The translations under genes and the position numbers were made by a program. From contig CAWFAD010000010.1 in assembly GCA_963813815.1 (NCBI GenBank), positions 1 through 64,000 on the forward strand: a stretch of 64,000 nucleotides of DNA, given 5' to 3'. Positions 1 to 64,000 of the stretch are shown piece after piece (the stretch's first letter is position 1; each line of letters begins with the position of its first letter). Source of the DNA: an uncultured bacterium. Lineage in GTDB: Bacteria > Krumholzibacteriota > Krumholzibacteriia > Krumholzibacteriales > Krumholzibacteriaceae. Under the pieces are notes generated by a model. That model was not told the DNA's origin, did no database searches, and saw only the letters and a list, made by a program, of their open reading frames with translations.

Positions 1-1010
1 AGGTCTCAGGATATGCCACCATTCGTGGCGTGAAGTGCCTGTTTTACGTCATGCCCCACTTTGGGGCAACGCTACGCAGGCTCATAGAAACAGGGATCCC
101 AAATGACCGAGTTCTTCCGCTCTTCAATCAGATGCTTGACGGTGTTGAGGCAGCTCACCTATTAAGTGTGACGCACCGGGATTTGAAACCCGAGAACATC
201 CTCTATGACCGTTCCAAGGACACGCTTGTCGTATCAGATTTTGGAATTGCGCATTTTTCTCAAGATCTTCTTGCCACAGAAGTCGTGACAAGGACTGGCG
301 CTAGGATGGCAAATCTTCGCTACTCTGCACCTGAGCAGCGTGCGAGGGGTTCCCTTGCCGATGCGCGCGCTGATATCTTTGCGCTCGGGTTGATGCTCAA
401 TGAGATGTTCACCGGAAATGTGCCACAAGGTGCTGGCTATAAGACCATCGCCGCTTGCGCTTCTGGCTATGGCTATCTGGATGCTCTGGTTGAGCACATG
501 ATACAGCAGGATCCTAGCGCGCGCATATCCAGCATAGAAAAACTGAAAGAGAAACTCATAGCGCACCGAAACAGCTTCGTGGCATTCCAAGAACTTGACA
601 TCAAGAAGCGGCAAGTCGTTCCAAAGGCATTAGCTAACGAAATCGAGCCCATAGCCGTTGTCGGTGTGGACTGGAAGAAGGACATTCTAATCCTAACCCT
701 TAATCGACAGCCCGATGAAGGGTGGATCAGGCGATTCAAACAGCCAGGCGAATCGCATTCTTCATTCCTCGGGTATGGGCCGGAGACCTTCCGGTTTGAG
801 GGAAGCGTGGCAATGGTATCTGCTGAAGAGCATATTGCAGACGGTATATTGGGCCACGCCAAAACCTACATCGAATTGGCAAATCGCGGGTACCAACAAG
901 ATCTAAATAATGACGCTCAGAGGCGAGATCGTGAGTCACGAGAACGCCTTGAGAGAGAAATGAGGGAGGCTGAAGCGCGCAATCGTGTGCTTGGAAAACT
1001 CAAACTTTGA
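1..1010 (+). CDS. Ser/Thr protein kinase (5'-truncated by window edge), integron cassette
   Basis: HRDLKPENIL, SDFGIA, YSAPEQ and ADIFALG kinase motifs; frame open from base 3; followed by an attC. Confidence 0.85.
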   Translation, partial: VSGYATIRGVKCLFYVMPHFGATLRRLIETGIPNDRVLPLFNQMLDGVEAAHLLSVTHRDLKPENILYDRSKDTLVVSDFGIAHFSQDLLATEVVTRTGARMANLRYSAPEQRARGSLADARADIFALGLMLNEMFTGNVPQGAGYKTIAACASGYGYLDALVEHMIQQDPSARISSIEKLKEKLIAHRNSFVAFQELDIKKRQVVPKALANEIEPIAVVGVDWKKDILILTLNRQPDEGWIRRFKQPGESHSSFLGYGPETFRFEGSVAMVSAEEHIADGILGHAKTYIELANRGYQQDLNNDAQRRDRESRERLEREMREAEARNRVLGKLKL

Positions 1011-1034
1011 GTTGGCAGTCCAGACAGAAAGCTG

Positions 1035-1132
1035 AGCTAACTTAGCGTGCAGCAGTCGGCCGCCGCTTGCGGCTTCGTCTCAGATATGAATGGTGAGAGC
1101 GCGGTGGGCCGCAGTTGATGCATGCGTTAGAC
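1035..1132 (+). repeat. attC site
   Basis: AGCTAAC (1035-1041) ... TGCAGCAG ... GTTGATGCA ... GTTAGAC (1126-1132). Confidence 0.8.
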
Positions 1133-1161
1133 CGACGCAGACTATGTAGGGGGTGAGTTCG

Positions 1162-1761
1162 ATGATACGAGCGATGGCAATATGTTGCATGATTGGGTTT
1201 GCGGCGATCGATGCGGCGGCGGAAACTCTTGAAATTCCGCTACCGGGCCTCACTGGAACGTACGGTTTAGAAAATCCTCAGCCTCTTTCTGGGTGTTACA
1301 CCACGCGAAGCGCCTCCTTCCAACTCGACAGAACGGCGGATACCGTATACTCGGTATGGATCCGAATATCCGGAACTGCGGTGGCTGGTCAGACATATTG
1401 CGATTTTAGCGGATGGCCCCCGCCGGGTATACAGCTGGAGGGAATGGTTTTCATGGCCGGCATGTTCGATTCTCTGAATTCCTCCGGGTGGAATGCCTTC
1501 TGTGCCACGCCCGATGAAGATGGCGCCTTTGAATGCCAGGTGCAATTCTATTCGCACACTGGAGCGACTTGGGAGTATATCGAGTCGGGTCGAGGGGACG
1601 TCGATCTTTATGGGGCGGGCTACAACAATCCTTTTGTTGAATGCTATGCGGTTACTTGCGCGGTCGCAACAGTCACAGAGGCGGTTCTCGTGATTGAGGC
1701 TGACTTTGCCGTCTCGACGGATGAAATATCTTGGGGGGCGATAAAGTCCCTCTATCGATAG
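1162..1761 (+). CDS. Secreted hypothetical protein with C-terminal WGAIKSLYR tail (paralog of 9333-9929)
   Basis: N-terminal signal peptide; Cys-containing beta-rich body; start chosen by alignment with the paralog (track starts at 1153). Confidence 0.8.
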   Translation: MIRAMAICCMIGFAAIDAAAETLEIPLPGLTGTYGLENPQPLSGCYTTRSASFQLDRTADTVYSVWIRISGTAVAGQTYCDFSGWPPPGIQLEGMVFMAGMFDSLNSSGWNAFCATPDEDGAFECQVQFYSHTGATWEYIESGRGDVDLYGAGYNNPFVECYAVTCAVATVTEAVLVIEADFAVSTDEISWGAIKSLYR

Positions 1762-1782
1762 CGATGTGGGCGACAAGAAGCG

Positions 1783-1894
1783 ACGTAACTCCACATGCAG
1801 ATGACGGCCGCTGCCGTCACGCCGCCTGCGGAGCACGGGGCGCGCCGGCCCGCCGGGGCGGCGGATGCGGCCACAGCTGATGCGTGCGTTAGGC
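1783..1894 (+). repeat. attC site
   Basis: ACGTAAC (1783-1789) ... CATGCAG ... GCTGATG ... GTTAGGC (1888-1894); near-copy at 10585-10695. Confidence 0.85.
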
Positions 1895-1919
1895 GGACAA
1901 GGAAGGAGTCGATGGAGTC

Positions 1920-4099
1920 ATGATCGCGCTTTTCCTCATCCTCGTGGCAATCGCTGCAGCGCGCTTGGCAGCGCCCTCGGTGTGCAAGCCATCGGTTCGT
2001 GGCAGGCGGTCAGGCGTCCTGGCGTGCAATCACTACAAGGAGCCCAGGGAGTCAGTGAAACGAAGAGAACGCCAAAATGTCCTTGGTACCGTGAGGGCCG
2101 CCATACGCCCGTCCAGCCTCCGCGTCGCTCTCGCGGTCGCCGCCCAGATCTGCCTCAACAGCGTTTGCTGGTCTGCGGCTGAGCCCGAACGCATCACCGC
2201 CGATGCGCCGAAGATGACTGTCGCCGGCAACACTTTCGTCGCGCCTGCGGGCTGGTCCCTCGTTGTACGCGGATCCGCAACGATCCTTGAGGCTCCCGAG
2301 GGCGGATCGTTCATCGCCCTCGTCGACGTGCCGACGAAGGACGCAGCTACCTCCGACGCCGCGGTGGCCGCCGCCTGGGCCGTGTACAAGCCCGACGCGA
2401 AGTGGCCGCTTAAGGTCGCTTCGCCGATCGCAGATCGGGATGGCTGGACGGATCGCAAGTCGTATTCCTATCTGACGTCACCGAACGAGCAGCGCGCCGT
2501 TGGAGTCGACGTACGCAAGGCCAACGACGTGTGGACGGTTGCCATCTACGACATGGCTCTGGCGATCGGCGAGAAGCGGGGGTCCCAGGTGGGACTGATC
2601 TACGGCAAACTTCTGCCGAAGGGACGGAGCCGGGAGTCGTTCGCCGGCAAGAAGGCAAACAAGCTCGACGACGCGCGGCTCGCGGAGCTCCGTAAGTTTG
2701 TCGAGAGGTCGATGAAGCTCACCGGCGTGCCGGGCGTCTCGGTCGGCATCTACCAGGACGGTCGCGTCGTGCTCGCGGAAGGTTTCGGTGTGCGCGAGCT
2801 GGGCAAGCCCGCGAAGGTCGACGCGGATACACGATATATGATCGCATCGAACACCAAGGCCCTGACGACGCTGATGCTCGCCAAACTAGTCGATGACAAG
2901 AAGCTGACGTGGGACACGCCAGCAGTGGACGTGCTGCCGACGTTCAAGCTCGGCGACGCCGACGTCACGCGCCAGGTGCTCATCAAGCACCTCATCTGCG
3001 CCTGTACCGGCATGCCGCGCCAGGATTTCGAGTGGCTGCTCGAATTTAAGGACCTCACGCCCGACAAGGCGATGGCGGCCCTGGGGACGATGCAGCCGAC
3101 GAGCAAGTTCGGCGAGCTGTTCCAATACTCGAACCCGATGGCCGCGGCCGCCGGATACATCGGCGGACACGTGACCCACCCGGACCTCGAGCTCGGCGCG
3201 GCGTATGATAGGGCAATGCAGGAACTGGTGTTCGACCCGATCGGCATGAGTGGGACGACCTGCGACTTCGCCAAGGCACAGGAGGGCAATGCCGCGACCG
3301 CGCACGCGCCGGACATCGACGGCATACCGGCGCTGGCGGAGGCCCGCACGAACTTGTCGAGCGTGCCCGTGCGACCCGCTGGCGGCGCGTGGAGTTCGGT
3401 GAACGATATGATGAAGTATGTCGTCATGGAGCTGAACGAGGGCAAGCTGCCCGACGGCACGCAGTACATCTCGACAGACGCTCTATTCGCGCGGCGCGCG
3501 CCGCAGGTCGTCGTCGGCACCGATATCACCTATGGCATGGGTCTGTTTCTGAGTACCCAGTATGGAACACCCGTCGTCCATCACGGCGGCGACATGATCG
3601 GCTTCCACAGCGACATGATGTGGCTGCCGGAGCATGGCGTGGGCGCGGTGGTCCTCACGAACGGAGATCCCGGGTGGCTGATCCGCTCCGTGTTCCAGCG
3701 AAAGCTGCTCGAGGTACTGTTCGATGGCAACGCAGAGGCCGACGGCCAGATCGCGGCCGGCGCGAAATCGTTCTTCGACGAGATGGCCGGAGAACGGAAG
3801 CTCCTGACGGTGCCGGCCGATCCGACCGAGGTCGCGAAGCTCTCTGCCGGCTACACGAACCGCGCGGTGGGCGACATCGTCGTGAGCAAAAAGGGCGCGG
3901 CAACTATCTTTGACTTGGGCGAGTGGTCGAGCCAGATGGCGTCGCGCGAGAACCCCAACGGGACTGTCCGTTCATCACGATTGTGCCGGGCTTCAACGGC
4001 GTGGAGTTCGTCGTCGGCGACAATACGCTGACGCTGCGGGACGCGCAGCATGAGTACGTCTACACCGCCTCGTCGGCGCCGAGGTCGGGCTCCAGGTGA
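1920..4099 (+). CDS. Serine hydrolase, beta-lactamase class C/AmpC-like family (frameshift near 3970)
   Basis: SNTK (SxxK), YSN and HGG motifs; C-terminus continues in another frame as FITIVPGFNGVEF...SR* to TGA 4097-4099; start uncertain. Confidence 0.8.
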
Positions 4100-4159
4100 C
4101 ATCCGGCCCGCTGGTGCTGTGTCGGAGATGCGACCAGGGCAAAAAGGATCGATGAAGCC

Positions 4160-4220
4160 GCCCAACAGCAGCATGCAGCCGACGGCGCTTCGCGCCGCCG
4201 GCTGATGCTGAACGTTAGGC
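4160..4220 (+). repeat. attC site (short, canonical)
   Basis: GCCCAAC agcag CATGCAGC ... GCTGATG ctgaac GTTAGGC, 61 bp. Confidence 0.92.
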
Positions 4221-4261
4221 CGTGACCGAATCTATTCACACCCGTAAGGAGATTTTCTGCA

Positions 4262-5008
4262 ATGGACATTCCACGGATCTTCAACATCACCGAAAGTGCT
4301 CACCGCATCCATAACCCGTTCACACCCGAAAAGCTCGCCACTCTCGGCGCGGCGCTGCGTCTGGAAACGGGGACCCGAGTGCTCGACCTCGGCAGCGGTT
4401 CGGGGGAGATGCTGTGCACCTGGGCACGCGATTACGGAGTCATCGGCACCGGCATCGACATGAGCCAGTTGTTCACCGAGCAAGCGAAACTCCGCGCTGA
4501 AGAACTCGGCGTCGCCGATCAAGTCAAGTTCATCCATGGCGATGCTGCCGGCTACGTCTCTGACGAGAAGGTCGGTGTGGCAGCCTGTCTCGGTGCCACG
4601 TGGATCGGTGGGGGAGTCGTCGGCACCATCGAGCTTCTGGCGCAGAGCCTCCGCACCGGAGGGATCATCCTCATCGGCGAGCCCTACTGGCGGCAGTTAC
4701 CGCCGACGGAAGATGTTGCCAAGGGGTGTCTTGCCGACTCAATCTCCGACTTTCTCATGCTTCCAGAACTTCTCGCGTCTTTCGGCCACCTCGGCTACGA
4801 CGTCGTGGAAATGGTTTTGGCAGACCAAGACGGCTGGGACAGATACGAGGCGGCCAAGTGGCTCACCATGCGCCGATGGCTTGAAGCCAATCCCGACGAC
4901 GAGTTCGCGAAAGATGTTCGAGCCAAACTGACCTCGGAACCCGAGCGCTACGCCGCTTACACGCGTGAATACCTGGGCTGGGGTGTGTTCGCGCTGATGA
5001 CGCGGTGA
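4262..5008 (+). CDS. Class I SAM-dependent methyltransferase (YjhP-like)
   Basis: VLDLGSGSG motif I; AGGAG RBS upstream. Confidence 0.88.
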   Translation: MDIPRIFNITESAHRIHNPFTPEKLATLGAALRLETGTRVLDLGSGSGEMLCTWARDYGVIGTGIDMSQLFTEQAKLRAEELGVADQVKFIHGDAAGYVSDEKVGVAACLGATWIGGGVVGTIELLAQSLRTGGIILIGEPYWRQLPPTEDVAKGCLADSISDFLMLPELLASFGHLGYDVVEMVLADQDGWDRYEAAKWLTMRRWLEANPDDEFAKDVRAKLTSEPERYAAYTREYLGWGVFALMTR

Positions 5009-5133
5009 TGAGGGGATTACCGGGCGACTCAGAAAGTGGGGAAAATCCAATCGTCCACCGGTGACGCTGACGGTCTTGACGGCCAACATGCTTGTCGCTG
5101 ATGGCCCTAAGCGTACAACCAGGAGACTCTACG

Positions 5134-5886
5134 ATGTCTACTCAGCAAACCATCCTTCTCGTCGGCGGCACCGGACGCACCGGCCGGTACGTCTTGAAGC
5201 GGCTTCTGGGCGGCGGCATCAGTGTCCGCGTCGTCGTGCGATCCGCCCAAAAGCTCCCGGCGGGTGCTGCGGACGACCCCAACCTAACGGTGGTCGAGGC
5301 CGATCTCCTGTCTCTCAGCGATGATGACCTCCTGCGCCAAATCCGTGGCTGCGATGCTGTCATCTCGTGCCTTGGTCACGTTCTCGACTTCAAGGGCATC
5401 TTCGGGCCGCCGCGCGACCTCGTCACGCGGGCCACAACGAGGCTGTGCCGAGCGATCGAGACGCTGCAGCCCGCAAAGCCGGTCAAGTTCATTCTCATGA
5501 GCAGCGTCTCGGTCAATCGCCCAGGGGGCCTCGACACGCGTCGTGGGATGTTCGAAAAGGCGATCGTGTGGATTCTCCGCTGCCTCGTCCCTCCGGCCAA
5601 GGACAACCAACGAGCGGCAGACTTTCTCTTTCGCGAGGTCGGGATGACCGATACGTTCGTGCAGTGGGTGGCGGTCCGCCCAGACACGCTTCGGGAAGGT
5701 GAAGTTTCGGAGTACTCGCTGCACGATGGCCTCGTGAGCAGTCTCTTTGCCCCGGACAGCACCAACATGGCCAATGTTGCGCACTTCATGTGTGAGTTGG
5801 CCACAAACTCGAAGGCGTGGGACGACTGGAAGGGAAGGCTGCCCGTAATTATCAACGCTACTACTTTGAGGAGTGGCGGCAAGTAG
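5134..5886 (+). CDS. NAD(P)H-binding oxidoreductase (atypical SDR)
   Basis: GGTGRTG Rossmann motif; DAVISCLG; AGGAG RBS before ATG 5134. Confidence 0.85.
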   Translation: MSTQQTILLVGGTGRTGRYVLKRLLGGGISVRVVVRSAQKLPAGAADDPNLTVVEADLLSLSDDDLLRQIRGCDAVISCLGHVLDFKGIFGPPRDLVTRATTRLCRAIETLQPAKPVKFILMSSVSVNRPGGLDTRRGMFEKAIVWILRCLVPPAKDNQRAADFLFREVGMTDTFVQWVAVRPDTLREGEVSEYSLHDGLVSSLFAPDSTNMANVAHFMCELATNSKAWDDWKGRLPVIINATTLRSGGK

Positions 5887-5892
5887 TCGAGG

Positions 5893-5925
5893 ACCTAACT
5901 CGCGGTGCATCTGACGGTCCGCTTC
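5893..5925 (+). repeat. Truncated attC (left arm only)
   Basis: ACCTAAC tcgcg GTGCATCTGACGG resembles left arms of the other attC sites; no GCTGATG/GTT arm follows. Confidence 0.55.
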
Positions 5926-5931
5926 ACCTGA

Positions 5932-8151
<2,220 letters not shown>

Positions 8152-8194
8152 CAGAATGGCATTCGAGCGCCTCTAACAGGGCGGCCAGACGGTC

Positions 8195-8249
8195 AGCTAG
8201 CCACCGGTTCCAGCGGACGGCGTACCGCCGCAGCTGATGCCGGCTAGGG
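8195..8249 (+). repeat. Degenerate attC (AGC/GCT in place of AAC/GTT)
   Basis: AGCTAGC caccg GTTCCAGC GGACGGCG tac CGCCGCA GCTGATG ccg GCTAGGG. Confidence 0.55.
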
Positions 8250-8258
8250 GATGATCTC

Positions 8259-8296
8259 ATGCGCGCCTTTCTCTTGATAACCGTGCTGACGGCTCT
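8259..8296 (+). pseudogene. 5' remnant of a copy of the 9994-10575 gene
   Basis: 8230-8296 closely matches 9965-10031; encodes MRAFLLITVLTAL versus MRSFLLITVLTAL, then diverges. Confidence 0.7.
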
Positions 8297-8325
8297 TGAA
8301 TTGACTGGCCGGCTTGTGCTAAAAT
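8296..8325 (+). promoter_or_regulatory. Putative sigma-70 promoter internal to the array
   Basis: TTGAAT-18-TAAAAT with TG extension; TATAAT also at 8329-8334. Confidence 0.45.
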
Positions 8326-8379
8326 ACCTATAATTTAAGGAGAAGCGGCTGTCGTCGAGGTGGGAAGGGGGGATGGGAA

Positions 8380-9111
8380 ATGAGCGGAATTTCTGCTGAG
8401 GCCAAGCTTCTTTGTCTACTCGTGCTTCTATCAAGCGTTCCACTTTCAGATGCCATTGCCGACTCAAAGGTGAGCGCAAAACCGTTTGCACCTGCGCCGG
8501 CGCTTCTTGATTCGACGGAAACAAGGATTGCTCCCGTGCAACAGGATTATGGAGTTGGCAACTTGGGCATCTACACAACCTATCCATTGTCATGCAGCAC
8601 GGAGAGTCAGGCGATAGCGGCGACAGTCAGCAAGCTCATGGGCGGCAGTCAGTTCATCTGGATAATTTGGGATATGGCAGCAATGCCGCAGAACGCCGAG
8701 ATCGTTCGAGTCGAGATTGAACACGAGCTTTATCCGCGGCCCGATAACCAGGATGGGGTACGATTGCAGTATAGAAGCTTGAAGAGCGTGTATCTGCCAC
8801 CACCCGATTGTTCGGTCGCTCTTGCGGAGCTGGGGACGAGTGCGATTTACACGGATGTTGAAATGGGCACTGCGGCGGGCACACGACGCTTTGTGCTCGG
8901 AGGCGACGCCACACTGAACGTCGCCGAAGCCGTCGATGAGCAAGGTTACTTCTCGGCATGGATCGGGGTAGCCAATCTGAGTCCGCTGGGATCTGCCACC
9001 GTCCCGGGTTGGAGCGCCGGTGGCCCCGAGCTCATTGTGACTTGGAGGATTCCTGTCGCCGTCGAGCACGAGACTTGGGGGGCGATCAAAGCGCTCTATT
9101 CATATCCGTGA
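8380..9111 (+). CDS. Secreted hypothetical protein with C-terminal WGAIKALY tail
   Basis: Signal peptide; ends PELIVTWRIPVAVEHETWGAIKALYSYP. Confidence 0.75.
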   Translation: MSGISAEAKLLCLLVLLSSVPLSDAIADSKVSAKPFAPAPALLDSTETRIAPVQQDYGVGNLGIYTTYPLSCSTESQAIAATVSKLMGGSQFIWIIWDMAAMPQNAEIVRVEIEHELYPRPDNQDGVRLQYRSLKSVYLPPPDCSVALAELGTSAIYTDVEMGTAAGTRRFVLGGDATLNVAEAVDEQGYFSAWIGVANLSPLGSATVPGWSAGGPELIVTWRIPVAVEHETWGAIKALYSYP

Positions 9112-9158
9112 TTGCACCATCGACTTTCGTACAGCTTTGCATGCAAGGGGAGGGCGTA

Positions 9159-9320
9159 ATGATTTATGTTTGCTACGTGCTCTTCGTCCTGGGAATGATC
9201 TCTTACATCTTTGCGGCCTTCAATATCGATTCCGGGGCCGGCGAGACGTATTCCGACATCGCCAACGCGCTGATGCTCATTACGGCGGTCCTTCTCCTGT
9301 TCAGGGCCGCGCGAAGATAG
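9159..9320 (+). CDS. Small two-TM membrane protein (53 aa)
   Basis: GGGGAGG RBS; two hydrophobic helices; fills the gap between neighbours. Confidence 0.65.
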   Translation: MIYVCYVLFVLGMISYIFAAFNIDSGAGETYSDIANALMLITAVLLLFRAARR

Positions 9321-9332
9321 GGGGCGAGGTCA

Positions 9333-9929
9333 ATGATGCGGGCGATTGCATTGTCTTGCATGATTGGGTTCATCGCGATGAGCGCATTCGCTTCGGAGAC
9401 TGTCGAGATTCCGCTGCCGGACCTTATCGGCACGTATGGCTCGGAAGATCCTCTTTCCGAGTGTTACACCATGCGAAGCGCACACTTTCTGTTCGATAGA
9501 ATACCCGATACCATATACGCGGTATGGATCAGGATATCCGGGACCGTGGTAGCCGGTCAGACCTACTGCGATTTCAGCGGATGGCCCCCGCCCGGCATAC
9601 AGATGGAAGGGATGTGCTTCACGGTCAACATGTATGATTCGCTGAGCTCCGCCACGTTGGGCGCGGGTTATTCCACGCCCAATGAGAATTCGGCTTTTGA
9701 GTGCCAATTGTCATTCTACCCGGTCTCTGAAGCGACATGGGAATATCTCGAGGCGGGTCGAGGAGATGTGAGACTCTCCGGTTCGGGGTACTGCAACCCG
9801 TTTGTTGAATGCTACGCCATTACGTGCGCGGTCGCGATAGTCAGCGAAGCGGTTCTTGTGGTTGAGGCTGACTTTGCCGTGTCGACGGAGAACGAATCTT
9901 GGGGAGTGATTAAGTCACTCTATCGATAG
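9333..9929 (+). CDS. Secreted hypothetical protein with C-terminal WGVIKSLYR tail (paralog of 1162-1761)
   Basis: Shares VAGQTYCDFSGWPPPGIQ, NPFVECYA and EADFAVST with the 1162 gene. Confidence 0.82.
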   Translation: MMRAIALSCMIGFIAMSAFASETVEIPLPDLIGTYGSEDPLSECYTMRSAHFLFDRIPDTIYAVWIRISGTVVAGQTYCDFSGWPPPGIQMEGMCFTVNMYDSLSSATLGAGYSTPNENSAFECQLSFYPVSEATWEYLEAGRGDVRLSGSGYCNPFVECYAITCAVAIVSEAVLVVEADFAVSTENESWGVIKSLYR

Positions 9930-9950
9930 CGATGTGGGTGACAAGAAGCG

Positions 9951-9985
9951 ACGTAACTCCACATGCAGCTGACTCCGGCAAGGGG
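9951..9985 (+). repeat. Internally deleted, chimeric attC
   Basis: Left arm ACGTAACTCCACATGCAG identical to attC 1783, joined at GCAGCTGA to a right end resembling 8230-8250. Confidence 0.65.
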
Positions 9986-9993
9986 ATGATCTC

Positions 9994-10575
9994 ATGCGCT
10001 CATTTCTATTGATAACCGTGCTGACGGCTCTCGCTCTTTCGGAATCCGTGCCCGCCGAGGTAGTGGAAGTGCCGCTTCCAGAGCTGCAGGGTCGATATTT
10101 CATCGAAGATACAGTAACGAGATACGCACGGTTTCAGATGGATGCTGCGCCCCTTTCCATAGCGGGGGTCTCTATTCGCATCACGGGCACCCATATATTG
10201 GGTGAGATCTGGTGCGAATTGGCATCGCCGATTACGGTTCCGCTGCCGTATTCGGTGGCTTTTACCGCGAGCATTCCCGATACAGTAAACGGATACTGGT
10301 GGATGGCGGCAGATAAGTCCCAATTGCTTTCGGGAGACTTTGAAATCACCATGCCCTTCAGGGAGATCTATGGTTGGTATGTTACATGGGATTTTCTTCT
10401 GGCGGGATATGGAGAGGTACGGCTCGATGGTCCACCTGCAGGGTATGTGCTTCTTTGCAATCCAACGATTTGGCCAGACGCGACGGTGACGAATGCTGTT
10501 TTGCTGGTCGAGGGGGAATTCCCCGTGGGCACGGATCAGAGCACGTGGGGGAGCATCAAGGCGTTGTTTCGATGA
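9994..10575 (+). CDS. Secreted hypothetical protein with C-terminal WGSIKALFR tail (distant paralog of the 1162 and 9333 genes)
   Basis: Signal peptide; EVPLPELQGRY, SIRITGT, TWDFL and ATVTNAVLLVEGEF align with the paralogs. Confidence 0.8.
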   Translation: MRSFLLITVLTALALSESVPAEVVEVPLPELQGRYFIEDTVTRYARFQMDAAPLSIAGVSIRITGTHILGEIWCELASPITVPLPYSVAFTASIPDTVNGYWWMAADKSQLLSGDFEITMPFREIYGWYVTWDFLLAGYGEVRLDGPPAGYVLLCNPTIWPDATVTNAVLLVEGEFPVGTDQSTWGSIKALFR

Positions 10576-10584
10576 TTGAGTGCG

Positions 10585-10695
10585 GCATAACTCTGCATGC
10601 AGCTGACGGCCGCTGCCGTCACGCCGCCTGCGGAGCACGCAGCGCGCCGGCCCGCCGGGGCTGCGGCGCGGCCGCGGCTGATGCCGGCGCTGTGG
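10585..10695 (+). repeat. attC site with degenerate right core (GCTGTGG)
   Basis: GCATAAC tctg CATGCAGC ... GCTGATG; body nearly identical to 1783-1894. Confidence 0.75.
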
Positions 10696-10718
10696 TTGCC
10701 GCAACCGAATAATAACGC

Positions 10719-10747
10719 TTGACAGTATTAACGTGACGCGTTAACAT
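10719..10747 (+). promoter_or_regulatory. higBA promoter with palindromic operator
   Basis: TTGACA-17-TAACAT; inverted repeat TTAACG-n5-CGTTAA at 10728-10744. Confidence 0.8.
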
Positions 10748-10753
10748 ATCCTC

Positions 10754-11035
10754 ATGATACGCAGCTTTCGAGACCGAGAAACGGAAAAGATATTTTGCGG
10801 AGAAGGATCGAGGCGCCTATCGCCTGAGATTCAAAGAAGAGCATTGCGAAAGCTGTTGCTTCTGGATGCGGCTGAGACCTTGGATGACGTGCGATCCGCT
10901 CCCGGAAATAGACTCGAGAAGCTCGTCGGCGATCGTGCCGGGCAATATAGTATCCGGATCAACGATCGATGGCGCATTTGCTTTCGCTGGGAGCGCGAGA
11001 ACGCTCACGAAGTAGAGATTGTAGATTACCACTAG
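10754..11035 (+). CDS. higB: HigB toxin (RelE/ParE superfamily)
   Basis: MIRSF..., PGNRLEKLVGDRAGQYSIRINDRWRICFRW, EIVDYH. Confidence 0.93.
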   Translation: MIRSFRDRETEKIFCGEGSRRLSPEIQRRALRKLLLLDAAETLDDVRSAPGNRLEKLVGDRAGQYSIRINDRWRICFRWERENAHEVEIVDYH

Positions 11036-11045
11036 GAGGCGAGTC

Positions 11046-11351
11046 ATGCCGGCAAGGAAGATACCACCGATTCATCCCGGCGAAATACTTCTCGAGGAAT
11101 ACCTGAAGCCGCTGGGATTGAGCCAGTACCGTTTGGCCAAGGACATCACGGTTCCGGCGCGTCGGGTGAACGAGATTGTTCATGGGAAGCGTGCCATCAC
11201 AGCCGATACTGCGCTGCGGCTCGCGCGCTATTTTGGCACCTCCGATCGTTTCTGGCTGAATCTTCAAACGCGCTACGATCTCGAGGTCGAAAAGGAGCGG
11301 CTCAAGGGACGATTGGAGCGAGAAGTCTCCAAGTATAGAGTCGCTAGCTGA
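11046..11351 (+). CDS. higA: HigA antitoxin (HTH)
   Basis: IHPGEILLEEYL, ITADTALRLARYFG, FWLNLQ. Confidence 0.95.
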   Translation: MPARKIPPIHPGEILLEEYLKPLGLSQYRLAKDITVPARRVNEIVHGKRAITADTALRLARYFGTSDRFWLNLQTRYDLEVEKERLKGRLEREVSKYRVAS

Positions 11352-11404
11352 TGAAATGAGCCATGCGCTCGGCAGAACATTCTGAGTGAGGCTTCTGTCC
11401 CCGA

Positions 11405-12228
11405 TCAAATCTCGAATCCGACGACGAGCTTGACCGCGGCGGCCGCGACGAGCGAGTAGAAGAGAAACGCCACGATCCAGTGAACCCTCCAGAAAAAGAG
11501 CGGGTAGCGGGCCGGAGGATACCGGAGCGTCACCGACTCGATGGGCGAGCCGTCCGGAATGGGCGGAAGCGCGGGGTGGAGGAGAGGCTCGATGAAGGAC
11601 GAGCCCCGCGCGCCGCCGATCATCCGGTGCGCCGGCTCCGCGACGAGGGGCGATCGTGTAGTCGACTCCATCGATCGAGATCGTGACGGCGTGCGTGCCG
11701 GCGCGAGTCGATCCTGATGCGCCACGCGAGCTCGCGCGTCGCGCGGATTCTCACGGGCCCCGCCTCCACGGCCGCTCCCGGGCCGCACGAGAGGGACGCG
11801 CTCACGGCGAGCGGATCGTTCCCCTCCGCGAGGAACACCGAGAGGACGGTCGTCGATCCGGCCGCGAGGTGGCTCCTCCCGTACCGCTCGTCGAGCTGCA
11901 TGAAAACTATCGCCGCGGGGACGACGATCACGAGAATCGGGAGCAGGATGTGCCGGAGATAGATGAGATTCGCCCGCAGCGCGCCGAGGAACGCGGCGAG
12001 TATGTTTCCCGCGTCGTCCCGGTAGATTCGCATCTCGAGTATGAACGATTTGGCGAGGTCCTTCGACTTCCTCACCTTCTCGGCGTTCGAGACGAGCTTG
12101 TAGAGGAGCGCCATCCCGACCCCCGCGAGGAGCGAGAGCCACGCGAGTCCGAGCGCGTGGCGCGCATGGCCCATGGGCGCGAGCAGCGCGTCGAACGCCG
12201 CGGTTATGATCTTCGAAACGAGCTCCAT
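11405..12228 (-). CDS. Three-TM membrane protein, EMC3/TMCO1/DUF106-like (frameshifts near 11705 and 11650)
   Basis: Amphipathic N-helix, TM1, charged helical loop, TM2, beta-rich extracytoplasmic region, final TM HWIVAFLFYSL; joined from ORFs 11620-12228 and 11405-12142. Confidence 0.6.
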
Positions 12229-12239
12229 AATCTCCCGCG

Positions 12240-12434
12240 TCAGGAAATGTACCCCAGACCCTCGAGCTTCTTCTTGATCTCCTCGTCCGTGGCCGCGTCG
12301 CCGCCCATCTTCGCCGCTTCCCTCTCGAGCACGTGGATGATGAACTCGCGCGTCGACGAGTAGCCCGCGATCGCCGCCGCCCTCTTGAGCTTCGCGAAGA
12401 GCTCCTTGTCGATCTTGATCTTCGGGTCGAACAT
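12240..12434 (-). CDS. Small ribbon-helix-helix-like protein with LEGLGYIS tail (64 aa)
   Basis: MFDPKIKIDKELFAKLKRAAAIAGYSSTREFIIHVLERE...EEIKKKLEGLGYIS. Confidence 0.72.
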   Translation of the reverse strand: MFDPKIKIDKELFAKLKRAAAIAGYSSTREFIIHVLEREAAKMGGDAATDEEIKKKLEGLGYIS

Positions 12435-12457
12435 GCGAGCGTTTCCTTCCCCGCCGG

Positions 12458-14426
12458 CTAGAATATCGGACGGCTCGATGCCGGCGCTTCCGAGCCGTCG
12501 ATGCCGAAGAGCGAGAGGATCGTGGCCGCGAAGTCGCAGAGCCGCGGATCGCTCACGCGCGGTTTTCTGTTCGCGATGAGGATGCCCGGGACCTCTTCCG
12601 GGGCCATGCAGTGGTCGCCGCTCCATTTGTCCATGTTCCAGGCGAAAACGTCCCGGGTGAAATCTCCGAGCACGGATTGATCGCTGCAGCGGTATCCCCG
12701 CCGGTAGCCGATGACGAGATCGGGCCCCCGCGCCGCCTCGGCGCCGTGATAGACCTCGCTCGCGCGGTACACGCTCTTGATCGGGAAGCCAGCCCGTCTC
12801 GGGATCCCGGACGGCGAGGAGCTTCTCGCGCGAGCTCGCGGAGCAGCGCCTCGTACTCGGCGCCCTCGCGCACGATCCCCTTGCTCTCGCGGCCGCGAAG
12901 GTTCACGTAGAGGCCGTTGAACCCCACCCCGTACGCCTTCGTTTTTCTCCAGTGGACGTTGCCGAAAAGGTGCGACTCCTCGAGGGCCGCCGGATCGACG
13001 AGCTCGATGTAGCCGTTCTCGAGAAGCCACGTGTTGAGGTTGAACTTCCGGTAGTAGGGGGAGAAGCCGTGGTCCGACATGATGATGAGCGTCGCGTCAC
13101 GCGGGATCCGCTCCATCACGCGCGCGACGAGGCCGTCCATTTCGGCGTAGAGATTCTCGATCTCGTCCCGGCGCGCGGCGGTCGTGTCGAAGTGCGCGGG
13201 ATGCTCCGGGTCCATGTTCCGCCAGAGCATGTGCTGGCAGAGATCGAGCGTCGAAACGTAGAAGAAGAGAAGCCCGCCCTCGTGCTCGTCGAGGGCGACG
13301 TCGAGCATCCGCCGCTGCTCGTCGAGAACGAGCCGGGCCTGACGGAGGTACTCGTCGTCGTCGAAGACGCCCCACTCGAGCGCCTTCGTGTCCTCGGGGT
13401 TCCCCTGCGTGTAGAAGTATCCGATCTTCTCGAAGAGCCCGGCCGCGTACCCGGACGGCGTCGAAATCGGGAGCGCGGGACGGCGCGGGTGGATGTTGAT
13501 CGGCGAGACGTAGAGGCCGAAGTAGGGGTCGATCGATTTGAGATAGAAGCGGCAGATGCCCTTCGAGCGAATGGAGCGGCCCCATGAGGTCGAACGAGAT
13601 CTCGACCCACGGGCTCCATTCGCCGACCGGCGAGGATCGTCTCCGATTTTCCGACGACGATCTTCGCCGCGCCGCTCATGCTATCGGCGTATACGGTGAG
13701 GGGGGCGGTGAGAATGGGCGAGCCGGCCTTGAGGGTATTCGCCGGGCCGGAGAGGACGGTCGAGACGACGCCGTTCTCGACGGCGACGGGATACATCTTT
13801 CCGCCGCTCGCGTCGAGGCCCGTGAAGGACGGATCGTTCGTGAAGTAGGAGAACGTGCCGTAGCTCCCGAGGAGATCCGGCGTCCCGAGGCCCGAGAGCG
13901 TCCGCCCTTTGCACGGGACGGGCGGAAAGTTCGACGGCATCCTCGATATCGTGTACGGCACGCCGTGCTCGTCGAGTATCTGCCAGAAGGCCTTGCCCTT
14001 TCTCAGCAAGGTCGCCTTCCCCGCCGAGAGGGGGATGGCCCACCCGCCGACGCGGAGCGTGTGCCCCGGCTCCTCGACGTGCGTGAGGGAGAAGGACGGC
14101 TGATACGTTTCGAGATCCCGGGTGATGTAGTCGAAGATGCCATGCCCGCCGGGATCCATCCCGGTGATGAAGCTCGACCACGCGACGGGGCTCTGGGGAG
14201 GCACGGACGTTCCGAGGCGCGAGTACGATCCTTCCCGCATGAGCTTCTGAAACGCCGGCATGCGCCCCTTCTCGACGAACCGTTCGAGGAGAACGGGATC
14301 CATGCCGTCGATTCCGAGGATGACGACGCTCGGCGTGCGGCCGGCCGGGCGCTCGGGAGCGCAGCTCCCCGCGACGGCGAGCGATGCGGCGGCGATGACG
14401 ACGCTCACGACGCGGCTCGCGCTCAC
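12458..14426 (-). CDS. Alkaline phosphatase superfamily (NPP/phosphodiesterase-like) protein, probable lipoprotein; several frameshifts
   Basis: LAVAGSC lipobox-like; ILGIDGMD, PPQSPVAWSSFITG, MSDHGF, WSGDHC; GTG start overlaps the upstream stop. Confidence 0.78.
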
Positions 14427-16505
14427 AGGAGATCCCTCCCCGTCATGTATCCCGGCGGATCGACGCCGAAGAGCTTGAGAATGGTCGGCGCGACGTCCAC
14501 GATGTTCGGATCGTCCTTTCCGACGCGCAGGTTCGAGAAGAGAACGCCGGGAACGAGCGCGGGATCGATGCAGTGGTCCCCGCTCCAGCTCTTTTCGTTG
14601 TTCTCGATGACGGCGTCCTTCACGATTCCCCTCGCGCAGTCCCACGATATCCGGTACCCCTCCTTGAGCCCCACGATGAGGTCCGGTCCCTCCCCGCGAT
14701 ACGGGCCGCTCATCTCGCGCGCGATATCATACACGCGGCTCACGACCGGCCCTCCGCCGCCCTCCTCCGCGAGCGCGAGGAGCTTCGCGCGATCTCCTTT
14801 TTGAGCGCGGGGGCTTCGGACGCATCGACCACGCCGTGCCGCTCCCGCCCCTTGACGTTGAGATAGATTCCCCCGAGACCGAGGGCGTAGGCGCGGGTTC
14901 TCGACCAGTCGACGTCCCGGAGGTACTCGGCGCCCGAGGCGTCTTCCCGCAGGGCGAGGTACCCCTGCTTCTTGAGCCATACGTTGAGATCGACGCCCCG
15001 TCTGAAGGCCTTGAAGCCGTGATCGGAGATCACGAAGAGCGCCGTCTCCTCGTCGACGAACGCGGCCGTCTTGCCGACGAGCGCGTCCATCTCGCGGTAC
15101 ATGTCGTTGAGGGTCTCCCGATGCTTCGCCCCGCCCGGACCGGCCCCGCCGCCGTCGACGAGATACCGGAAGAACATGTGCTGCATGCGGTCGCTGAGGT
15201 CGAAGACGCACGCCACGAGGCCCCGCTTCTGCTTCCGGAGCGTGTGCAGGAACATCGCTTCGCGCTCGCGATGAAAGAGGTACGCCTGCGCGATGAAGGC
15301 TTCGTCGTCGAGAACCCCCTCGTTCACGGCCCAGGTGTCCTCGGCGAGGCCGAGCGTGGCGAACGGCCCGCCGAGACGTTTGGCGAGGTACGCCGAGTAG
15401 AACGCCGGGTAGGAGACGGGCATGGCGGGCTTTTCGGGATCGATGTTGATCGGGGACACGTAGAGCCCGAAATCGCCGTCGAGGCGCGTGATGAAAAACC
15501 GCGCGATGCCGTGGATCTTGACGCCCGGCGCCGCCTTGAAGGCGAGGCGGATCCACGGGGAGTACGTCCGCTCGGGGAGGAAGAACCGGTTGCCCGATAC
15601 GCGTATCTCGGCGCCCCGTCTCGCGGCGTCGACGCGGATCTCGAGGGGAAGCTCGAGCGTCTCGCCCGTGAAGGGGCTCTCCGGGCCGGGAAGCGATGCC
15701 CTTGAGCACGCCCGCCTCCTCGTCGAGCGCGACGACCATGCCGCCGATCTTGCCGCCCGCGCCGCCGCGGCGGAAGTACGTGAACGATCCCATCGTGCCG
15801 CGCAGGTCGGGGACGCACATGCCCGATAGCATGACGCCGTAGAGCCGCTCCGGAGGGAACGTGATGGGGACTCTCAGGATCGCGCTGAAGATTCCGTAGT
15901 CGCCGAGCACGCTCCAGAAGCTCCTGCTCTTGCGGAGAAACCGGACGCGCCCCTTCTCGAGCGGCAGCCTGCCATCGCCCGAGCCGCAAGAATCTCTTCG
16001 GCGCCGCGACGCTGCTCGATGAGAGAACGGGGGCGTGGCTCGCCCTGTCCCGCGCGAGAAAATCGAAAATCCCGTGCCGCGACGCGTCGACGCCGGTGCT
16101 GAAGGTGGACCACGCCACGGGGGACATCGCGGGGATCGACGTGCCGAGCCGCCGGAACGTCCCCGTGGAGGCGAGGCGCGACATGTTGGGGAGCTCGCCC
16201 GCGGCCATGAGCCGCTCGCAGATCGCGGGATCGAGCCCGTCGAGACCGAGGACGATCGCCTTTTTCACGCGCGCCGCGCCCTCGGGCTTCCTGCGCCGCA
16301 GCCTCCTCCAGACGAGTCTCAGCGGGAAGGTGAGGAGGGCGGCGAACGCCGCGAAGAAGGCGAGCACGAACGAGAGAAAGGACGAGACGAGGGCGAACCC
16401 GGCGCCGGGGCCGATGTAGGCGTGCGCCGCGGCCGGCGCCACGAGCGCGAGGAGCGCCGCAGCGATCGCGATGCGGCCCGCCCGCCGTCGTCTATCTCGA
16501 GACAT
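14423..16505 (-). CDS. Alkaline phosphatase superfamily protein with signal peptide, AYIGPG motif and TM; several frameshifts
   Basis: AHAYIGPGAGF, VLGLDGLD, PAMSPVAWSTFSTG, ISDHGF, WSGDHC. Confidence 0.78.
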
Positions 16506-17799
16506 CGAGACTCCTCAGTATCTTTTCGGACACGTCCGCGACGTTCGGCTCGCCGTCGATCTCGATCGCCGACGGGTCGAGCGAGAAGAGGAACGCGTCG
16601 TCCCACGTGTGCATTCCTTGAAAGCGTCTCTCGCCCTCGATCCCTTCCGCGCCGACGCGGCCCTTGAGATCGAATCCGTTCCGCGGCACGAGCAGGAGAT
16701 CGGGGCCGTTCCGCGCGAAGGGGCCCGAGTACGCCTCTTCCCCGGTGAACTGCCTCCGCACGATCCGCTCGCCGCCCGCGGCGAGCCCCTCGAAGAGCGC
16801 CTCGAGATCCCTCAGGAGCGGGGCCGCGTCTCCAGCCTCGACGCTCCCCCGGGGAAATCTGCCCTTCCGGTTGAGGTAGATGCGCGCCGGATCGAGGGCG
16901 AAGGCCTTCGTGCTCTCCGTGATCCCCTCGAGGGACGACGCCCCGGGCGGGAGACGGAGAAAGCCCGCGTCGCGGAGGACCGAGTTGACGTAAATTTCCT
17001 TCTTCGTTCCGCAGAAGCCGTGGTCGGAGAGCATGAAGAATGCGCCGTCCGTCTCCATCCCTTCGAACCGCTCGAAAACGTGCCCCAGAAAGTCGTCGAT
17101 CGCCCGGTAATAGGCGAGAAAGTCGCCGCGGCGCGGGTGCCCTGCGTTTTCGTACGCGTCCCACAGAAAGTGGTGCAGTCGGTCGGTGCCCGTTACGACG
17201 ACCTCCATGTAGCTCCAATCCTCCCTGTCCCACAGATCGTCGAGCACGGCCCGCCTTCCGGCGAGGAGCCGGTGGAGCGACGAGAAGAGGGCGTCGTGGT
17301 CGTCGCGGCACTTCGCCGTGTCGACGTCGATTTCGTAGCGGAGGTCCTTGAGCGTCGAGAGGTAGGAGAGGGGAGCGACGGCCCTATCGAGCTCGAGGGC
17401 GACGAAGCCCGAGACGAGGACGCCGGAAATCGGGCGCGCCGGGTAGGTGGACGGCTGGTTGATGACGACGCTCTTCATGCGCCGCTCGCCGAGCACGTCC
17501 CAGATCGCGGGGGCTTTGAGATCCCTGAAGGACGGGTAGCGGAGCGAGTAGCTCGAATCCTTGAAATCGGTGAAGCCGAAGATGCCGTGGCCTCCGGGAT
17601 CGAGGCCCGTCATGAACGACGACCAGCTCACGGACGAGATTTCGGGAAGGGAGGCGGTCATGGGCGCGAGGCGCCCCCGGGATACGATCTCCTTCGTTTT
17701 CGGCATGACGCCCGAGTCGATCATGCCGCGAAGCAGCGTGCAGGGGACGCCGTCCAGGCCGACGACGCAGGTCTTCTTCTTGCCCCGTTTGCGGAACGT
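16492..17799 (-). CDS. Alkaline phosphatase superfamily (NPP-like) protein, cytoplasmic
   Basis: VVGLDGVP, PEISSVSWSSFMTG, TDRLHHF, LSDHGF; start unclear (ACG at 17799 behind GGGGAG). Confidence 0.82.
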   Translation of the reverse strand, partial: TFRKRGKKKTCVVGLDGVPCTLLRGMIDSGVMPKTKEIVSRGRLAPMTASLPEISSVSWSSFMTGLDPGGHGIFGFTDFKDSSYSLRYPSFRDLKAPAIWDVLGERRMKSVVINQPSTYPARPISGVLVSGFVALELDRAVAPLSYLSTLKDLRYEIDVDTAKCRDDHDALFSSLHRLLAGRRAVLDDLWDREDWSYMEVVVTGTDRLHHFLWDAYENAGHPRRGDFLAYYRAIDDFLGHVFERFEGMETDGAFFMLSDHGFCGTKKEIYVNSVLRDAGFLRLPPGASSLEGITESTKAFALDPARIYLNRKGRFPRGSVEAGDAAPLLRDLEALFEGLAAGGERIVRRQFTGEEAYSGPFARNGPDLLLVPRNGFDLKGRVGAEGIEGERRFQGMHTWDDAFLFSLDPSAIEIDGEPNVADVSEKILRSLDVSR

Positions 17800-17810
17800 G
17801 CGAGCTCCCC

Positions 17811-18419
17811 TTAGATGTATCCCAAATCCTTCAGCCGGGCCTTGATCTTCTCTTCTTCTTCCGGCGAGTACTCGCTCTCGGCGGGCGCTCCCGGAACGAG
17901 CCCCATGAGCTCGAGCGTGCGGATAATCTTCGCCGTGCTTTCCTCGATCGTTTCCTTGTCGGATTCGATCAGGATCTCCGGATGCTCGGGCTCCTCGTAC
18001 GGATCGGAGACGCCGGTGAAGTTCTTGATCTCGCCGGCGAGCGCCTTCTTGTACATTCCCTTGACGTCCCGCTCCGCGAGAACCGCGATCGGCGCCTTCA
18101 CGTAGACCTCGACGTACCTCTCTATCGCCCGCCGGTTCTCGTCCCGGATCGCGCGGTACGGCGATATGGCGGCGGCGACGGCGACGGCGCCGTTTCGGCT
18201 GAGGAGCTTGCACACGTAGCCGATGCGCCTGATGTTCGTGTCCCGGTCCTCCTTCGAGAACCCGAGGCCCTTGCAGAGGTTCTGCCGCACTTCGTCGCCG
18301 TCGAGCAGCTCGACGTTCATCCCCCTCTCGAGGAGGATTTCCTGTACGCGGAGCGCGAGCGTCGACTTGCCCGAGCAGGGAAGGCCGGTGAACCAAAGCG
18401 TGAACCCTTTCATTCTCAT
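17811..18419 (-). CDS. cysC: Adenylyl-sulfate kinase with C-terminal RLKDLGYI extension
   Basis: WFTGLPCSGKST P-loop, LDGDEVR, RDVKGMY, FTGVSDPYEEP. Confidence 0.95.
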   Translation of the reverse strand: MRMKGFTLWFTGLPCSGKSTLALRVQEILLERGMNVELLDGDEVRQNLCKGLGFSKEDRDTNIRRIGYVCKLLSRNGAVAVAAAISPYRAIRDENRRAIERYVEVYVKAPIAVLAERDVKGMYKKALAGEIKNFTGVSDPYEEPEHPEILIESDKETIEESTAKIIRTLELMGLVPGAPAESEYSPEEEEKIKARLKDLGYI

Positions 18420-18460
18420 CTCCCGGTGAAACGGTGTTTCGCGATGCCGCGTCCCGCGAT

Positions 18461-19854
18461 CTACATCACTCGCCCGATCATGTCGCCCGGAACGTCGATC
18501 GAGAAGTAATCGAGGATCGACGGGGCGACGTCGAAGATCGATATCTTGTCTCCGGCGGGGTTCGAGGTCGCGGGCCTCGAGCCGCCGCGGTTATGCCAGA
18601 TGAAAATCCCCTCCTGCGCGTGATTGGCGTCGTCGGGGCCGGTGTCGTTCTCGAAAATGCGGATCTTCCCGTGTCCCACGCTTCCGGCGCTCCGCCAGTC
18701 GAGATCGCCGAGGTAGACGATGAGATCGGGGGGGATGTTGTTGCACGTCCGGTAGACTTCCTCGGGATAGAACACGCGCGTGCCGATGCTCTTTCCGTTT
18801 TCGTCCGTGAGGGCCTCGAGCCGCCGTTTCACGTCGGCGCGCACGCTCTCGTATTCGGCCCGCGGGATCGTTCCCTCGCTCTCGCGTCCGGCCACGTTGA
18901 GAAACACCCGCGCGTAGTAGCCGCCCTCGCCCCACGCCGCCGTCTTGCTCCAGTCGACCATCGACGGCTTGAGGGAGACGGGCTTCGGGGGATACTCCTT
19001 GAGGGCGAGGAGCCCTTCCCGCAGGAAGAACTCGTTGATGCAGATGCCGCCGCGCATCGCCTTGGCGCCGTGATCGGACACGACGATGACGGAGGCGTCC
19101 GCGGGGATCGAGCTCAGGACCTTGCCGACTTCCTCGTCGAGATACCGGTAGTATCGGCGGATGACGTCCTCATACTCGTTCCCCGCGACGTAGAGCCGGT
19201 GCGAGGGGTCGCAGAATCGCCAGAAGGCGTGATGGATCCGGTCGGGACCCATTTCGACCATCATGGCGAAATCCCAATCCTCGCGCGCGAGGAGGTGCCG
19301 GAAGACCTTGAACCGCCGCTCCGTCATGAGGTAGATCTGCGCGAGGAGCGATTTCTTGTTCGTCGGTTCTGAAGTCCTTGACGTCGAGGATGTAGTCGCC
19401 GTCCGCGACGCGGTCGATCTCTTCCTTGAGCCCCGGCGGGTAGGTGAACTCGGACTCCTTGCCCGGCGTGAGGAAGTCGGCGACGAGCACGCCGTTGAGG
19501 GGTTTCGGCGGGTACGTCTGCGGCACGCCGAGGAGGATCGAGCGCAGGCGGTTTCTGCGAGAGGTGGTTCCAGACCGTCTTGGCCTTGACGTTGCTCGAG
19601 TTGACCGTGTAGAGCTCCTCGTAGGCGTAGCTCTTGCGGTTGCGGAACCCGTAGATGCCGAGCATGCCGGGATCCTGAGAGGTCATCATCGACGTCCACG
19701 CCGGGATCGTGATGGGGGGGACGATCGAGACGAGGTTTCCCCAGATGGAGCCGGCCGCGAGCCGCTTGAAATTCGGCATCTCGTCGAGGGGGGCGCCGTA
19801 GAGGAACTGCGGCGTCAGGCAATCGAGACCGATAACGACGAGCTTCTTCGACAT
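18461..19854 (-). CDS. Alkaline phosphatase superfamily (NPP-like) protein, cytoplasmic (frameshifts near 19560 and 19360)
   Basis: VIGLDC, PPITIPAWTSMMT, GPDRIHHAFW, VSDHGA, NDTGPDDANH. Confidence 0.82.
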
Positions 19855-19871
19855 CGCTCTCTTCCCCGATC

Positions 19872-21047
19872 TCAGGGCTTGCCCGGCGGCTCTCCGCCGC
19901 GCGAGGCGTAGTGGCGCTCGAGCACTTCCGCGATCTCCGGGCGGGTGAACTCGACGGGAATCGCCTCGCCACGCGCGAGCATCTCGCGGACGCGCGTGCC
20001 GCTCAGCTGCAGGTGCGCCTCTTTCCCGTGCGGGCAGGTCTTGGGAGAGCCCATCGTCGCGCATTTCGTGCAGTAGAAGGCGTGCTCGAACATCATGGGG
20101 ACGATCTCGAGCTCGCCCGGCTCGAAGGCGCCGAATATCTTCTGGGCGTCGTAGGTGCCGTAGTACGAGCCGACCCCCGCGTGATCCCGGCCGATGATCA
20201 TGTGCGTGCAGCCGTAGTTCTTTCTCAAGATGGCGTGAAAGATCGCCTCGCGCGGCCCCGCGTAGCGCATGGCGGCCGGAAATATCGAAAGGACCACGCG
20301 GTCCTTCGGGAAGTACCCGCTCGTGATCGCCTGATAGCAGAGCATCCGCACCGCGGCGGGAATGTCGTCCGATTTCGTTTCGCCCATGATGGGGTGGATG
20401 AGGAGGCCGTCCGTCATCTCGAGGGCGCATTTCAGGAGGTACTCGTGCGCGCGGTGGATCGGGTTGCGCGTTTGAAAGGCCACGACGCGCTCCCACCCCT
20501 TCGTCTTGAAGAGGATACGCGTCTCCCGCGGATCGAGATGGTAGCTCGCGAAGCTCTCGTCGACCATGCGCTCGAAGAGCGTGATCGGGCCTCCGGCGTA
20601 CGTGTCGCCGGTCGAGCGGAGGTACTGAACGCCGGGGTGGGCGGCGTCCCTCGTGAGGAGCACCTTCTCGGCCTCGCGCTCCTTGTCGACCGCGTACACG
20701 TCGTCGACGCGCATGACGCCGAGGACGGCTCCGTTCTCGGCGCGGAGCGCCGCTTCGAAGGGCGGCCGCATGGGGGCCTTTTCCCCGTCCTTGAGCGAGA
20801 GCGTGACGGGAATGGTCCAGGGAAGGCCGCGGGGGAGCCGCATCGAGTCGAGGACGCTCTCGTACTCGTCCCGGATCATGAATCCCTCGAGCGGGCTCAT
20901 GGCGCCGGTGGCGATGAGGGCGAGGTCGGAGAGCTCTCTCCGGTTGAGAACGATGGAGGGGAGGGTCTTCGCCTTCGCGGCGAGCGCCGCCCTCTCGCGC
21001 TCGTCGGCGAGGCGATTCACGAGCTGTCCGCCATGAGCCTGTATCAT
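19872..21047 (-). CDS. sat: Sulfate adenylyltransferase
   Basis: AFQTRNPIHRAHEY, MRYAGPREA, IIGRDHAGVG, LSGTRVRE. Confidence 0.96.
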   Translation of the reverse strand: MIQAHGGQLVNRLADERERAALAAKAKTLPSIVLNRRELSDLALIATGAMSPLEGFMIRDEYESVLDSMRLPRGLPWTIPVTLSLKDGEKAPMRPPFEAALRAENGAVLGVMRVDDVYAVDKEREAEKVLLTRDAAHPGVQYLRSTGDTYAGGPITLFERMVDESFASYHLDPRETRILFKTKGWERVVAFQTRNPIHRAHEYLLKCALEMTDGLLIHPIMGETKSDDIPAAVRMLCYQAITSGYFPKDRVVLSIFPAAMRYAGPREAIFHAILRKNYGCTHMIIGRDHAGVGSYYGTYDAQKIFGAFEPGELEIVPMMFEHAFYCTKCATMGSPKTCPHGKEAHLQLSGTRVREMLARGEAIPVEFTRPEIAEVLERHYASRGGEPPGKP

Positions 21048-21111
21048 CGTCGGCACTCTCCCGGAGTTGAAACGACGCGTAACTCTATATGATGCGGCAC
21101 AATGGCGGCTT

Positions 21112-23408
21112 TTACAAGGACTTTATCGCCGCGTTCCCGCGCCTCGTCTCGCCTGCTCGAGGGCGGCTCGGATAGGTCGGATTCCCCGGCTCTATCGCGA
21201 GCGCCGCCTCGAACTCCCTCGCCGCGCGATCGAGCTCTCCCGCCTTCGCGTAAATCACGCCGAGCGTGAAGCGCCCGTTCGCGTACTTCGGCTCCGTCGC
21301 GACCGCCCGCTCCGCGTAGCGGCGCGCCTCGTCGGGCCGGTTCGTCTCGAAGTAGAGGATGGCGAGGTTGCTCATCGCGAAGACGTCTTTCGGATTCGCC
21401 TCGAGGGCCCTGAACAGGGTTTTCTCGGCCTCCGGGTAGCGCTTGAGCTTGCCGTAGCACACGGCGAGATTGTTGAGCGTGCCCGCGTGGTTCGGCCTCA
21501 GGGCGAGCGCCTTCTTGAACTCCTCGATCGCCTTCTCGAGCTCGCCCTGAGCCTGATAGCGCTGTCCGAGGTTGTTGAGGGCGTCGGGATTCTCGACCGT
21601 GATGTAGCCGAGCGCCTCGAGCTTCTTGAGCTCGGCCTCGTCCGTCGAGCCTCCCCGCGGAACGGCGTCCCCCTCGGACTCGCGCTCGCGCTCGAGCGTG
21701 GCGACCGAGGCGGGATTCAGGGACTCCGCGAGCGACGTCTCGAAGGCGTCGATGAGCGCGCGTCCCGGCATGTCCTCGACCCGCGGAAACCCCGCGAGCG
21801 CCAGTATCGTCGGCGCGACGTCGATGAGCGAGGCTCCCTCGATGCGGTGCCCCCGGCGGATGCCCGGGCCGTAGAGGCAGATGATTCCCTCCGGGTTGTG
21901 CCATTGAAGGGCGTGTCCGCCCTCTATCTCCGCGCCGGAGGTCGGCCTCGAGTCGAGGCTCTTGAACCCGTGGTCGGAGGCGATCATGACGACGGTGTTT
22001 TCGCCGCATCTCGCGAGCAGCTCGCCGATGATCCGGTCCTGATAGACGTACGCCTCGACGACCGCGTCCTTGTATCTCCGGTAGCTCTTCCTCGCTCACC
22101 CCTTCCCGCCGCGGCGGCATGAAGGGCATGAAGAGGTGCCCCGTGGCGTCGACGAGCTCGAAATAGACGCCGAGAAAGTCCGGACGATCCTTCTCGAGCA
22201 GGTGGAGCGCGATCGCGCGGTAGCTCGCCGCGGTGGCGTAGGTGAGGAGCATGTCGTTCACGAGGTTCCCGGGATCGAACTCGGCCGAGCGGCTCCTTTC
22301 GATCTCGGCGGCGTCGACGTGCATGAATCGTTTCATCTCGTCGAACGGCACGTTCCCGCTTTTTACGATGAGCTTTCCGATCTCGTCCGCGCGCGCGGGA
22401 GGGTAGATGGCGCCGGGCAGAGGCGTTTCCCCTTGTCCGAGGGTCGCCGCGAAGGCGAGGTAGCCGACGCGGTCCGAGACCATCACTCCGTTGATCTTCT
22501 CCGCCGGGTGGGTCGCGAGCCACCCGACGACGTCGACGCTCCGCCCGTAGTCGCTCATCATGTTCCAGAAGGCGTCGACCTTCCGGTGCAGCCTCGTTAT
22601 GGGAATCTGCCTGCCGGTGGCGGGATCGACGGCGGTGCAGCTCAGTATGCCGTGCTCCTCGGGGAGCTTGCCCGTGGCCATCGTCGTCCAGAGAAGCGGG
22701 GAGATCATGGGATCCATCGAGCGAAGGGGACCCGTGGATCCGCCTTCGACGATCTTTTTGAAATTGGGAAGCTTGCCCCGCTCGATAAGGGGGTTAATGA
22801 TTCCCCAGTCGCCGGCGTCGACGCCGATAAAGACGATTTTTCTTATTGGCGCCGCGGAGACGTCCGCCGCGCTTTCCCCGCGCGGCCCCTCCCCACGATT
22901 CGATCTCGGCGGAGAGAACGGCGACCCGCGCTCCGGAGAGGGTCTCGCGGAGATCTTCCGCGACGGCGAGCGCGAAGGCCTCGGGTGTTTCCCCTTCCGC
23001 CGCGGGGCTCCACGCCGCGGCTCGTATTTCGACGGCGTCCCGGAAGACTTCCTCGATGCCCGCGGCGAACTCCTTGCCCACGATCCCGTAGAGATTCTCG
23101 GCGGAGCCCTCGGGGATGTCGAGCCGGAAGGAGAGAACGACCTCCGTTTGGCTTCCGTCCTTCAGAAGAACGGGGGCGCTCCCCTCCCGCGGAAAGCGCA
23201 GCGCGACCTCGCCGACGGGGTAGACGCTGAACGCGCCCGAGAAGGGGCGAACGAGATGCCACCCCGGTCCGTACGCGACCGGCCGGCCGCCGCCCGAAAC
23301 GAGCAGCGCCTCGCTGCCGGGCGGGACGCGCTTCAGGGAGACCGCGAGGGCGATCGCGACGACGGCGGCCGAAGCGAGCGCGAGGCCGCGCGAGCTTTCT
23401 TTCTTCAA
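21112..23408 (-). CDS. SPFH-like + alkaline phosphatase superfamily + TPR protein (frameshifts near 22880 and 22085)
   Basis: AGGAG RBS and TTG 23408; TM then GPGWHLVRPF; FIGVDAGDW, PMISPLLWTTMATG, ASDHGF, LEALGYI, then TPR repeats. Confidence 0.7.
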
Positions 23409-23572
23409 GTGTCGTCTCCTTTCGCGGGCGCATTGTACCATAGGACGCGGGACGATTCAGCAGCGTTATGGCGCCGTCTCGAGCCGAGGAACGATAGTGG
23501 TTGAAATGACCGCGCCGCACGATTTACCATCCACGCTGCGTGTCGAGTCGAAGGGACAGGACGGGGGGCGAT

Positions 23573-24536
23573 ATGAAACGAGCGTTCTGCGGATTGCTGG
23601 CGATGGCTCTTCTCGCCGGCCCCGGCTGCCGGGGAAACGGCGGCGAGCGGCGGGACTCGAAGGGGATCGAGGGGACGATCACGATATCCGGCGCGTGGGC
23701 CCTCTATCCCATGGCCGTCAAGTGGGCCGAGGAGTTCGAGAAGCTTCATCCGGGGATACGAATGGACGTTTCGGCCGGGGGCGCGGGGAAGGGCATGGCC
23801 GACGCGCTGGCCGGCGTGGCGGATATCGGTCTCGTATCGCGCGATCTCCATCCCGCCGAAATCGACAAGGGAGCGTGGGGCGTGGCGGTGGTCGTGGACG
23901 CCGTCGTTCCCACCATAAACGACGGCAATCCGGCTCTCGGCGATCTGCTCCGCGCGGGGGCGAGCCGGGAAGCGCTCGCCGGAATCTGGGTGACCGGCGC
24001 GGTCACGAAATGGAGCGACGTCGTTCCGGGCGCCGCCCCGGGCTCGATTCGCGTCTATACGCGCTCCGACGCCTGCGGCGCCGCGGAGACCTGGGCCAAG
24101 TATCTGGGAAAAGACCAGGACGATCTCCTCGGCGTCGGCGTGTACGGCGACCCCGGAGTGGCCGAGGCGATTCAGAGGGACCCGCTTGGGCGCCGGTTTC
24201 AACAACATCAACTACGTCTACGACGCCGCGACGAAACTGCCGATCGCGGGGCTCCGGGTTCTGCCCATCGATCTCGACGGCGACGGACGGCTCGATGCGG
24301 ACGAGGATTTCTACGGGAGCCGGGACTCGCTCGTCGCGGCGATAGCCTCGGGCCGCTATCCGTCGCCTCCCGCGCGGGACCTCTACTTCGTGTCCCGGGG
24401 CAGGCCCGCGCGCGGCGCGGTGGCGGAGTTCGTCAGGTGGGTCCTGACGGACGGACAGCGATACGTCGCCGAAGCGGGGTACGTGGCGCTCGGCGGCGAG
24501 AGGCTCGAGGAAGGGTTGCGGAGGCTCGAGGAATAG
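23573..24536 (+). CDS. pstS: Phosphate ABC transporter substrate-binding lipoprotein (frameshift near 24185)
   Basis: Lipobox LAGPGC; ITISGAWALYP, SAGGAGKG; upstream of pstCAB. Confidence 0.85.
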
Positions 24537-24542
24537 GAAGCG

Positions 24543-25431
24543 ATGATCAGGCTCATGAAGGACAGGCTCGCCGGAGCGAGCATGCGGGCGTGGACGGTCG
24601 TTTCCGGGCTCATCGTGTTCGCGATGATCGTCGGGCTGTACGTGAGATCCCGGCCGATACTCTCCGCGAGGCCCCTTTCGGAGCTCCTCTTCTCGACCTC
24701 GTGGCACCCCCTCAGGGGGGAGTTCGGCCTCTTCACTTTCATCGCGGGCACGCTCTGGGTGACGGCGGTGGCCGTCGCCATAGCGGTCCCGCTCTGTCTC
24801 CTCTCCGCGATCTATCTCGCCGAGTACGCGCCCCGGCGGCTGCGGGAGTGGACTGCCCCCCTCATCGATCTCCTCGCCGGCATACCGTCGGTCGTGTTCG
24901 GGGTCTGGGGAGTGCTCGTGATCGTGCCGCTCGTCAAGAATCATATCGCTCCCTTCTACGGAGCGTCCTCGAGCGGATACTGCGTGCTCTCGGCGGGCGT
25001 CGTTCTCGCGATCATGGTGTTCCCGGTCATCGTGCACGTCTCGGTCGAGGTCCTGCGATCCGTCCCGAACGAGATGCAGGGAGGCCTCTCTCGCGCTCGG
25101 GGCCACGCAGTGGCAGACGATCAAGCACGTCGTCGTGCGCAAGGCCATGCCGGGAGTCATGGCCGCCATCGTCCTCGGCCTGTCGCGCGCCTTCGGAGAG
25201 ACGATGGCCGTGCTCATGGTGGCGGGGAACGTGTCCGCCGTTCCGTCGTCCGTCTTCGATCCCGCCTATCCGCTCCCGGCGCTCATCGCCAACAAGTACG
25301 GCGAAATGCTCTCCGTGCCGATGTACGATTCGGCGCTCCTGCTCGCCGCCCTCGTCCTGCTCGTGGTGGTTCTCCTCGTCAACGTCGCGGCGCGGGCGAT
25401 CCTGCTGCGGGTCGAAAGAAGCGTGTGGTAG
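24543..25431 (+). CDS. pstC: Phosphate ABC transporter permease (frameshift near 25080)
   Basis: [29 protein letters not shown]. Confidence 0.88.
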
Positions 25432-25433
25432 GG

Positions 25434-26286
25434 ATGAACGCGAGAAGGCTGGAAGAGATCGCGGGAAAGGGGCTCTCGGCCGCGGCGGCCGCCGTGCTCT
25501 TTCTCGAGCCTCTTCCTCATACTGGGCACGATCGTCGCGAAGGGGTTGCCGTCCCTGAATCTGGCGATGCTCACCGAAACCCCGAAGGGGGGATATTACC
25601 TCGGGAAGGAAGGGGGCATTCTCAACGCGATCGTCGGCTCGCTCTATCTCGCGGGGGGCGCCACGCTTCTCGCCCTGCTGCTCGGCGCGCCCGTCGTCAT
25701 GTATCTCAACGTGTACGCGAAGAAACGAAGCCGCCTCGTTCTCTTCACGAGATTCTCCTTCGACGTCCTCTGGGGCGTCCCTTCCATAGTGTACGGAGCG
25801 TTCGGCTTCACCATCATGCTGCTCTTCGGGCTCAAGGCCTCGCTGCTCGGCGGCATCATCGCCGTGGCCCTCATGATCCTCCCCATCATGAGCAGGGCGA
25901 TGGACGAGGTCGTGCGGATGGTTCCGCAGGAGCTTTTCGAGGCGTCCTACGCCCTCGGGGCGACGCGTCTCGAGACCGCCCTCAAGGTGGTGGCGCGGCA
26001 GGCCCTGCCGGGAATCATGACGGCGATTCTCATCGCGTTCGGCCGGGGGATCGGGGACGCCGCCTCCGTCATGTTCACGGCGGGATTCACCGACGACGTT
26101 CCGACGTCGCTCTTCCGGCCGGCGGCCACGCTGCCGCTCGCGATTTTCTATCAGCTCGGAACGCCGTTCCCGGAGGTTCAGAGCCGCGCGTATGCGTCGG
26201 CGCTCATTCTCACGGCGATCGTTCTCGCCATCAGTTTCGTTTCGAGGATTCTCGCGAGCAGGCTCACGAAGCATATCGTGAAATGA
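25434..26286 (+). CDS. pstA: Phosphate ABC transporter permease (frameshift near 25510)
   Basis: LWGVPSIVYGAFG, EASYALGATR, GRGIGDAA. Confidence 0.88.
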
Positions 26287-26294
26287 AAGGTGCC

Positions 26295-27056
26295 ATGGAA
26301 TACCAGCCGCCGATCAGCGTGAGGGGTCTCGACATTCACTACGGGGAAGAGCACGCCCTGAAAAACGTATCGGTCGACATACCCGGCAGAAAGATCACGG
26401 TCATCATCGGCCCGTCCGGGTGCGGCAAGACGACGCTGCTCAAATCCTTCAACCGCCTCGTGGATCTGGCCGACGGGGTCAAGGTCTCCGGCGAGGTGCT
26501 CGTCAACGGCGAGAACATCTACGCGCCCGGCGTGGACGTCACGCGGATCAGGAAAAAGATGGGCCTGCTGTCGCAGAAGCCGTATCCGCTGCCGATGTCG
26601 ATCTACGACAACGTCGCCTACGGCCCGCGCATTCACGGGACGAAGAAAAAGCGCGAGCTCGACGGCATCGTCGAGCGCTACCTCAAGGAGTCGGGGCTCT
26701 GGGACGAGGTGCGCGACCGGCTGCACGCGCCGGCGTCGAAGCTCTCGCTCGGCCAGCAGCAGCGGCTGTGCCTCGCGAGGGGGCTCGCGGTGGAGCCCGA
26801 GATCATTCTCTGCGACGAGCCCACCTCGGCCCTCGACCCGGTCTCGAGCAGGCGCATCGAGGAGAGGTTCCGGGAGCTCAAGAGCTCCTACACGATCGTC
26901 GCCGTCACGCACATCCTGCGCCAGGCGCGCCGGCTCGCCGATTACGTGATATTCCTCTACCTCGGAGAGCTCGTGGAGCACGGCCCGGCGGAGAAGATTT
27001 TCGAGGACCCCGACAAGGCGATGACGCGGGAGTACATCAAGGGGATTATCAGCTGA
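26295..27056 (+). CDS. pstB: Phosphate ABC transporter ATPase
   Basis: GPSGCGKT, LSLGQQQRLCLAR, DEPTSALDP. Confidence 0.93.
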   Translation: MEYQPPISVRGLDIHYGEEHALKNVSVDIPGRKITVIIGPSGCGKTTLLKSFNRLVDLADGVKVSGEVLVNGENIYAPGVDVTRIRKKMGLLSQKPYPLPMSIYDNVAYGPRIHGTKKKRELDGIVERYLKESGLWDEVRDRLHAPASKLSLGQQQRLCLARGLAVEPEIILCDEPTSALDPVSSRRIEERFRELKSSYTIVAVTHILRQARRLADYVIFLYLGELVEHGPAEKIFEDPDKAMTREYIKGIIS

Positions 27057-27162
27057 TCCGGCGCCCGCGGGGTTCAGAAAAAGCTCTTGATTTCGGGCAT
27101 CCCCCGCTGCTACATATTTACGGCTTATCATATAAGAAGATGCATTCTACAAGCGGGGTGAC

Positions 27163-28005
27163 ATGAACAAGATTCTCGAGAAGGAATTCATCACGCCGTT
27201 CGTCTTCCGCATGAAGGTCGAGGCGCCGGAGATCGCGCGCAAGCGCAAGGCGGGGCAGTTCATCATTCTGCGCACCTGCGACTCGGGAGAGCGCATTCCC
27301 CTCACGATCGCCGACGGGAACGCGGAGGAGGGCTGGATCGAGCTCGTCGTGCAGGTCGTCGGGAAGACGACGAAGCAGCTTTCGGAGTTCGGCGCGGGGC
27401 AGGAGCTCTGCGATCTCGCCGGGCCGCTCGGAAAGCCCACGCACATCGAGCTCTTCGGCACGGTCGTCATCGTCGGCGGCGGCATCGGCATCGCGCCGTC
27501 CCACCCCATCGCGCAGGCGATGAAGCGCGCGGGAAACCGCGTCATCGCGATCCTCGGCGGCCGCACGAAGGATCTCGTCATCATGGAGGAAAAGATGCGC
27601 GCGACGAGCGATCGCGTCGTCATCACGACGGACGACGGATCCTACGGCATGAAGGGGCTCGTCACCGACGCGATCGACAAGCTCGTGGCCGAGGGGGAAA
27701 AGATCAATCTCGTCGTCGCGATCGGGCCGCCCGTCATGATGAAGTTCGTGAGCCTGCTCACGAAGAAGTACGACATCCCGACGCTCGTGAGCCTCAACAC
27801 GATCATGGTCGACGGCACCGGCATGTGCGGCGCCTGCCGCGTCACGGTGGGAGAGGCGACCAAGTTCGTCTGCGTCGACGGTCCCGAGTTCGACGGGCAC
27901 AAGGTCGATTTCGACGAGATGATGAAGCGGCTTCGCGCCTACGAGACGGACGAGAAGGTTTCGCGGGAGCGGCACGAGCAGGGGTGCTGCGGGAAGCACA
28001 CGTAA
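27163..28005 (+). CDS. nfnA: Electron-bifurcating transhydrogenase small subunit (FAD/2Fe-2S; SudB-like)
   Basis: ERIPLTIAD, GGGIGIAP, MVDGTGMCGACRV, CVDGPEF. Confidence 0.88.
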   Translation: MNKILEKEFITPFVFRMKVEAPEIARKRKAGQFIILRTCDSGERIPLTIADGNAEEGWIELVVQVVGKTTKQLSEFGAGQELCDLAGPLGKPTHIELFGTVVIVGGGIGIAPSHPIAQAMKRAGNRVIAILGGRTKDLVIMEEKMRATSDRVVITTDDGSYGMKGLVTDAIDKLVAEGEKINLVVAIGPPVMMKFVSLLTKKYDIPTLVSLNTIMVDGTGMCGACRVTVGEATKFVCVDGPEFDGHKVDFDEMMKRLRAYETDEKVSRERHEQGCCGKHT

Positions 28006-28041
28006 GCAAGGAGGCAAGCGGCGCGAGCGCCGCGTCACGCG

Positions 28042-29478
28042 ATGGAAGCGAAGAATCTCACGACGAAGGAACGGCTCCAGATCCCGCCGGTCATGATGCC
28101 GGAGCAGGATCACCGGGAACGCATCCACAACGTGAACGAGGTTCCGATCGGCTACGACGCCGAGATGGCGACGACCGAGGCCCAGCGCTGCCTCCAGTGC
28201 AAGAACGCCCCCTGCGTGAAGGGATGTCCGGTCGAAATCGACATCCCCGGGTTCATCAAGGCGATCGTCGAGGGGAGGCACCGAGAGGCGATCAACAAGA
28301 TCAAGGAAACGAACATTCTCCCCGCCGTCTGCGGCCGCGTGTGTCCGCAGGAGGAGCAGTGCCAGAAGGGCTGCGTCGTCGGCAAGAGCCACAAGGACGT
28401 CGCCAAGGCGGTTCAGATCGGCAAGCTCGAGCGGTTCGCGGCGGATTGGGAGATGCAGCAGGGAGACGCCGAGGTGCCGCCCATCAAGCCCCCGACGGGC
28501 AAGCGCGTCGCGATCGTCGGCTCCGGCCCCGCGGGGCTCACGGTCGCCGCCGACGTCCGCCGCGAGGGGCACGACGTGACGGTGTTCGAGGCGCTCCACA
28601 AGCCCGGGGGCGTTCTCATCTACGGCATTCCGGAGTTCCGGCTCCCGAAGCGCATCGTGATGCGCGAGGTGCGGAACCTCGAGCGGATGGGCGTCACCGT
28701 GCGCCGAAACTACGTCGTCGGCAAGACCTCCACGATCGACGAGCTCTTCGACGAGGGGTACGACGCGGTGTTCGTCGCGACGGGCGCGGGGCTTCCGCTC
28801 TTCATGCATATAGCCGGCGAAAATCTGAACGGCGTCTACTCGGCGAACGAGTACCTGACGCGGGCGAACCTCATGGCCGCCTACTCGTTCCCCGATTCCG
28901 ACACGCCGATCGCCCGGGCCCGCAACGTCGCCGTCTTCGGCGGCGGAAACGTCGCGATGGACTCGGCGCGGACGGCGCTGCGTCTCGGCGCGGAAAACGT
29001 CTACCTCATCTACCGCCGCTCGAAGGCGGAGATGCCCGCTCGTGTGGAGGAGGTCCACCACGCCGAGGAGGAGGGCGTCCAGATGATGCTCCTCCAGAAT
29101 CCCATTCGGCTCCTCGGCGACGAGAAGGGATGGGTCAAGGAAGTCGAGTGCATCAAGATGGAGCTCGGCGAGCCCGACGCCTCGGGCCGCCGCCGCCCGG
29201 TTCCGGTCCCGGGGAGCGAGTTCCGCGTTCCGATCGAGGTCTGCATCGTCGCCATCGGCAACGCCTCGAATCCGCTCGTGCCCGCCACGACGCCCGATAT
29301 CGCGGTGAACAAGTGGGGGAACATCGTCGCGGACGAGGCGACGCTCAAGACGAGCAAGAAGGCGGTGTACGCGGGGGGCGACATCGTGCTCGGCGCCGCG
29401 ACCGTGATCCTCGCGATGGGGCAGGGGAGAAAGGCCGCGCACGCGATCAACGAGTACCTGAAGAGCGGAGCGTGGTGA
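28042..29478 (+). CDS. nfnB: Electron-bifurcating transhydrogenase large subunit (GltD/SudA-like)
   Basis: RCLQC...CVKGCP, CGRVCPQEEQC, GSGPAG, GGGNVAMD; adjacent to nfnA. Confidence 0.88.
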   Translation: MEAKNLTTKERLQIPPVMMPEQDHRERIHNVNEVPIGYDAEMATTEAQRCLQCKNAPCVKGCPVEIDIPGFIKAIVEGRHREAINKIKETNILPAVCGRVCPQEEQCQKGCVVGKSHKDVAKAVQIGKLERFAADWEMQQGDAEVPPIKPPTGKRVAIVGSGPAGLTVAADVRREGHDVTVFEALHKPGGVLIYGIPEFRLPKRIVMREVRNLERMGVTVRRNYVVGKTSTIDELFDEGYDAVFVATGAGLPLFMHIAGENLNGVYSANEYLTRANLMAAYSFPDSDTPIARARNVAVFGGGNVAMDSARTALRLGAENVYLIYRRSKAEMPARVEEVHHAEEEGVQMMLLQNPIRLLGDEKGWVKEVECIKMELGEPDASGRRRPVPVPGSEFRVPIEVCIVAIGNASNPLVPATTPDIAVNKWGNIVADEATLKTSKKAVYAGGDIVLGAATVILAMGQGRKAAHAINEYLKSGAW

Positions 29479-29509
29479 GGTTCCGGACGGCCTCCGCGGC
29501 GGGGCCCCC

Positions 29510-31039
29510 TCACGCCCGCTTCTCGATCTGCCTGATGAGGTCGCTGAAGATGACGTGGTGGAAGGGCACGAAGATATACCAGTAGATCCTGCCCGCGAGC
29601 GATTCCGTATAGTAGTGCGCGACGATCGAGAGCCGGTTGCGGTCTCCGGCCGGCTCGATGTCGAACTCGAGCCAGGCCTTGCCGGGCAGCTTCATCTCGG
29701 CCCGGAGCAAGAGCCTGATGTCGGGCTGCAGATCTTCGATTCGCCACCAGTCGATGACGTCGTCGACCTTGAGGTTCGACTGGCTGCGCCGTCCGCGCCC
29801 GTGGCCGACGCCCATGAGCACCTTGTCGACCCAGCCGCGAAGCCGCCACATCCAGTTGTGCGTGAACCACCCTTCCTCGCCGCCGATCGCGCAGATCGAG
29901 GCGTAGATCCGCCACGCCTCTTTGCTCGAGACGAGGGCGAAGCGCGCCGTGTACATCCGCTCTCCCTCGACCTCGTGGAGCTTCATGGCGAGCTCGTGCG
30001 CGGGAGGGTACGCGCTGTACCAGCTCGTCCGGACGTTGTCCTGCTCCTCGCGCGTCATCGCGCAGATGATCGCCTCGCGGTAGCTGAGCCGCTCGAAGGG
30101 AATGTAGCTCCGGATCGAGTCGTCCTGACAGATCACTTCGTTCTTGAGGCCCTCCATGAGGCTCTTCGTGATGGCCGCCGGTATCGGCGTGAGCACCCCG
30201 GCGTGATACGAATAGAAGCTGATGCTCGTGATGGGCCACCGCAGGAAGTACCGCCTCTTGTGGAGGACCTCGGCGAGCTCCTTCATCATTCCCGCGTAGG
30301 TGAGCACGTCGTCCCCGCCGATGTCGAACGAGCGGCCGGCCGTCTCCGGCGTCTCGAGCACGCCGACGAGATACTTGACGACGTCGCGCACCGCGATCGG
30401 CTGGCAGCGGTTGAAGGCCCATTTCGGCATCGGGAGAATGACGAGCCTCTTGACGAGATGCTTGATGATCTCGTAGCTCGCGCTTCCCGAGCCGATGATG
30501 ATCGCGGCGCGGAGAATCGTCACGGGGACCGCTCCGCGGGCGAGCTCCTCGGCCACGCGGATGCGGCTGCGCAGGTGGGAGGACAGCTTCGCGCGGGCGT
30601 CGCCGAGACCCCCGAGGTAGATGATCCGCTTGAGGCCCGCCGCCTCCGCCACGCGGCGGAAGTTGACCGCCGCGCGCAGATCGGCCGCTTCGAACTGGCG
30701 CTGCCCGAGCAGGAGCGAGTGGATGAGGTAGTAGGCGGTGTGAACTCCCTCGAGGGCGGCGCGCAGATCGGCCGCGTCGCGGGCGTCCGCGTCGACCACC
30801 TCGACGCTCGGCCACATTTCGCGGTAATCGGGCGCCTGTCCCCGCACCATGATGCGCACGCGGTACCCGCGCGAGAGGAGCTCCGGGATGAGCCGCCCGC
30901 CGATGTATCCGGAGGCCCCCGTCACGAGGATCGTTCCGATCGAGGGATCGGGCCTCGTGGGGAGATCGGCCGTGTAGCGGTACTCCCGCTTGGAGAGGGC
31001 GTCGATGAGACACCGTTGCATCGCCCGGTTCTTCGCCAT
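29510..31039 (-). CDS. YbjT-like SDR family protein with C-terminal DUF2867-type domain
   Basis: VTGASGYIGGRL, AYYLIHS, IGGEEGW, AEMKLPGKAWLEF. Confidence 0.85.
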   Translation of the reverse strand: MAKNRAMQRCLIDALSKREYRYTADLPTRPDPSIGTILVTGASGYIGGRLIPELLSRGYRVRIMVRGQAPDYREMWPSVEVVDADARDAADLRAALEGVHTAYYLIHSLLLGQRQFEAADLRAAVNFRRVAEAAGLKRIIYLGGLGDARAKLSSHLRSRIRVAEELARGAVPVTILRAAIIIGSGSASYEIIKHLVKRLVILPMPKWAFNRCQPIAVRDVVKYLVGVLETPETAGRSFDIGGDDVLTYAGMMKELAEVLHKRRYFLRWPITSISFYSYHAGVLTPIPAAITKSLMEGLKNEVICQDDSIRSYIPFERLSYREAIICAMTREEQDNVRTSWYSAYPPAHELAMKLHEVEGERMYTARFALVSSKEAWRIYASICAIGGEEGWFTHNWMWRLRGWVDKVLMGVGHGRGRRSQSNLKVDDVIDWWRIEDLQPDIRLLLRAEMKLPGKAWLEFDIEPAGDRNRLSIVAHYYTESLAGRIYWYIFVPFHHVIFSDLIRQIEKRA

Positions 31040-31048
31040 CGCGTCCCC

Positions 31049-32344
31049 CTACGGGTTGAGCCCCGGCAGAATGCCCTTTTCCCGGTAGATCGGGTGCAGG
31101 ATTTCGCGCATCTGCTTGATCCTGTTTCCGAAGACCGCCGCCGCGGCGACGCAGACGGCGCCCCCCGCGAGAATCGTGGCCGGCGCGCCGATGCGCTCGG
31201 CGAGGGCGCCGGCCATCAGGCTCCCGAAGGGCGCCATGCCGAGAAAGGCCATAGTGAAGAAGCTCATGACCCGCCCCCTCTTGTCGTCGTCGACGATCGT
31301 CTGGACGACGGTGTTGCTCGAGGCCACGAGCAGAATCATGCCGAGGCCGGTGCCGAACATGAGAACGAGCGACAGCCAGAGCTCCCGCGAGAACGAGAAC
31401 GCGGCGAGCCCGGCCCCGAATCCGGCGGCGGCGAATGCGATGAGCGTCTTGAGCCCGTGCACGCTCCGGCGCGAGGCGAGGTAGACCGTTCCGGCGAACG
31501 CGCCGCAGCCGGAGGCGCCCATGAGGAATCCGAGCGTGCGCGGGCCGCCGCCGAGAACGTCCCTGGCGAAGACCGGCATGAGCAGGGTGTACGGCATTCC
31601 CACGAGGCTCACGACCGCGACGAGGAGTATGATGTTGCGCAGCGGCGCGAGGCCGAACGTGTAGGCCACGCCCTCGCGGAGGCCCTCCATCACGCGGCCG
31701 CCCCGCCGGATCGCGGGGGAGAGAGGAATCCGCATCGCCGCGAGCGCCGCGATCACGGGAATGTAGCTCAGCGCGTTCGCGACGAAGCACACCGTTTCCC
31801 CGACCGTTCCGATGAGAATTCCCGCGACGGAAGGGCCGATGAGACCGGCGGCGTGCACCATCGACGAGTTGAGGGCGATCGCGTTGCCGAGATCATCCTT
31901 GCTGTCGATCATCCGCACGATGAACGATTGTCGTGCGGGAAGGTCGATGGCGTTGATCGCGCCGAGCGCGGCGCTCAGAACGACGAGGTGCCAGACCTCG
32001 ATCGAGCCCGTGAGCACGAGCGCGGCGAGCGCGGCGGCCTGCGCCATGGAGAGTATCTGCGTCACGAGGAGGGTGCGGTGGAGGTTCCAGCGGTCGATGT
32101 GTACGCCGGCGAATGGCGAGAGCAGAAACACCGGAATCTGCGCGGCGAACCCGACCGCGCCGAGAATGAGGGCCGAGCCGGTCAGCCGGTAGGCGAGCCA
32201 GCCGACGGCGACGCGCTGCATCCACGTGCCGACGAGCGAGACGCTCTGCCCGGCGAAGAAGAGCCGGTAGTTGCGGTGGCGCAGCGCCCGGACGAGCAGC
32301 TCGAACCCCGCTGGCTCGGCTCCGGAACCGTTATGCCCTCTCAT
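31049..32344 (-). CDS. MFS transporter
   Basis: ALRHRNYRLFFAGQSVSLVGTWMQ; about 12 TM. Confidence 0.9.
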   Translation of the reverse strand: MRGHNGSGAEPAGFELLVRALRHRNYRLFFAGQSVSLVGTWMQRVAVGWLAYRLTGSALILGAVGFAAQIPVFLLSPFAGVHIDRWNLHRTLLVTQILSMAQAAALAALVLTGSIEVWHLVVLSAALGAINAIDLPARQSFIVRMIDSKDDLGNAIALNSSMVHAAGLIGPSVAGILIGTVGETVCFVANALSYIPVIAALAAMRIPLSPAIRRGGRVMEGLREGVAYTFGLAPLRNIILLVAVVSLVGMPYTLLMPVFARDVLGGGPRTLGFLMGASGCGAFAGTVYLASRRSVHGLKTLIAFAAAGFGAGLAAFSFSRELWLSLVLMFGTGLGMILLVASSNTVVQTIVDDDKRGRVMSFFTMAFLGMAPFGSLMAGALAERIGAPATILAGGAVCVAAAAVFGNRIKQMREILHPIYREKGILPGLNP

Positions 32345-32502
32345 GGACGTATGCCTTCATCCTCGTGTCAGCGGAACAGTTGCGGCCTCGCGTCCCGTTT
32401 CGAGGGACGCCGGCGCTCGAATCGGGAACAGATTTTACTACAGAAGCGTTAAAGATACATATAAAATGGGGCCTTCGAACGCAACCGCCGGGGAGAGGCT
32501 CG

Positions 32503-34299
32503 ATGAAGATTGCGAGAAAATTCAACCTCCCGCTCGCGATGCTGCTGGCCGCGGCGGCCCTCGCGCCGGGCTGCGGGCGGGGCGGTCGCGAGGAACGGGA
32601 GTTTTCCGCGCTCGAAAAGGATTTCGTCGAATATTATCTGAAAACGAATCCGTCGGTCGCCACGTCCGTCGGCGAGCATCGTTACGACGACCGGCTCGAG
32701 GATATGAGCGTCGCGGCCGTGGAGGCGAACCTCCGGACCTGCCGCGGCTATCTCGATCGTCTGCGCGCGATCGACGGGAGCGGGCTCTCGCGCGACCGTG
32801 CGATCGACGCCCGGCTCCTCGAGCAGAACATCGAGCTCATTCTCCTGGATCTCGAGGAGGATCGCGCCTACCGGAACAATCCGCAGCTCTACACCGAGAT
32901 ACTGGCCAACTCGATATACGGCGTTCTGAGCCAGCAATCGGCCCCGCTCGAGGAGCGGCTCGACCGCATCGCGAACCGCCTCGACGAGTTCCCGCGATTC
33001 GTCGCTCAGGCGATTGCCAACCTCGATAACCCGCCGAAGATTCGCACGGAGGTCGCGATCGACGTCACGCGGGGGCTCATCGCGTTTCTCGAGGGCGACG
33101 TGCTGCGCGAGGCGGCACAGGGGAAGAGGATGCAGGATCGCGTGAAAGGCTCGTTCGTGCCGGCCCGGGAGGCGCTCGCGCGGTTTCAGAGTTTTCTTGA
33201 GAACGATCTCCTCAATCGCTCCTTCGGCGACGTGCGCATCGGGGAGGAGTCCTTCCGCAGGCGGTTCGAGCTATCGCTCGGAACCGATATGACTCCGGAA
33301 ATGATGGTGGACGCGGCGTACCGCGAGCTCGACGCCGTGCACGAGCGGATGTTCGCGCTCGCCGCTCCGATCTACGAGGAGATGACCGGCGAGGCGATTC
33401 CGGAGGAGACGGATTACGAGGAGCGGAACCGGATCGTCGCGGCCGTGCTCGCCGACATCGCCGATGATCATCCGGAGCCCCGCGGCCTGCTCGACGCGTG
33501 CAGGGCCGCGTACGCCGAGGCGGAGGGCTTCGTCCGCCAGCGGGATCTCGTCGCGCTGCCGGAGTCGCCCCTCATTATCGACACGGCGCCGCCGTTTCTT
33601 CGGGTGACCCAGATCGCGGCCTCCATTGCGCCGGGGGCTTTCGACCCGGACGGCCGCTACTATTTCATGGTGTCCCCGGTGCCCGATTATCTGAGCCCCG
33701 AGCAGGCGGAGCTCTTTATGCGCGAGTACAACTCCGAGATGATCCGCATCGTGACGATACACGAAGCCATGCCGGGGCACTTCGTGCAGCTCGCCCGCGC
33801 CGCCCGCTCCGCGTCCCCGGTCCGGTCGGCGTTCTCGAGCCCGGCCCTCTGCGAGGGCTGGGCCGTGTACGCGCAGGGTCTCATGGTCGAGGAGGGATTC
33901 CGGGGCGGCGGACGTTTCGCCCTCGTGGCCGACAAATACTATCTGCGCGTCATCGTCAACGCCCTGCTCGATTCGGGGATGCACCGGGAGGGCATGCAGG
34001 AGGACGAGGCCGTTCGTCTCTCCGTGCAGGAGGCCTTTCAGGACGGCTCCGACGCGCTCGCCAAGTGGCGGCGCCGCGTGGGCATCTACCCCAGCTATCT
34101 CTCGTCGTACTTCGTCGGCGCCCTCGAGATCAGGTCGATTCGCGAGGACGCGAGCCGGGCGTGGGGGGAGCGTTTCTCGCTGAAGGATTTCCACGAGAGG
34201 CTTCTCGCGTGCGGCAGCATTCCCCCGAAATACGCGCGCGAGATCGTGCTCGGTCCCGGAGAGGCGACGGCGTCCCCGGGCGCTCTCTCCGGACGCTAG
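32503..34299 (+). CDS. DUF885 family lipoprotein
   Basis: Lipobox LAPGC; HEAMPGHFVQ, EGWAVYA, FSLKDFHE. Confidence 0.85.
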   Translation: MKIARKFNLPLAMLLAAAALAPGCGRGGREEREFSALEKDFVEYYLKTNPSVATSVGEHRYDDRLEDMSVAAVEANLRTCRGYLDRLRAIDGSGLSRDRAIDARLLEQNIELILLDLEEDRAYRNNPQLYTEILANSIYGVLSQQSAPLEERLDRIANRLDEFPRFVAQAIANLDNPPKIRTEVAIDVTRGLIAFLEGDVLREAAQGKRMQDRVKGSFVPAREALARFQSFLENDLLNRSFGDVRIGEESFRRRFELSLGTDMTPEMMVDAAYRELDAVHERMFALAAPIYEEMTGEAIPEETDYEERNRIVAAVLADIADDHPEPRGLLDACRAAYAEAEGFVRQRDLVALPESPLIIDTAPPFLRVTQIAASIAPGAFDPDGRYYFMVSPVPDYLSPEQAELFMREYNSEMIRIVTIHEAMPGHFVQLARAARSASPVRSAFSSPALCEGWAVYAQGLMVEEGFRGGGRFALVADKYYLRVIVNALLDSGMHREGMQEDEAVRLSVQEAFQDGSDALAKWRRRVGIYPSYLSSYFVGALEIRSIREDASRAWGERFSLKDFHERLLACGSIPPKYAREIVLGPGEATASPGALSGR

Positions 34300-34949
34300 A
34301 GCTCGACGATCGCCCGGACGCCGTTCATCGCCTGAAGCTTCTCAACGAGCGCGTGATGCCGCTCGTGCGACGCGGCGTACTCGAAGGTCGCCTTCCAGAT
34401 TTCCCCGTTTCGGCTCACCTCGACGGCCTCGCGGTCGATCCGCAGCTCCTCGAATCCGGCGGTGATATCCTTGAGCGCCCCCTCGTGCCGGTCGAAGGTC
34501 ACCTGCATGAGATGGTACGAGCGCTTCGTCGCGAGCTTCTCCTCGATGGCGCCGATGACGACGAGCGTGCCCGTGATGAGGAAGGCGACGAACACGGAGA
34601 GCAGCAGGTACCCGGCGCCGACCGCGAGCCCGATCGCGGAAAGAGCCCAGATCGTCGCCGCCGTCGTGAGCCCGACGACGTGAAAGCGGGAGCGCATGAT
34701 CGTTCCGGCGCCGAGAAATCCGATGCCGGTCACGACCTGGGCCGCGATGCGGCCCGGATCGGCGGTGCGCGCCGCCGAGCGCGCGATCTCGATCGAGATG
34801 ATCATGATGAGGCACGAGCCGATGCAGATGAGCATATTGGTGCGCATGCCGGCCGGCTTCCCCTTGAACTCGCGCTCGAGTCCGACGGCTCCTCCGATGA
34901 GGAGCGCGATCACGAGGCGCACGAGATAGCTCGAAAAAGGCTCTGTCAT
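34296..34949 (-). CDS. MgtC/SapB family membrane protein
   Basis: GLERE, AGMRT, DPGRIAAQVVTGIGFLGAG, GLTTAA. Confidence 0.92.
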   Translation of the reverse strand: MTEPFSSYLVRLVIALLIGGAVGLEREFKGKPAGMRTNMLICIGSCLIMIISIEIARSAARTADPGRIAAQVVTGIGFLGAGTIMRSRFHVVGLTTAATIWALSAIGLAVGAGYLLLSVFVAFLITGTLVVIGAIEEKLATKRSYHLMQVTFDRHEGALKDITAGFEELRIDREAVEVSRNGEIWKATFEYAASHERHHALVEKLQAMNGVRAIVEL

Positions 34950-35059
34950 TTCGGCACCGTCCCGGTTCGTTTTCTAGAGATTGGATGCGGGGGACATAGT
35001 ATATTTACGCACAGTCTAGGGCGGCCACCGGGGCCGGCACAAGGAAAAAGAGATATCAT

Positions 35060-37384
35060 ATGCGGCTCGGCGAACTGATTCGAACGCTGTCTCTCTCGCG
35101 CGATCCCGCCCGGCTTCGGCTCGGCATCCGGGGGCGCGTGCAGGGGGTGGGCTTCCGTCCCGGGATCTACCGGATCGCCAAGCGCTCGGGGGCGGGCGGG
35201 TCGGTGCGCAACACGCGCCGCGGCGTGGTCGTCGAGATCGAAGGCTCCGCCGACGCGATCCGGTCCTTTCTCCGGGGGCTCGCCGACGAGCTTCCGCCGC
35301 TCGCCCGGATCGACGACGTCGTCGCCGAGGAGACGGAGCCCGCCGGCGAGCGCGAGTTCGTGATCGCCCCGAGCGAGGGCCGGGGGGCGGCCGAGGCCGT
35401 TTTCCCCGTCGACGCGGCGACGTGCCCGGATTGCCTGCGGGAGCTGCGCGATCCGTCCGACCGGCGGCACCGGTATCCCTTTATCAACTGCACGAACTGC
35501 GGCCCGCGATTCACGATCATCGAGGGGCTGCCATACGACCGTCCGCTCACGACGATGCGCGATTTCGCGATGGACGAAGGGTGCCGGGCGGAGTACGCGG
35601 ATCCCGCCGACAGGCGGTTCCATGCGGAGCCGATCTCCTGTCCGGGCTGCGGCCCGGCGCTCCGGCTCGTCGACGCCGCGGGGCGGGACGTTCCCGGGGA
35701 TCCGGTCGCGGGGGCGGTCGCGCTGCTCGCCGAGGGGCGGATTCTCGCCGTCAAGGGGCTCGGCGGCTACCACTTCGCCGTGGTCGCGACCGACGAGGAG
35801 GCCGTGCGGCGGCTGCGCGAGCGCAAGGGGCGCCCCGCGAAGCCCTTTGCCTGCATGTTCCGCGACATGGACGTTCTCGAACGGTACTGCGCCGCCGGCG
35901 ATACGGAGCGCCGCCTGCTGCGCTCGGCGGAGGCGCCGATCGTGCTGCTCCGGCGGGGAGAGCGCCGGCTGCCCGGCGCGGTGGCGCCGCGGAACGCCTA
36001 CGTCGGCGCCATGCTCCCCTACACGCCCCTGCACCATCTTCTCATGGAGCGGTTCGAGGTCCTCGTCATGACCTCCGGCAATTTCACCGACGAGCCCCTC
36101 ATCTCGAACGAGGGGGAGATCCCGGCGGTCCTCGGGTCGATAGCGGACGCGGCTCTCGTGCACGACCGCCGCATCGCGCACAAATGCGACGATTCGATAT
36201 TTTTCACCCCCGGTGGGGAGACGGTGCCGGTGCGGAGGGCGCGCGGGCTCGTGCCGGAGCCCATCGCGCTGCCGTTCGCGGCGGAGGTGCCCATCGTGGC
36301 CCTCGGAGCGCAGGAGAAGAGCACCTTCGCCCTCGCGCGCGACGATCGGGCGTTCGTCTCGCCGCACCTCGGGGATCTCGGCGACGTCCGGAGCGACGAC
36401 AACTTCCGGCGCGAGCTCGCCTCCTTCGAGCGCATGCTCGACGTCTCGCCGCGCGCCTGCGCGCACGATCTGCACTTCGATTATTACACGACGCGTCTCG
36501 CCGCCGTGCTTCCCGTGGACGCGCGGATCGCCGTTCAGCATCACCACGCGCACGCGGCGAGCGTCATGGTCGAGCACGGGCTCCCGGGACCGGTGATCGG
36601 GGTCGTCTTCGACGGCACCGGATACGGCACGGACGGAAAGCTCTGGGGAGGGGAGTTCCTGCTCGCCCGCTACGACTCGTTCGAGCGGCTCGCGGCGCTC
36701 GCGTATGTGCCGCTCCCGGGCGGGGAGGCGGCCATTCACGAACCGTGGAGGATGGCCCTTATGCAGCTGCGCCGCCTCCAGAGCGACGGAGGGCCGTTGC
36801 GGCTTCCCCGCGGCGTCTCGTTCGAGGGGCTCCCCGCGGACGAGGTGCTTTCGATCGCCCGCCACGGCATCAACTCGCCCGGCACGTCGAGCATGGGGCG
36901 TCTCTTCGACGCGGCGGCGTATCTCCTCGGCTGCGGCGCGCGGGTGTCGTACGAAGCCGAGGCGGCCGTGGCGCTCGAGGCGCTCGCATGCGAGGCGCGG
37001 GACGCCGCGAAGAGCTACGCCTTCGCGGTCGGGGGGGGAGAGGGTTTCGCAGTGATCGAGCCGGCGCCGGTTTTCGCGGAGATGCTGAACGATATCGCCG
37101 CCGGCGTGCCCGCGCCCGAGATCGCCGCCGCGTTCCACCGGGCCGTGGCCGGCCTCGTGCTCTCGTACGGAACGGCGCTGGCCCGCCGGCACCGGTGCGG
37201 CGACATCGTCCTCTCCGGCGGATGCTTCCAGAACCGCCTGCTCTGCGAATACGTCTTGGAGGGCGCGACGGCGAAACCGGAGCGCTTTTACCTGCACTCG
37301 CTCGTTCCGCCGAACGACGGCGGAGTGTCGCTCGGCCAGCTCGCCGTCGGCATCGCCCGGCTCCGCAGACACGAAAGGAAGTGA
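35060..37384 (+). CDS. hypF: Carbamoyltransferase, hydrogenase maturation
   Basis: GRVQGVGFRP, CPDC/CTNCGPR zinc fingers, KGLGGYH, QHHHAH, PPNDGGVSLGQ. Confidence 0.95.
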   Translation: MRLGELIRTLSLSRDPARLRLGIRGRVQGVGFRPGIYRIAKRSGAGGSVRNTRRGVVVEIEGSADAIRSFLRGLADELPPLARIDDVVAEETEPAGEREFVIAPSEGRGAAEAVFPVDAATCPDCLRELRDPSDRRHRYPFINCTNCGPRFTIIEGLPYDRPLTTMRDFAMDEGCRAEYADPADRRFHAEPISCPGCGPALRLVDAAGRDVPGDPVAGAVALLAEGRILAVKGLGGYHFAVVATDEEAVRRLRERKGRPAKPFACMFRDMDVLERYCAAGDTERRLLRSAEAPIVLLRRGERRLPGAVAPRNAYVGAMLPYTPLHHLLMERFEVLVMTSGNFTDEPLISNEGEIPAVLGSIADAALVHDRRIAHKCDDSIFFTPGGETVPVRRARGLVPEPIALPFAAEVPIVALGAQEKSTFALARDDRAFVSPHLGDLGDVRSDDNFRRELASFERMLDVSPRACAHDLHFDYYTTRLAAVLPVDARIAVQHHHAHAASVMVEHGLPGPVIGVVFDGTGYGTDGKLWGGEFLLARYDSFERLAALAYVPLPGGEAAIHEPWRMALMQLRRLQSDGGPLRLPRGVSFEGLPADEVLSIARHGINSPGTSSMGRLFDAAAYLLGCGARVSYEAEAAVALEALACEARDAAKSYAFAVGGGEGFAVIEPAPVFAEMLNDIAAGVPAPEIAAAFHRAVAGLVLSYGTALARRHRCGDIVLSGGCFQNRLLCEYVLEGATAKPERFYLHSLVPPNDGGVSLGQLAVGIARLRRHERK

Positions 37385-37392
37385 CGGACGAC

Positions 37393-38409
37393 ATGTCACA
37401 GGAAGCGCGCGAACGGATACTCCTCGCCCACGGCGGCGGCGGTCTGCTCATGAAGGAGCTCGTCCAACTGATCGTCGGGCGCCTCGGGCGGCCCGGCGCG
37501 GGCCCGCTTCAGGACAGCGCGACGCTGGAGGTGGAGGGGGGGCGCATCGCCTTCACGACCGACTCGTTCGTCGCCAGTCCGCTCCGTTTCCCCGGAGGGG
37601 ATATCGGGCGGCTCGCCGTGTGCGGAACGGTGAACGATCTCGCCATGTCCGGAGCGAGACCGATGTGGCTCTCCCTGTCGTTCATCATCGAGGAGGGACT
37701 TCCCCTCGACGAGTTCGCGCTCATCCTCGATTCGATAGCGGCGGCCTCCCGCGAGGCGGGGGTCGCGATCGCGACGGGAGACACGAAGGTCGTCGAACGG
37801 GGAAAGGCGGACGGCCTTTTCATCAACACGTCGGGGATCGGGATCGTGCCGCCCGGCGTCGAGCTCTCCTCGGCGGCGGCGCGGCCGGGGGACGCGGTGA
37901 TTCTGAACGGAAGCGTGGGCGAGCACGGGCTCGCGCTCCTCAGCCGCCGCGAGGGGATCGATTTCGGGAGCGCGCTCGAGAGCGACTGCGCGCCCCTCTC
38001 GCTCCTCACCGTTCCGCTGCTCGAGCGCTTCGAAACGATCCGCGCCATGCGCGACGCGACGCGCGGCGGCCTCGCCTCGGTCCTCAACGAGATCGCGGCC
38101 GATTCGGCGGTGTGCCTGCGCCTCGACGAACGCGCAATCCCCGTCTCGGACACGGTGCGGCGCGCCTGCGAGCTCATGGGGTATGATCCCCTGCACATCG
38201 CGAACGAGGGAAAGTTCGTGGCCGTGGTGGGGAGCGAGGAAGCCCGAGAGGTCGTGGCCTTCATGCGCGCGCACCCGCTCGGGGCGAACGCGGCCGTCAT
38301 CGGAGAGGCTGCCGCCGCGCCCCCGGGCATCGTCTCTCTCCGGACCGTTTTCGGCGGCGAGCGCGTCGTCGACGTCCCCTACGGCGACATACTGCCGAGG
38401 ATCTGCTGA
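37393..38409 (+). CDS. hypE: Hydrogenase maturation protein
   Basis: AHGGGG, FTTDSFV, GTVNDLAM, RDATRGG, C-terminal LPRIC. Confidence 0.95.
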   Translation: MSQEARERILLAHGGGGLLMKELVQLIVGRLGRPGAGPLQDSATLEVEGGRIAFTTDSFVASPLRFPGGDIGRLAVCGTVNDLAMSGARPMWLSLSFIIEEGLPLDEFALILDSIAAASREAGVAIATGDTKVVERGKADGLFINTSGIGIVPPGVELSSAAARPGDAVILNGSVGEHGLALLSRREGIDFGSALESDCAPLSLLTVPLLERFETIRAMRDATRGGLASVLNEIAADSAVCLRLDERAIPVSDTVRRACELMGYDPLHIANEGKFVAVVGSEEAREVVAFMRAHPLGANAAVIGEAAAAPPGIVSLRTVFGGERVVDVPYGDILPRIC

Positions 38410-38458
38410 GCCGCTACCGGTTGCGGGCGGCGCCGATCTATAGTATGTTGGTTCGATT

Positions 38459-39271
38459 ATGATCGATTATCATCTGCACGGCAACTTCAGCGGCCACGGG
38501 AGCGGCGAGCTCGTCGAGTACGTCGACTCCGCTCTCGCCAAGGGCTTCGTCGAGATTGGCTTCAGCGATCATCTGCCGAAGGTCGTCGATCCCGATCCCT
38601 ACCACGCGATGCTCGAGGAGGAACTTCCCCGGTACGTCGACACCGTCCTTTCGCTCCGGGAGCGCTATCGCGGCCGCATTACGATCAGGCTCGGCATCGA
38701 GGCGGATTACTTCGAGGGGCACGAGGACGCCACGCGCGAGCTGCTCGCGAGGTTCCCCTTCGACTATGTTCTCGGCTCGATTCATTTTCTCGGCGATTGG
38801 CACTTCACGAGCCGGGAGGGGCTCCCCCGGTACGCCGAGGAGGATCCCGCCACCGCGTTTCCTCTCTATTTCGATCTCCTCGGCCGCATGATCGCCACGG
38901 GGCTCTTCGACGTCGTTGCGCACCCCGACGCGCTGCGGCGCGGCTCGTTCCATCCGGTTCGCTCGCTCGACCGCGAATACGGAGTCCTGGCGCGGCTTCT
39001 CGCCGCGCGGGGCATGGCGATTGAGCTCAACACGGGCGGTATCCGCCGGGGCCGCGGGGCGCCCTATCCCGACCGGGACCTGCTCGCCGCGTGCGTCGCC
39101 TCCGGCGTGCCCATCACGCTCGGCTCCGACGCCCATTCGCCGCAGGACGTCGGGAGGGATTATGGGGAGGCCTTTCGGGTGCTCGCCGATCTGGGGGTGA
39201 ACGAAGTCGCCACCTTCGATCTCCGCAGGCTCGCCGCGAAGCCGCTCGAGCCGCGGCTCGACAGGGCTTGA
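38459..39271 (+). CDS. PHP-family histidinol-phosphatase (HisJ-like)
   Basis: DYHLH, GFSDH, GSIH, AHPD, GSDAH. Confidence 0.85.
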   Translation: MIDYHLHGNFSGHGSGELVEYVDSALAKGFVEIGFSDHLPKVVDPDPYHAMLEEELPRYVDTVLSLRERYRGRITIRLGIEADYFEGHEDATRELLARFPFDYVLGSIHFLGDWHFTSREGLPRYAEEDPATAFPLYFDLLGRMIATGLFDVVAHPDALRRGSFHPVRSLDREYGVLARLLAARGMAIELNTGGIRRGRGAPYPDRDLLAACVASGVPITLGSDAHSPQDVGRDYGEAFRVLADLGVNEVATFDLRRLAAKPLEPRLDRA

Positions 39272-39296
39272 CAGCCGGGGCGGGAGAAGGTATTTT
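39268..39296 (+). promoter_or_regulatory. Putative sigma-70 promoter of guaB
   Basis: TTGACA-17-TATTTT. Confidence 0.6.
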
Positions 39297-39385
39297 GCAA
39301 GAACCGAATCCGCCGAGCATCATGGAAATAAATATCTTACCGTGACGAGAGGAGGAAGAAGGGGCCGACGCCGCCTTCGCCGCCA

Positions 39386-40851
<1,466 letters not shown>

Positions 40852-40902
40852 CGCCCCGCCGGAGAGCGGCGGAAAGTCCGGGCCCGCGGGGCAGGGAATT
40901 CG

Positions 40903-41622
40903 ATGCAGCTACTGGAGCCCCGGGAACGCCTCGAACGCATCGCCGGCGTCGCGAATCGGTGCGGCGTCGACGTCGTTTCGTCGTGTCTTCTCGACGGGGA
41001 GACGAAATCCCGTTTCCACGCTTCGCTGAGAGAGGCCGCGACCCGGCTCGATTACGCGATCGTGCTCGGCATCCGTCTCTCGTCCGAGGTGCTCGATACG
41101 ATCGCGGGCGCCCCGAACTGGACCTACTACCACCACTACCGGACGGTGAACTTCGCGCTCGATCAGGCGGCGCTCCTCGCGGCGGCGGAATGCCGGCGGC
41201 TCGGCGCGCGGGCGCTTCCCGTGCCCGCCTCGCAGGTCCTCGACTGGGAGCGCCTGCTCGGGCATCTCTCGCACCGCGAGATCGGAGCGCTCGCCGGAGT
41301 CGGCTGGAGGGGCAGGAACAATCTCCTCGTGCATCCCCTCTACGGCTCCCAGGTGCGTTACGCGACCGTTCTGACCGATCTGCCCCTTCTCGCGCGGGGC
41401 GTCGATTCCGCCGGCGAGGCCGGCTGCGGCGATTGCCGGGCCTGCGTCGCCGCGTGCCCGGCGGGGGCCATCCAGTTCGACCCGCTCGCGTTCGATCTCG
41501 ATCGCTGCACGGCGCAGGTGCGGCGCTTCTCGCAGAGCGAGAAGCTCAACGTCCTCATCTGCGGGATTTGCGTTCGCTCGTGCCGCGGCCGGGCCGCCGC
41601 CGCACAGGGAGGAGCCGCATGA
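40903..41622 (+). CDS. QueG-like 4Fe-4S double-cluster protein
   Basis: [46 protein letters not shown]. Confidence 0.75.
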
Positions 41623-42512
41623 AGGACGCCCTCGCCCGGATCAACCATTCGGTATGGGAGCTCGCCAAGCTCGTCGCGAAGCATCCCGACAGCTATATGA
41701 TTCGAGCCGATTTTCTCCGCTACTATCACGAGAGCCGGCTCTTCGGCGAGCGGCGGCGGAACATACCGGAGGAGGGGCGGAGCTTTCTCATGCTTCAGGA
41801 GCGCGAGGCGCTCTGCTGCTATCTTCTCCACGGCATCGGCGGCTCCCCCGCCGAGATGCGCCCCCTCGGAGAGCACCTCTATCGATCGGGCCATACCGTT
41901 TACGGCGCGCGTCTCGCGCTCGGAAACGACGGGCCGGGCGATCGGATCGGCGGAAGAGACCGGCGCGGCGTCGCGCGGATTCCGTGGCGGCGCGACGGCG
42001 GAAACCGGGCCGGTTACGATTGGGAGCGCTGCGTCGCCGACGCGGACGTCGTGCTCGGCGCGCTCCTGACCTTTTCGCCCGACGTCTGCGCCTTGGGGTT
42101 CAGCTTCGGCGGCGCCGTCGCCTTGAATCTCCTGCGGGACCGGCCGCTCAAGGGGGCTGTTCTCATCGCTCCCGGCCTCTTTCCGGCTACCGACGGCCGT
42201 TCGACGCTGTTTTCCTTCCTGCGCACGCTCGCGCCCTTCGTCGCGCGGGAGGCGTTTCCCCGGGAGTCCGCGCTCCTCGAGTTCGCCGAGCGCACGCGCG
42301 CCCGGGTCGCGGCCGTCGAGCAGCCGGTTCTCGTCATCCAAGCGTCGCGGGATCGCGTCGTGTCGCCGCGGGGTTTCCATTACATCAAGGCGCGCGCCAA
42401 GCATCCGAAATCGCGTTTCGAGCTCATCGACAGCTCGAACCACGTGCTCGTCAAGGGCGACGAGGCGCGCCGCGTCTACCCGCTCTGCGTCGATTTTCTC
42501 AAAGAGATTTGA
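41619..42512 (+). CDS. Alpha/beta hydrolase (carboxylesterase-like) with N-terminal extension
   Basis: LLHGIGG, GFSFGG nucleophile elbow, DRVV, SNHV. Confidence 0.8.
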   Translation: MKDALARINHSVWELAKLVAKHPDSYMIRADFLRYYHESRLFGERRRNIPEEGRSFLMLQEREALCCYLLHGIGGSPAEMRPLGEHLYRSGHTVYGARLALGNDGPGDRIGGRDRRGVARIPWRRDGGNRAGYDWERCVADADVVLGALLTFSPDVCALGFSFGGAVALNLLRDRPLKGAVLIAPGLFPATDGRSTLFSFLRTLAPFVAREAFPRESALLEFAERTRARVAAVEQPVLVIQASRDRVVSPRGFHYIKARAKHPKSRFELIDSSNHVLVKGDEARRVYPLCVDFLKEI

Positions 42513-43284
42513 TTCGGTCGAGCGAGCCGAGGTCGAAGGCGAAGGACGGGTCGAGCTCGCGCAGGGCGCGGGCCGCTTCCTCGAGCGACTGTCTGCCGCG
42601 CGGTGTGGGATCGCGGCGATAGGAGGAGTAGCGGTCGAGGAAACGATCGTACGCTTCGGCGACGCCCGAGCGCTCGCGCGCCGGCGTCGAGTGCTCGAGA
42701 TGGTACAGGGTGCCGTCCGAGATTCCCCGCACGATGCCGAGATGTTCCCCGGCGAGATGCGAGAGCACGGCGAGGTACCGTTCGAATCCGCGGGAGAGCT
42801 TGCCGAGGACGTCGGCGGCGGCGTTCCCTCGGCGGGCGAGACCGGCCGCCAGGGAAGAGGCGATCGCGTAGTACGCCTTCGCGCGTCCGACATACGCGGC
42901 GTCCGGCGGCGCCAGGCGCGGCGTCGATCCCGGGCGCTTGCCGCGGGCGTTCCTGAATATTCCGAGGGAAACGAGCAGCGCGTCGGCCGCCGCGCGGTAC
43001 GTCTCGTACCGGGCGCGGGCCCCCGGGGCGGCCGTGATCGCCTCGAAGAGATCCGCGTCGGAGAGCGCGAGGCCCTCGTCGAACGCCCCGCCCGCCGGCT
43101 GGATGCGCGAGGCGAGGAGCCCTGCGAGGTACACGTTCACGTCCTCGTCGGGAAACTCGTGATTCGACGGATATCCCGTTTCCATGCGGCTCGTGAGGAG
43201 CGCGTTCATCATGAAAAAATGCGCCTGCTCGGGAGTGGAAAACCGCGAGCCGGAAATGGGAGTATAGGCGGTCAGAACGCTCAT
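42499..43284 (-). CDS. Hypothetical helical protein
   Basis: GAGG RBS before ATG 43284; protein-like composition (DEDVNVYLAGLL, ADALLVSLGIF). Confidence 0.65.
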   Translation of the reverse strand: MSVLTAYTPISGSRFSTPEQAHFFMMNALLTSRMETGYPSNHEFPDEDVNVYLAGLLASRIQPAGGAFDEGLALSDADLFEAITAAPGARARYETYRAAADALLVSLGIFRNARGKRPGSTPRLAPPDAAYVGRAKAYYAIASSLAAGLARRGNAAADVLGKLSRGFERYLAVLSHLAGEHLGIVRGISDGTLYHLEHSTPARERSGVAEAYDRFLDRYSSYRRDPTPRGRQSLEEAARALRELDPSFAFDLGSLDRIKSL

Positions 43285-43470
43285 GGTGTCGATCCTCGAT
43301 GCAGCGCGGAGAAGCCTTTGCCGATACGAGCAAGGGGCATGCCACGGCCCGGCCCCCGCCCGGCGGCTCCGCGAACAAGATGCTGCACGGCAAGGGGTTC
43401 TGTGATATAATCCCCGTCGAATCGTTCGAAATCGATACACGGGCCCTCGAGATATACCGGGGTGCTGCTC

Positions 43471-44274
43471 ATGCGGATCGGCTTCCTGCAATTACATCCG
43501 CGATTCGGCGCGATCAAGGAAAACGTGCGCAGAGCCGTCGCGCTTCTCGACAAGCTGTCGGATGCGGTTATCGTGCTCCCCGAGCTTTTCAATACGGGGT
43601 ATCTGTTCCGGAACGCGGAGGAGCTCGCCGAGCTCGCCGAAAAAGTACCCGGCGGATACACGACGGCGGAGATGCAGAAGCTCGCGAAGCGGCGGAAGCT
43701 GACGCTCGTCTTCGGCCTGGCGCAGAAGCACCGCGGGGCGTTCTACAACTCCGCCGTCTGCATTTCTCCGTCCGGGAAAGTCGAGGTCTATCAGAAGGTG
43801 CATCTCTTCGACCGAGAGAAGCTCTTCTTCGCACGCGGGAAATCGCTCAAGGTCGTATCGGCGGGCGGAGCGAAGCTCGGCATGATGATATGTTTCGACT
43901 GGATGTTTCCGGAGACGGCGCGCTCGCTCGCGCTGCAGGGGGCGCAGCTGCTCTGCCATCCCGCGAACCTCGTGCTTCCGTGGGGACAGCAGGCGATGCG
44001 CACGCGATGTCTCGAGAATCGCGTATTCTCGATCACGGCCAACCGGCTCGGGAGCGAGCGGCGCGGCACGGCGTTTCTCTCCTTCACCGGCGGCAGCCAG
44101 ATCGTGAGCCCCGCCGGCGAAGTGCTCGCGTCCGCGAGCGAACGGAGCGAATCGCTCCGCGTCATCGACGTTGATATCAACGAGGCGAACGACAAGCACA
44201 TCACCCCGGCGAACGACCTGTTCGCCGACCGTCTGCCTTCCGCCTACGGAGCGCTCATCCGCAGGCGCCGGTAA
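43471..44274 (+). CDS. Carbon-nitrogen hydrolase (nitrilase superfamily)
   Basis: LPELFNTGY, YQKVHLF and MICFDW supply the E-K-C triad. Confidence 0.92.
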   Translation: MRIGFLQLHPRFGAIKENVRRAVALLDKLSDAVIVLPELFNTGYLFRNAEELAELAEKVPGGYTTAEMQKLAKRRKLTLVFGLAQKHRGAFYNSAVCISPSGKVEVYQKVHLFDREKLFFARGKSLKVVSAGGAKLGMMICFDWMFPETARSLALQGAQLLCHPANLVLPWGQQAMRTRCLENRVFSITANRLGSERRGTAFLSFTGGSQIVSPAGEVLASASERSESLRVIDVDINEANDKHITPANDLFADRLPSAYGALIRRRR

Positions 44275-44448
44275 CGAAATCGTTTCGAAAAGCATTCTCA
44301 TCGGCGCCGTTTCACTCGCCTCGGGCGGCGCGTCCTCGCGTGCAAAACGCAAAGGCCGGTGCGCGCAATGCTTCGCCCGCGCCGCGCTTTTTCCTCCTAA
44401 TTACCTATAACGCCTTGCAATTGCTCGTGTTTGAAGCTTTATCCCCCC

Positions 44449-44464
44449 TGGCATAATCCTTGCG
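44449..44464 (+). promoter_or_regulatory. Sigma-54 (-24/-12) promoter
   Basis: TGGCAT-AATCC-TTGCG; GG 44450-44451 and GC 44462-44463 separated by exactly 10 nt. Confidence 0.7.
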
Positions 44465-44556
44465 AAATTACGCTCCGACATTGAATTGCCTGAGCCGGGA
44501 TACGGCCGGATTCACATACCGGACTGCCTGTGCCGCATACGAGAAGGAGAACAACC

Positions 44557-46464
44557 GTGAAGAAGCGTAGGGCCAAAAAGCGCTTTTCGAGGAATTCGAA
44601 ACCCGTTCTCACGTCTCCGTGGAAGATCGGAATCCTCGTGTCGCTCCTTCTCGTTTTCGTCGGTCTCGGGGTCGGCGGCTATTTCGTGAGCGTCTATCGC
44701 GTGCGTTTCGCGTGGATTTCGCTCGGACCGAACGGAGTGAGCTTCGATTCGCTACGATTCTTCCGCGAGATGTACCCGCTCGTCGCGGTCCTCTCGGTCA
44801 TTTCCCTCATCGCCTACTTCGCGATCGTTTCGTCCGTCCGGCGCTACCGGTTCTACCTCGACTCGGGGCAGGACTACCGCAAGATGATTTCTCTCGCCGA
44901 GAGCATCGACGATCTGACGAATCCGGCTCAGATCGCGCGCCTCTCGTCGTTCCCGGAGCTCCAGGGCGTGCTCCGCGCGTACGGCGATCAGGTGCGCGAC
45001 ATCGCGCAGGATCTCGGGCAACAGCAGGACCCGATGAACGTCGAGGAGTTCGAAGCGGACGTCGAAGCGATGCTCGGCGAAAACGACGTGAAGCAGGGCG
45101 CGCTCGGCACCAAACCGTACGCGGGAGGCCTGCGCCGGATCGTGCAGCGGCTCGCCGCGGACCGGGCGAAGGCGGAGGATCTGTCGAAACAGGAAGAGTC
45201 CGTCCGGCGATCGATCGGACTCGCCGCGCTCGCCTGCGGGCGGGTAATGGAAGCGGCGGGAGGCGCCGGGGAAGAGCTCACGGAGATAGACAAGTCGATC
45301 GGCGATATCCATCGCGCCGCGGGCGAGCTCGTCGCGGGAGCCCAGTCGGCCGGTTCCGCGCAGTCCGCGAACCCGGACGCATGGAAGACCGCCGGAGCCG
45401 GCGTCGAAAGCGCGGCGAGAAAGCTCGAGGACGGAAAGACGCTGCTGCAGGAGCTCGCCGACGAGAACAACAGCGTCGCGATCGCGCTCGCGCTTCTGGC
45501 GGCCCGGGACAAGGCCGGCGGCCACGAGCTCGCGGCGTTCGCCGAACGCGTCCGCATTACCTCCGAACGGTTCCACAAGCTGAGCAAAACGATCGAGCCC
45601 GTGGCGAAGGGGCTTCTCGACTCATGCTACGCGCTCAAGGGCGTGCCTCCCCCGGCCGCCGGAGTGAAATCTCCGGCCGAAGCCGGCGATGGGGCGTTCC
45701 GCGCGATCGACGAGATCGCCGGCGAGATAGAGCGGCGCAGCGCGAATCTGCAGAACAGGATCTGCGGCATCGGCAACGAGCTCTGCGACCTGCGGGAGCT
45801 CCTGCGGGGCGAGAGGGCGAATCAGGCTCCCGGCGAAGGCCTCGACTCGTTCGAACCCTCAGAGCGGGCTCCGGCCGCCGAAGCCGCAGAGCCGGACGAG
45901 CGCGACGGCGGGGAGGAAACGTTCGTCGTCGATCACGGCAGCGCCTGGGCCGGCATGACGGAATCCGCGGGCGGAGCGGAGGAGCGATTCGACGAGCCGG
46001 CGCCGGAGGCCGACGAGGCCTCGGCGGCGGATCGTCGCGAGACCCCCGCGGCGCAGGCCGCGCCGCAGGCGATGGGAGAATTTTCCGATATGTCGAGCCT
46101 CCGCGATCTGGACCGCTCGGTCTCCGCGGAGAGCGGCGAGAGCGTCCCCGAGGACGCCGCGAGCGCCGTCGAAGAGAGCGAGAGCGCGCCCGAGGAGAGC
46201 GGGAGCGCGCCGGAAACGCCGCGGGCGGCGGACGGCGCATGGATGGAGATGCCCGGTCATCGCTGGCTCAAGATAGATATCAATAAGAGCGAGGGCGAGG
46301 AAGAGCGTCCGGTGGATGTAGCCGTGGAATCCCCCTCTCCGGAGACGGAAGCGCCGGTTTCGGCGGCTACGGAGGACGAAGAGGAGAGCGCCGCGGAACG
46401 GATATACGACCTCAGCGAGCTCGGTGCGGTCGAATGCGTCGAGGAAGCCGAAGTACAGAGGTAA
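44557..46464 (+). CDS. Degenerate MCP-like two-TM coiled-coil protein with acidic tail
   Basis: Two TM; ELADENNSVAIALALLAARDKAGGHELAAFAERVR resembles an MCP hairpin tip; AGGAG RBS before GTG. Confidence 0.6.
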   Translation: MKKRRAKKRFSRNSKPVLTSPWKIGILVSLLLVFVGLGVGGYFVSVYRVRFAWISLGPNGVSFDSLRFFREMYPLVAVLSVISLIAYFAIVSSVRRYRFYLDSGQDYRKMISLAESIDDLTNPAQIARLSSFPELQGVLRAYGDQVRDIAQDLGQQQDPMNVEEFEADVEAMLGENDVKQGALGTKPYAGGLRRIVQRLAADRAKAEDLSKQEESVRRSIGLAALACGRVMEAAGGAGEELTEIDKSIGDIHRAAGELVAGAQSAGSAQSANPDAWKTAGAGVESAARKLEDGKTLLQELADENNSVAIALALLAARDKAGGHELAAFAERVRITSERFHKLSKTIEPVAKGLLDSCYALKGVPPPAAGVKSPAEAGDGAFRAIDEIAGEIERRSANLQNRICGIGNELCDLRELLRGERANQAPGEGLDSFEPSERAPAAEAAEPDERDGGEETFVVDHGSAWAGMTESAGGAEERFDEPAPEADEASAADRRETPAAQAAPQAMGEFSDMSSLRDLDRSVSAESGESVPEDAASAVEESESAPEESGSAPETPRAADGAWMEMPGHRWLKIDINKSEGEEERPVDVAVESPSPETEAPVSAATEDEEESAAERIYDLSELGAVECVEEAEVQR

Positions 46465-46465
46465 G

Positions 46466-48118
46466 GTGAAGCTCGTGGCGAATCTGAAAAACGATACGAG
46501 ACGCCTCTTCGGCGAGCAGGTCAACGATCATATCGAGAAGCTCAATGATCTGATGAACCTCTCTTCCGGCGCGGCGTTCGACGAGCAGGTCATTCGCAGG
46601 GCGTGCCTCGCCACGAAGCTGCTCGAGGGGAGCACGCGCATGCTCTCGTTCGAGGCGTGGAGCCGCACGCTCAAAGCGCTTCGAGAGCTCATGGAGCGGG
46701 CTTCGGGCTCGGGACGCCGCTGGGACGAGCAGCTCTCGACGATCGTCTCGGAAGTGCTCGAGACCGAGGAGCAGCTCGCCGCGGAGATTCTGGCCGGGGA
46801 GATCGAGGAGGTCGGCCGGGCCGAGCGCTTCACGGGGCTCGAGCAGGAGATCGAGGTCCTCGCCGGCGAGAGCGCCGAGGCGAGCGCCGAAACGGGCGCC
46901 GGCGCCCGCGCCGAAGCGAGCGTCCCGGAGCCGCGGCCGGCGGCGGCCGAGCCCCGCTCCGCCGAGCCCGATACGGGCGGTTCGGGCGATCTCTCCGAGC
47001 ACGTTTCGACGTTCACGCGGCTCATCGAATCCCTCGGACGGGTTCGCGACATGTATCAGGAAATGGTCGACAAACCGGGCAGCGAACGGCTCGTGAAGGA
47101 TATCGAAACCGCCTACGGCGAGAGCGAGTTCTTCATGCGTCTCGCGACGGAGAGCCTGCGGCGGCTCGGACGGGGGCAGCGGGCCTTCAGCGCGAAGATC
47201 GCGTCGAAGGTCGTGCTCGCCGGACTCAAGGATTTTTTCGGCAACCAGGCGAAGCTCCGCCGGTGGAACGCGCGCCTCGCGGTGCGGTGCGGCGATTTCA
47301 CGCTCGACGGAGACATGGCGTCGCAGCTCGCGGCGGTTCTCACGAGCTGCATCTTCGACATCTGCAAGCGGTACGAGATGCGGGACGAGATCTCGCTCGC
47401 GATCGGCGTGGACGTCCGGAGCGAGGGATCGTTCCTCGTCGCCCGCATTCAGGATAACGGCCCCGATTTTCTGTCCGATTCCGAGATCGACCGGGACGAC
47501 GCGGGGGCCTTCTATCAATGCCTGCGCGAGGTTCGTCCGCGGCTCGAGGGCGTCGGCTCGATCCTCTGGCTCGAACCGGGGGGCGGGAACGAGGGGCGGT
47601 TCATGTTCACGTTCCCGCGGTCGCGCGCCAAGACCGACTATGTCGTGGTGTCCTCCTCCGGAAAGCGGTTCGCCGTTCCGCGCCACGCCGTCGATTCGGC
47701 GTTCGAGATGGGATCGATCGAAATCATGCGCGGCGAGGGGTTCCGGTCGGTGATGATTTCCGGCTCGCGCGTGCCGGTGTTCGCGATCGACGAGCTCGTC
47801 GTCGAGGAGCTCGAATCGCACGGCGCCCCCGACCGGATTCTCGTCATCGGCGCGGCCGAGCGGCGGGTGGGACTGTTCATCGAGGGAGCGGGACGCACCG
47901 CGGAAGCGGTCGCGGAGCAGATCACGGAAGGCTCTTGGGGGGCCCTCACGGAAGGGGTTCTCAACATCGGCGAAGAGGAGTTTCCGATTATAGACGCGCA
48001 GAGCGTCATGCGTACGGCGAACGCGCTTCTGGGGACGGATGGCGGTCCGCAGGAACCCGGTTCGTACGCCGATACGGACAAGCGTAGCGAACAGCGAGCA
48101 ACGGTTCCGCGTGCATAA
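46466..48118 (+). CDS. CheA-like protein (Hpt-like, HATPase remnant, CheW-like) lacking catalytic residues
   Basis: RACLATKLLEGSTRMLSF (Hpt helix without His), ARIQDNG, GRFMFTFP, RFAVP, RVGLFIE. Confidence 0.65.
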   Translation: MKLVANLKNDTRRLFGEQVNDHIEKLNDLMNLSSGAAFDEQVIRRACLATKLLEGSTRMLSFEAWSRTLKALRELMERASGSGRRWDEQLSTIVSEVLETEEQLAAEILAGEIEEVGRAERFTGLEQEIEVLAGESAEASAETGAGARAEASVPEPRPAAAEPRSAEPDTGGSGDLSEHVSTFTRLIESLGRVRDMYQEMVDKPGSERLVKDIETAYGESEFFMRLATESLRRLGRGQRAFSAKIASKVVLAGLKDFFGNQAKLRRWNARLAVRCGDFTLDGDMASQLAAVLTSCIFDICKRYEMRDEISLAIGVDVRSEGSFLVARIQDNGPDFLSDSEIDRDDAGAFYQCLREVRPRLEGVGSILWLEPGGGNEGRFMFTFPRSRAKTDYVVVSSSGKRFAVPRHAVDSAFEMGSIEIMRGEGFRSVMISGSRVPVFAIDELVVEELESHGAPDRILVIGAAERRVGLFIEGAGRTAEAVAEQITEGSWGALTEGVLNIGEEEFPIIDAQSVMRTANALLGTDGGPQEPGSYADTDKRSEQRATVPRA

Positions 48119-48179
48119 CGGAGCCGGACCGGTCTCACGAGCAGGGATGGGGCCGGGCCACCAACACAGAGAGGTGGAA

Positions 48180-48422
48180 ATGTCCAAGCAGCATCAGCAT
48201 GATTACGGCAGCATCATCATCGGTGGCCACGACGATGCGTCCGAGGTGATGACCTCGGTCGAAGCGGCCGAGTACCTCAAAATGCACGTCAAGACGGTCT
48301 GCCGACTCGCCAAGGAAAAGAAAATACCCGCCAAGAAGGTCGGGAGCGAATGGCGGTTCGTGCGGAGCGTGCTCGATCGCTGGCTGGCGGAGGAGGAATC
48401 GGTCGTCAAGGCGCTCGACTAG
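48180..48422 (+). CDS. Excisionase-like HTH DNA-binding protein
   Basis: VMTSVEAAEYLKMHVKTVCRLAKEKKIPAKKVGSEWRF. Confidence 0.85.
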   Translation: MSKQHQHDYGSIIIGGHDDASEVMTSVEAAEYLKMHVKTVCRLAKEKKIPAKKVGSEWRFVRSVLDRWLAEEESVVKALD

Positions 48423-48448
48423 CCGAGCGGCCTCCGGAGCACACGTCG

Positions 48449-50335
48449 ATGGTCAAGACGAAATTCGATAAAATCGATGTCGGCATTCCCGATGTCGCCG
48501 CATTTCGGATCGAGGGGAAGCTCGGATTTCACGAGAACGCGAAAATCCAGCGCCTCGTCGGCGAATGCGTCAAACGCGAGTACCGCGCGGTGATCATCGA
48601 TTTCTCGGAGCTCGCCTCCCTCGGGGGCGGTGTGGCGAAGATCCTGCGCGATTTTGACGCGGCGATCGGCGAACGGGGAGGGCGGGTCAACTTTGTCGTC
48701 ACCAAGGAAATCGTAGCGCAGTTCCTGCAGGATGGAGCGAAGCCGGTCCTCATCTATCGCTCGTTCGCCGAGGCGCTCGCGGCGGCCAAACAGGAAGCGC
48801 CTCGCGGCGCAGCGCCTGAGGCGGCGGAAGCCCCCGCCGCGGAGGTGCCGCAGACCTCCCGCGGGAAGAAGGCCGGCGCCCGGGCCGAAGCGGACGTCAT
48901 TTGCATGCCGTACGAGGGGCCGGAGACCGGTCCCGCGGGGCGCGAGCAGGAGGCCGCTTCGCCCGACGCGGCGGATGAGGGCGTTTCAGGGGAAGATCCG
49001 GCGGTCGCTGAGAGCGCCGGCGAGCCGATGGCCTCCCCCGAGAGCCTCGAGGAGCCGGCGGCCGGCGGGGAATCCGCGGCGCGGAACGGCGAAAACGGGT
49101 CCGAAGCGGAGGGCATCATCGGCGAGATTTTCGGAAGCGCCGCCGAAACGGTCGAGGTCGAGCCGCCGAAGCGCGCCGCGAAAGAGGAGCCGGCGCCGCC
49201 CACGCGCGCGAGCGTCAATGTCGCCGTGGACGATCTCAACCGCCAGCTCAAGCGCCGCATCCTCGAGCTCAGGACGCTCTTTTCGATCAGCTCCGATTTC
49301 AACGCCATCCGGGATCGCAAGAAGCTGATCGACATCTTTCTTCTCACCTCGATCGCGGAGGGTGGGGTCGAGTCCGCGGCGTTTTTGGAGCATCAGGGCA
49401 CGTGCTTCAAGCCGGTCATGTCGAAGGGTATCGACGCCGAGACGATGGCGCGGCTCGAGGTGCCCGTGGGCGCCTGCTCCGCGGGAGCCGGCGACAACGA
49501 CATTTTCCCCCTCGAGAGCTTCCCGCTCGAGCCGAGCTGGAAAAAGGCGATCGGCGCCGAGGGGATCGAGTACGCGTGCCCGTTCCGCACGAAGGACGGG
49601 CTCTCCGGCATCGTGCTGCTCGGCAAGCGGATCATGGGCCGCGGCATGAAGCAGGAGGATTTCGAGTTTCTGCGCATTCTCCTGAACATCGCGCAGGGCG
49701 CGTACGACAACGCACTCATGTTCGAGCGCGAGCACGAGCGCACGCTCGGCATCGTCAAAACGCTCATGTCCATCATCGAGGACAACACGCTGCTCAAGGG
49801 AACCTCGGAGTTCGTGTCGCGCTACGTCGGCATGACGGCGAAGGGTATGGATTATCCCGAGGAGCATTTCAAGGACCTGATCTACGGGACCGTGCTCCGC
49901 GACATGGGCATGGTCAAGGTGAGCGACCTCATCCTCCGCAGCCCCCGCGATCTCAGCAAGGAGGAATGGGAGATCATCAAGCGGCACCCGGAAGACGGCG
50001 GCGAAATGCTCGATCGCATGAAGTTCGCCGATCACGTCGTCAATATCGTCCGCACGCATCACGAACGATTCAACGGCGAGGGGTATCCGTACGGCCTCAG
50101 GGGCAAGGAGATCCCCCTCGGTTCGCGCATCATCTCCGTCGTCGAGAGCTACGCGGCGATGATACACGAGCGTCCGACGCGTCCCGCCCTTTCTCAGCGC
50201 GAGGCGCTCGATACCTTGAAGGAAAACTACGGCCTCCGGTACGACCGGGAAGTCGTCGTGAAATTTTCGTCCATTATGGAAAAGGAAATCGCCCGATCGG
50301 TTCAGACGGGAACCGCTGTGCTGCAAGGAAGGTAA
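48449..50335 (+). CDS. STAS-like + GAF + degenerate HD-GYP protein
   Basis: N-terminal IEGKL/IIDFSEL; HHERFNGEGYP present, but RDMG replaces HDIG and VESYAAM replaces ADxFDAM. Confidence 0.8.
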   Translation: MVKTKFDKIDVGIPDVAAFRIEGKLGFHENAKIQRLVGECVKREYRAVIIDFSELASLGGGVAKILRDFDAAIGERGGRVNFVVTKEIVAQFLQDGAKPVLIYRSFAEALAAAKQEAPRGAAPEAAEAPAAEVPQTSRGKKAGARAEADVICMPYEGPETGPAGREQEAASPDAADEGVSGEDPAVAESAGEPMASPESLEEPAAGGESAARNGENGSEAEGIIGEIFGSAAETVEVEPPKRAAKEEPAPPTRASVNVAVDDLNRQLKRRILELRTLFSISSDFNAIRDRKKLIDIFLLTSIAEGGVESAAFLEHQGTCFKPVMSKGIDAETMARLEVPVGACSAGAGDNDIFPLESFPLEPSWKKAIGAEGIEYACPFRTKDGLSGIVLLGKRIMGRGMKQEDFEFLRILLNIAQGAYDNALMFEREHERTLGIVKTLMSIIEDNTLLKGTSEFVSRYVGMTAKGMDYPEEHFKDLIYGTVLRDMGMVKVSDLILRSPRDLSKEEWEIIKRHPEDGGEMLDRMKFADHVVNIVRTHHERFNGEGYPYGLRGKEIPLGSRIISVVESYAAMIHERPTRPALSQREALDTLKENYGLRYDREVVVKFSSIMEKEIARSVQTGTAVLQGR

Positions 50336-50337
50336 CA

Positions 50338-51876
50338 TTGAGCTGCAACATACTGCTCGTCGACGACGATCCGAACGTGGTGGAAATCCTGTCCGAATCG
50401 CTCAGAAACAAGGGGTATTCGACGTTCTCGGCTTCCGACGGCGAGGAAGCGCTCCGCGTGTACGACGAGAGCCGTCCCGATCTGGTCGTGCTCGACGTCG
50501 TTCTGCCGAAAAGGGACGGCTTCGCCGTGTGCGACGAGATACGCGCGCGCGACATCCATCGCGACGTCCCCGTGATCATGATTTCGGCCAATGCGATCAA
50601 CGATTCGATGGTGCGCGGGCTTCGATCGGGAGCTCAGGATTACATCAAGAAACCGTTCTCCGTCAAGGAGATCGTGGCGAAGATCGACCACCAGCTCACG
50701 CAGGCGCAGCATCGGCGCGATCTGCGCGAGCAGAATCTGCAGCTCGAGGACGAGGTCGAGCGGGGTCAGGCCGATTACACGCGGATCAACCGCGAGCTCA
50801 AGAAGCGCGTGCTCGACATGCGGACGCTGTTCGGGCTCAGTCAGGATCTCAACCGGCTCCGCGACCCCGAGGAGCTCATCCGTGTCTTTTGCCTCACGCT
50901 CGTCGGACAGCTCGGCGTGAGCTCCACCGCGCTCTTCTACGCTTTCGACGACATCGACGACCATCTCTCGTACGCAGGCGGGAGCGGCATGTCCGACGGC
51001 GTGCTGCGCTCCGTGCGTCTCTCGCGCGAGATCGCCCTCTCGAAGCACCTGCTCGCCAAGCAGAACGTCGCCCGGCTCACGGAGGGCGACCTTCCGCCCG
51101 ACGCCCGGCGGGAGGCGGATTTTCTCACCCGTTTCGGATTCGAATACGCGTATCCCCTCATCGTGAAATCGCGTCTCATCGGCATCGTGCTCATCGGCCA
51201 GAAGGTCAACCGGCAGGAGTACAGCGCCGGCGAGATCGAGCTCTTCAAGTCGATCTGCACGTCGGCGGCCACCGGCCTCGAAAACGGCCGCCTCTACGCC
51301 GAGCTGCAATCGACCTATCTCTCGACGATCAAGGTGCTCGTCTCGACGATCGAGGCCAAGGACGCGTACACGCGCGGCCACACCGAGCGGGTGGCGGAAT
51401 ACGCGCGCATGATCGCCGAGGAGATGAGGCTTTCGAGACGCGAGGTCGAGACCGTGAGCTTCGGCGCGGCGCTCCACGACATCGGCAAGCTCGGCGTGTA
51501 CGAGAACATCCTCAACAAGCCCGGCGAGCTCACCGAGCAGGAATGGGAGATCGTGCGCAGCCATCCCGAGGTGGGCGCCAACATCATCCGCAACATGAAG
51601 TTCCTCGAATCCGCCTGCGATCTCGTCCGGCACCATCACGAGCGGCTCGACGGCAAGGGATATCCGGACGGCCTTCGCGGTCCGCAGATCTCCGTCGGGG
51701 CGCGCATCATCGCCGTCGCCGACAGCTTCGACGCCATGACGAGCGACCGGCCCTACCGGCGGGCGTTCTCGATCGAGGAAAGCCTCTCGCAGCTCAAGTC
51801 GCAGGAAGACAAATTCGATCAAGAGATCGTCGCCTACATGGAGACTCTCGTTCGAAGCGGCCGTCTACAGCGGTAA
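50338..51876 (+). CDS. REC + GAF + HD-GYP phosphodiesterase response regulator
   Basis: LLVDDD, VVLDVVLP, KKPF; TRGHTERV, LHDIGK, HHERLDGKGYP, ADSFDAM; TTG start. Confidence 0.9.
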   Translation: MSCNILLVDDDPNVVEILSESLRNKGYSTFSASDGEEALRVYDESRPDLVVLDVVLPKRDGFAVCDEIRARDIHRDVPVIMISANAINDSMVRGLRSGAQDYIKKPFSVKEIVAKIDHQLTQAQHRRDLREQNLQLEDEVERGQADYTRINRELKKRVLDMRTLFGLSQDLNRLRDPEELIRVFCLTLVGQLGVSSTALFYAFDDIDDHLSYAGGSGMSDGVLRSVRLSREIALSKHLLAKQNVARLTEGDLPPDARREADFLTRFGFEYAYPLIVKSRLIGIVLIGQKVNRQEYSAGEIELFKSICTSAATGLENGRLYAELQSTYLSTIKVLVSTIEAKDAYTRGHTERVAEYARMIAEEMRLSRREVETVSFGAALHDIGKLGVYENILNKPGELTEQEWEIVRSHPEVGANIIRNMKFLESACDLVRHHHERLDGKGYPDGLRGPQISVGARIIAVADSFDAMTSDRPYRRAFSIEESLSQLKSQEDKFDQEIVAYMETLVRSGRLQR

Positions 51877-52111
51877 CGCCGGTTCCGTCCGCTCCATCTC
51901 CCGCTTTTCGTGCTCCCGCGCGGATTCCCTCTACTGAAAGCTCGATTCACGGTGAACGCCGTTGACGGCTCCGTCGCGGCAGGTCTCGGGGGCCGGGAGC
52001 GCACGGCGGCGCAACCCCTTCTCGCAAAGGATGATACGCGATGTCTCAGCGCGGCGAGGGCGGCGGCATGCCGCTTGCCCAAAGGCGGGGCGGGCATTTT
52101 CGGAGGCATCG

Positions 52112-52165
52112 CGGGGCGCCGGGAGCCGGGGGGGTGGATGGGTGGCTGGGAGCTCCGGCGCCCCG
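52112..52165. terminator. GC-rich inverted repeat between convergent genes
   Basis: CGGGGCGCCGG(G)AGC ... GCTCCGGCGCCCCG; no clear U-tract. Confidence 0.35.
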
Positions 52166-52197
52166 GGCGCTCGACCCGGCGCCGGCCCGGGCGGGCC

Positions 52198-52974
52198 TCA
52201 GGCCGCGGGAGCGCCCTCTTCGGCCTTGATGCCGATCATGCCCGCGAGGTCGTTGCGGAGAGCGTTGATGTCGAGCTTGCGTTTGAGCTTGCCGCCCGAG
52301 GCGAGGGAGATCGTCCGCGTTTCTTCGCTCACGATGATGACGACGGCGTCCGTTTCCTCGGAGAGCCCGAGCCCGGCGCGGTGCCGCGTGCCGAGAGATT
52401 TCGTCAGGCGGGGATTCTGCGAGAGGGGCAGGATGCAGCCGGCCGCCACGATGCGGTTCTTCTCAATGACGACCGCGCCGTCGTGGAGCGGGCTCGAGGG
52501 CGTGAAGATCGTGACGAGGAGCTCGGCCGTGACGCGGGCGTCGATGGGCGTGCCCGTCTCGATGTAGTTGCGCAGCCCCACGTCCTGCTCGAGCGCGATG
52601 ATGGCCCCGATGCCGCCCTGCGTGAGCTGGTGGCAGGCCTTCACGATTTCGCTCACCGTGCTCGTTTCCTCGACCTTGATGAAATAGCCGAGGATCCTGT
52701 TCTGTCCGAGCAGCGACAGCGCCCGGCGCAGCTCGGGCTGAAAGAGGATCACGAACGCCACGACCCAGACCGTCTTGAGGCTCGAGAGGATCCAGTTGAT
52801 CGCGTTCATGTCGAGCCAGCGCGCTATGAACGAGAGCGTGAAGAGCAGGAAGAGGCCGACGAACATCTGCGCCGATCGTGTTCCGCGGATGAGGAGAAAA
52901 AGACGGTAGAAGAGAAACGCGACGATGATAATGTCGAGGATATCGATGGTGAGGTTCAGCTGAAAGGAGCTCAT
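52198..52974 (-). CDS. dacA: Diadenylate cyclase
   Basis: 3 N-terminal TM, ILFQPELRRAL, LHDGAV, GTRHRAG. Confidence 0.95.
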   Translation of the reverse strand: MSSFQLNLTIDILDIIIVAFLFYRLFLLIRGTRSAQMFVGLFLLFTLSFIARWLDMNAINWILSSLKTVWVVAFVILFQPELRRALSLLGQNRILGYFIKVEETSTVSEIVKACHQLTQGGIGAIIALEQDVGLRNYIETGTPIDARVTAELLVTIFTPSSPLHDGAVVIEKNRIVAAGCILPLSQNPRLTKSLGTRHRAGLGLSEETDAVVIIVSEETRTISLASGGKLKRKLDINALRNDLAGMIGIKAEEGAPAA

Positions 52975-54185
52975 GCGATCGTCTCCGGTCTCTCGATTGC
53001 CCGCCAGACCTTGATATAGTCGGCCGCCTCGCGCACGTCGTGGACGCGGACGATCGCGGTCCCCGCGGCGCAGCAGCGCCCGAGCGCCGCGAGCCCGCCG
53101 GCGAGGCGCTCGGAGCTCTCGCGCCCCGTGACCGCCCCGATGAAGGCCTTCCTCGAGAAGCCGACCATGACGGGAAAGCCGAGCCCGCGAAAATCGCCGA
53201 GCTGGGCGATGAGCGCGAGGTTGTGCTCCAATCTTTTCCCGAAACCTATTCCCGGGTCAACGATAATCGCCTCGCGCGCTATCCCCGCCTCCGAGAGCTC
53301 GTCCGTCCTCGCCGCGAGCCAGGAGAGAATCTCCGCGGTCACGTCGTCGTAGCGGGGATCGATCTGCATCGTCTCGGGGCTTCCCCGCATGTGCATGACG
53401 ACGACGGCCGCGCGCCGCCGCGAGGCGAGCTCGCCCATCGCCGGATCGCCCGCGAGCCCCGTCACGTCGTTCACGATCGACGCCCCCAGATCGAGCGCCA
53501 TGCGGGCGACGGAGCTCCGGCGCGTGTCGATCGAGAGCGGCACGGAAAGCTTTCCCGCGAGGCGCTCGAGAACCGGTTTCACCCTCGCGATCTCCTCTTC
53601 GGCCGTCACGGTGGCCGCGCCGGGACGCGTCGATTCGCCGCCGACGTCGATCACTCCCGCGCCCTCCTCGGCCATGGCGAACGCCCGCTCGGCCGCGCGG
53701 TCCGGGTCGAGGTACCGCCCGCCGTCGCTGAAGCTGTCGGGGGTGACGTTGAGGATGCCCATGACGACGGGTCCGGCGGAAAGGTCGAGCTCTCCGGACG
53801 GAAGGCGCACCGATCGCGGGGGGCGCAGCGCGGAGGCGACGAGCCGCTCGAGAGCGCCGCCGAGCTCCGCGAGGCCGAAGGGCTGCCGCGCGAGCTTTTC
53901 CGGCAGGCGCTCCATCCGGGCGCGGTCGGCGACGATGTAGACGCTCGATCGGTCGGGTCCGCCGGTGATCACCTCGCGGTGAACAGCGGCGTCGCCGCCG
54001 AGCGAGAGGAGCTGCTGCTTGATGATGTTCGCCTCGGGCGCCCGAACGCCGTCCACGCGCACGACGAGCATGTCGGCCTTCGCGGCGACTCTGTCCGCGC
54101 CGTGGGGATCGACTCCGGCCTCGCGGAAATACCGGGCGAGGGTTTCCCCGTGGCGGGCCGAGATGAGACGGAGAGAAAACGACAT
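52971..54185 (-). CDS. folP: Dihydropteroate synthase with N-terminal extension
   Basis: MGILNVTPDSFSDGG, DVGGESTRPG, DPGIGFGK, SRK, RVHDV. Confidence 0.95.
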   Translation of the reverse strand: MSFSLRLISARHGETLARYFREAGVDPHGADRVAAKADMLVVRVDGVRAPEANIIKQQLLSLGGDAAVHREVITGGPDRSSVYIVADRARMERLPEKLARQPFGLAELGGALERLVASALRPPRSVRLPSGELDLSAGPVVMGILNVTPDSFSDGGRYLDPDRAAERAFAMAEEGAGVIDVGGESTRPGAATVTAEEEIARVKPVLERLAGKLSVPLSIDTRRSSVARMALDLGASIVNDVTGLAGDPAMGELASRRRAAVVVMHMRGSPETMQIDPRYDDVTAEILSWLAARTDELSEAGIAREAIIVDPGIGFGKRLEHNLALIAQLGDFRGLGFPVMVGFSRKAFIGAVTGRESSERLAGGLAALGRCCAAGTAIVRVHDVREAADYIKVWRAIERPETIA

Positions 54186-54245
54186 GGGCTCCATCGTTCC
54201 GGCCGCGCGGGCGGCGCCGGAGGGCCGGGCCGCGCGGGGCGGGCG

Positions 54246-56243
<1,998 letters not shown>

Positions 56244-56298
56244 GGCGTACTCTTTCTGTTCCTACTGAACATACGTAATGGAGAATGATTTGTCCATA

Positions 56299-56976
56299 TC
56301 ACGGTTCGCGTTTCGCGTCGGTTTCCGCGGGGGGGGCCTCCCGCGCCCGCCCGACCGGCCGGAAAGGCCTCTCCGGCTCTAGTTCCGCCGCGGGGAGGGG
56401 ATCCCCGGCGGAGGCGGCCTCGCCAGCGGCGATGGGGATGAGCTCCGCGATATGGGAGAGGTTGCGGTAGCGCTCCATGAAGTCGAGCCCGTACCCGACG
56501 ACGAAGACGTCCGGCACGCGGAACCCGACGTAATGGACGGGGACGGAGATCTCCCGGCAGGCCGGCTTGTCGAGCAGCGCGCAGACGCGCAGGCTTCGCA
56601 CCTGGCGTCCGAGGAGCAGCTCCTCGAGAACCGAGAGGGTGTGTCCCGTATCGACGATGCCGTCGATGATGACGACGTCCCGGCCGGCGACGCTGCGAGC
56701 CATGTCGTTCAGTATCTCGATCCGCTCGCTCCGCTCGAAGCCGGAGCCGTAGCTGCGGACCGTGATGAAATCGATCTCGTGGGGGATCGTGAGGTGGCGC
56801 ACCAGATCGGCGAGAAAAATGAAGCCTCCCTTGAGGAGGCTGATGAAAACGGGAGTGCTGTCCGCGTAGTCCGTCGAGATCTCCTCGGCGAGCTCGCGGA
56901 CCCGCGTTTCTATTTCATCTCGGGAGATGAGCACTCGCCCGAGATGAACGCATTTGCCGGCGCCGTCCGATATCAT
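56299..56976 (-). CDS. hpt: Hypoxanthine phosphoribosyltransferase
   Basis: LKGGFIFLADL, IIDGIVDTGHT, FVVGYGLD. Confidence 0.93.
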   Translation of the reverse strand: MISDGAGKCVHLGRVLISRDEIETRVRELAEEISTDYADSTPVFISLLKGGFIFLADLVRHLTIPHEIDFITVRSYGSGFERSERIEILNDMARSVAGRDVVIIDGIVDTGHTLSVLEELLLGRQVRSLRVCALLDKPACREISVPVHYVGFRVPDVFVVGYGLDFMERYRNLSHIAELIPIAAGEAASAGDPLPAAELEPERPFRPVGRAREAPPAETDAKREP

Positions 56977-57030
56977 TTCGTGTTCCTGCCCTCATCGATG
57001 GATTGTATCATACGGCGCTCCCCCCGCGCA

Positions 57031-58410
57031 TCAAAATCCTCGCCGGAGGGGGGAAAGTTTTATGCGGATGGCCCCGCGGCGCCCCGCCGCCACCCGGGTG
57101 CGCTCGTCCGTCGCCACTCCGGGGACCCAGAATGGCCCGTTCAGGTCCTCGAACACGGGAATCGCGTCGCGCTCCGAGCACGGAACCTTCCGGTCGATCA
57201 TGATATCGCTCAGCTTTCTTCTTCCCCGCATGCCGAAGGGCGTCATGCGGTCCCCCGGACGCCGCCGGCGGACGAGGATCGGGAATCGCAACGACGCGAA
57301 CACCGCCTCGCGCGGGCCGGCGCGCAGCGTTCCCTTCAGGGGGGCGGTTCGCTCGACGAGCACCGAGAGGTTCCACGCGGGCAGAAGGTGCCTGCCCGTT
57401 CCCCCGATGACGGCCGCGGGCCTCGGCGCGGCGGGCGCGGCCTTCCGGATGAGGAGATGCGCCTGTTCCCGGACGATTTCCACACCGTGCGGAAGGGACA
57501 GGCGCCGGCCCGAGCGGCCTCCGGCCACGAGGCGCTTCACGGCGTCGTAGTGCTTTTTCTCGATGTCGCGGGGGACGCCGAGGCGCTCGCGGCAGGCGAG
57601 CTCGACGAGGAGGTAGAGCTCGAAACCGCCGAGACGCTCGATTCTCGCGAGCGGCACCCGGATCTCCCCGCCCTGCCGGGAGCGGGGGAGAAGCGCCCGC
57701 ACCGGCGCCTCGAGGGCGTCTCCGGCCTCGGCGACGTTGCCGGCGAGCCGGAGCAGCGACTCGTCGATCGCGGGGTTGAAGCCGCGGCGGAGCAACGGGA
57801 GCAGCACGTGGCGGACCCGGTTCCGGAGCATGGCGGTGTCGCGGTTGCTCGGATCGAGCGCGTAGCGGACGCCGCGGCGCCGCAGGAACGATCTCAGCTC
57901 GTCCCGCCCGCACCCGAGCAGGGGACGGATGAACACTCCCCGCCGCGGCGGCATGCCGGCGATCCCCCGCAGGCCCGCCCCGCGGATGATGTTGAGCAGG
58001 ATCGTTTCGATTTGATCGTCGCGCGTGTGTCCGAGCGCGACGGCGTTCGCGCCCCACGCCCCGGCGCATTCCTCGAGAAAGCGATGCCGGAGAATCCGGG
58101 CCGATTCCTCGATCCCTTTCTTCATCCTTCGCGATTCGGCGGGGACGTCGGCGGCTCCCGCCATGAAGGGGAGCCCGAGCGCGCGGGCGCGGCGCTCGAC
58201 GATCTTCCGCTCGCGGGCGGCCCCGGGCCGGATGCCGTGCTCGAAATGCGCGACGGCGAGCTCGAACGGCGTCTCGCGGGCGATGCGGTTCAGGATCTCG
58301 AGGAGGGCCATCGAGTCCGGGCCGCCCGAAACGGCCGCGATGATCCGGCTTCCCGGCGCGCACAGGCCCCGGGAGATCATCCACTCCCTGACATCGTCGA
58401 TACAGCCCAT
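57031..58410 (-). CDS. tilS: tRNA(Ile)-lysidine synthetase
   Basis: AVSGGPDSMAL, GHTRDDQIET, IRPLL, DPSN, RNRVR. Confidence 0.94.
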   Translation of the reverse strand: MGCIDDVREWMISRGLCAPGSRIIAAVSGGPDSMALLEILNRIARETPFELAVAHFEHGIRPGAARERKIVERRARALGLPFMAGAADVPAESRRMKKGIEESARILRHRFLEECAGAWGANAVALGHTRDDQIETILLNIIRGAGLRGIAGMPPRRGVFIRPLLGCGRDELRSFLRRRGVRYALDPSNRDTAMLRNRVRHVLLPLLRRGFNPAIDESLLRLAGNVAEAGDALEAPVRALLPRSRQGGEIRVPLARIERLGGFELYLLVELACRERLGVPRDIEKKHYDAVKRLVAGGRSGRRLSLPHGVEIVREQAHLLIRKAAPAAPRPAAVIGGTGRHLLPAWNLSVLVERTAPLKGTLRAGPREAVFASLRFPILVRRRRPGDRMTPFGMRGRRKLSDIMIDRKVPCSERDAIPVFEDLNGPFWVPGVATDERTRVAAGRRGAIRIKLSPLRRGF

Positions 58411-58458
58411 ATTGAGGCGGGTTTTGAACCGCGGAATGCGCCGGCCCGGAAAATAATC

Positions 58459-58534
58459 TGGTGGCGGTGCAGGGACTCGAACCCCGGACACAGAGATTAT
58501 GATTCTCCTGCTCTACCAGCTGAGCTACACCGCC
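58459..58534 (-). tRNA. tRNA with CAT anticodon, most likely elongator tRNA-Met
   Basis: GGCGGTG acceptor with G1-C72 pair, GGAGA-ATCATAA-TCTCT anticodon arm, TTCGA T-loop, encoded CCA. Confidence 0.93.
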
Positions 58535-58545
58535 ACAGCCGATGA

Positions 58546-58575
58546 ATAGTAAGGGCGAAACAGCGCTTCTGTCAA
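58546..58575 (-). promoter_or_regulatory. Putative promoter of the tRNA-tilS-hpt-ftsH unit
   Basis: TTGACA-18-TACTAT on the minus strand. Confidence 0.6.
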
Positions 58576-58610
58576 GGAAAAAGCTCGGAAGTGCCGTTCG
58601 GATAAGCCCC

Positions 58611-58639
58611 TTGCACGGGGTCCTCCGTTTTGCTATAGA
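58611..58639 (+). promoter_or_regulatory. Putative promoter of ilvC
   Basis: TTGCAC-17-TATAGA with TG extension. Confidence 0.5.
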
Positions 58640-58675
58640 TATAAAGCTGTTGTTCGGACGAACCGGGAGCGAGAG

Positions 58676-59695
58676 ATGCGTTTGTTCACTCCCTCCGACG
58701 CCGCCGCGGGCGTTCTCGAGGGCAAAACGATAGCGATCGCCGGATACGGCAATCAGGGACGGCCGCAGGCGCTCAATCTGCGCGACAGCGGGTGCAGCGT
58801 GATCGTCGGCGCCCGCCGGGGGCGCCCGGGCTGGAAACGGGCGTCGGACGAGCGCTTCGAGGTCATGACGATCGCCGAGGCCGCCCGCAGGGCCGATATC
58901 CTCATGCTTCTCCTCCCGGACGAGGTCCAGGGCGACGTGTTCAGGGACGAGGTCGCCGGCGCGCTTCGCGGCGGCGCGGCGCTCTGCTTCGCCCACGGAT
59001 TCGCCGTCGCCTTCGGGGAGATCGACGACCGCGGCCACGACGTCATTCTCGTCGCGCCGAAGGGGCAGGGCGGAAGGCTCCGGGAGACGTTCGTTTCGGG
59101 GGAGGGGCTGCCGTGCCTCGTCGGCGTGGCGAACGACGCGACGGGCGGCGCGCTTTCCCTCGCGCTCGGTCTCGCCGAGGCCCTCGGTTGCCTGCGCGCG
59201 GGGGCGTACGAGACGAGCTTTCGCGAAGAGGCGGTGAGCGATCTCTTCGGGGAGCAGGCCGTTCTCTGCGGCGGCGTGCCGGCGATCGTGAAACAGGCGT
59301 TCGATCTTCTCGTTCGGAAGGGATACAGCCCAGAGGTCGCGTACTTCGAGTGCGTTCACGAGCTCAAAATCATCGTCGATCTCGTCACCGAGAGGGGCTT
59401 CGCCGGAATGCGCGACGTCACGAGCGGCACGGCGGCGTACGGGAGCCTCGCGTTCGGCGAACGGATCGTCGGGAACGAAACCGGAGCGCTCATGGAAGCG
59501 CTTTTCGAGCGCATCGAGAGCGGCGAGTTCGCGCGGCTCTGGCTCGAGGAGAAGCGCTCGGGAGGGGCTGAGTTCCGGCGGCTCCGCGACGCGGAGCGGG
59601 GTCTTCTCGTGGAAACGGCCGGAGCGATCGTTCGCGGCCGGCTGCCGGTCGGCGCGGATCGCTCCGCGCGAGAAAAGGAGAAACACGATGCGTAA
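58676..59695 (+). CDS. ilvC: Ketol-acid reductoisomerase
   Basis: GYGNQG, LLPDE, FAHGF, VAPKG, DLFGEQAVLCGG, YFECVHELK. Confidence 0.95.
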   Translation: MRLFTPSDAAAGVLEGKTIAIAGYGNQGRPQALNLRDSGCSVIVGARRGRPGWKRASDERFEVMTIAEAARRADILMLLLPDEVQGDVFRDEVAGALRGGAALCFAHGFAVAFGEIDDRGHDVILVAPKGQGGRLRETFVSGEGLPCLVGVANDATGGALSLALGLAEALGCLRAGAYETSFREEAVSDLFGEQAVLCGGVPAIVKQAFDLLVRKGYSPEVAYFECVHELKIIVDLVTERGFAGMRDVTSGTAAYGSLAFGERIVGNETGALMEALFERIESGEFARLWLEEKRSGGAEFRRLRDAERGLLVETAGAIVRGRLPVGADRSAREKEKHDA

Positions 59696-60530
59696 TATGA
59701 TATTCGCGGCCGCGTTGGCGGCATTCGCGATCACGGCGGGCTGCGGCAAGGAGACGAAGAAGGACGAAGCGTCCTTCCGCATACCCGATTCGCTTCTCTC
59801 CGAGGTCGAGGGATTCCATCTCACCGTCGACGACTATCATCCGGTGAAGGGCGGCGTCATGGCGAACCGCCAGATCGAGCTTCATTACCCCGCCAACGAG
59901 TACATCCGGTTCGTCGCCGTCAAATCGTTCGGATACCTGAAGCGGGCGCACGAGCTCGTCTCGCAGGAGATCGGCCGGCCGGCGGAGGACAAGCTCGTCG
60001 TCATCGGCGCGACCGATCTCGACGAATATCTGCTCATGACGCGCAAGGAGTGGTGGTATTACGGCCTCGTCAAGGGGGACACGATCATTTTCGAGCCGCT
60101 CGACATCCTGCTCAAGCGGGTGATCATCGAGCCGGCGACGATCAACCGGGTCGCTCAGGCGGCCATCAATTACCGCTCGGGAGGCCGCTCTCCCTTCTGG
60201 CTCAAGGAAGCGGTCGCGTCGCGCGTCGCCGGAGAGGGCGAGATTCTCAAGATTCAGATGCCCGAGTTCGAGCACGAGGGCAGGGTCATGGATCCATCTC
60301 CGGAGGCGATCGAAGCGGCGATCGCCGAGGGGACCGACCGGGGGGCGTCCCGGGTGGCCTACTACGCGGCTTACCGGATGCTCGACAATCTGCTCGCCGC
60401 GCACTCGATGGACAACGTCATGTCGTTCTTCGACCGTCTCAAGCAGGGCGCGACGATCGACGAGGCCTCCTCGGAGGCCTTCGGCCTCCCGTACGACGCG
60501 CTCATCACCAAGATCCGGATCGACCGGTGA
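59688..60530 (+). CDS. Hypothetical lipoprotein, gluzincin-like without HExxH
   Basis: Lipobox ITAGC; SPFWLKEAVA. Confidence 0.7.
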   Translation: MRNMIFAAALAAFAITAGCGKETKKDEASFRIPDSLLSEVEGFHLTVDDYHPVKGGVMANRQIELHYPANEYIRFVAVKSFGYLKRAHELVSQEIGRPAEDKLVVIGATDLDEYLLMTRKEWWYYGLVKGDTIIFEPLDILLKRVIIEPATINRVAQAAINYRSGGRSPFWLKEAVASRVAGEGEILKIQMPEFEHEGRVMDPSPEAIEAAIAEGTDRGASRVAYYAAYRMLDNLLAAHSMDNVMSFFDRLKQGATIDEASSEAFGLPYDALITKIRIDR

Positions 60531-60543
60531 GCGGGCGCGCGGC

Positions 60544-62142
60544 ATGATGGATCGCGTCGAACGGCAGGAAGAGGTCGTGCGGGTGCGTTTCGCCCCGAGT
60601 CCGACGGGGCACCTCCACGTGGGGGGCGCCCGCACGGCGCTCTACAACTTTCTCTACGCGCGCAGAAACGGCGGGGTCTTCGTGCTGCGCATCGAGGACA
60701 CCGACGCGGCTCGATCGACCCGCGAATCGTACGAGGGGATTCTCCGCGGCATGCGCTGGCTCGGGCTCGAGTGGGACGAAGGGCCCGATATCGACGGCCC
60801 GTACGGCCCGTACGTGCAGTCGGCGCGGAGCGTGCTCTATCACAACGAGGCCGATCGCCTGCTGCGGGAGGGAAATGCCTACCGCTGCTTTTGCACGCCC
60901 GGGGAGATCGAGGCGATGCGCGCCGCGCAGGAGGCGGGGGGAGAGCCGCCGAAGTACAACGGACGCTGCCGCTCCCTCTCCGCGGCCGAAATCGAGGAGA
61001 AGCTCGGCCGGGGAGCTCCGCACGTCGTCCGGTTCATGATGCCGGTCGAGGGGCAGACGCGGTTCCGGGACGTGATCCGCGGCGATTTTTCGTTCGACAA
61101 CGCCGGACTCGACGATTTCGTCCTCATCAAGTCGGACGGGCGGCCGACCTACAATTACGCCGTCGTCGTCGACGACGCGCACATGCGCATCAGCCACGTC
61201 ATCCGCGGCGACGACCACATCTCGAACACGCCGCGCCAGGTGCGCCTCTACGAGGCTCTCGGGTACAAGCTGCCCAAGTTCGCCCACCTGCCGATGATTC
61301 TCGGCGCCGACCGGACGCGCCTCAGCAAACGCCACGGCGCGACGTCGATCGACGCCTACCGGGACCTCCACTACCTCAGCGATGCCATGGCCAACTACCT
61401 CGCGCTTCTCGGCTGGTCGTTCGACGGCAAGCGCGAGCTCTTCACGTTCAAGGCGCTCGTCGACGCCTTCTCGCTCAAACGGGTGTCGAGCAATCCGGCC
61501 GTGTTCGACGTGGGCAAGATGGAGTGGATCAACGCCGAGCATTTCAAGCTGCTGCCTCCGGCGGAGAAGCTGAGACTCGTGTGCGACGTGCTCGTGGAGG
61601 AGAAGCTCCTCCCGCCGGCATTCGAGGTCGATCTCTCGCGCCCCGTGGATCTCAAGCTCGTCGCGGGAAAGGAGCCGCTCAAGATCGAGGCCGCCGACGC
61701 CGGGGAGAAGGCGTACGCCCGGGAGCTGCCGCGCCTCGCCCTCATCATCGATACGCTCGGCAACCGTCTCAAGCTCCTCCGCGAGGTCCGGGATCTCATG
61801 GGGTATTTCTACAGCGACGACTTTCCGCGGGACGAAACGGCCGTGCGGAACCATCTCGCCTCGAAGGAGGCGTCCGCGCGGCTCGCCTCTCTCGCCGGGG
61901 CGTTCGAGGAGCTTCGGTACTTCGATCGCGCCTCGGTCGAGGAGACGCTCCGCGGACTCGCCGAGCGGCTCGGAGTCGAGGCCGGGGAGCTCATCCATCC
62001 CTGCCGCGTGGCCCTGACCGGCAGGACCGTATCCCCCGATATTTTCTGGGTGATCGTGCTCCTCGGCAAGGCGAAAACGATCGAGCGGCTGCGCGTCGCC
62101 TCGGGGGTCGGCTCCGCGCCGCCGGCCCCGAAAAACGATTGA
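60544..62142 (+). CDS. gltX: Glutamate-tRNA ligase
   Basis: RFAPSPTGHLHVGG, LRIEDTD, IRGDDH, LSKRHG. Confidence 0.96.
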   Translation: MMDRVERQEEVVRVRFAPSPTGHLHVGGARTALYNFLYARRNGGVFVLRIEDTDAARSTRESYEGILRGMRWLGLEWDEGPDIDGPYGPYVQSARSVLYHNEADRLLREGNAYRCFCTPGEIEAMRAAQEAGGEPPKYNGRCRSLSAAEIEEKLGRGAPHVVRFMMPVEGQTRFRDVIRGDFSFDNAGLDDFVLIKSDGRPTYNYAVVVDDAHMRISHVIRGDDHISNTPRQVRLYEALGYKLPKFAHLPMILGADRTRLSKRHGATSIDAYRDLHYLSDAMANYLALLGWSFDGKRELFTFKALVDAFSLKRVSSNPAVFDVGKMEWINAEHFKLLPPAEKLRLVCDVLVEEKLLPPAFEVDLSRPVDLKLVAGKEPLKIEAADAGEKAYARELPRLALIIDTLGNRLKLLREVRDLMGYFYSDDFPRDETAVRNHLASKEASARLASLAGAFEELRYFDRASVEETLRGLAERLGVEAGELIHPCRVALTGRTVSPDIFWVIVLLGKAKTIERLRVASGVGSAPPAPKND

Positions 62143-62158
62143 TACCAGAAAGATGGAG

Positions 62159-62187
62159 TTGCTTTCCCGGCCCGACTGTTTTATTTT
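62159..62187 (+). promoter_or_regulatory. Putative promoter of the tRNA pair
   Basis: TTGCTT-17-TATTTT. Confidence 0.5.
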
Positions 62188-62199
62188 CTGGTACGCTTT

Positions 62200-62273
62200 T
62201 GGGGAGTGGTCTAATGGCAGGACAACTGACTCTGGATCAGTTTATGGGGGTTCGAATCCTCCCTCCCCAGCCA
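62200..62273 (+). tRNA. tRNA-Gln(CTG)
   Basis: TGGGGAG/CTCCCCA acceptor, ACTGA-CTCTGGA-TCAGT anticodon arm, GCCA end. Confidence 0.96.
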
Positions 62274-62284
62274 TGAACGGACGT

Positions 62285-62359
62285 GGCCCCTTAGTCTAGT
62301 GGTCAGGACGCTTGGTTCTCAGCCAAGAATCAGGGGTTCGACTCCCCTAGGGGCTACCA
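62285..62359 (+). tRNA. tRNA-Glu(CTC)
   Basis: GGCCCCT/AGGGGCT acceptor, CTTGG-TTCTCAG-CCAAG anticodon arm, ACCA end. Confidence 0.96.
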
Positions 62360-62404
62360 GAAATAGGAAACCCGCCAGGCGCCGAGCCCGCGGGTTTCAA
62401 TGAT

Positions 62405-62447
62405 AAAGCCCGGGGTCGCGCCTCGCTGCACCCCGGGCTTTTCGTTT
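62405..62447. terminator. Probable bidirectional intrinsic terminator
   Basis: AAAGCCCGGGGT ... ACCCCGGGCTTT TCGTTT between the tRNAs and the convergent operon. Confidence 0.7.
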
Positions 62448-62465
62448 CGAGCGGCGACCGCCGCG

Positions 62466-62657
62466 TCAGCAGCCCGCTCAGGTGGGGCCGCAGGAGGAGC
62501 CGCCCGAGCACCCGCCGCACGACTTGGCCACGGCCGAGATGAGCTTCTCGAGATCGGTCGATGCGCAGGAGGGGCAACTGACCTCCTGCGACGCCCTCAT
62601 GACGAGCTCCTCGAACAGCGCGCCGCATTTCCCGCATCGATATTCGAATATCGGCAT
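62466..62657 (-). CDS. FmdB-family zinc-ribbon protein; ends at TGA 62478 unless read through as Sec to 62466
   Basis: Absent from the ORF track. MPIFEYRCGKCG...CPSCAS...CGGCSGGSSCGPT-UGA-AGC-UGA. Confidence 0.85.
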
Positions 62658-62662
62658 GACGC

Positions 62663-62860
62663 CTACTTTTTTTGTTCCGGGCTCTCGTCCGGCCGCGCGC
62701 CGGGATCCGCCCCTTTCTTCTGATGCGCCGCATCCTTCGATCGGTCCCCGATCGAGCAGGCCGACGACATTCAGGTGGGCACGCCGAGGCGCGGCAGAAT
62801 GAAGAACATGAGCACGAACCAGATGGCGACAAAGAGGAGCAGCTTGACCACGTCGTTCAT
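62663..62860 (-). CDS. Small single-TM protein, candidate selenoprotein (UGA at 62771-62773)
   Basis: MNDVVKLLLFVAIWFVLMFFILPRLGVPT-UGA-MSSACSIGDRSKDAAHQKKGADPGARPDESPEQKK-TAG. Confidence 0.7.
62737..62755 (-). promoter_or_regulatory. Candidate bacterial SECIS hairpin
   Basis: TCGATCGG-GGA-CCGATCGA; stem begins 15 nt and loop 23 nt after the UGA. Confidence 0.6.
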
Positions 62861-62868
62861 CCCCCGTT

Positions 62869-63231
62869 TCATCGTTTCGTACGTCCGGCGGGCGCGCCGC
62901 GCCGGGTTTTGCCGGACGGTTTCCGTTCGAGCGTCGCGCAGATCATGTCGCATATATCCTCGGGCAGAGCGCTGCTCAGCCGGTAGCGCACGTTCCGGCG
63001 GTCCCTCCGCGAGGCTACGAGCCCCTCGTCCCGGAGCACGCGCAGGTGCTTCGAAACGTTCGCCTGCGCGAGCCCCGTCTCGGCGACGAGCGCGGTGACG
63101 CTCCGCTCCCCCTCGCAGAGGCTTCGCAGCACGGAGAGGCGCGACGCGTCGGCCATCGCCTTGAGCCGTCTCGCGACGAGCTCGAGGGCCGGCGCGTCGA
63201 TCGAAAGCAGCGTATGCGCGGTTCCCTTCAT
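62869..63231 (-). CDS. ArsR/SmtB family transcriptional regulator
   Basis: LKAMADASRL, GERSV, QANVSKHLRVL, ICDMIC. Confidence 0.93.
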   Translation of the reverse strand: MKGTAHTLLSIDAPALELVARRLKAMADASRLSVLRSLCEGERSVTALVAETGLAQANVSKHLRVLRDEGLVASRRDRRNVRYRLSSALPEDICDMICATLERKPSGKTRRGAPAGRTKR

Positions 63232-63271
63232 ATTCCTATATACTCATATAATAATATGTGACCGGCGTCAA
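63229..63271 (-). promoter_or_regulatory. AT-rich promoter/operator of the ArsR operon
   Basis: TTGACG followed by the CATAT-n4-ATATG inverted repeat and an AT-rich tract up to the start. Confidence 0.5.
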
Positions 63272-63302
63272 GGGGAAAGCGTCGCGCGCCGGCGGGAGAG
63301 GG

Positions 63303-64000
63303 CTAGGAAACGAGCAGCGTCGAGACGATGATCTGCGCGAGGAGGATCTTCGCGATCATCGAGGCGGGATAGACGGCGGCGTAGTAGACGTTCGGCAGCT
63401 CGTTGCCGGCCTGCTGGTTCGCGTAGGCGAGCACGGCGGGCTGCGTGTGCATGCCGGAGACCACGCCCATCACCGCGGAGAGCGGGAGCCGGAAGATCTT
63501 CGAGCAAACGACGACCGCCGCCACCGTCACGAAGGTCGTGATCGCCGCTCCGGCCGCGATGAGCCCCCAGCCGCCCGATTGGAAGGTGGCCCCGAAGCCT
63601 TCCCCCGCCTTGGTTCCGATCCCCGCGAGGAAGAAAACGAGCCCGACCTGCCGGATGACGAGGTTCGCCGCGAAGGGAAGCCCCCAGATCACGGGTCCCG
63701 TTCGCTCGAGCTTGCCGAGGATGAGCCCCACGAGCAGCGGGCCGCCCGCGAAGCCGAGCCGGAACATCATGCCGTTCGGCAGAGGGAGGGCGATCATGCC
63801 GAGGAACACGCCGAGCACGATGCCGATGGAGAGCGAGAGGTAATCGGTCTCGGAGATCGAGCGGAGCGAATCGCCGAAAAAGCGGGAAATCGTCTCGATG
63901 TTCTCGCGTTTCGTGACGACGCGGATGCGGTCGCCCGACTCGAGGATCGTATCGGGACCGGGCACGAAGTCGACGTCGCCGCGGCGCAGCCGCGTGATCG
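63303..64000 (-). CDS. Aspartate:alanine exchanger (YidE/YbjL) family transporter, 3' part
   Basis: TrkA-C-like segment, LGFAGGPLLVGLILG, GMHTQPAVL, YAAVYP. Confidence 0.88.
   Translation of the reverse strand, partial: ITRLRRGDVDFVPGPDTILESGDRIRVVTKRENIETISRFFGDSLRSISETDYLSLSIGIVLGVFLGMIALPLPNGMMFRLGFAGGPLLVGLILGKLERTGPVIWGLPFAANLVIRQVGLVFFLAGIGTKAGEGFGATFQSGGWGLIAAGAAITTFVTVAAVVVCSKIFRLPLSAVMGVVSGMHTQPAVLAYANQQAGNELPNVYYAAVYPASMIAKILLAQIIVSTLLVS

Follow-up and report, generated by a model that had tools for sequence, protein, structure and literature searches.

One of the closest described counterparts of the locus studied here is the "sulfate assimilation" cassette of Pyrococcus yayanosii, which contains copG, an ATP sulfurylase, a DHH pApase, a type I phosphodiesterase/nucleotide pyrophosphatase and an APS kinase; in the passages of that report used here, the DHH pApase is characterised and the NPP-like gene is uncharacterised (PMC8268124). 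As a characterised pApase lies beside it, the archaeal NPP-like gene is unlikely to be the pAp phosphatase of that cassette. In Halobacterium salinarum, N-glycan sulfation requires the sulfotransferases Agl30 (VNG1056C) and Agl31 (VNG1057C), one membrane-bound and one cytosolic, which together are sufficient in a heterologous host; both resemble S1 sulfatases, with BT1596 and FA22070 as best structural matches, and the sections of the paper cited here name no sulfate donor and report no link to sat or cysC (PMC11980604). An archaeal sat-NPP-cysC cassette and AP-superfamily sulfotransferases are already in print, and the present locus is not a new kind. LtaS, EptA and OpgB are membrane-anchored or exported AP-superfamily enzymes of the Sulfatase (PF00884) family that transfer charged head groups from phospholipid donors to envelope acceptors via a Thr/Ser intermediate.

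The window (the whole stretch of DNA that was analysed, 64,000 nucleotides from an uncultured bacterium of the Krumholzibacteriaceae) contains a minus-strand operon with the gene order SPFH-NPP1-TPR, sat, NPP2, cysC, NPP3, NPP4, NPP5 and ORF275. A sequence-only reading had proposed that sat and cysC are interleaved with five NPP-like genes, and Pfam bore this out with PF01663 (Phosphodiest) matches for five genes of the locus; the same reading had overlooked ORF275, the pstSCAB genes and the broken frames of NPP1, NPP2, NPP4 and NPP5, and had ended the locus at 23408, short of the end of NPP1 at 23441. By Pfam, tblastn and motifs, NPP1 (21112-23441) joins an N-terminal TM segment, an SPFH/Band7 domain, an NPP-type AP-superfamily domain (GVDA, PMISP, SDHG) and C-terminal TPRs, and is colinear with an intact 781-aa protein of a genome of the same genus (G010). 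The sulfate adenylyltransferase gene sat (19872-21056; PUA_2 plus ATP-sulfurylase) is intact, with a Pfam E value of 7e-97 in the frame 19872-21122, and its 86% identical G010 ortholog scores above the NCBIfam NF003166 cut-off (533.7 versus 387 bits). The APS kinase gene cysC (17811-18419) is also intact (PF01583, 200.7 bits, E 2e-59 in the frame 17811-18590), and its ortholog in a genome of the same family (G018) passes NF002059 and TIGR00455. In a whole-genome check, these were the only copies of sat and cysC. NPP2 (18461-19854; GLDC, PPITI with a Thr nucleophile, SDHG) and NPP3 (16492-17799; GLDG, PEISS, SDHG) are predicted to be cytoplasmic; NPP4 (14423-16505) is a predicted membrane-anchored enzyme with a large insert (signal-like AHA|YIGPGAG, TM, Arg/Lys cluster, GLDG, PAMSP, SDHG) and NPP5 (12458-14426; GIDG, PPQSP, SDHG) a predicted exported one. 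The ORF275 homolog (11405-12228) is a membrane protein of ~275 aa with three TM segments, a coiled coil and an Ig-like domain, for which a Pfam search gave no family above cut-off; it faintly resembles TMCO1/YidC.

The likeness to the P. yayanosii cassette, as far as the cited passages describe it, lies in a PF01663-annotated NPP-type gene (there PYCH_17550) between ATP sulfurylase and APS kinase, and in a host for which neither a sulfotransferase nor a sulfite-reducing core enzyme has been identified; the operon differs in lacking the DHH pApase and copG/RHH genes and in adding a second cytoplasmic paralog, membrane, exported and SPFH-TPR paralogs, and ORF275 (PMC8268124). Agl30 and Agl31, in the sections cited, function by genetic evidence as sulfotransferases for an envelope glycan and, like the operon NPPs, are membrane and cytosolic members of the AP superfamily (PMC11980604). 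However, they belong to its sulfatase branch, whereas the operon proteins fall in the NPP/PhnA branch, with a Ser/Thr nucleophile and without CxPxR.

All of the operon's NPP-type enzymes retain the full bimetal site and a Ser or Thr nucleophile. The nucleophile motifs PMISP (22711-22697), PPITI (19719-19705), PEISS (17646-17632), PAMSP (16133-16119) and PPQSP (14201-14187) were all found where they had been placed from sequence alone, and the five SDHG motifs at 21978, 19078, 17028, 15027 and 13077. The catalytic motifs are invariant in the alignments of NPP2 and of NPP3. Arg89 and Arg91 of NPP2, shortly after the nucleophile motif, are likewise invariant and presumably sit near the place where NPPs carry the phosphoryl-binding Asn. 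The structure model of NPP2 (pLDDT 78) matches the fold of PhnA and ENPP; the best Foldseek matches were Xanthomonas NPP 2gsn, ENPP1/3 and PhnA 1ei6 (E 1e-13 to 1e-10, TM 0.5-0.65), and phmmer with NPP2 against the PDB gave no match. With these enzymes the operon proteins share PF01663 scores above cut-off, the bimetal ligands and the Thr/Ser nucleophile, but identity is only 13-17%, and the genes lie in a setting of PAPS synthesis where those enzymes would suggest nucleotide scavenging. The locations proposed earlier also appear reasonable: no signal was found in NPP2 or NPP3, TM segments lie at the N-termini of NPP1 and NPP4, and NPP5 has a lipobox-like LAVAGSC where its orthologs carry a Tat signal (RRDFL). 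NPP4 and NPP5, which have inserts of ~200 aa, would by analogy work like LtaS, EptA and OpgB; matches of the operon proteins to PF00884 are weak. At the homologous start of NPP3 there is no ATG, GTG or TTG; an ACG lies 5 nt past a GGGGAG Shine-Dalgarno site, and G010 shows the same.

As sequenced, NPP3 is the only NPP gene in one open frame. The sequence is interrupted by about 15 frameshifts of one base, almost all of them insertions, which occur only between 11.65 and 25.5 kb of the window (11,650-25,505) and affect NPP1 (three frames; shifts near 22893 and 22087), NPP2 (three frames; 19557 and 19358), NPP4 (four segments; 15970, 15704 and 14788), NPP5 (four segments; 13564-13630, 12830 and 12790), ORF275 (11702 and 11652) and, with one +1 insertion each, pstS (24194), pstC (25077) and pstA (25505). 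The nucleophile and SDHG motifs lie in different frames in NPP1, NPP2, NPP4 and NPP5. Were these shifts real, pst and the NPP/sat/cysC block would be a dying accessory island of the source strain; the ~15 non-3n indels within coding sequence, the absence of the block from the syntenic place in G012, its detection in only 3 of 25 genomes searched from the family, and the HigBA pair and low-GC stretch flanking it are in keeping with this. We nevertheless regard decay as improbable. Almost all events are +1 insertions; the frame segments each retain 59-90% amino-acid identity to G010, and those that do not meet at a shift are free of stop codons; GC3 periodicity is intact; and over 20 kb at 30,000-49,999 non-3n differences are only intergenic or at gene ends. 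Contigs from the X1, X3 and X4 runs (92-99% alike) omit exactly one base at 11651, 11704, 12781/2, 19362, 19556 and 22087, the sites of insertions in the window, and the operon genes are single ORFs in the same order in G010, in G018 and in a genome of the same class (G036). Relatives and independent contigs lack the frameshifts, which are most likely consensus errors of assembly, and a poorly polished low-coverage region fits the insertion pattern better than natural decay.

The locus is a genuine operon that has been conserved vertically. By comparison of genome sequences it is composed of two modules that travel together, Sat-NPP2-CysC (module A) and NPP3-NPP4-NPP5-ORF275 (module B), which are fused in genomes labelled Eisenbacteria, Krumholzibacteria and Latescibacteria and unlinked in Aminicenantes. 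Among 80 surveyed loci with an NPP3 homolog, NPP3 and NPP4 were adjacent in 79 and ORF275 followed in 64; NPP2-CysC lay directly upstream in 19, 11 of which also had Sat. The Sat-NPP2-CysC triplet was sited apart from module B in three Aminicenantes genomes. Among 121 Aminicenantes-class genomes, with counts uncorrected for shared ancestry, NPP2 occurred in 46, all 46 of which had NPP3; CysC was within ~450 nt downstream of NPP2 in 39, and three of the other seven were at contig ends. CysC was present in 93 of 96 NPP3-positive and 17 of 25 NPP3-negative genomes of this sample, again uncorrected for shared ancestry. A third arrangement, NusG-like-CysC-Sat-NPP3-like, was found in two genomes by sequence and in nine more by coordinates, its NPP3-like genes falling within the NPP3 clade with support of 100. 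PAPS synthesis is thus genuinely linked to these AP-superfamily enzymes, and different phyla preserve the linkage in three gene orders.

In the source genome (G000) the operon is divergent from pstS-pstC-pstA-pstB (23501-27056, plus strand), with a gap of ~60-100 bp to NPP1, and the arrangement is the same in G010 and G018. The NPPs might be phosphate-scavenging phosphodiesterases co-regulated with pstSCAB, with sat and cysC riding along or providing sulfate-based replacements for envelope anions that contain phosphate when phosphate is limiting. The Tat signal of the NPP5 orthologs fits this proposal, and the Pho-regulated PhoD and PhoX are also Tat-exported. However, adjacency to pst is confined to the source family; elsewhere the operon has as neighbours a flippase-like PF03706 gene, genes for CCA-adding enzyme and Hsp70, or genes with no evident relation to it. 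Catalytic domains are predicted to be cytoplasmic in three of the five NPPs, and tight cross-phylum linkage of NPP2 to CysC would not be expected of scavenging enzymes; we give this explanation little credence.

The absence of sulfotransferase, cysH and cysIJ noted earlier held at the locus and across the 90.8%-complete source genome, in which searches for families of sulfotransferases, PAPS reductases and sulfite reductases gave no match (PF13469, PF00685, PF01507 and PF01077 all absent). A custom HMM built from 23 P-loop sulfotransferase domains, which recovered four untrained sulfotransferases in controls, gave no match in the six-frame translation of this genome or among 3,839 ORFs from 83 loci. 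G010 and G018, the two family relatives that carry the locus, likewise yielded no canonical PAPS consumer; PF03567, PF17784 and PF09037 were not found in any of these three genomes, but are weak negatives since control genomes gave no match either. Within 10 kb of NPP3, the neighbourhood survey proposed at the outset found neither a canonical sulfotransferase nor a reductase for PAPS or sulfite in any of the 80 loci. In the Aminicenantes-class sample, 32 of the 46 NPP2-positive genomes had none of PF13469, PF00685 and PF01507, and a canonical sulfotransferase matched in 11 of 46 NPP2-positive versus 59 of 75 NPP2-negative genomes, uncorrected for shared ancestry.

We tentatively favour, at somewhat less than even confidence, PAPS-dependent envelope sulfation in which at least one NPP-type enzyme is the sulfotransferase. 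At least one of the cytoplasmic NPP-type enzymes (NPP2 and possibly NPP3) would consume the PAPS made by Sat and CysC and, via a Thr/Ser-O-sulfate intermediate, pass the sulfuryl group to an envelope precursor linked to the membrane or to a carrier. NPP4, ORF275 and exported NPP5 would act on the sulfated product at and beyond the membrane; the chemistry, acceptor and step order of this scheme are inferred. Several observations count against an NPP-type sulfotransferase. Exported NPP5 cannot reach cytoplasmic PAPS; G036, G045 and G165 have the fused operon together with unlinked canonical sulfotransferases; and NPP-type enzymes normally attack phosphorus, so APS or PAPS could simply be hydrolysed.

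The main rival, which we consider somewhat less likely, is that NPP2 and NPP3 assist PAPS metabolism as hydrolases, acting on PPi (pulling the unfavourable sulfurylase reaction) or on pAp, PAPS or APS, and that the true sulfotransferase is an unrecognised protein elsewhere. Enzymes of this fold, whose closest structures are PhnA and the ENPPs, natively hydrolyse at phosphorus, and the cited passages on the P. yayanosii cassette speculate that its type I phosphodiesterase degrades PPi (PMC8268124). Counting against the rival, a DHH pApase accompanies the NPP-like gene in that cassette (PMC8268124). Canonical sulfotransferases are numerous in the genomes with NusG-like-CysC-Sat-NPP "PAPS supply" operons. 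In G092 and G145 a gene of the NPP3 clade stands immediately upstream of one for a canonical Sulfotransfer_3 protein, in a locus rich in glycosyltransferases, where it looks accessory and not like a sulfotransferase. No IMPase/CysQ-family match was detected in the source genome, but four of five genomes tested retain an IMPase-family gene, possibly CysQ. Helper hydrolysis leaves unexplained two cytoplasmic paralogs in one operon and their strict co-occurrence (46 of 46) with membrane and exported paralogs and ORF275, and it names no PAPS spender for G000, G010, G018 or the 32 Aminicenantes-class genomes. The non-canonical relay originally proposed survives in part: the conserved PAPS-NPP linkage, the lack of a detected canonical consumer in G000, G010 and G018 and the lack of a canonical sulfotransferase in the 80 loci support it, while a strict relay is disfavoured by G092 and G145, by the archaeal PPi speculation in the passages cited (PMC8268124) and by an Aminicenantes chromosome labelled complete (G041), in which module B is present and APS kinase and NPP2 are absent.

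In the portions cited, Agl30 and Agl31 provide a precedent that the AP superfamily can add sulfate (PMC11980604). As the only PAPS-forming genes of the source genome lie in this operon and no PAPS user is recognisable elsewhere in it, its NPP-type enzymes may transfer sulfate and may constitute an unusual sulfate-transfer system.

The genome that holds the operon (G000) measures 2.53 Mb in 16 contigs, with 66% GC and a completeness of 90.8%. A Pfam scan of the 50 reading frames of at least 70 aa at positions 10959-27056 found ATP-sulfurylase with PUA_2, APS_kinase and, in five genes, PF01663 (Phosphodiest) on the minus strand, which bears out the gene content (sat, cysC and five NPP-like genes) proposed by the sequence-only reading. 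The minus-strand genes are NPP1 (23441-21112; SPFH-NPP-TPR), sat (21056-19872), NPP2 (19854-18461), cysC (18419-17811), NPP3 (17799-16492), NPP4 (16505-14423), NPP5 (14426-12458) and ORF275 (12228-11405), a conserved membrane protein. The window Sat matched PF01747 (323 bits) and PF14306 (166 bits) and its ortholog in a genome of the same genus (G010) matched the NCBIfam model NF003166 (533.7 bits, cut-off 387); the window CysC matched PF01583 (200.7 bits) and its ortholog in a genome of the same family (G018) matched NF002059 (247.8 bits, cut-off 244) and TIGR00455 (216 bits, cut-off 138.7). These are the sole copies of sat and cysC in G000. A HigB-like toxin (PF05015) and an HTH_3 antitoxin-like ORF adjoin the operon end (10754-11351), within a lower-GC stretch (8000-12000; GC 0.55-0.59) whose remaining ORFs have no Pfam match, and positions 1920-8151 hold intact genes for a 703-aa beta-lactamase-family protein, an NAD(P)-binding NmrA-like protein and a 733-aa catalase-peroxidase-like protein with two peroxidase domains.

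The window copy of the operon is broken in many places. An uninterrupted frame is seen in sat, cysC and NPP3 only; in NPP1, NPP2, NPP4 and NPP5 the Pfam matches are divided between frames, and the GC3 phase shifts within genes. The same genes are intact in G010 and G018, with ORFs of 781 (NPP1), 394 (sat), 481 (NPP2), ~200 (cysC), 438 (NPP3), 693 (NPP4) and 657 aa (NPP5). By tblastn, the window segments are colinear with the G010 proteins at 59-90% identity (most at 73-90%), switching frame twice in each of NPP1, NPP2 and ORF275, three times in each of NPP4 and NPP5, and once in each of pstS, pstC and pstA. In the DNA, nearly every switch corresponds to an isolated +1 insertion of the window copy that lies outside homopolymers, and every frameshifting indel relative to G010 lies within a 14-kb block (~11,650-25,505); at 30,000-49,999, differences from G010 and from a further genome, G004, that are not multiples of three occur solely at gene ends or between genes. 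Among the matches listed, Logan contigs of three independent sequencing runs (X1, X3 and X4; 92-99% alike) have exactly one base fewer at 11651, 11704, 12781/12782, 19362, 19556 and 22087, and these one-base gaps coincide with window insertion sites. The affected block, consisting of pstSCAB and the NPP/sat/cysC operon, has no counterpart at the syntenic position of the genome G012 and was detected in only 3 of 25 family genomes searched, which suggests an accessory region that was poorly polished at low coverage. Frame switches in so many genes could also be read as real decay of the window copy, a separate question from the function of the operon, but we consider this very unlikely; the operon is real, and its window copy was probably damaged by assembly. 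The window copy holds many probable assembly errors, and intact orthologs are supplied by G018 and by a genome of the same class (G036).

Unlike the frameshifts, the missing canonical start codon of NPP3 looks real. G000 has no ATG, GTG or TTG where homologs start (17797-17813); both G000 and G010 (~10960-10975 of its locus, L013) have an ACG 5 nt after a strong Shine-Dalgarno site (GGGGAG and AGGGAG, respectively), and G018 has an ATG. NPP3 may have a conserved non-canonical ACG start. The gene-caller model of 410 aa begins only at an internal Met, so that the GLDG metal ligand is left out.

All five NPPs belong to the NPP type, as judged by PF01663, by bimetal ligands with a Ser/Thr nucleophile and, for NPP2, by fold likeness. 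Window fragments scored 50-116 bits against PF01663 (cut-off 23), and intact orthologs of NPP1-5 from G010, G018 and G036 scored 87-153 bits. A motif search of the window placed five nucleophile motifs (PMISP, PPITI, PEISS, PAMSP and PPQSP, not CxPxR) and five SDHG motifs where they had been reported from sequence alone. When alignments were checked for the GxDG/C Asp, P-x-x-S/T, D-x-x-H-H, S-D-H-G and a distal His, the invariant residues were D28, S67/S68, D218/H221/H222, D271/H272 and H409 in NPP3, and D29, T67, D222/H226, D278/H279 and H429 in NPP2; by analogy, we take these to be the metal ligands and nucleophiles. The predicted structure of NPP2 (pLDDT 78) was nearest in Foldseek to phosphonoacetate hydrolase (1ei6, E 1e-13) and the ENPPs (ENPP1/3, ~E 5e-12), at 13-17% identity; a sequence search of the PDB with NPP2 gave no match, and an NPP3 profile matched PhnA alone (E 5e-5). 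The combination typical of S1 sulfatases and of Agl30-Agl31-type proteins, a PF00884 profile with Cys/Ser-x-Pro-x-Arg, was not found in the locus NPPs; PF00884 matched weakly in G010 NPP1 (22.8 bits, under the cut-off of 25) and at 30.1 bits in G036 NPP2, alongside PF01663 at 145 bits. No NCBIfam family covered NPP1-5 or ORF275, and ESM Atlas matches were confined to clusters with the generic label 'alkaline phosphatase family'. Elsewhere in G000 (C11:131897-132856) there is a sixth NPP-like paralog, more distant than the five of the locus; its type is present in most same-genus genomes without the operon, as ORFs of ~500 aa with 29-34% identity to NPP3.

The organization of the operon in other genomes suggests that it is made of two modules, Sat-NPP2-CysC (module A) and NPP3-NPP4-NPP5-ORF275 (module B). 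Close homologs of the window NPP3 are labelled Candidatus Eisenbacteria, Krumholzibacteria and Latescibacteria. A one-genome-per-species scan found 505 NPP3 relatives, and the best 80 of the 505 loci, three of them from G010, G018 and G036, were examined with 10-kb flanks. NPP3 was followed by NPP4 in 79 of these 80 loci and NPP5 by an ORF275 homolog in 64, most of the others stopping at a contig edge. In 19 of the 80, on contigs labelled Eisenbacteria, Krumholzibacteria or Latescibacteria, NPP2-CysC lay directly upstream of NPP3; Sat was present in 11 of these fused loci, the contig ended first in 5, and the flank was present without Sat in 3. The flanks of the other 61, mostly from Aminicenantes, had no sat, cysC or NPP2. 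The order sat-NPP2-cysC, seen in the window and in the 11 fused loci with Sat, recurs in three Aminicenantes genomes. NPP2 sits directly beside CysC, apart from module B, in the Aminicenantes genomes G042, G043 and G044; Sat flanks the pair in G042 and G044, where the two modules are ~0.5-1.2 Mb apart. In the chromosome-level Aminicenantes genome G041, module B was present and APS kinase and NPP2 were not found. NPP1 is limited to the family of the window, apart from two loci elsewhere that have a distant relative of it. A divergent, flippase-like PF03706/TIGR00374 (LPG_synthase_TM) gene stands beside the fused operon on Krumholzibacteria- and Latescibacteria-labelled contigs (upstream of sat/NPP2 in loci L024, L025, L027, L028, L029, L036 and L040); in several loci of Aminicenantes, such a gene recurs upstream at a distance of a few genes.

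The association with APS kinase was also apparent in 121 genomes of the class of G041 (completeness of at least 85%), for which all counts ignore shared ancestry. APS kinase was found in 110 of these genomes, the NPP3 family in 96 and NPP2 orthologs in 46. CysC was on the same contig within ~450 nt downstream of NPP2 in 39 of the 46, and of the seven cases in which NPP2 had no CysC beside it, three were at contig ends. Without correction for ancestry, NPP3 was present in 46/46 NPP2-positive genomes, and CysC in 93/96 NPP3-positive versus 17/25 NPP3-negative genomes. An NPP3-like gene was 1.2-1.7 kb from CysC in eleven genomes, and the two of these examined in sequence had a NusG-like-CysC-Sat-NPP3-like operon. 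In a quick maximum-likelihood IQ-TREE run, the NPP3-like genes of these operons fell within the NPP3 clade (support 100), NPP2 formed its own clade (support 99), and NPP1, NPP2 and NPP3 were split from NPP4 and NPP5 (support 100). The sample held two kinds of APS kinase, one of ~180-200 aa beside NPP2 and a higher-scoring one of ~205-275 aa in NPP2-negative genomes, and some genomes had both. A link between the NPP operon and PAPS is strongly supported, and we regard it as highly probable.

No P-loop sulfotransferase, PAPS reductase or sulfite reductase was detected in the locus or G000 by profiles or HMM; for the locus, this agrees with what had been noted from sequence alone. A profile search of G000 (90.8% complete) gave no match to Sulfotransfer_3 (PF13469), Sulfotransfer_1 (PF00685) or PAPS_reduct (PF01507), and the same three were unmatched in G010 and G018. 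NIR_SIR had no match in G000 and six relatives; a dissimilatory role of sat was rejected for this reason and because cysC is present. PF03567, PF17784 and PF09037 were unmatched in G000, G010, G018 and G036, a weak negative since control genomes were silent for those families too. A custom HMM trained on sulfotransferase domains from related genomes (23 domains), which recovered four sulfotransferases outside the training set, had 0 matches in the six-frame translation of G000. The survey of neighbourhoods proposed with the sequence-only reading found conserved NPP2/NPP3 loci and, with this HMM, 0 canonical sulfotransferases among the 3,839 ORFs of 83 loci. The IMPase/CysQ family was found once in each of four other genomes and not in G000, and unlinked Sulfotransfer_3 genes are present in G036, G045 and G165. 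In the class sample, PAPS_reduct matched in 12/121 genomes, versus 110/121 for APS kinase; a canonical sulfotransferase matched in 11/46 NPP2-positive versus 59/75 NPP2-negative genomes (uncorrected for ancestry), and 32 of the 46 NPP2-positive genomes had none of PF13469, PF00685 and PF01507.

A published cluster in Pyrococcus yayanosii has copG, ATP sulfurylase, a characterised DHH pApase, a type I phosphodiesterase/nucleotide pyrophosphatase and APS kinase, and no sulfotransferase or sulfite-to-sulfide enzyme has been identified in this organism (PMC8268124). The likeness to the window operon is an NPP-type gene embedded with sat and cysC; however, the archaeal cassette has a DHH pApase and copG (PMC8268124), and Pfam found no DHH or RHH/CopG domain in the 50 frames of window 10959-27056 or in the G010, G018 and G036 loci. 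For the archaeal phosphodiesterase, PPi hydrolysis was speculated (PMC8268124), and the NPPs could likewise be helper hydrolases acting on PPi or on APS, PAPS or pAp. Two genomes count against NPPs as PAPS-spending enzymes, since in G092 and G145 an NPP3-clade gene is immediately followed by Sulfotransfer_3. The G092 locus (L109, 6523-19730) has a NusG-like gene, the NPP3-clade gene, Sulfotransfer_3, four GT4 glycosyltransferases, two methyltransferases and two further sulfotransferases; from its gene content, it looks like a putative sulfated-polysaccharide locus, with the NPP gene at its opening, in which the NPP appears accessory. The G145 locus (L110) has the same first three genes and then ends with the contig. 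We nevertheless consider a helper hydrolase rather unlikely for the window operon. A second precedent comes from Halobacterium, where deletion and heterologous expression established that its N-glycan is sulfated by the membrane protein Agl30 and the cytosolic protein Agl31, both sulfatase-like members of the AP superfamily, with no sulfate donor named in the text searched (PMC11980604). Agl30 and Agl31 are sulfatase-like (PMC11980604), whereas the window NPPs are PF01663 proteins without CxPxR. The archaeal cassette and AP-superfamily sulfotransferases are thus already published; literature searches on COG3379, AP-superfamily sulfotransferases, Eisenbacteria, Aminicenantes and cysC neighbours found nothing on the bacterial two-module operon. 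It has also to be considered that pstSCAB (23501-27056, plus strand) is divergent from the operon, as might be expected of Pho-regulon phosphate scavenging; this arrangement occurs in G000, G010 and G018 only, and we think such a role very improbable.

Our tentative reading, possible rather than probable, is that the envelope is sulfated in a PAPS-dependent way and that at least one of the NPP-type enzymes is the sulfotransferase. In NPP4, the catalytic domain is preceded by a signal-like segment ending in AHA, then by YIGPGAG, a TM helix and a cluster of Arg/Lys, and the positive-inside rule applied to this cluster suggests a membrane-anchored protein with its catalytic side facing the cytoplasm. 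NPP5 orthologs have RRDFL Tat signals, and the window copy has a lipobox-like LAVAGSC. In the model of ORF275 (pLDDT 88.6), three TM helices are combined with a coiled coil and an Ig-like domain. The score of ORF275 against the EMC3/TMCO1 profile PF01956 was sub-threshold (19.6 bits, cut-off 27.1), and in Foldseek only Ig-like domains of the PDB matched (E > 1e-3). With VIA-align, the top match among 48,161 chains was 7tut_8, from a multipass translocon entry (Z 8.0, 135 residues aligned), and YidC (3wo7) gave Z 6.9, both under the ~13 below which likeness between helical proteins may be a common arrangement; kinship of the modelled structure to the Oxa1/YidC/EMC3/TMCO1 superfamily is a lead only. 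A 567-aa ORF after NPP5 in G010 (L013, 16547-18250) was rejected as an artefact because its frame crosses a masked N run that is translated as X; the genuine homologs of this family are ~275 aa long.

A full PAPS-driven sulfuryl relay across the cytoplasmic membrane by NPP-type enzymes is doubtful and, in our view, improbable. In such a relay, a Thr/Ser-O-sulfate intermediate would form on cytoplasmic NPP2 and NPP3 with sulfate drawn from PAPS, and these two enzymes would load an acceptor, lipid- or carrier-linked, at NPP4; the TMCO1/YidC-like ORF275 would then move the charged group through the bilayer, and Tat- or lipoprotein-exported NPP5 would transfer or trim sulfate on an extracytoplasmic polymer. 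If true, this relay would be the first system in bacteria for extracytoplasmic sulfotransfer, and its PAPS sulfotransferase would belong to a new structural class.

A PAPS reductase and a recognisable sulfotransferase are both missing from many uncultivated bacteria and archaea that nevertheless make PAPS, and a conserved enzyme family tied to sat and cysC is an obvious candidate for the PAPS consumer. With its two modules, the operon provides defined proteins that can be tested, and its architecture predicts a product in the envelope. A biochemical answer would either show that the NPP branch of the alkaline phosphatase superfamily includes a new class of sulfotransferases or assign a new housekeeping step to sulfate activation.
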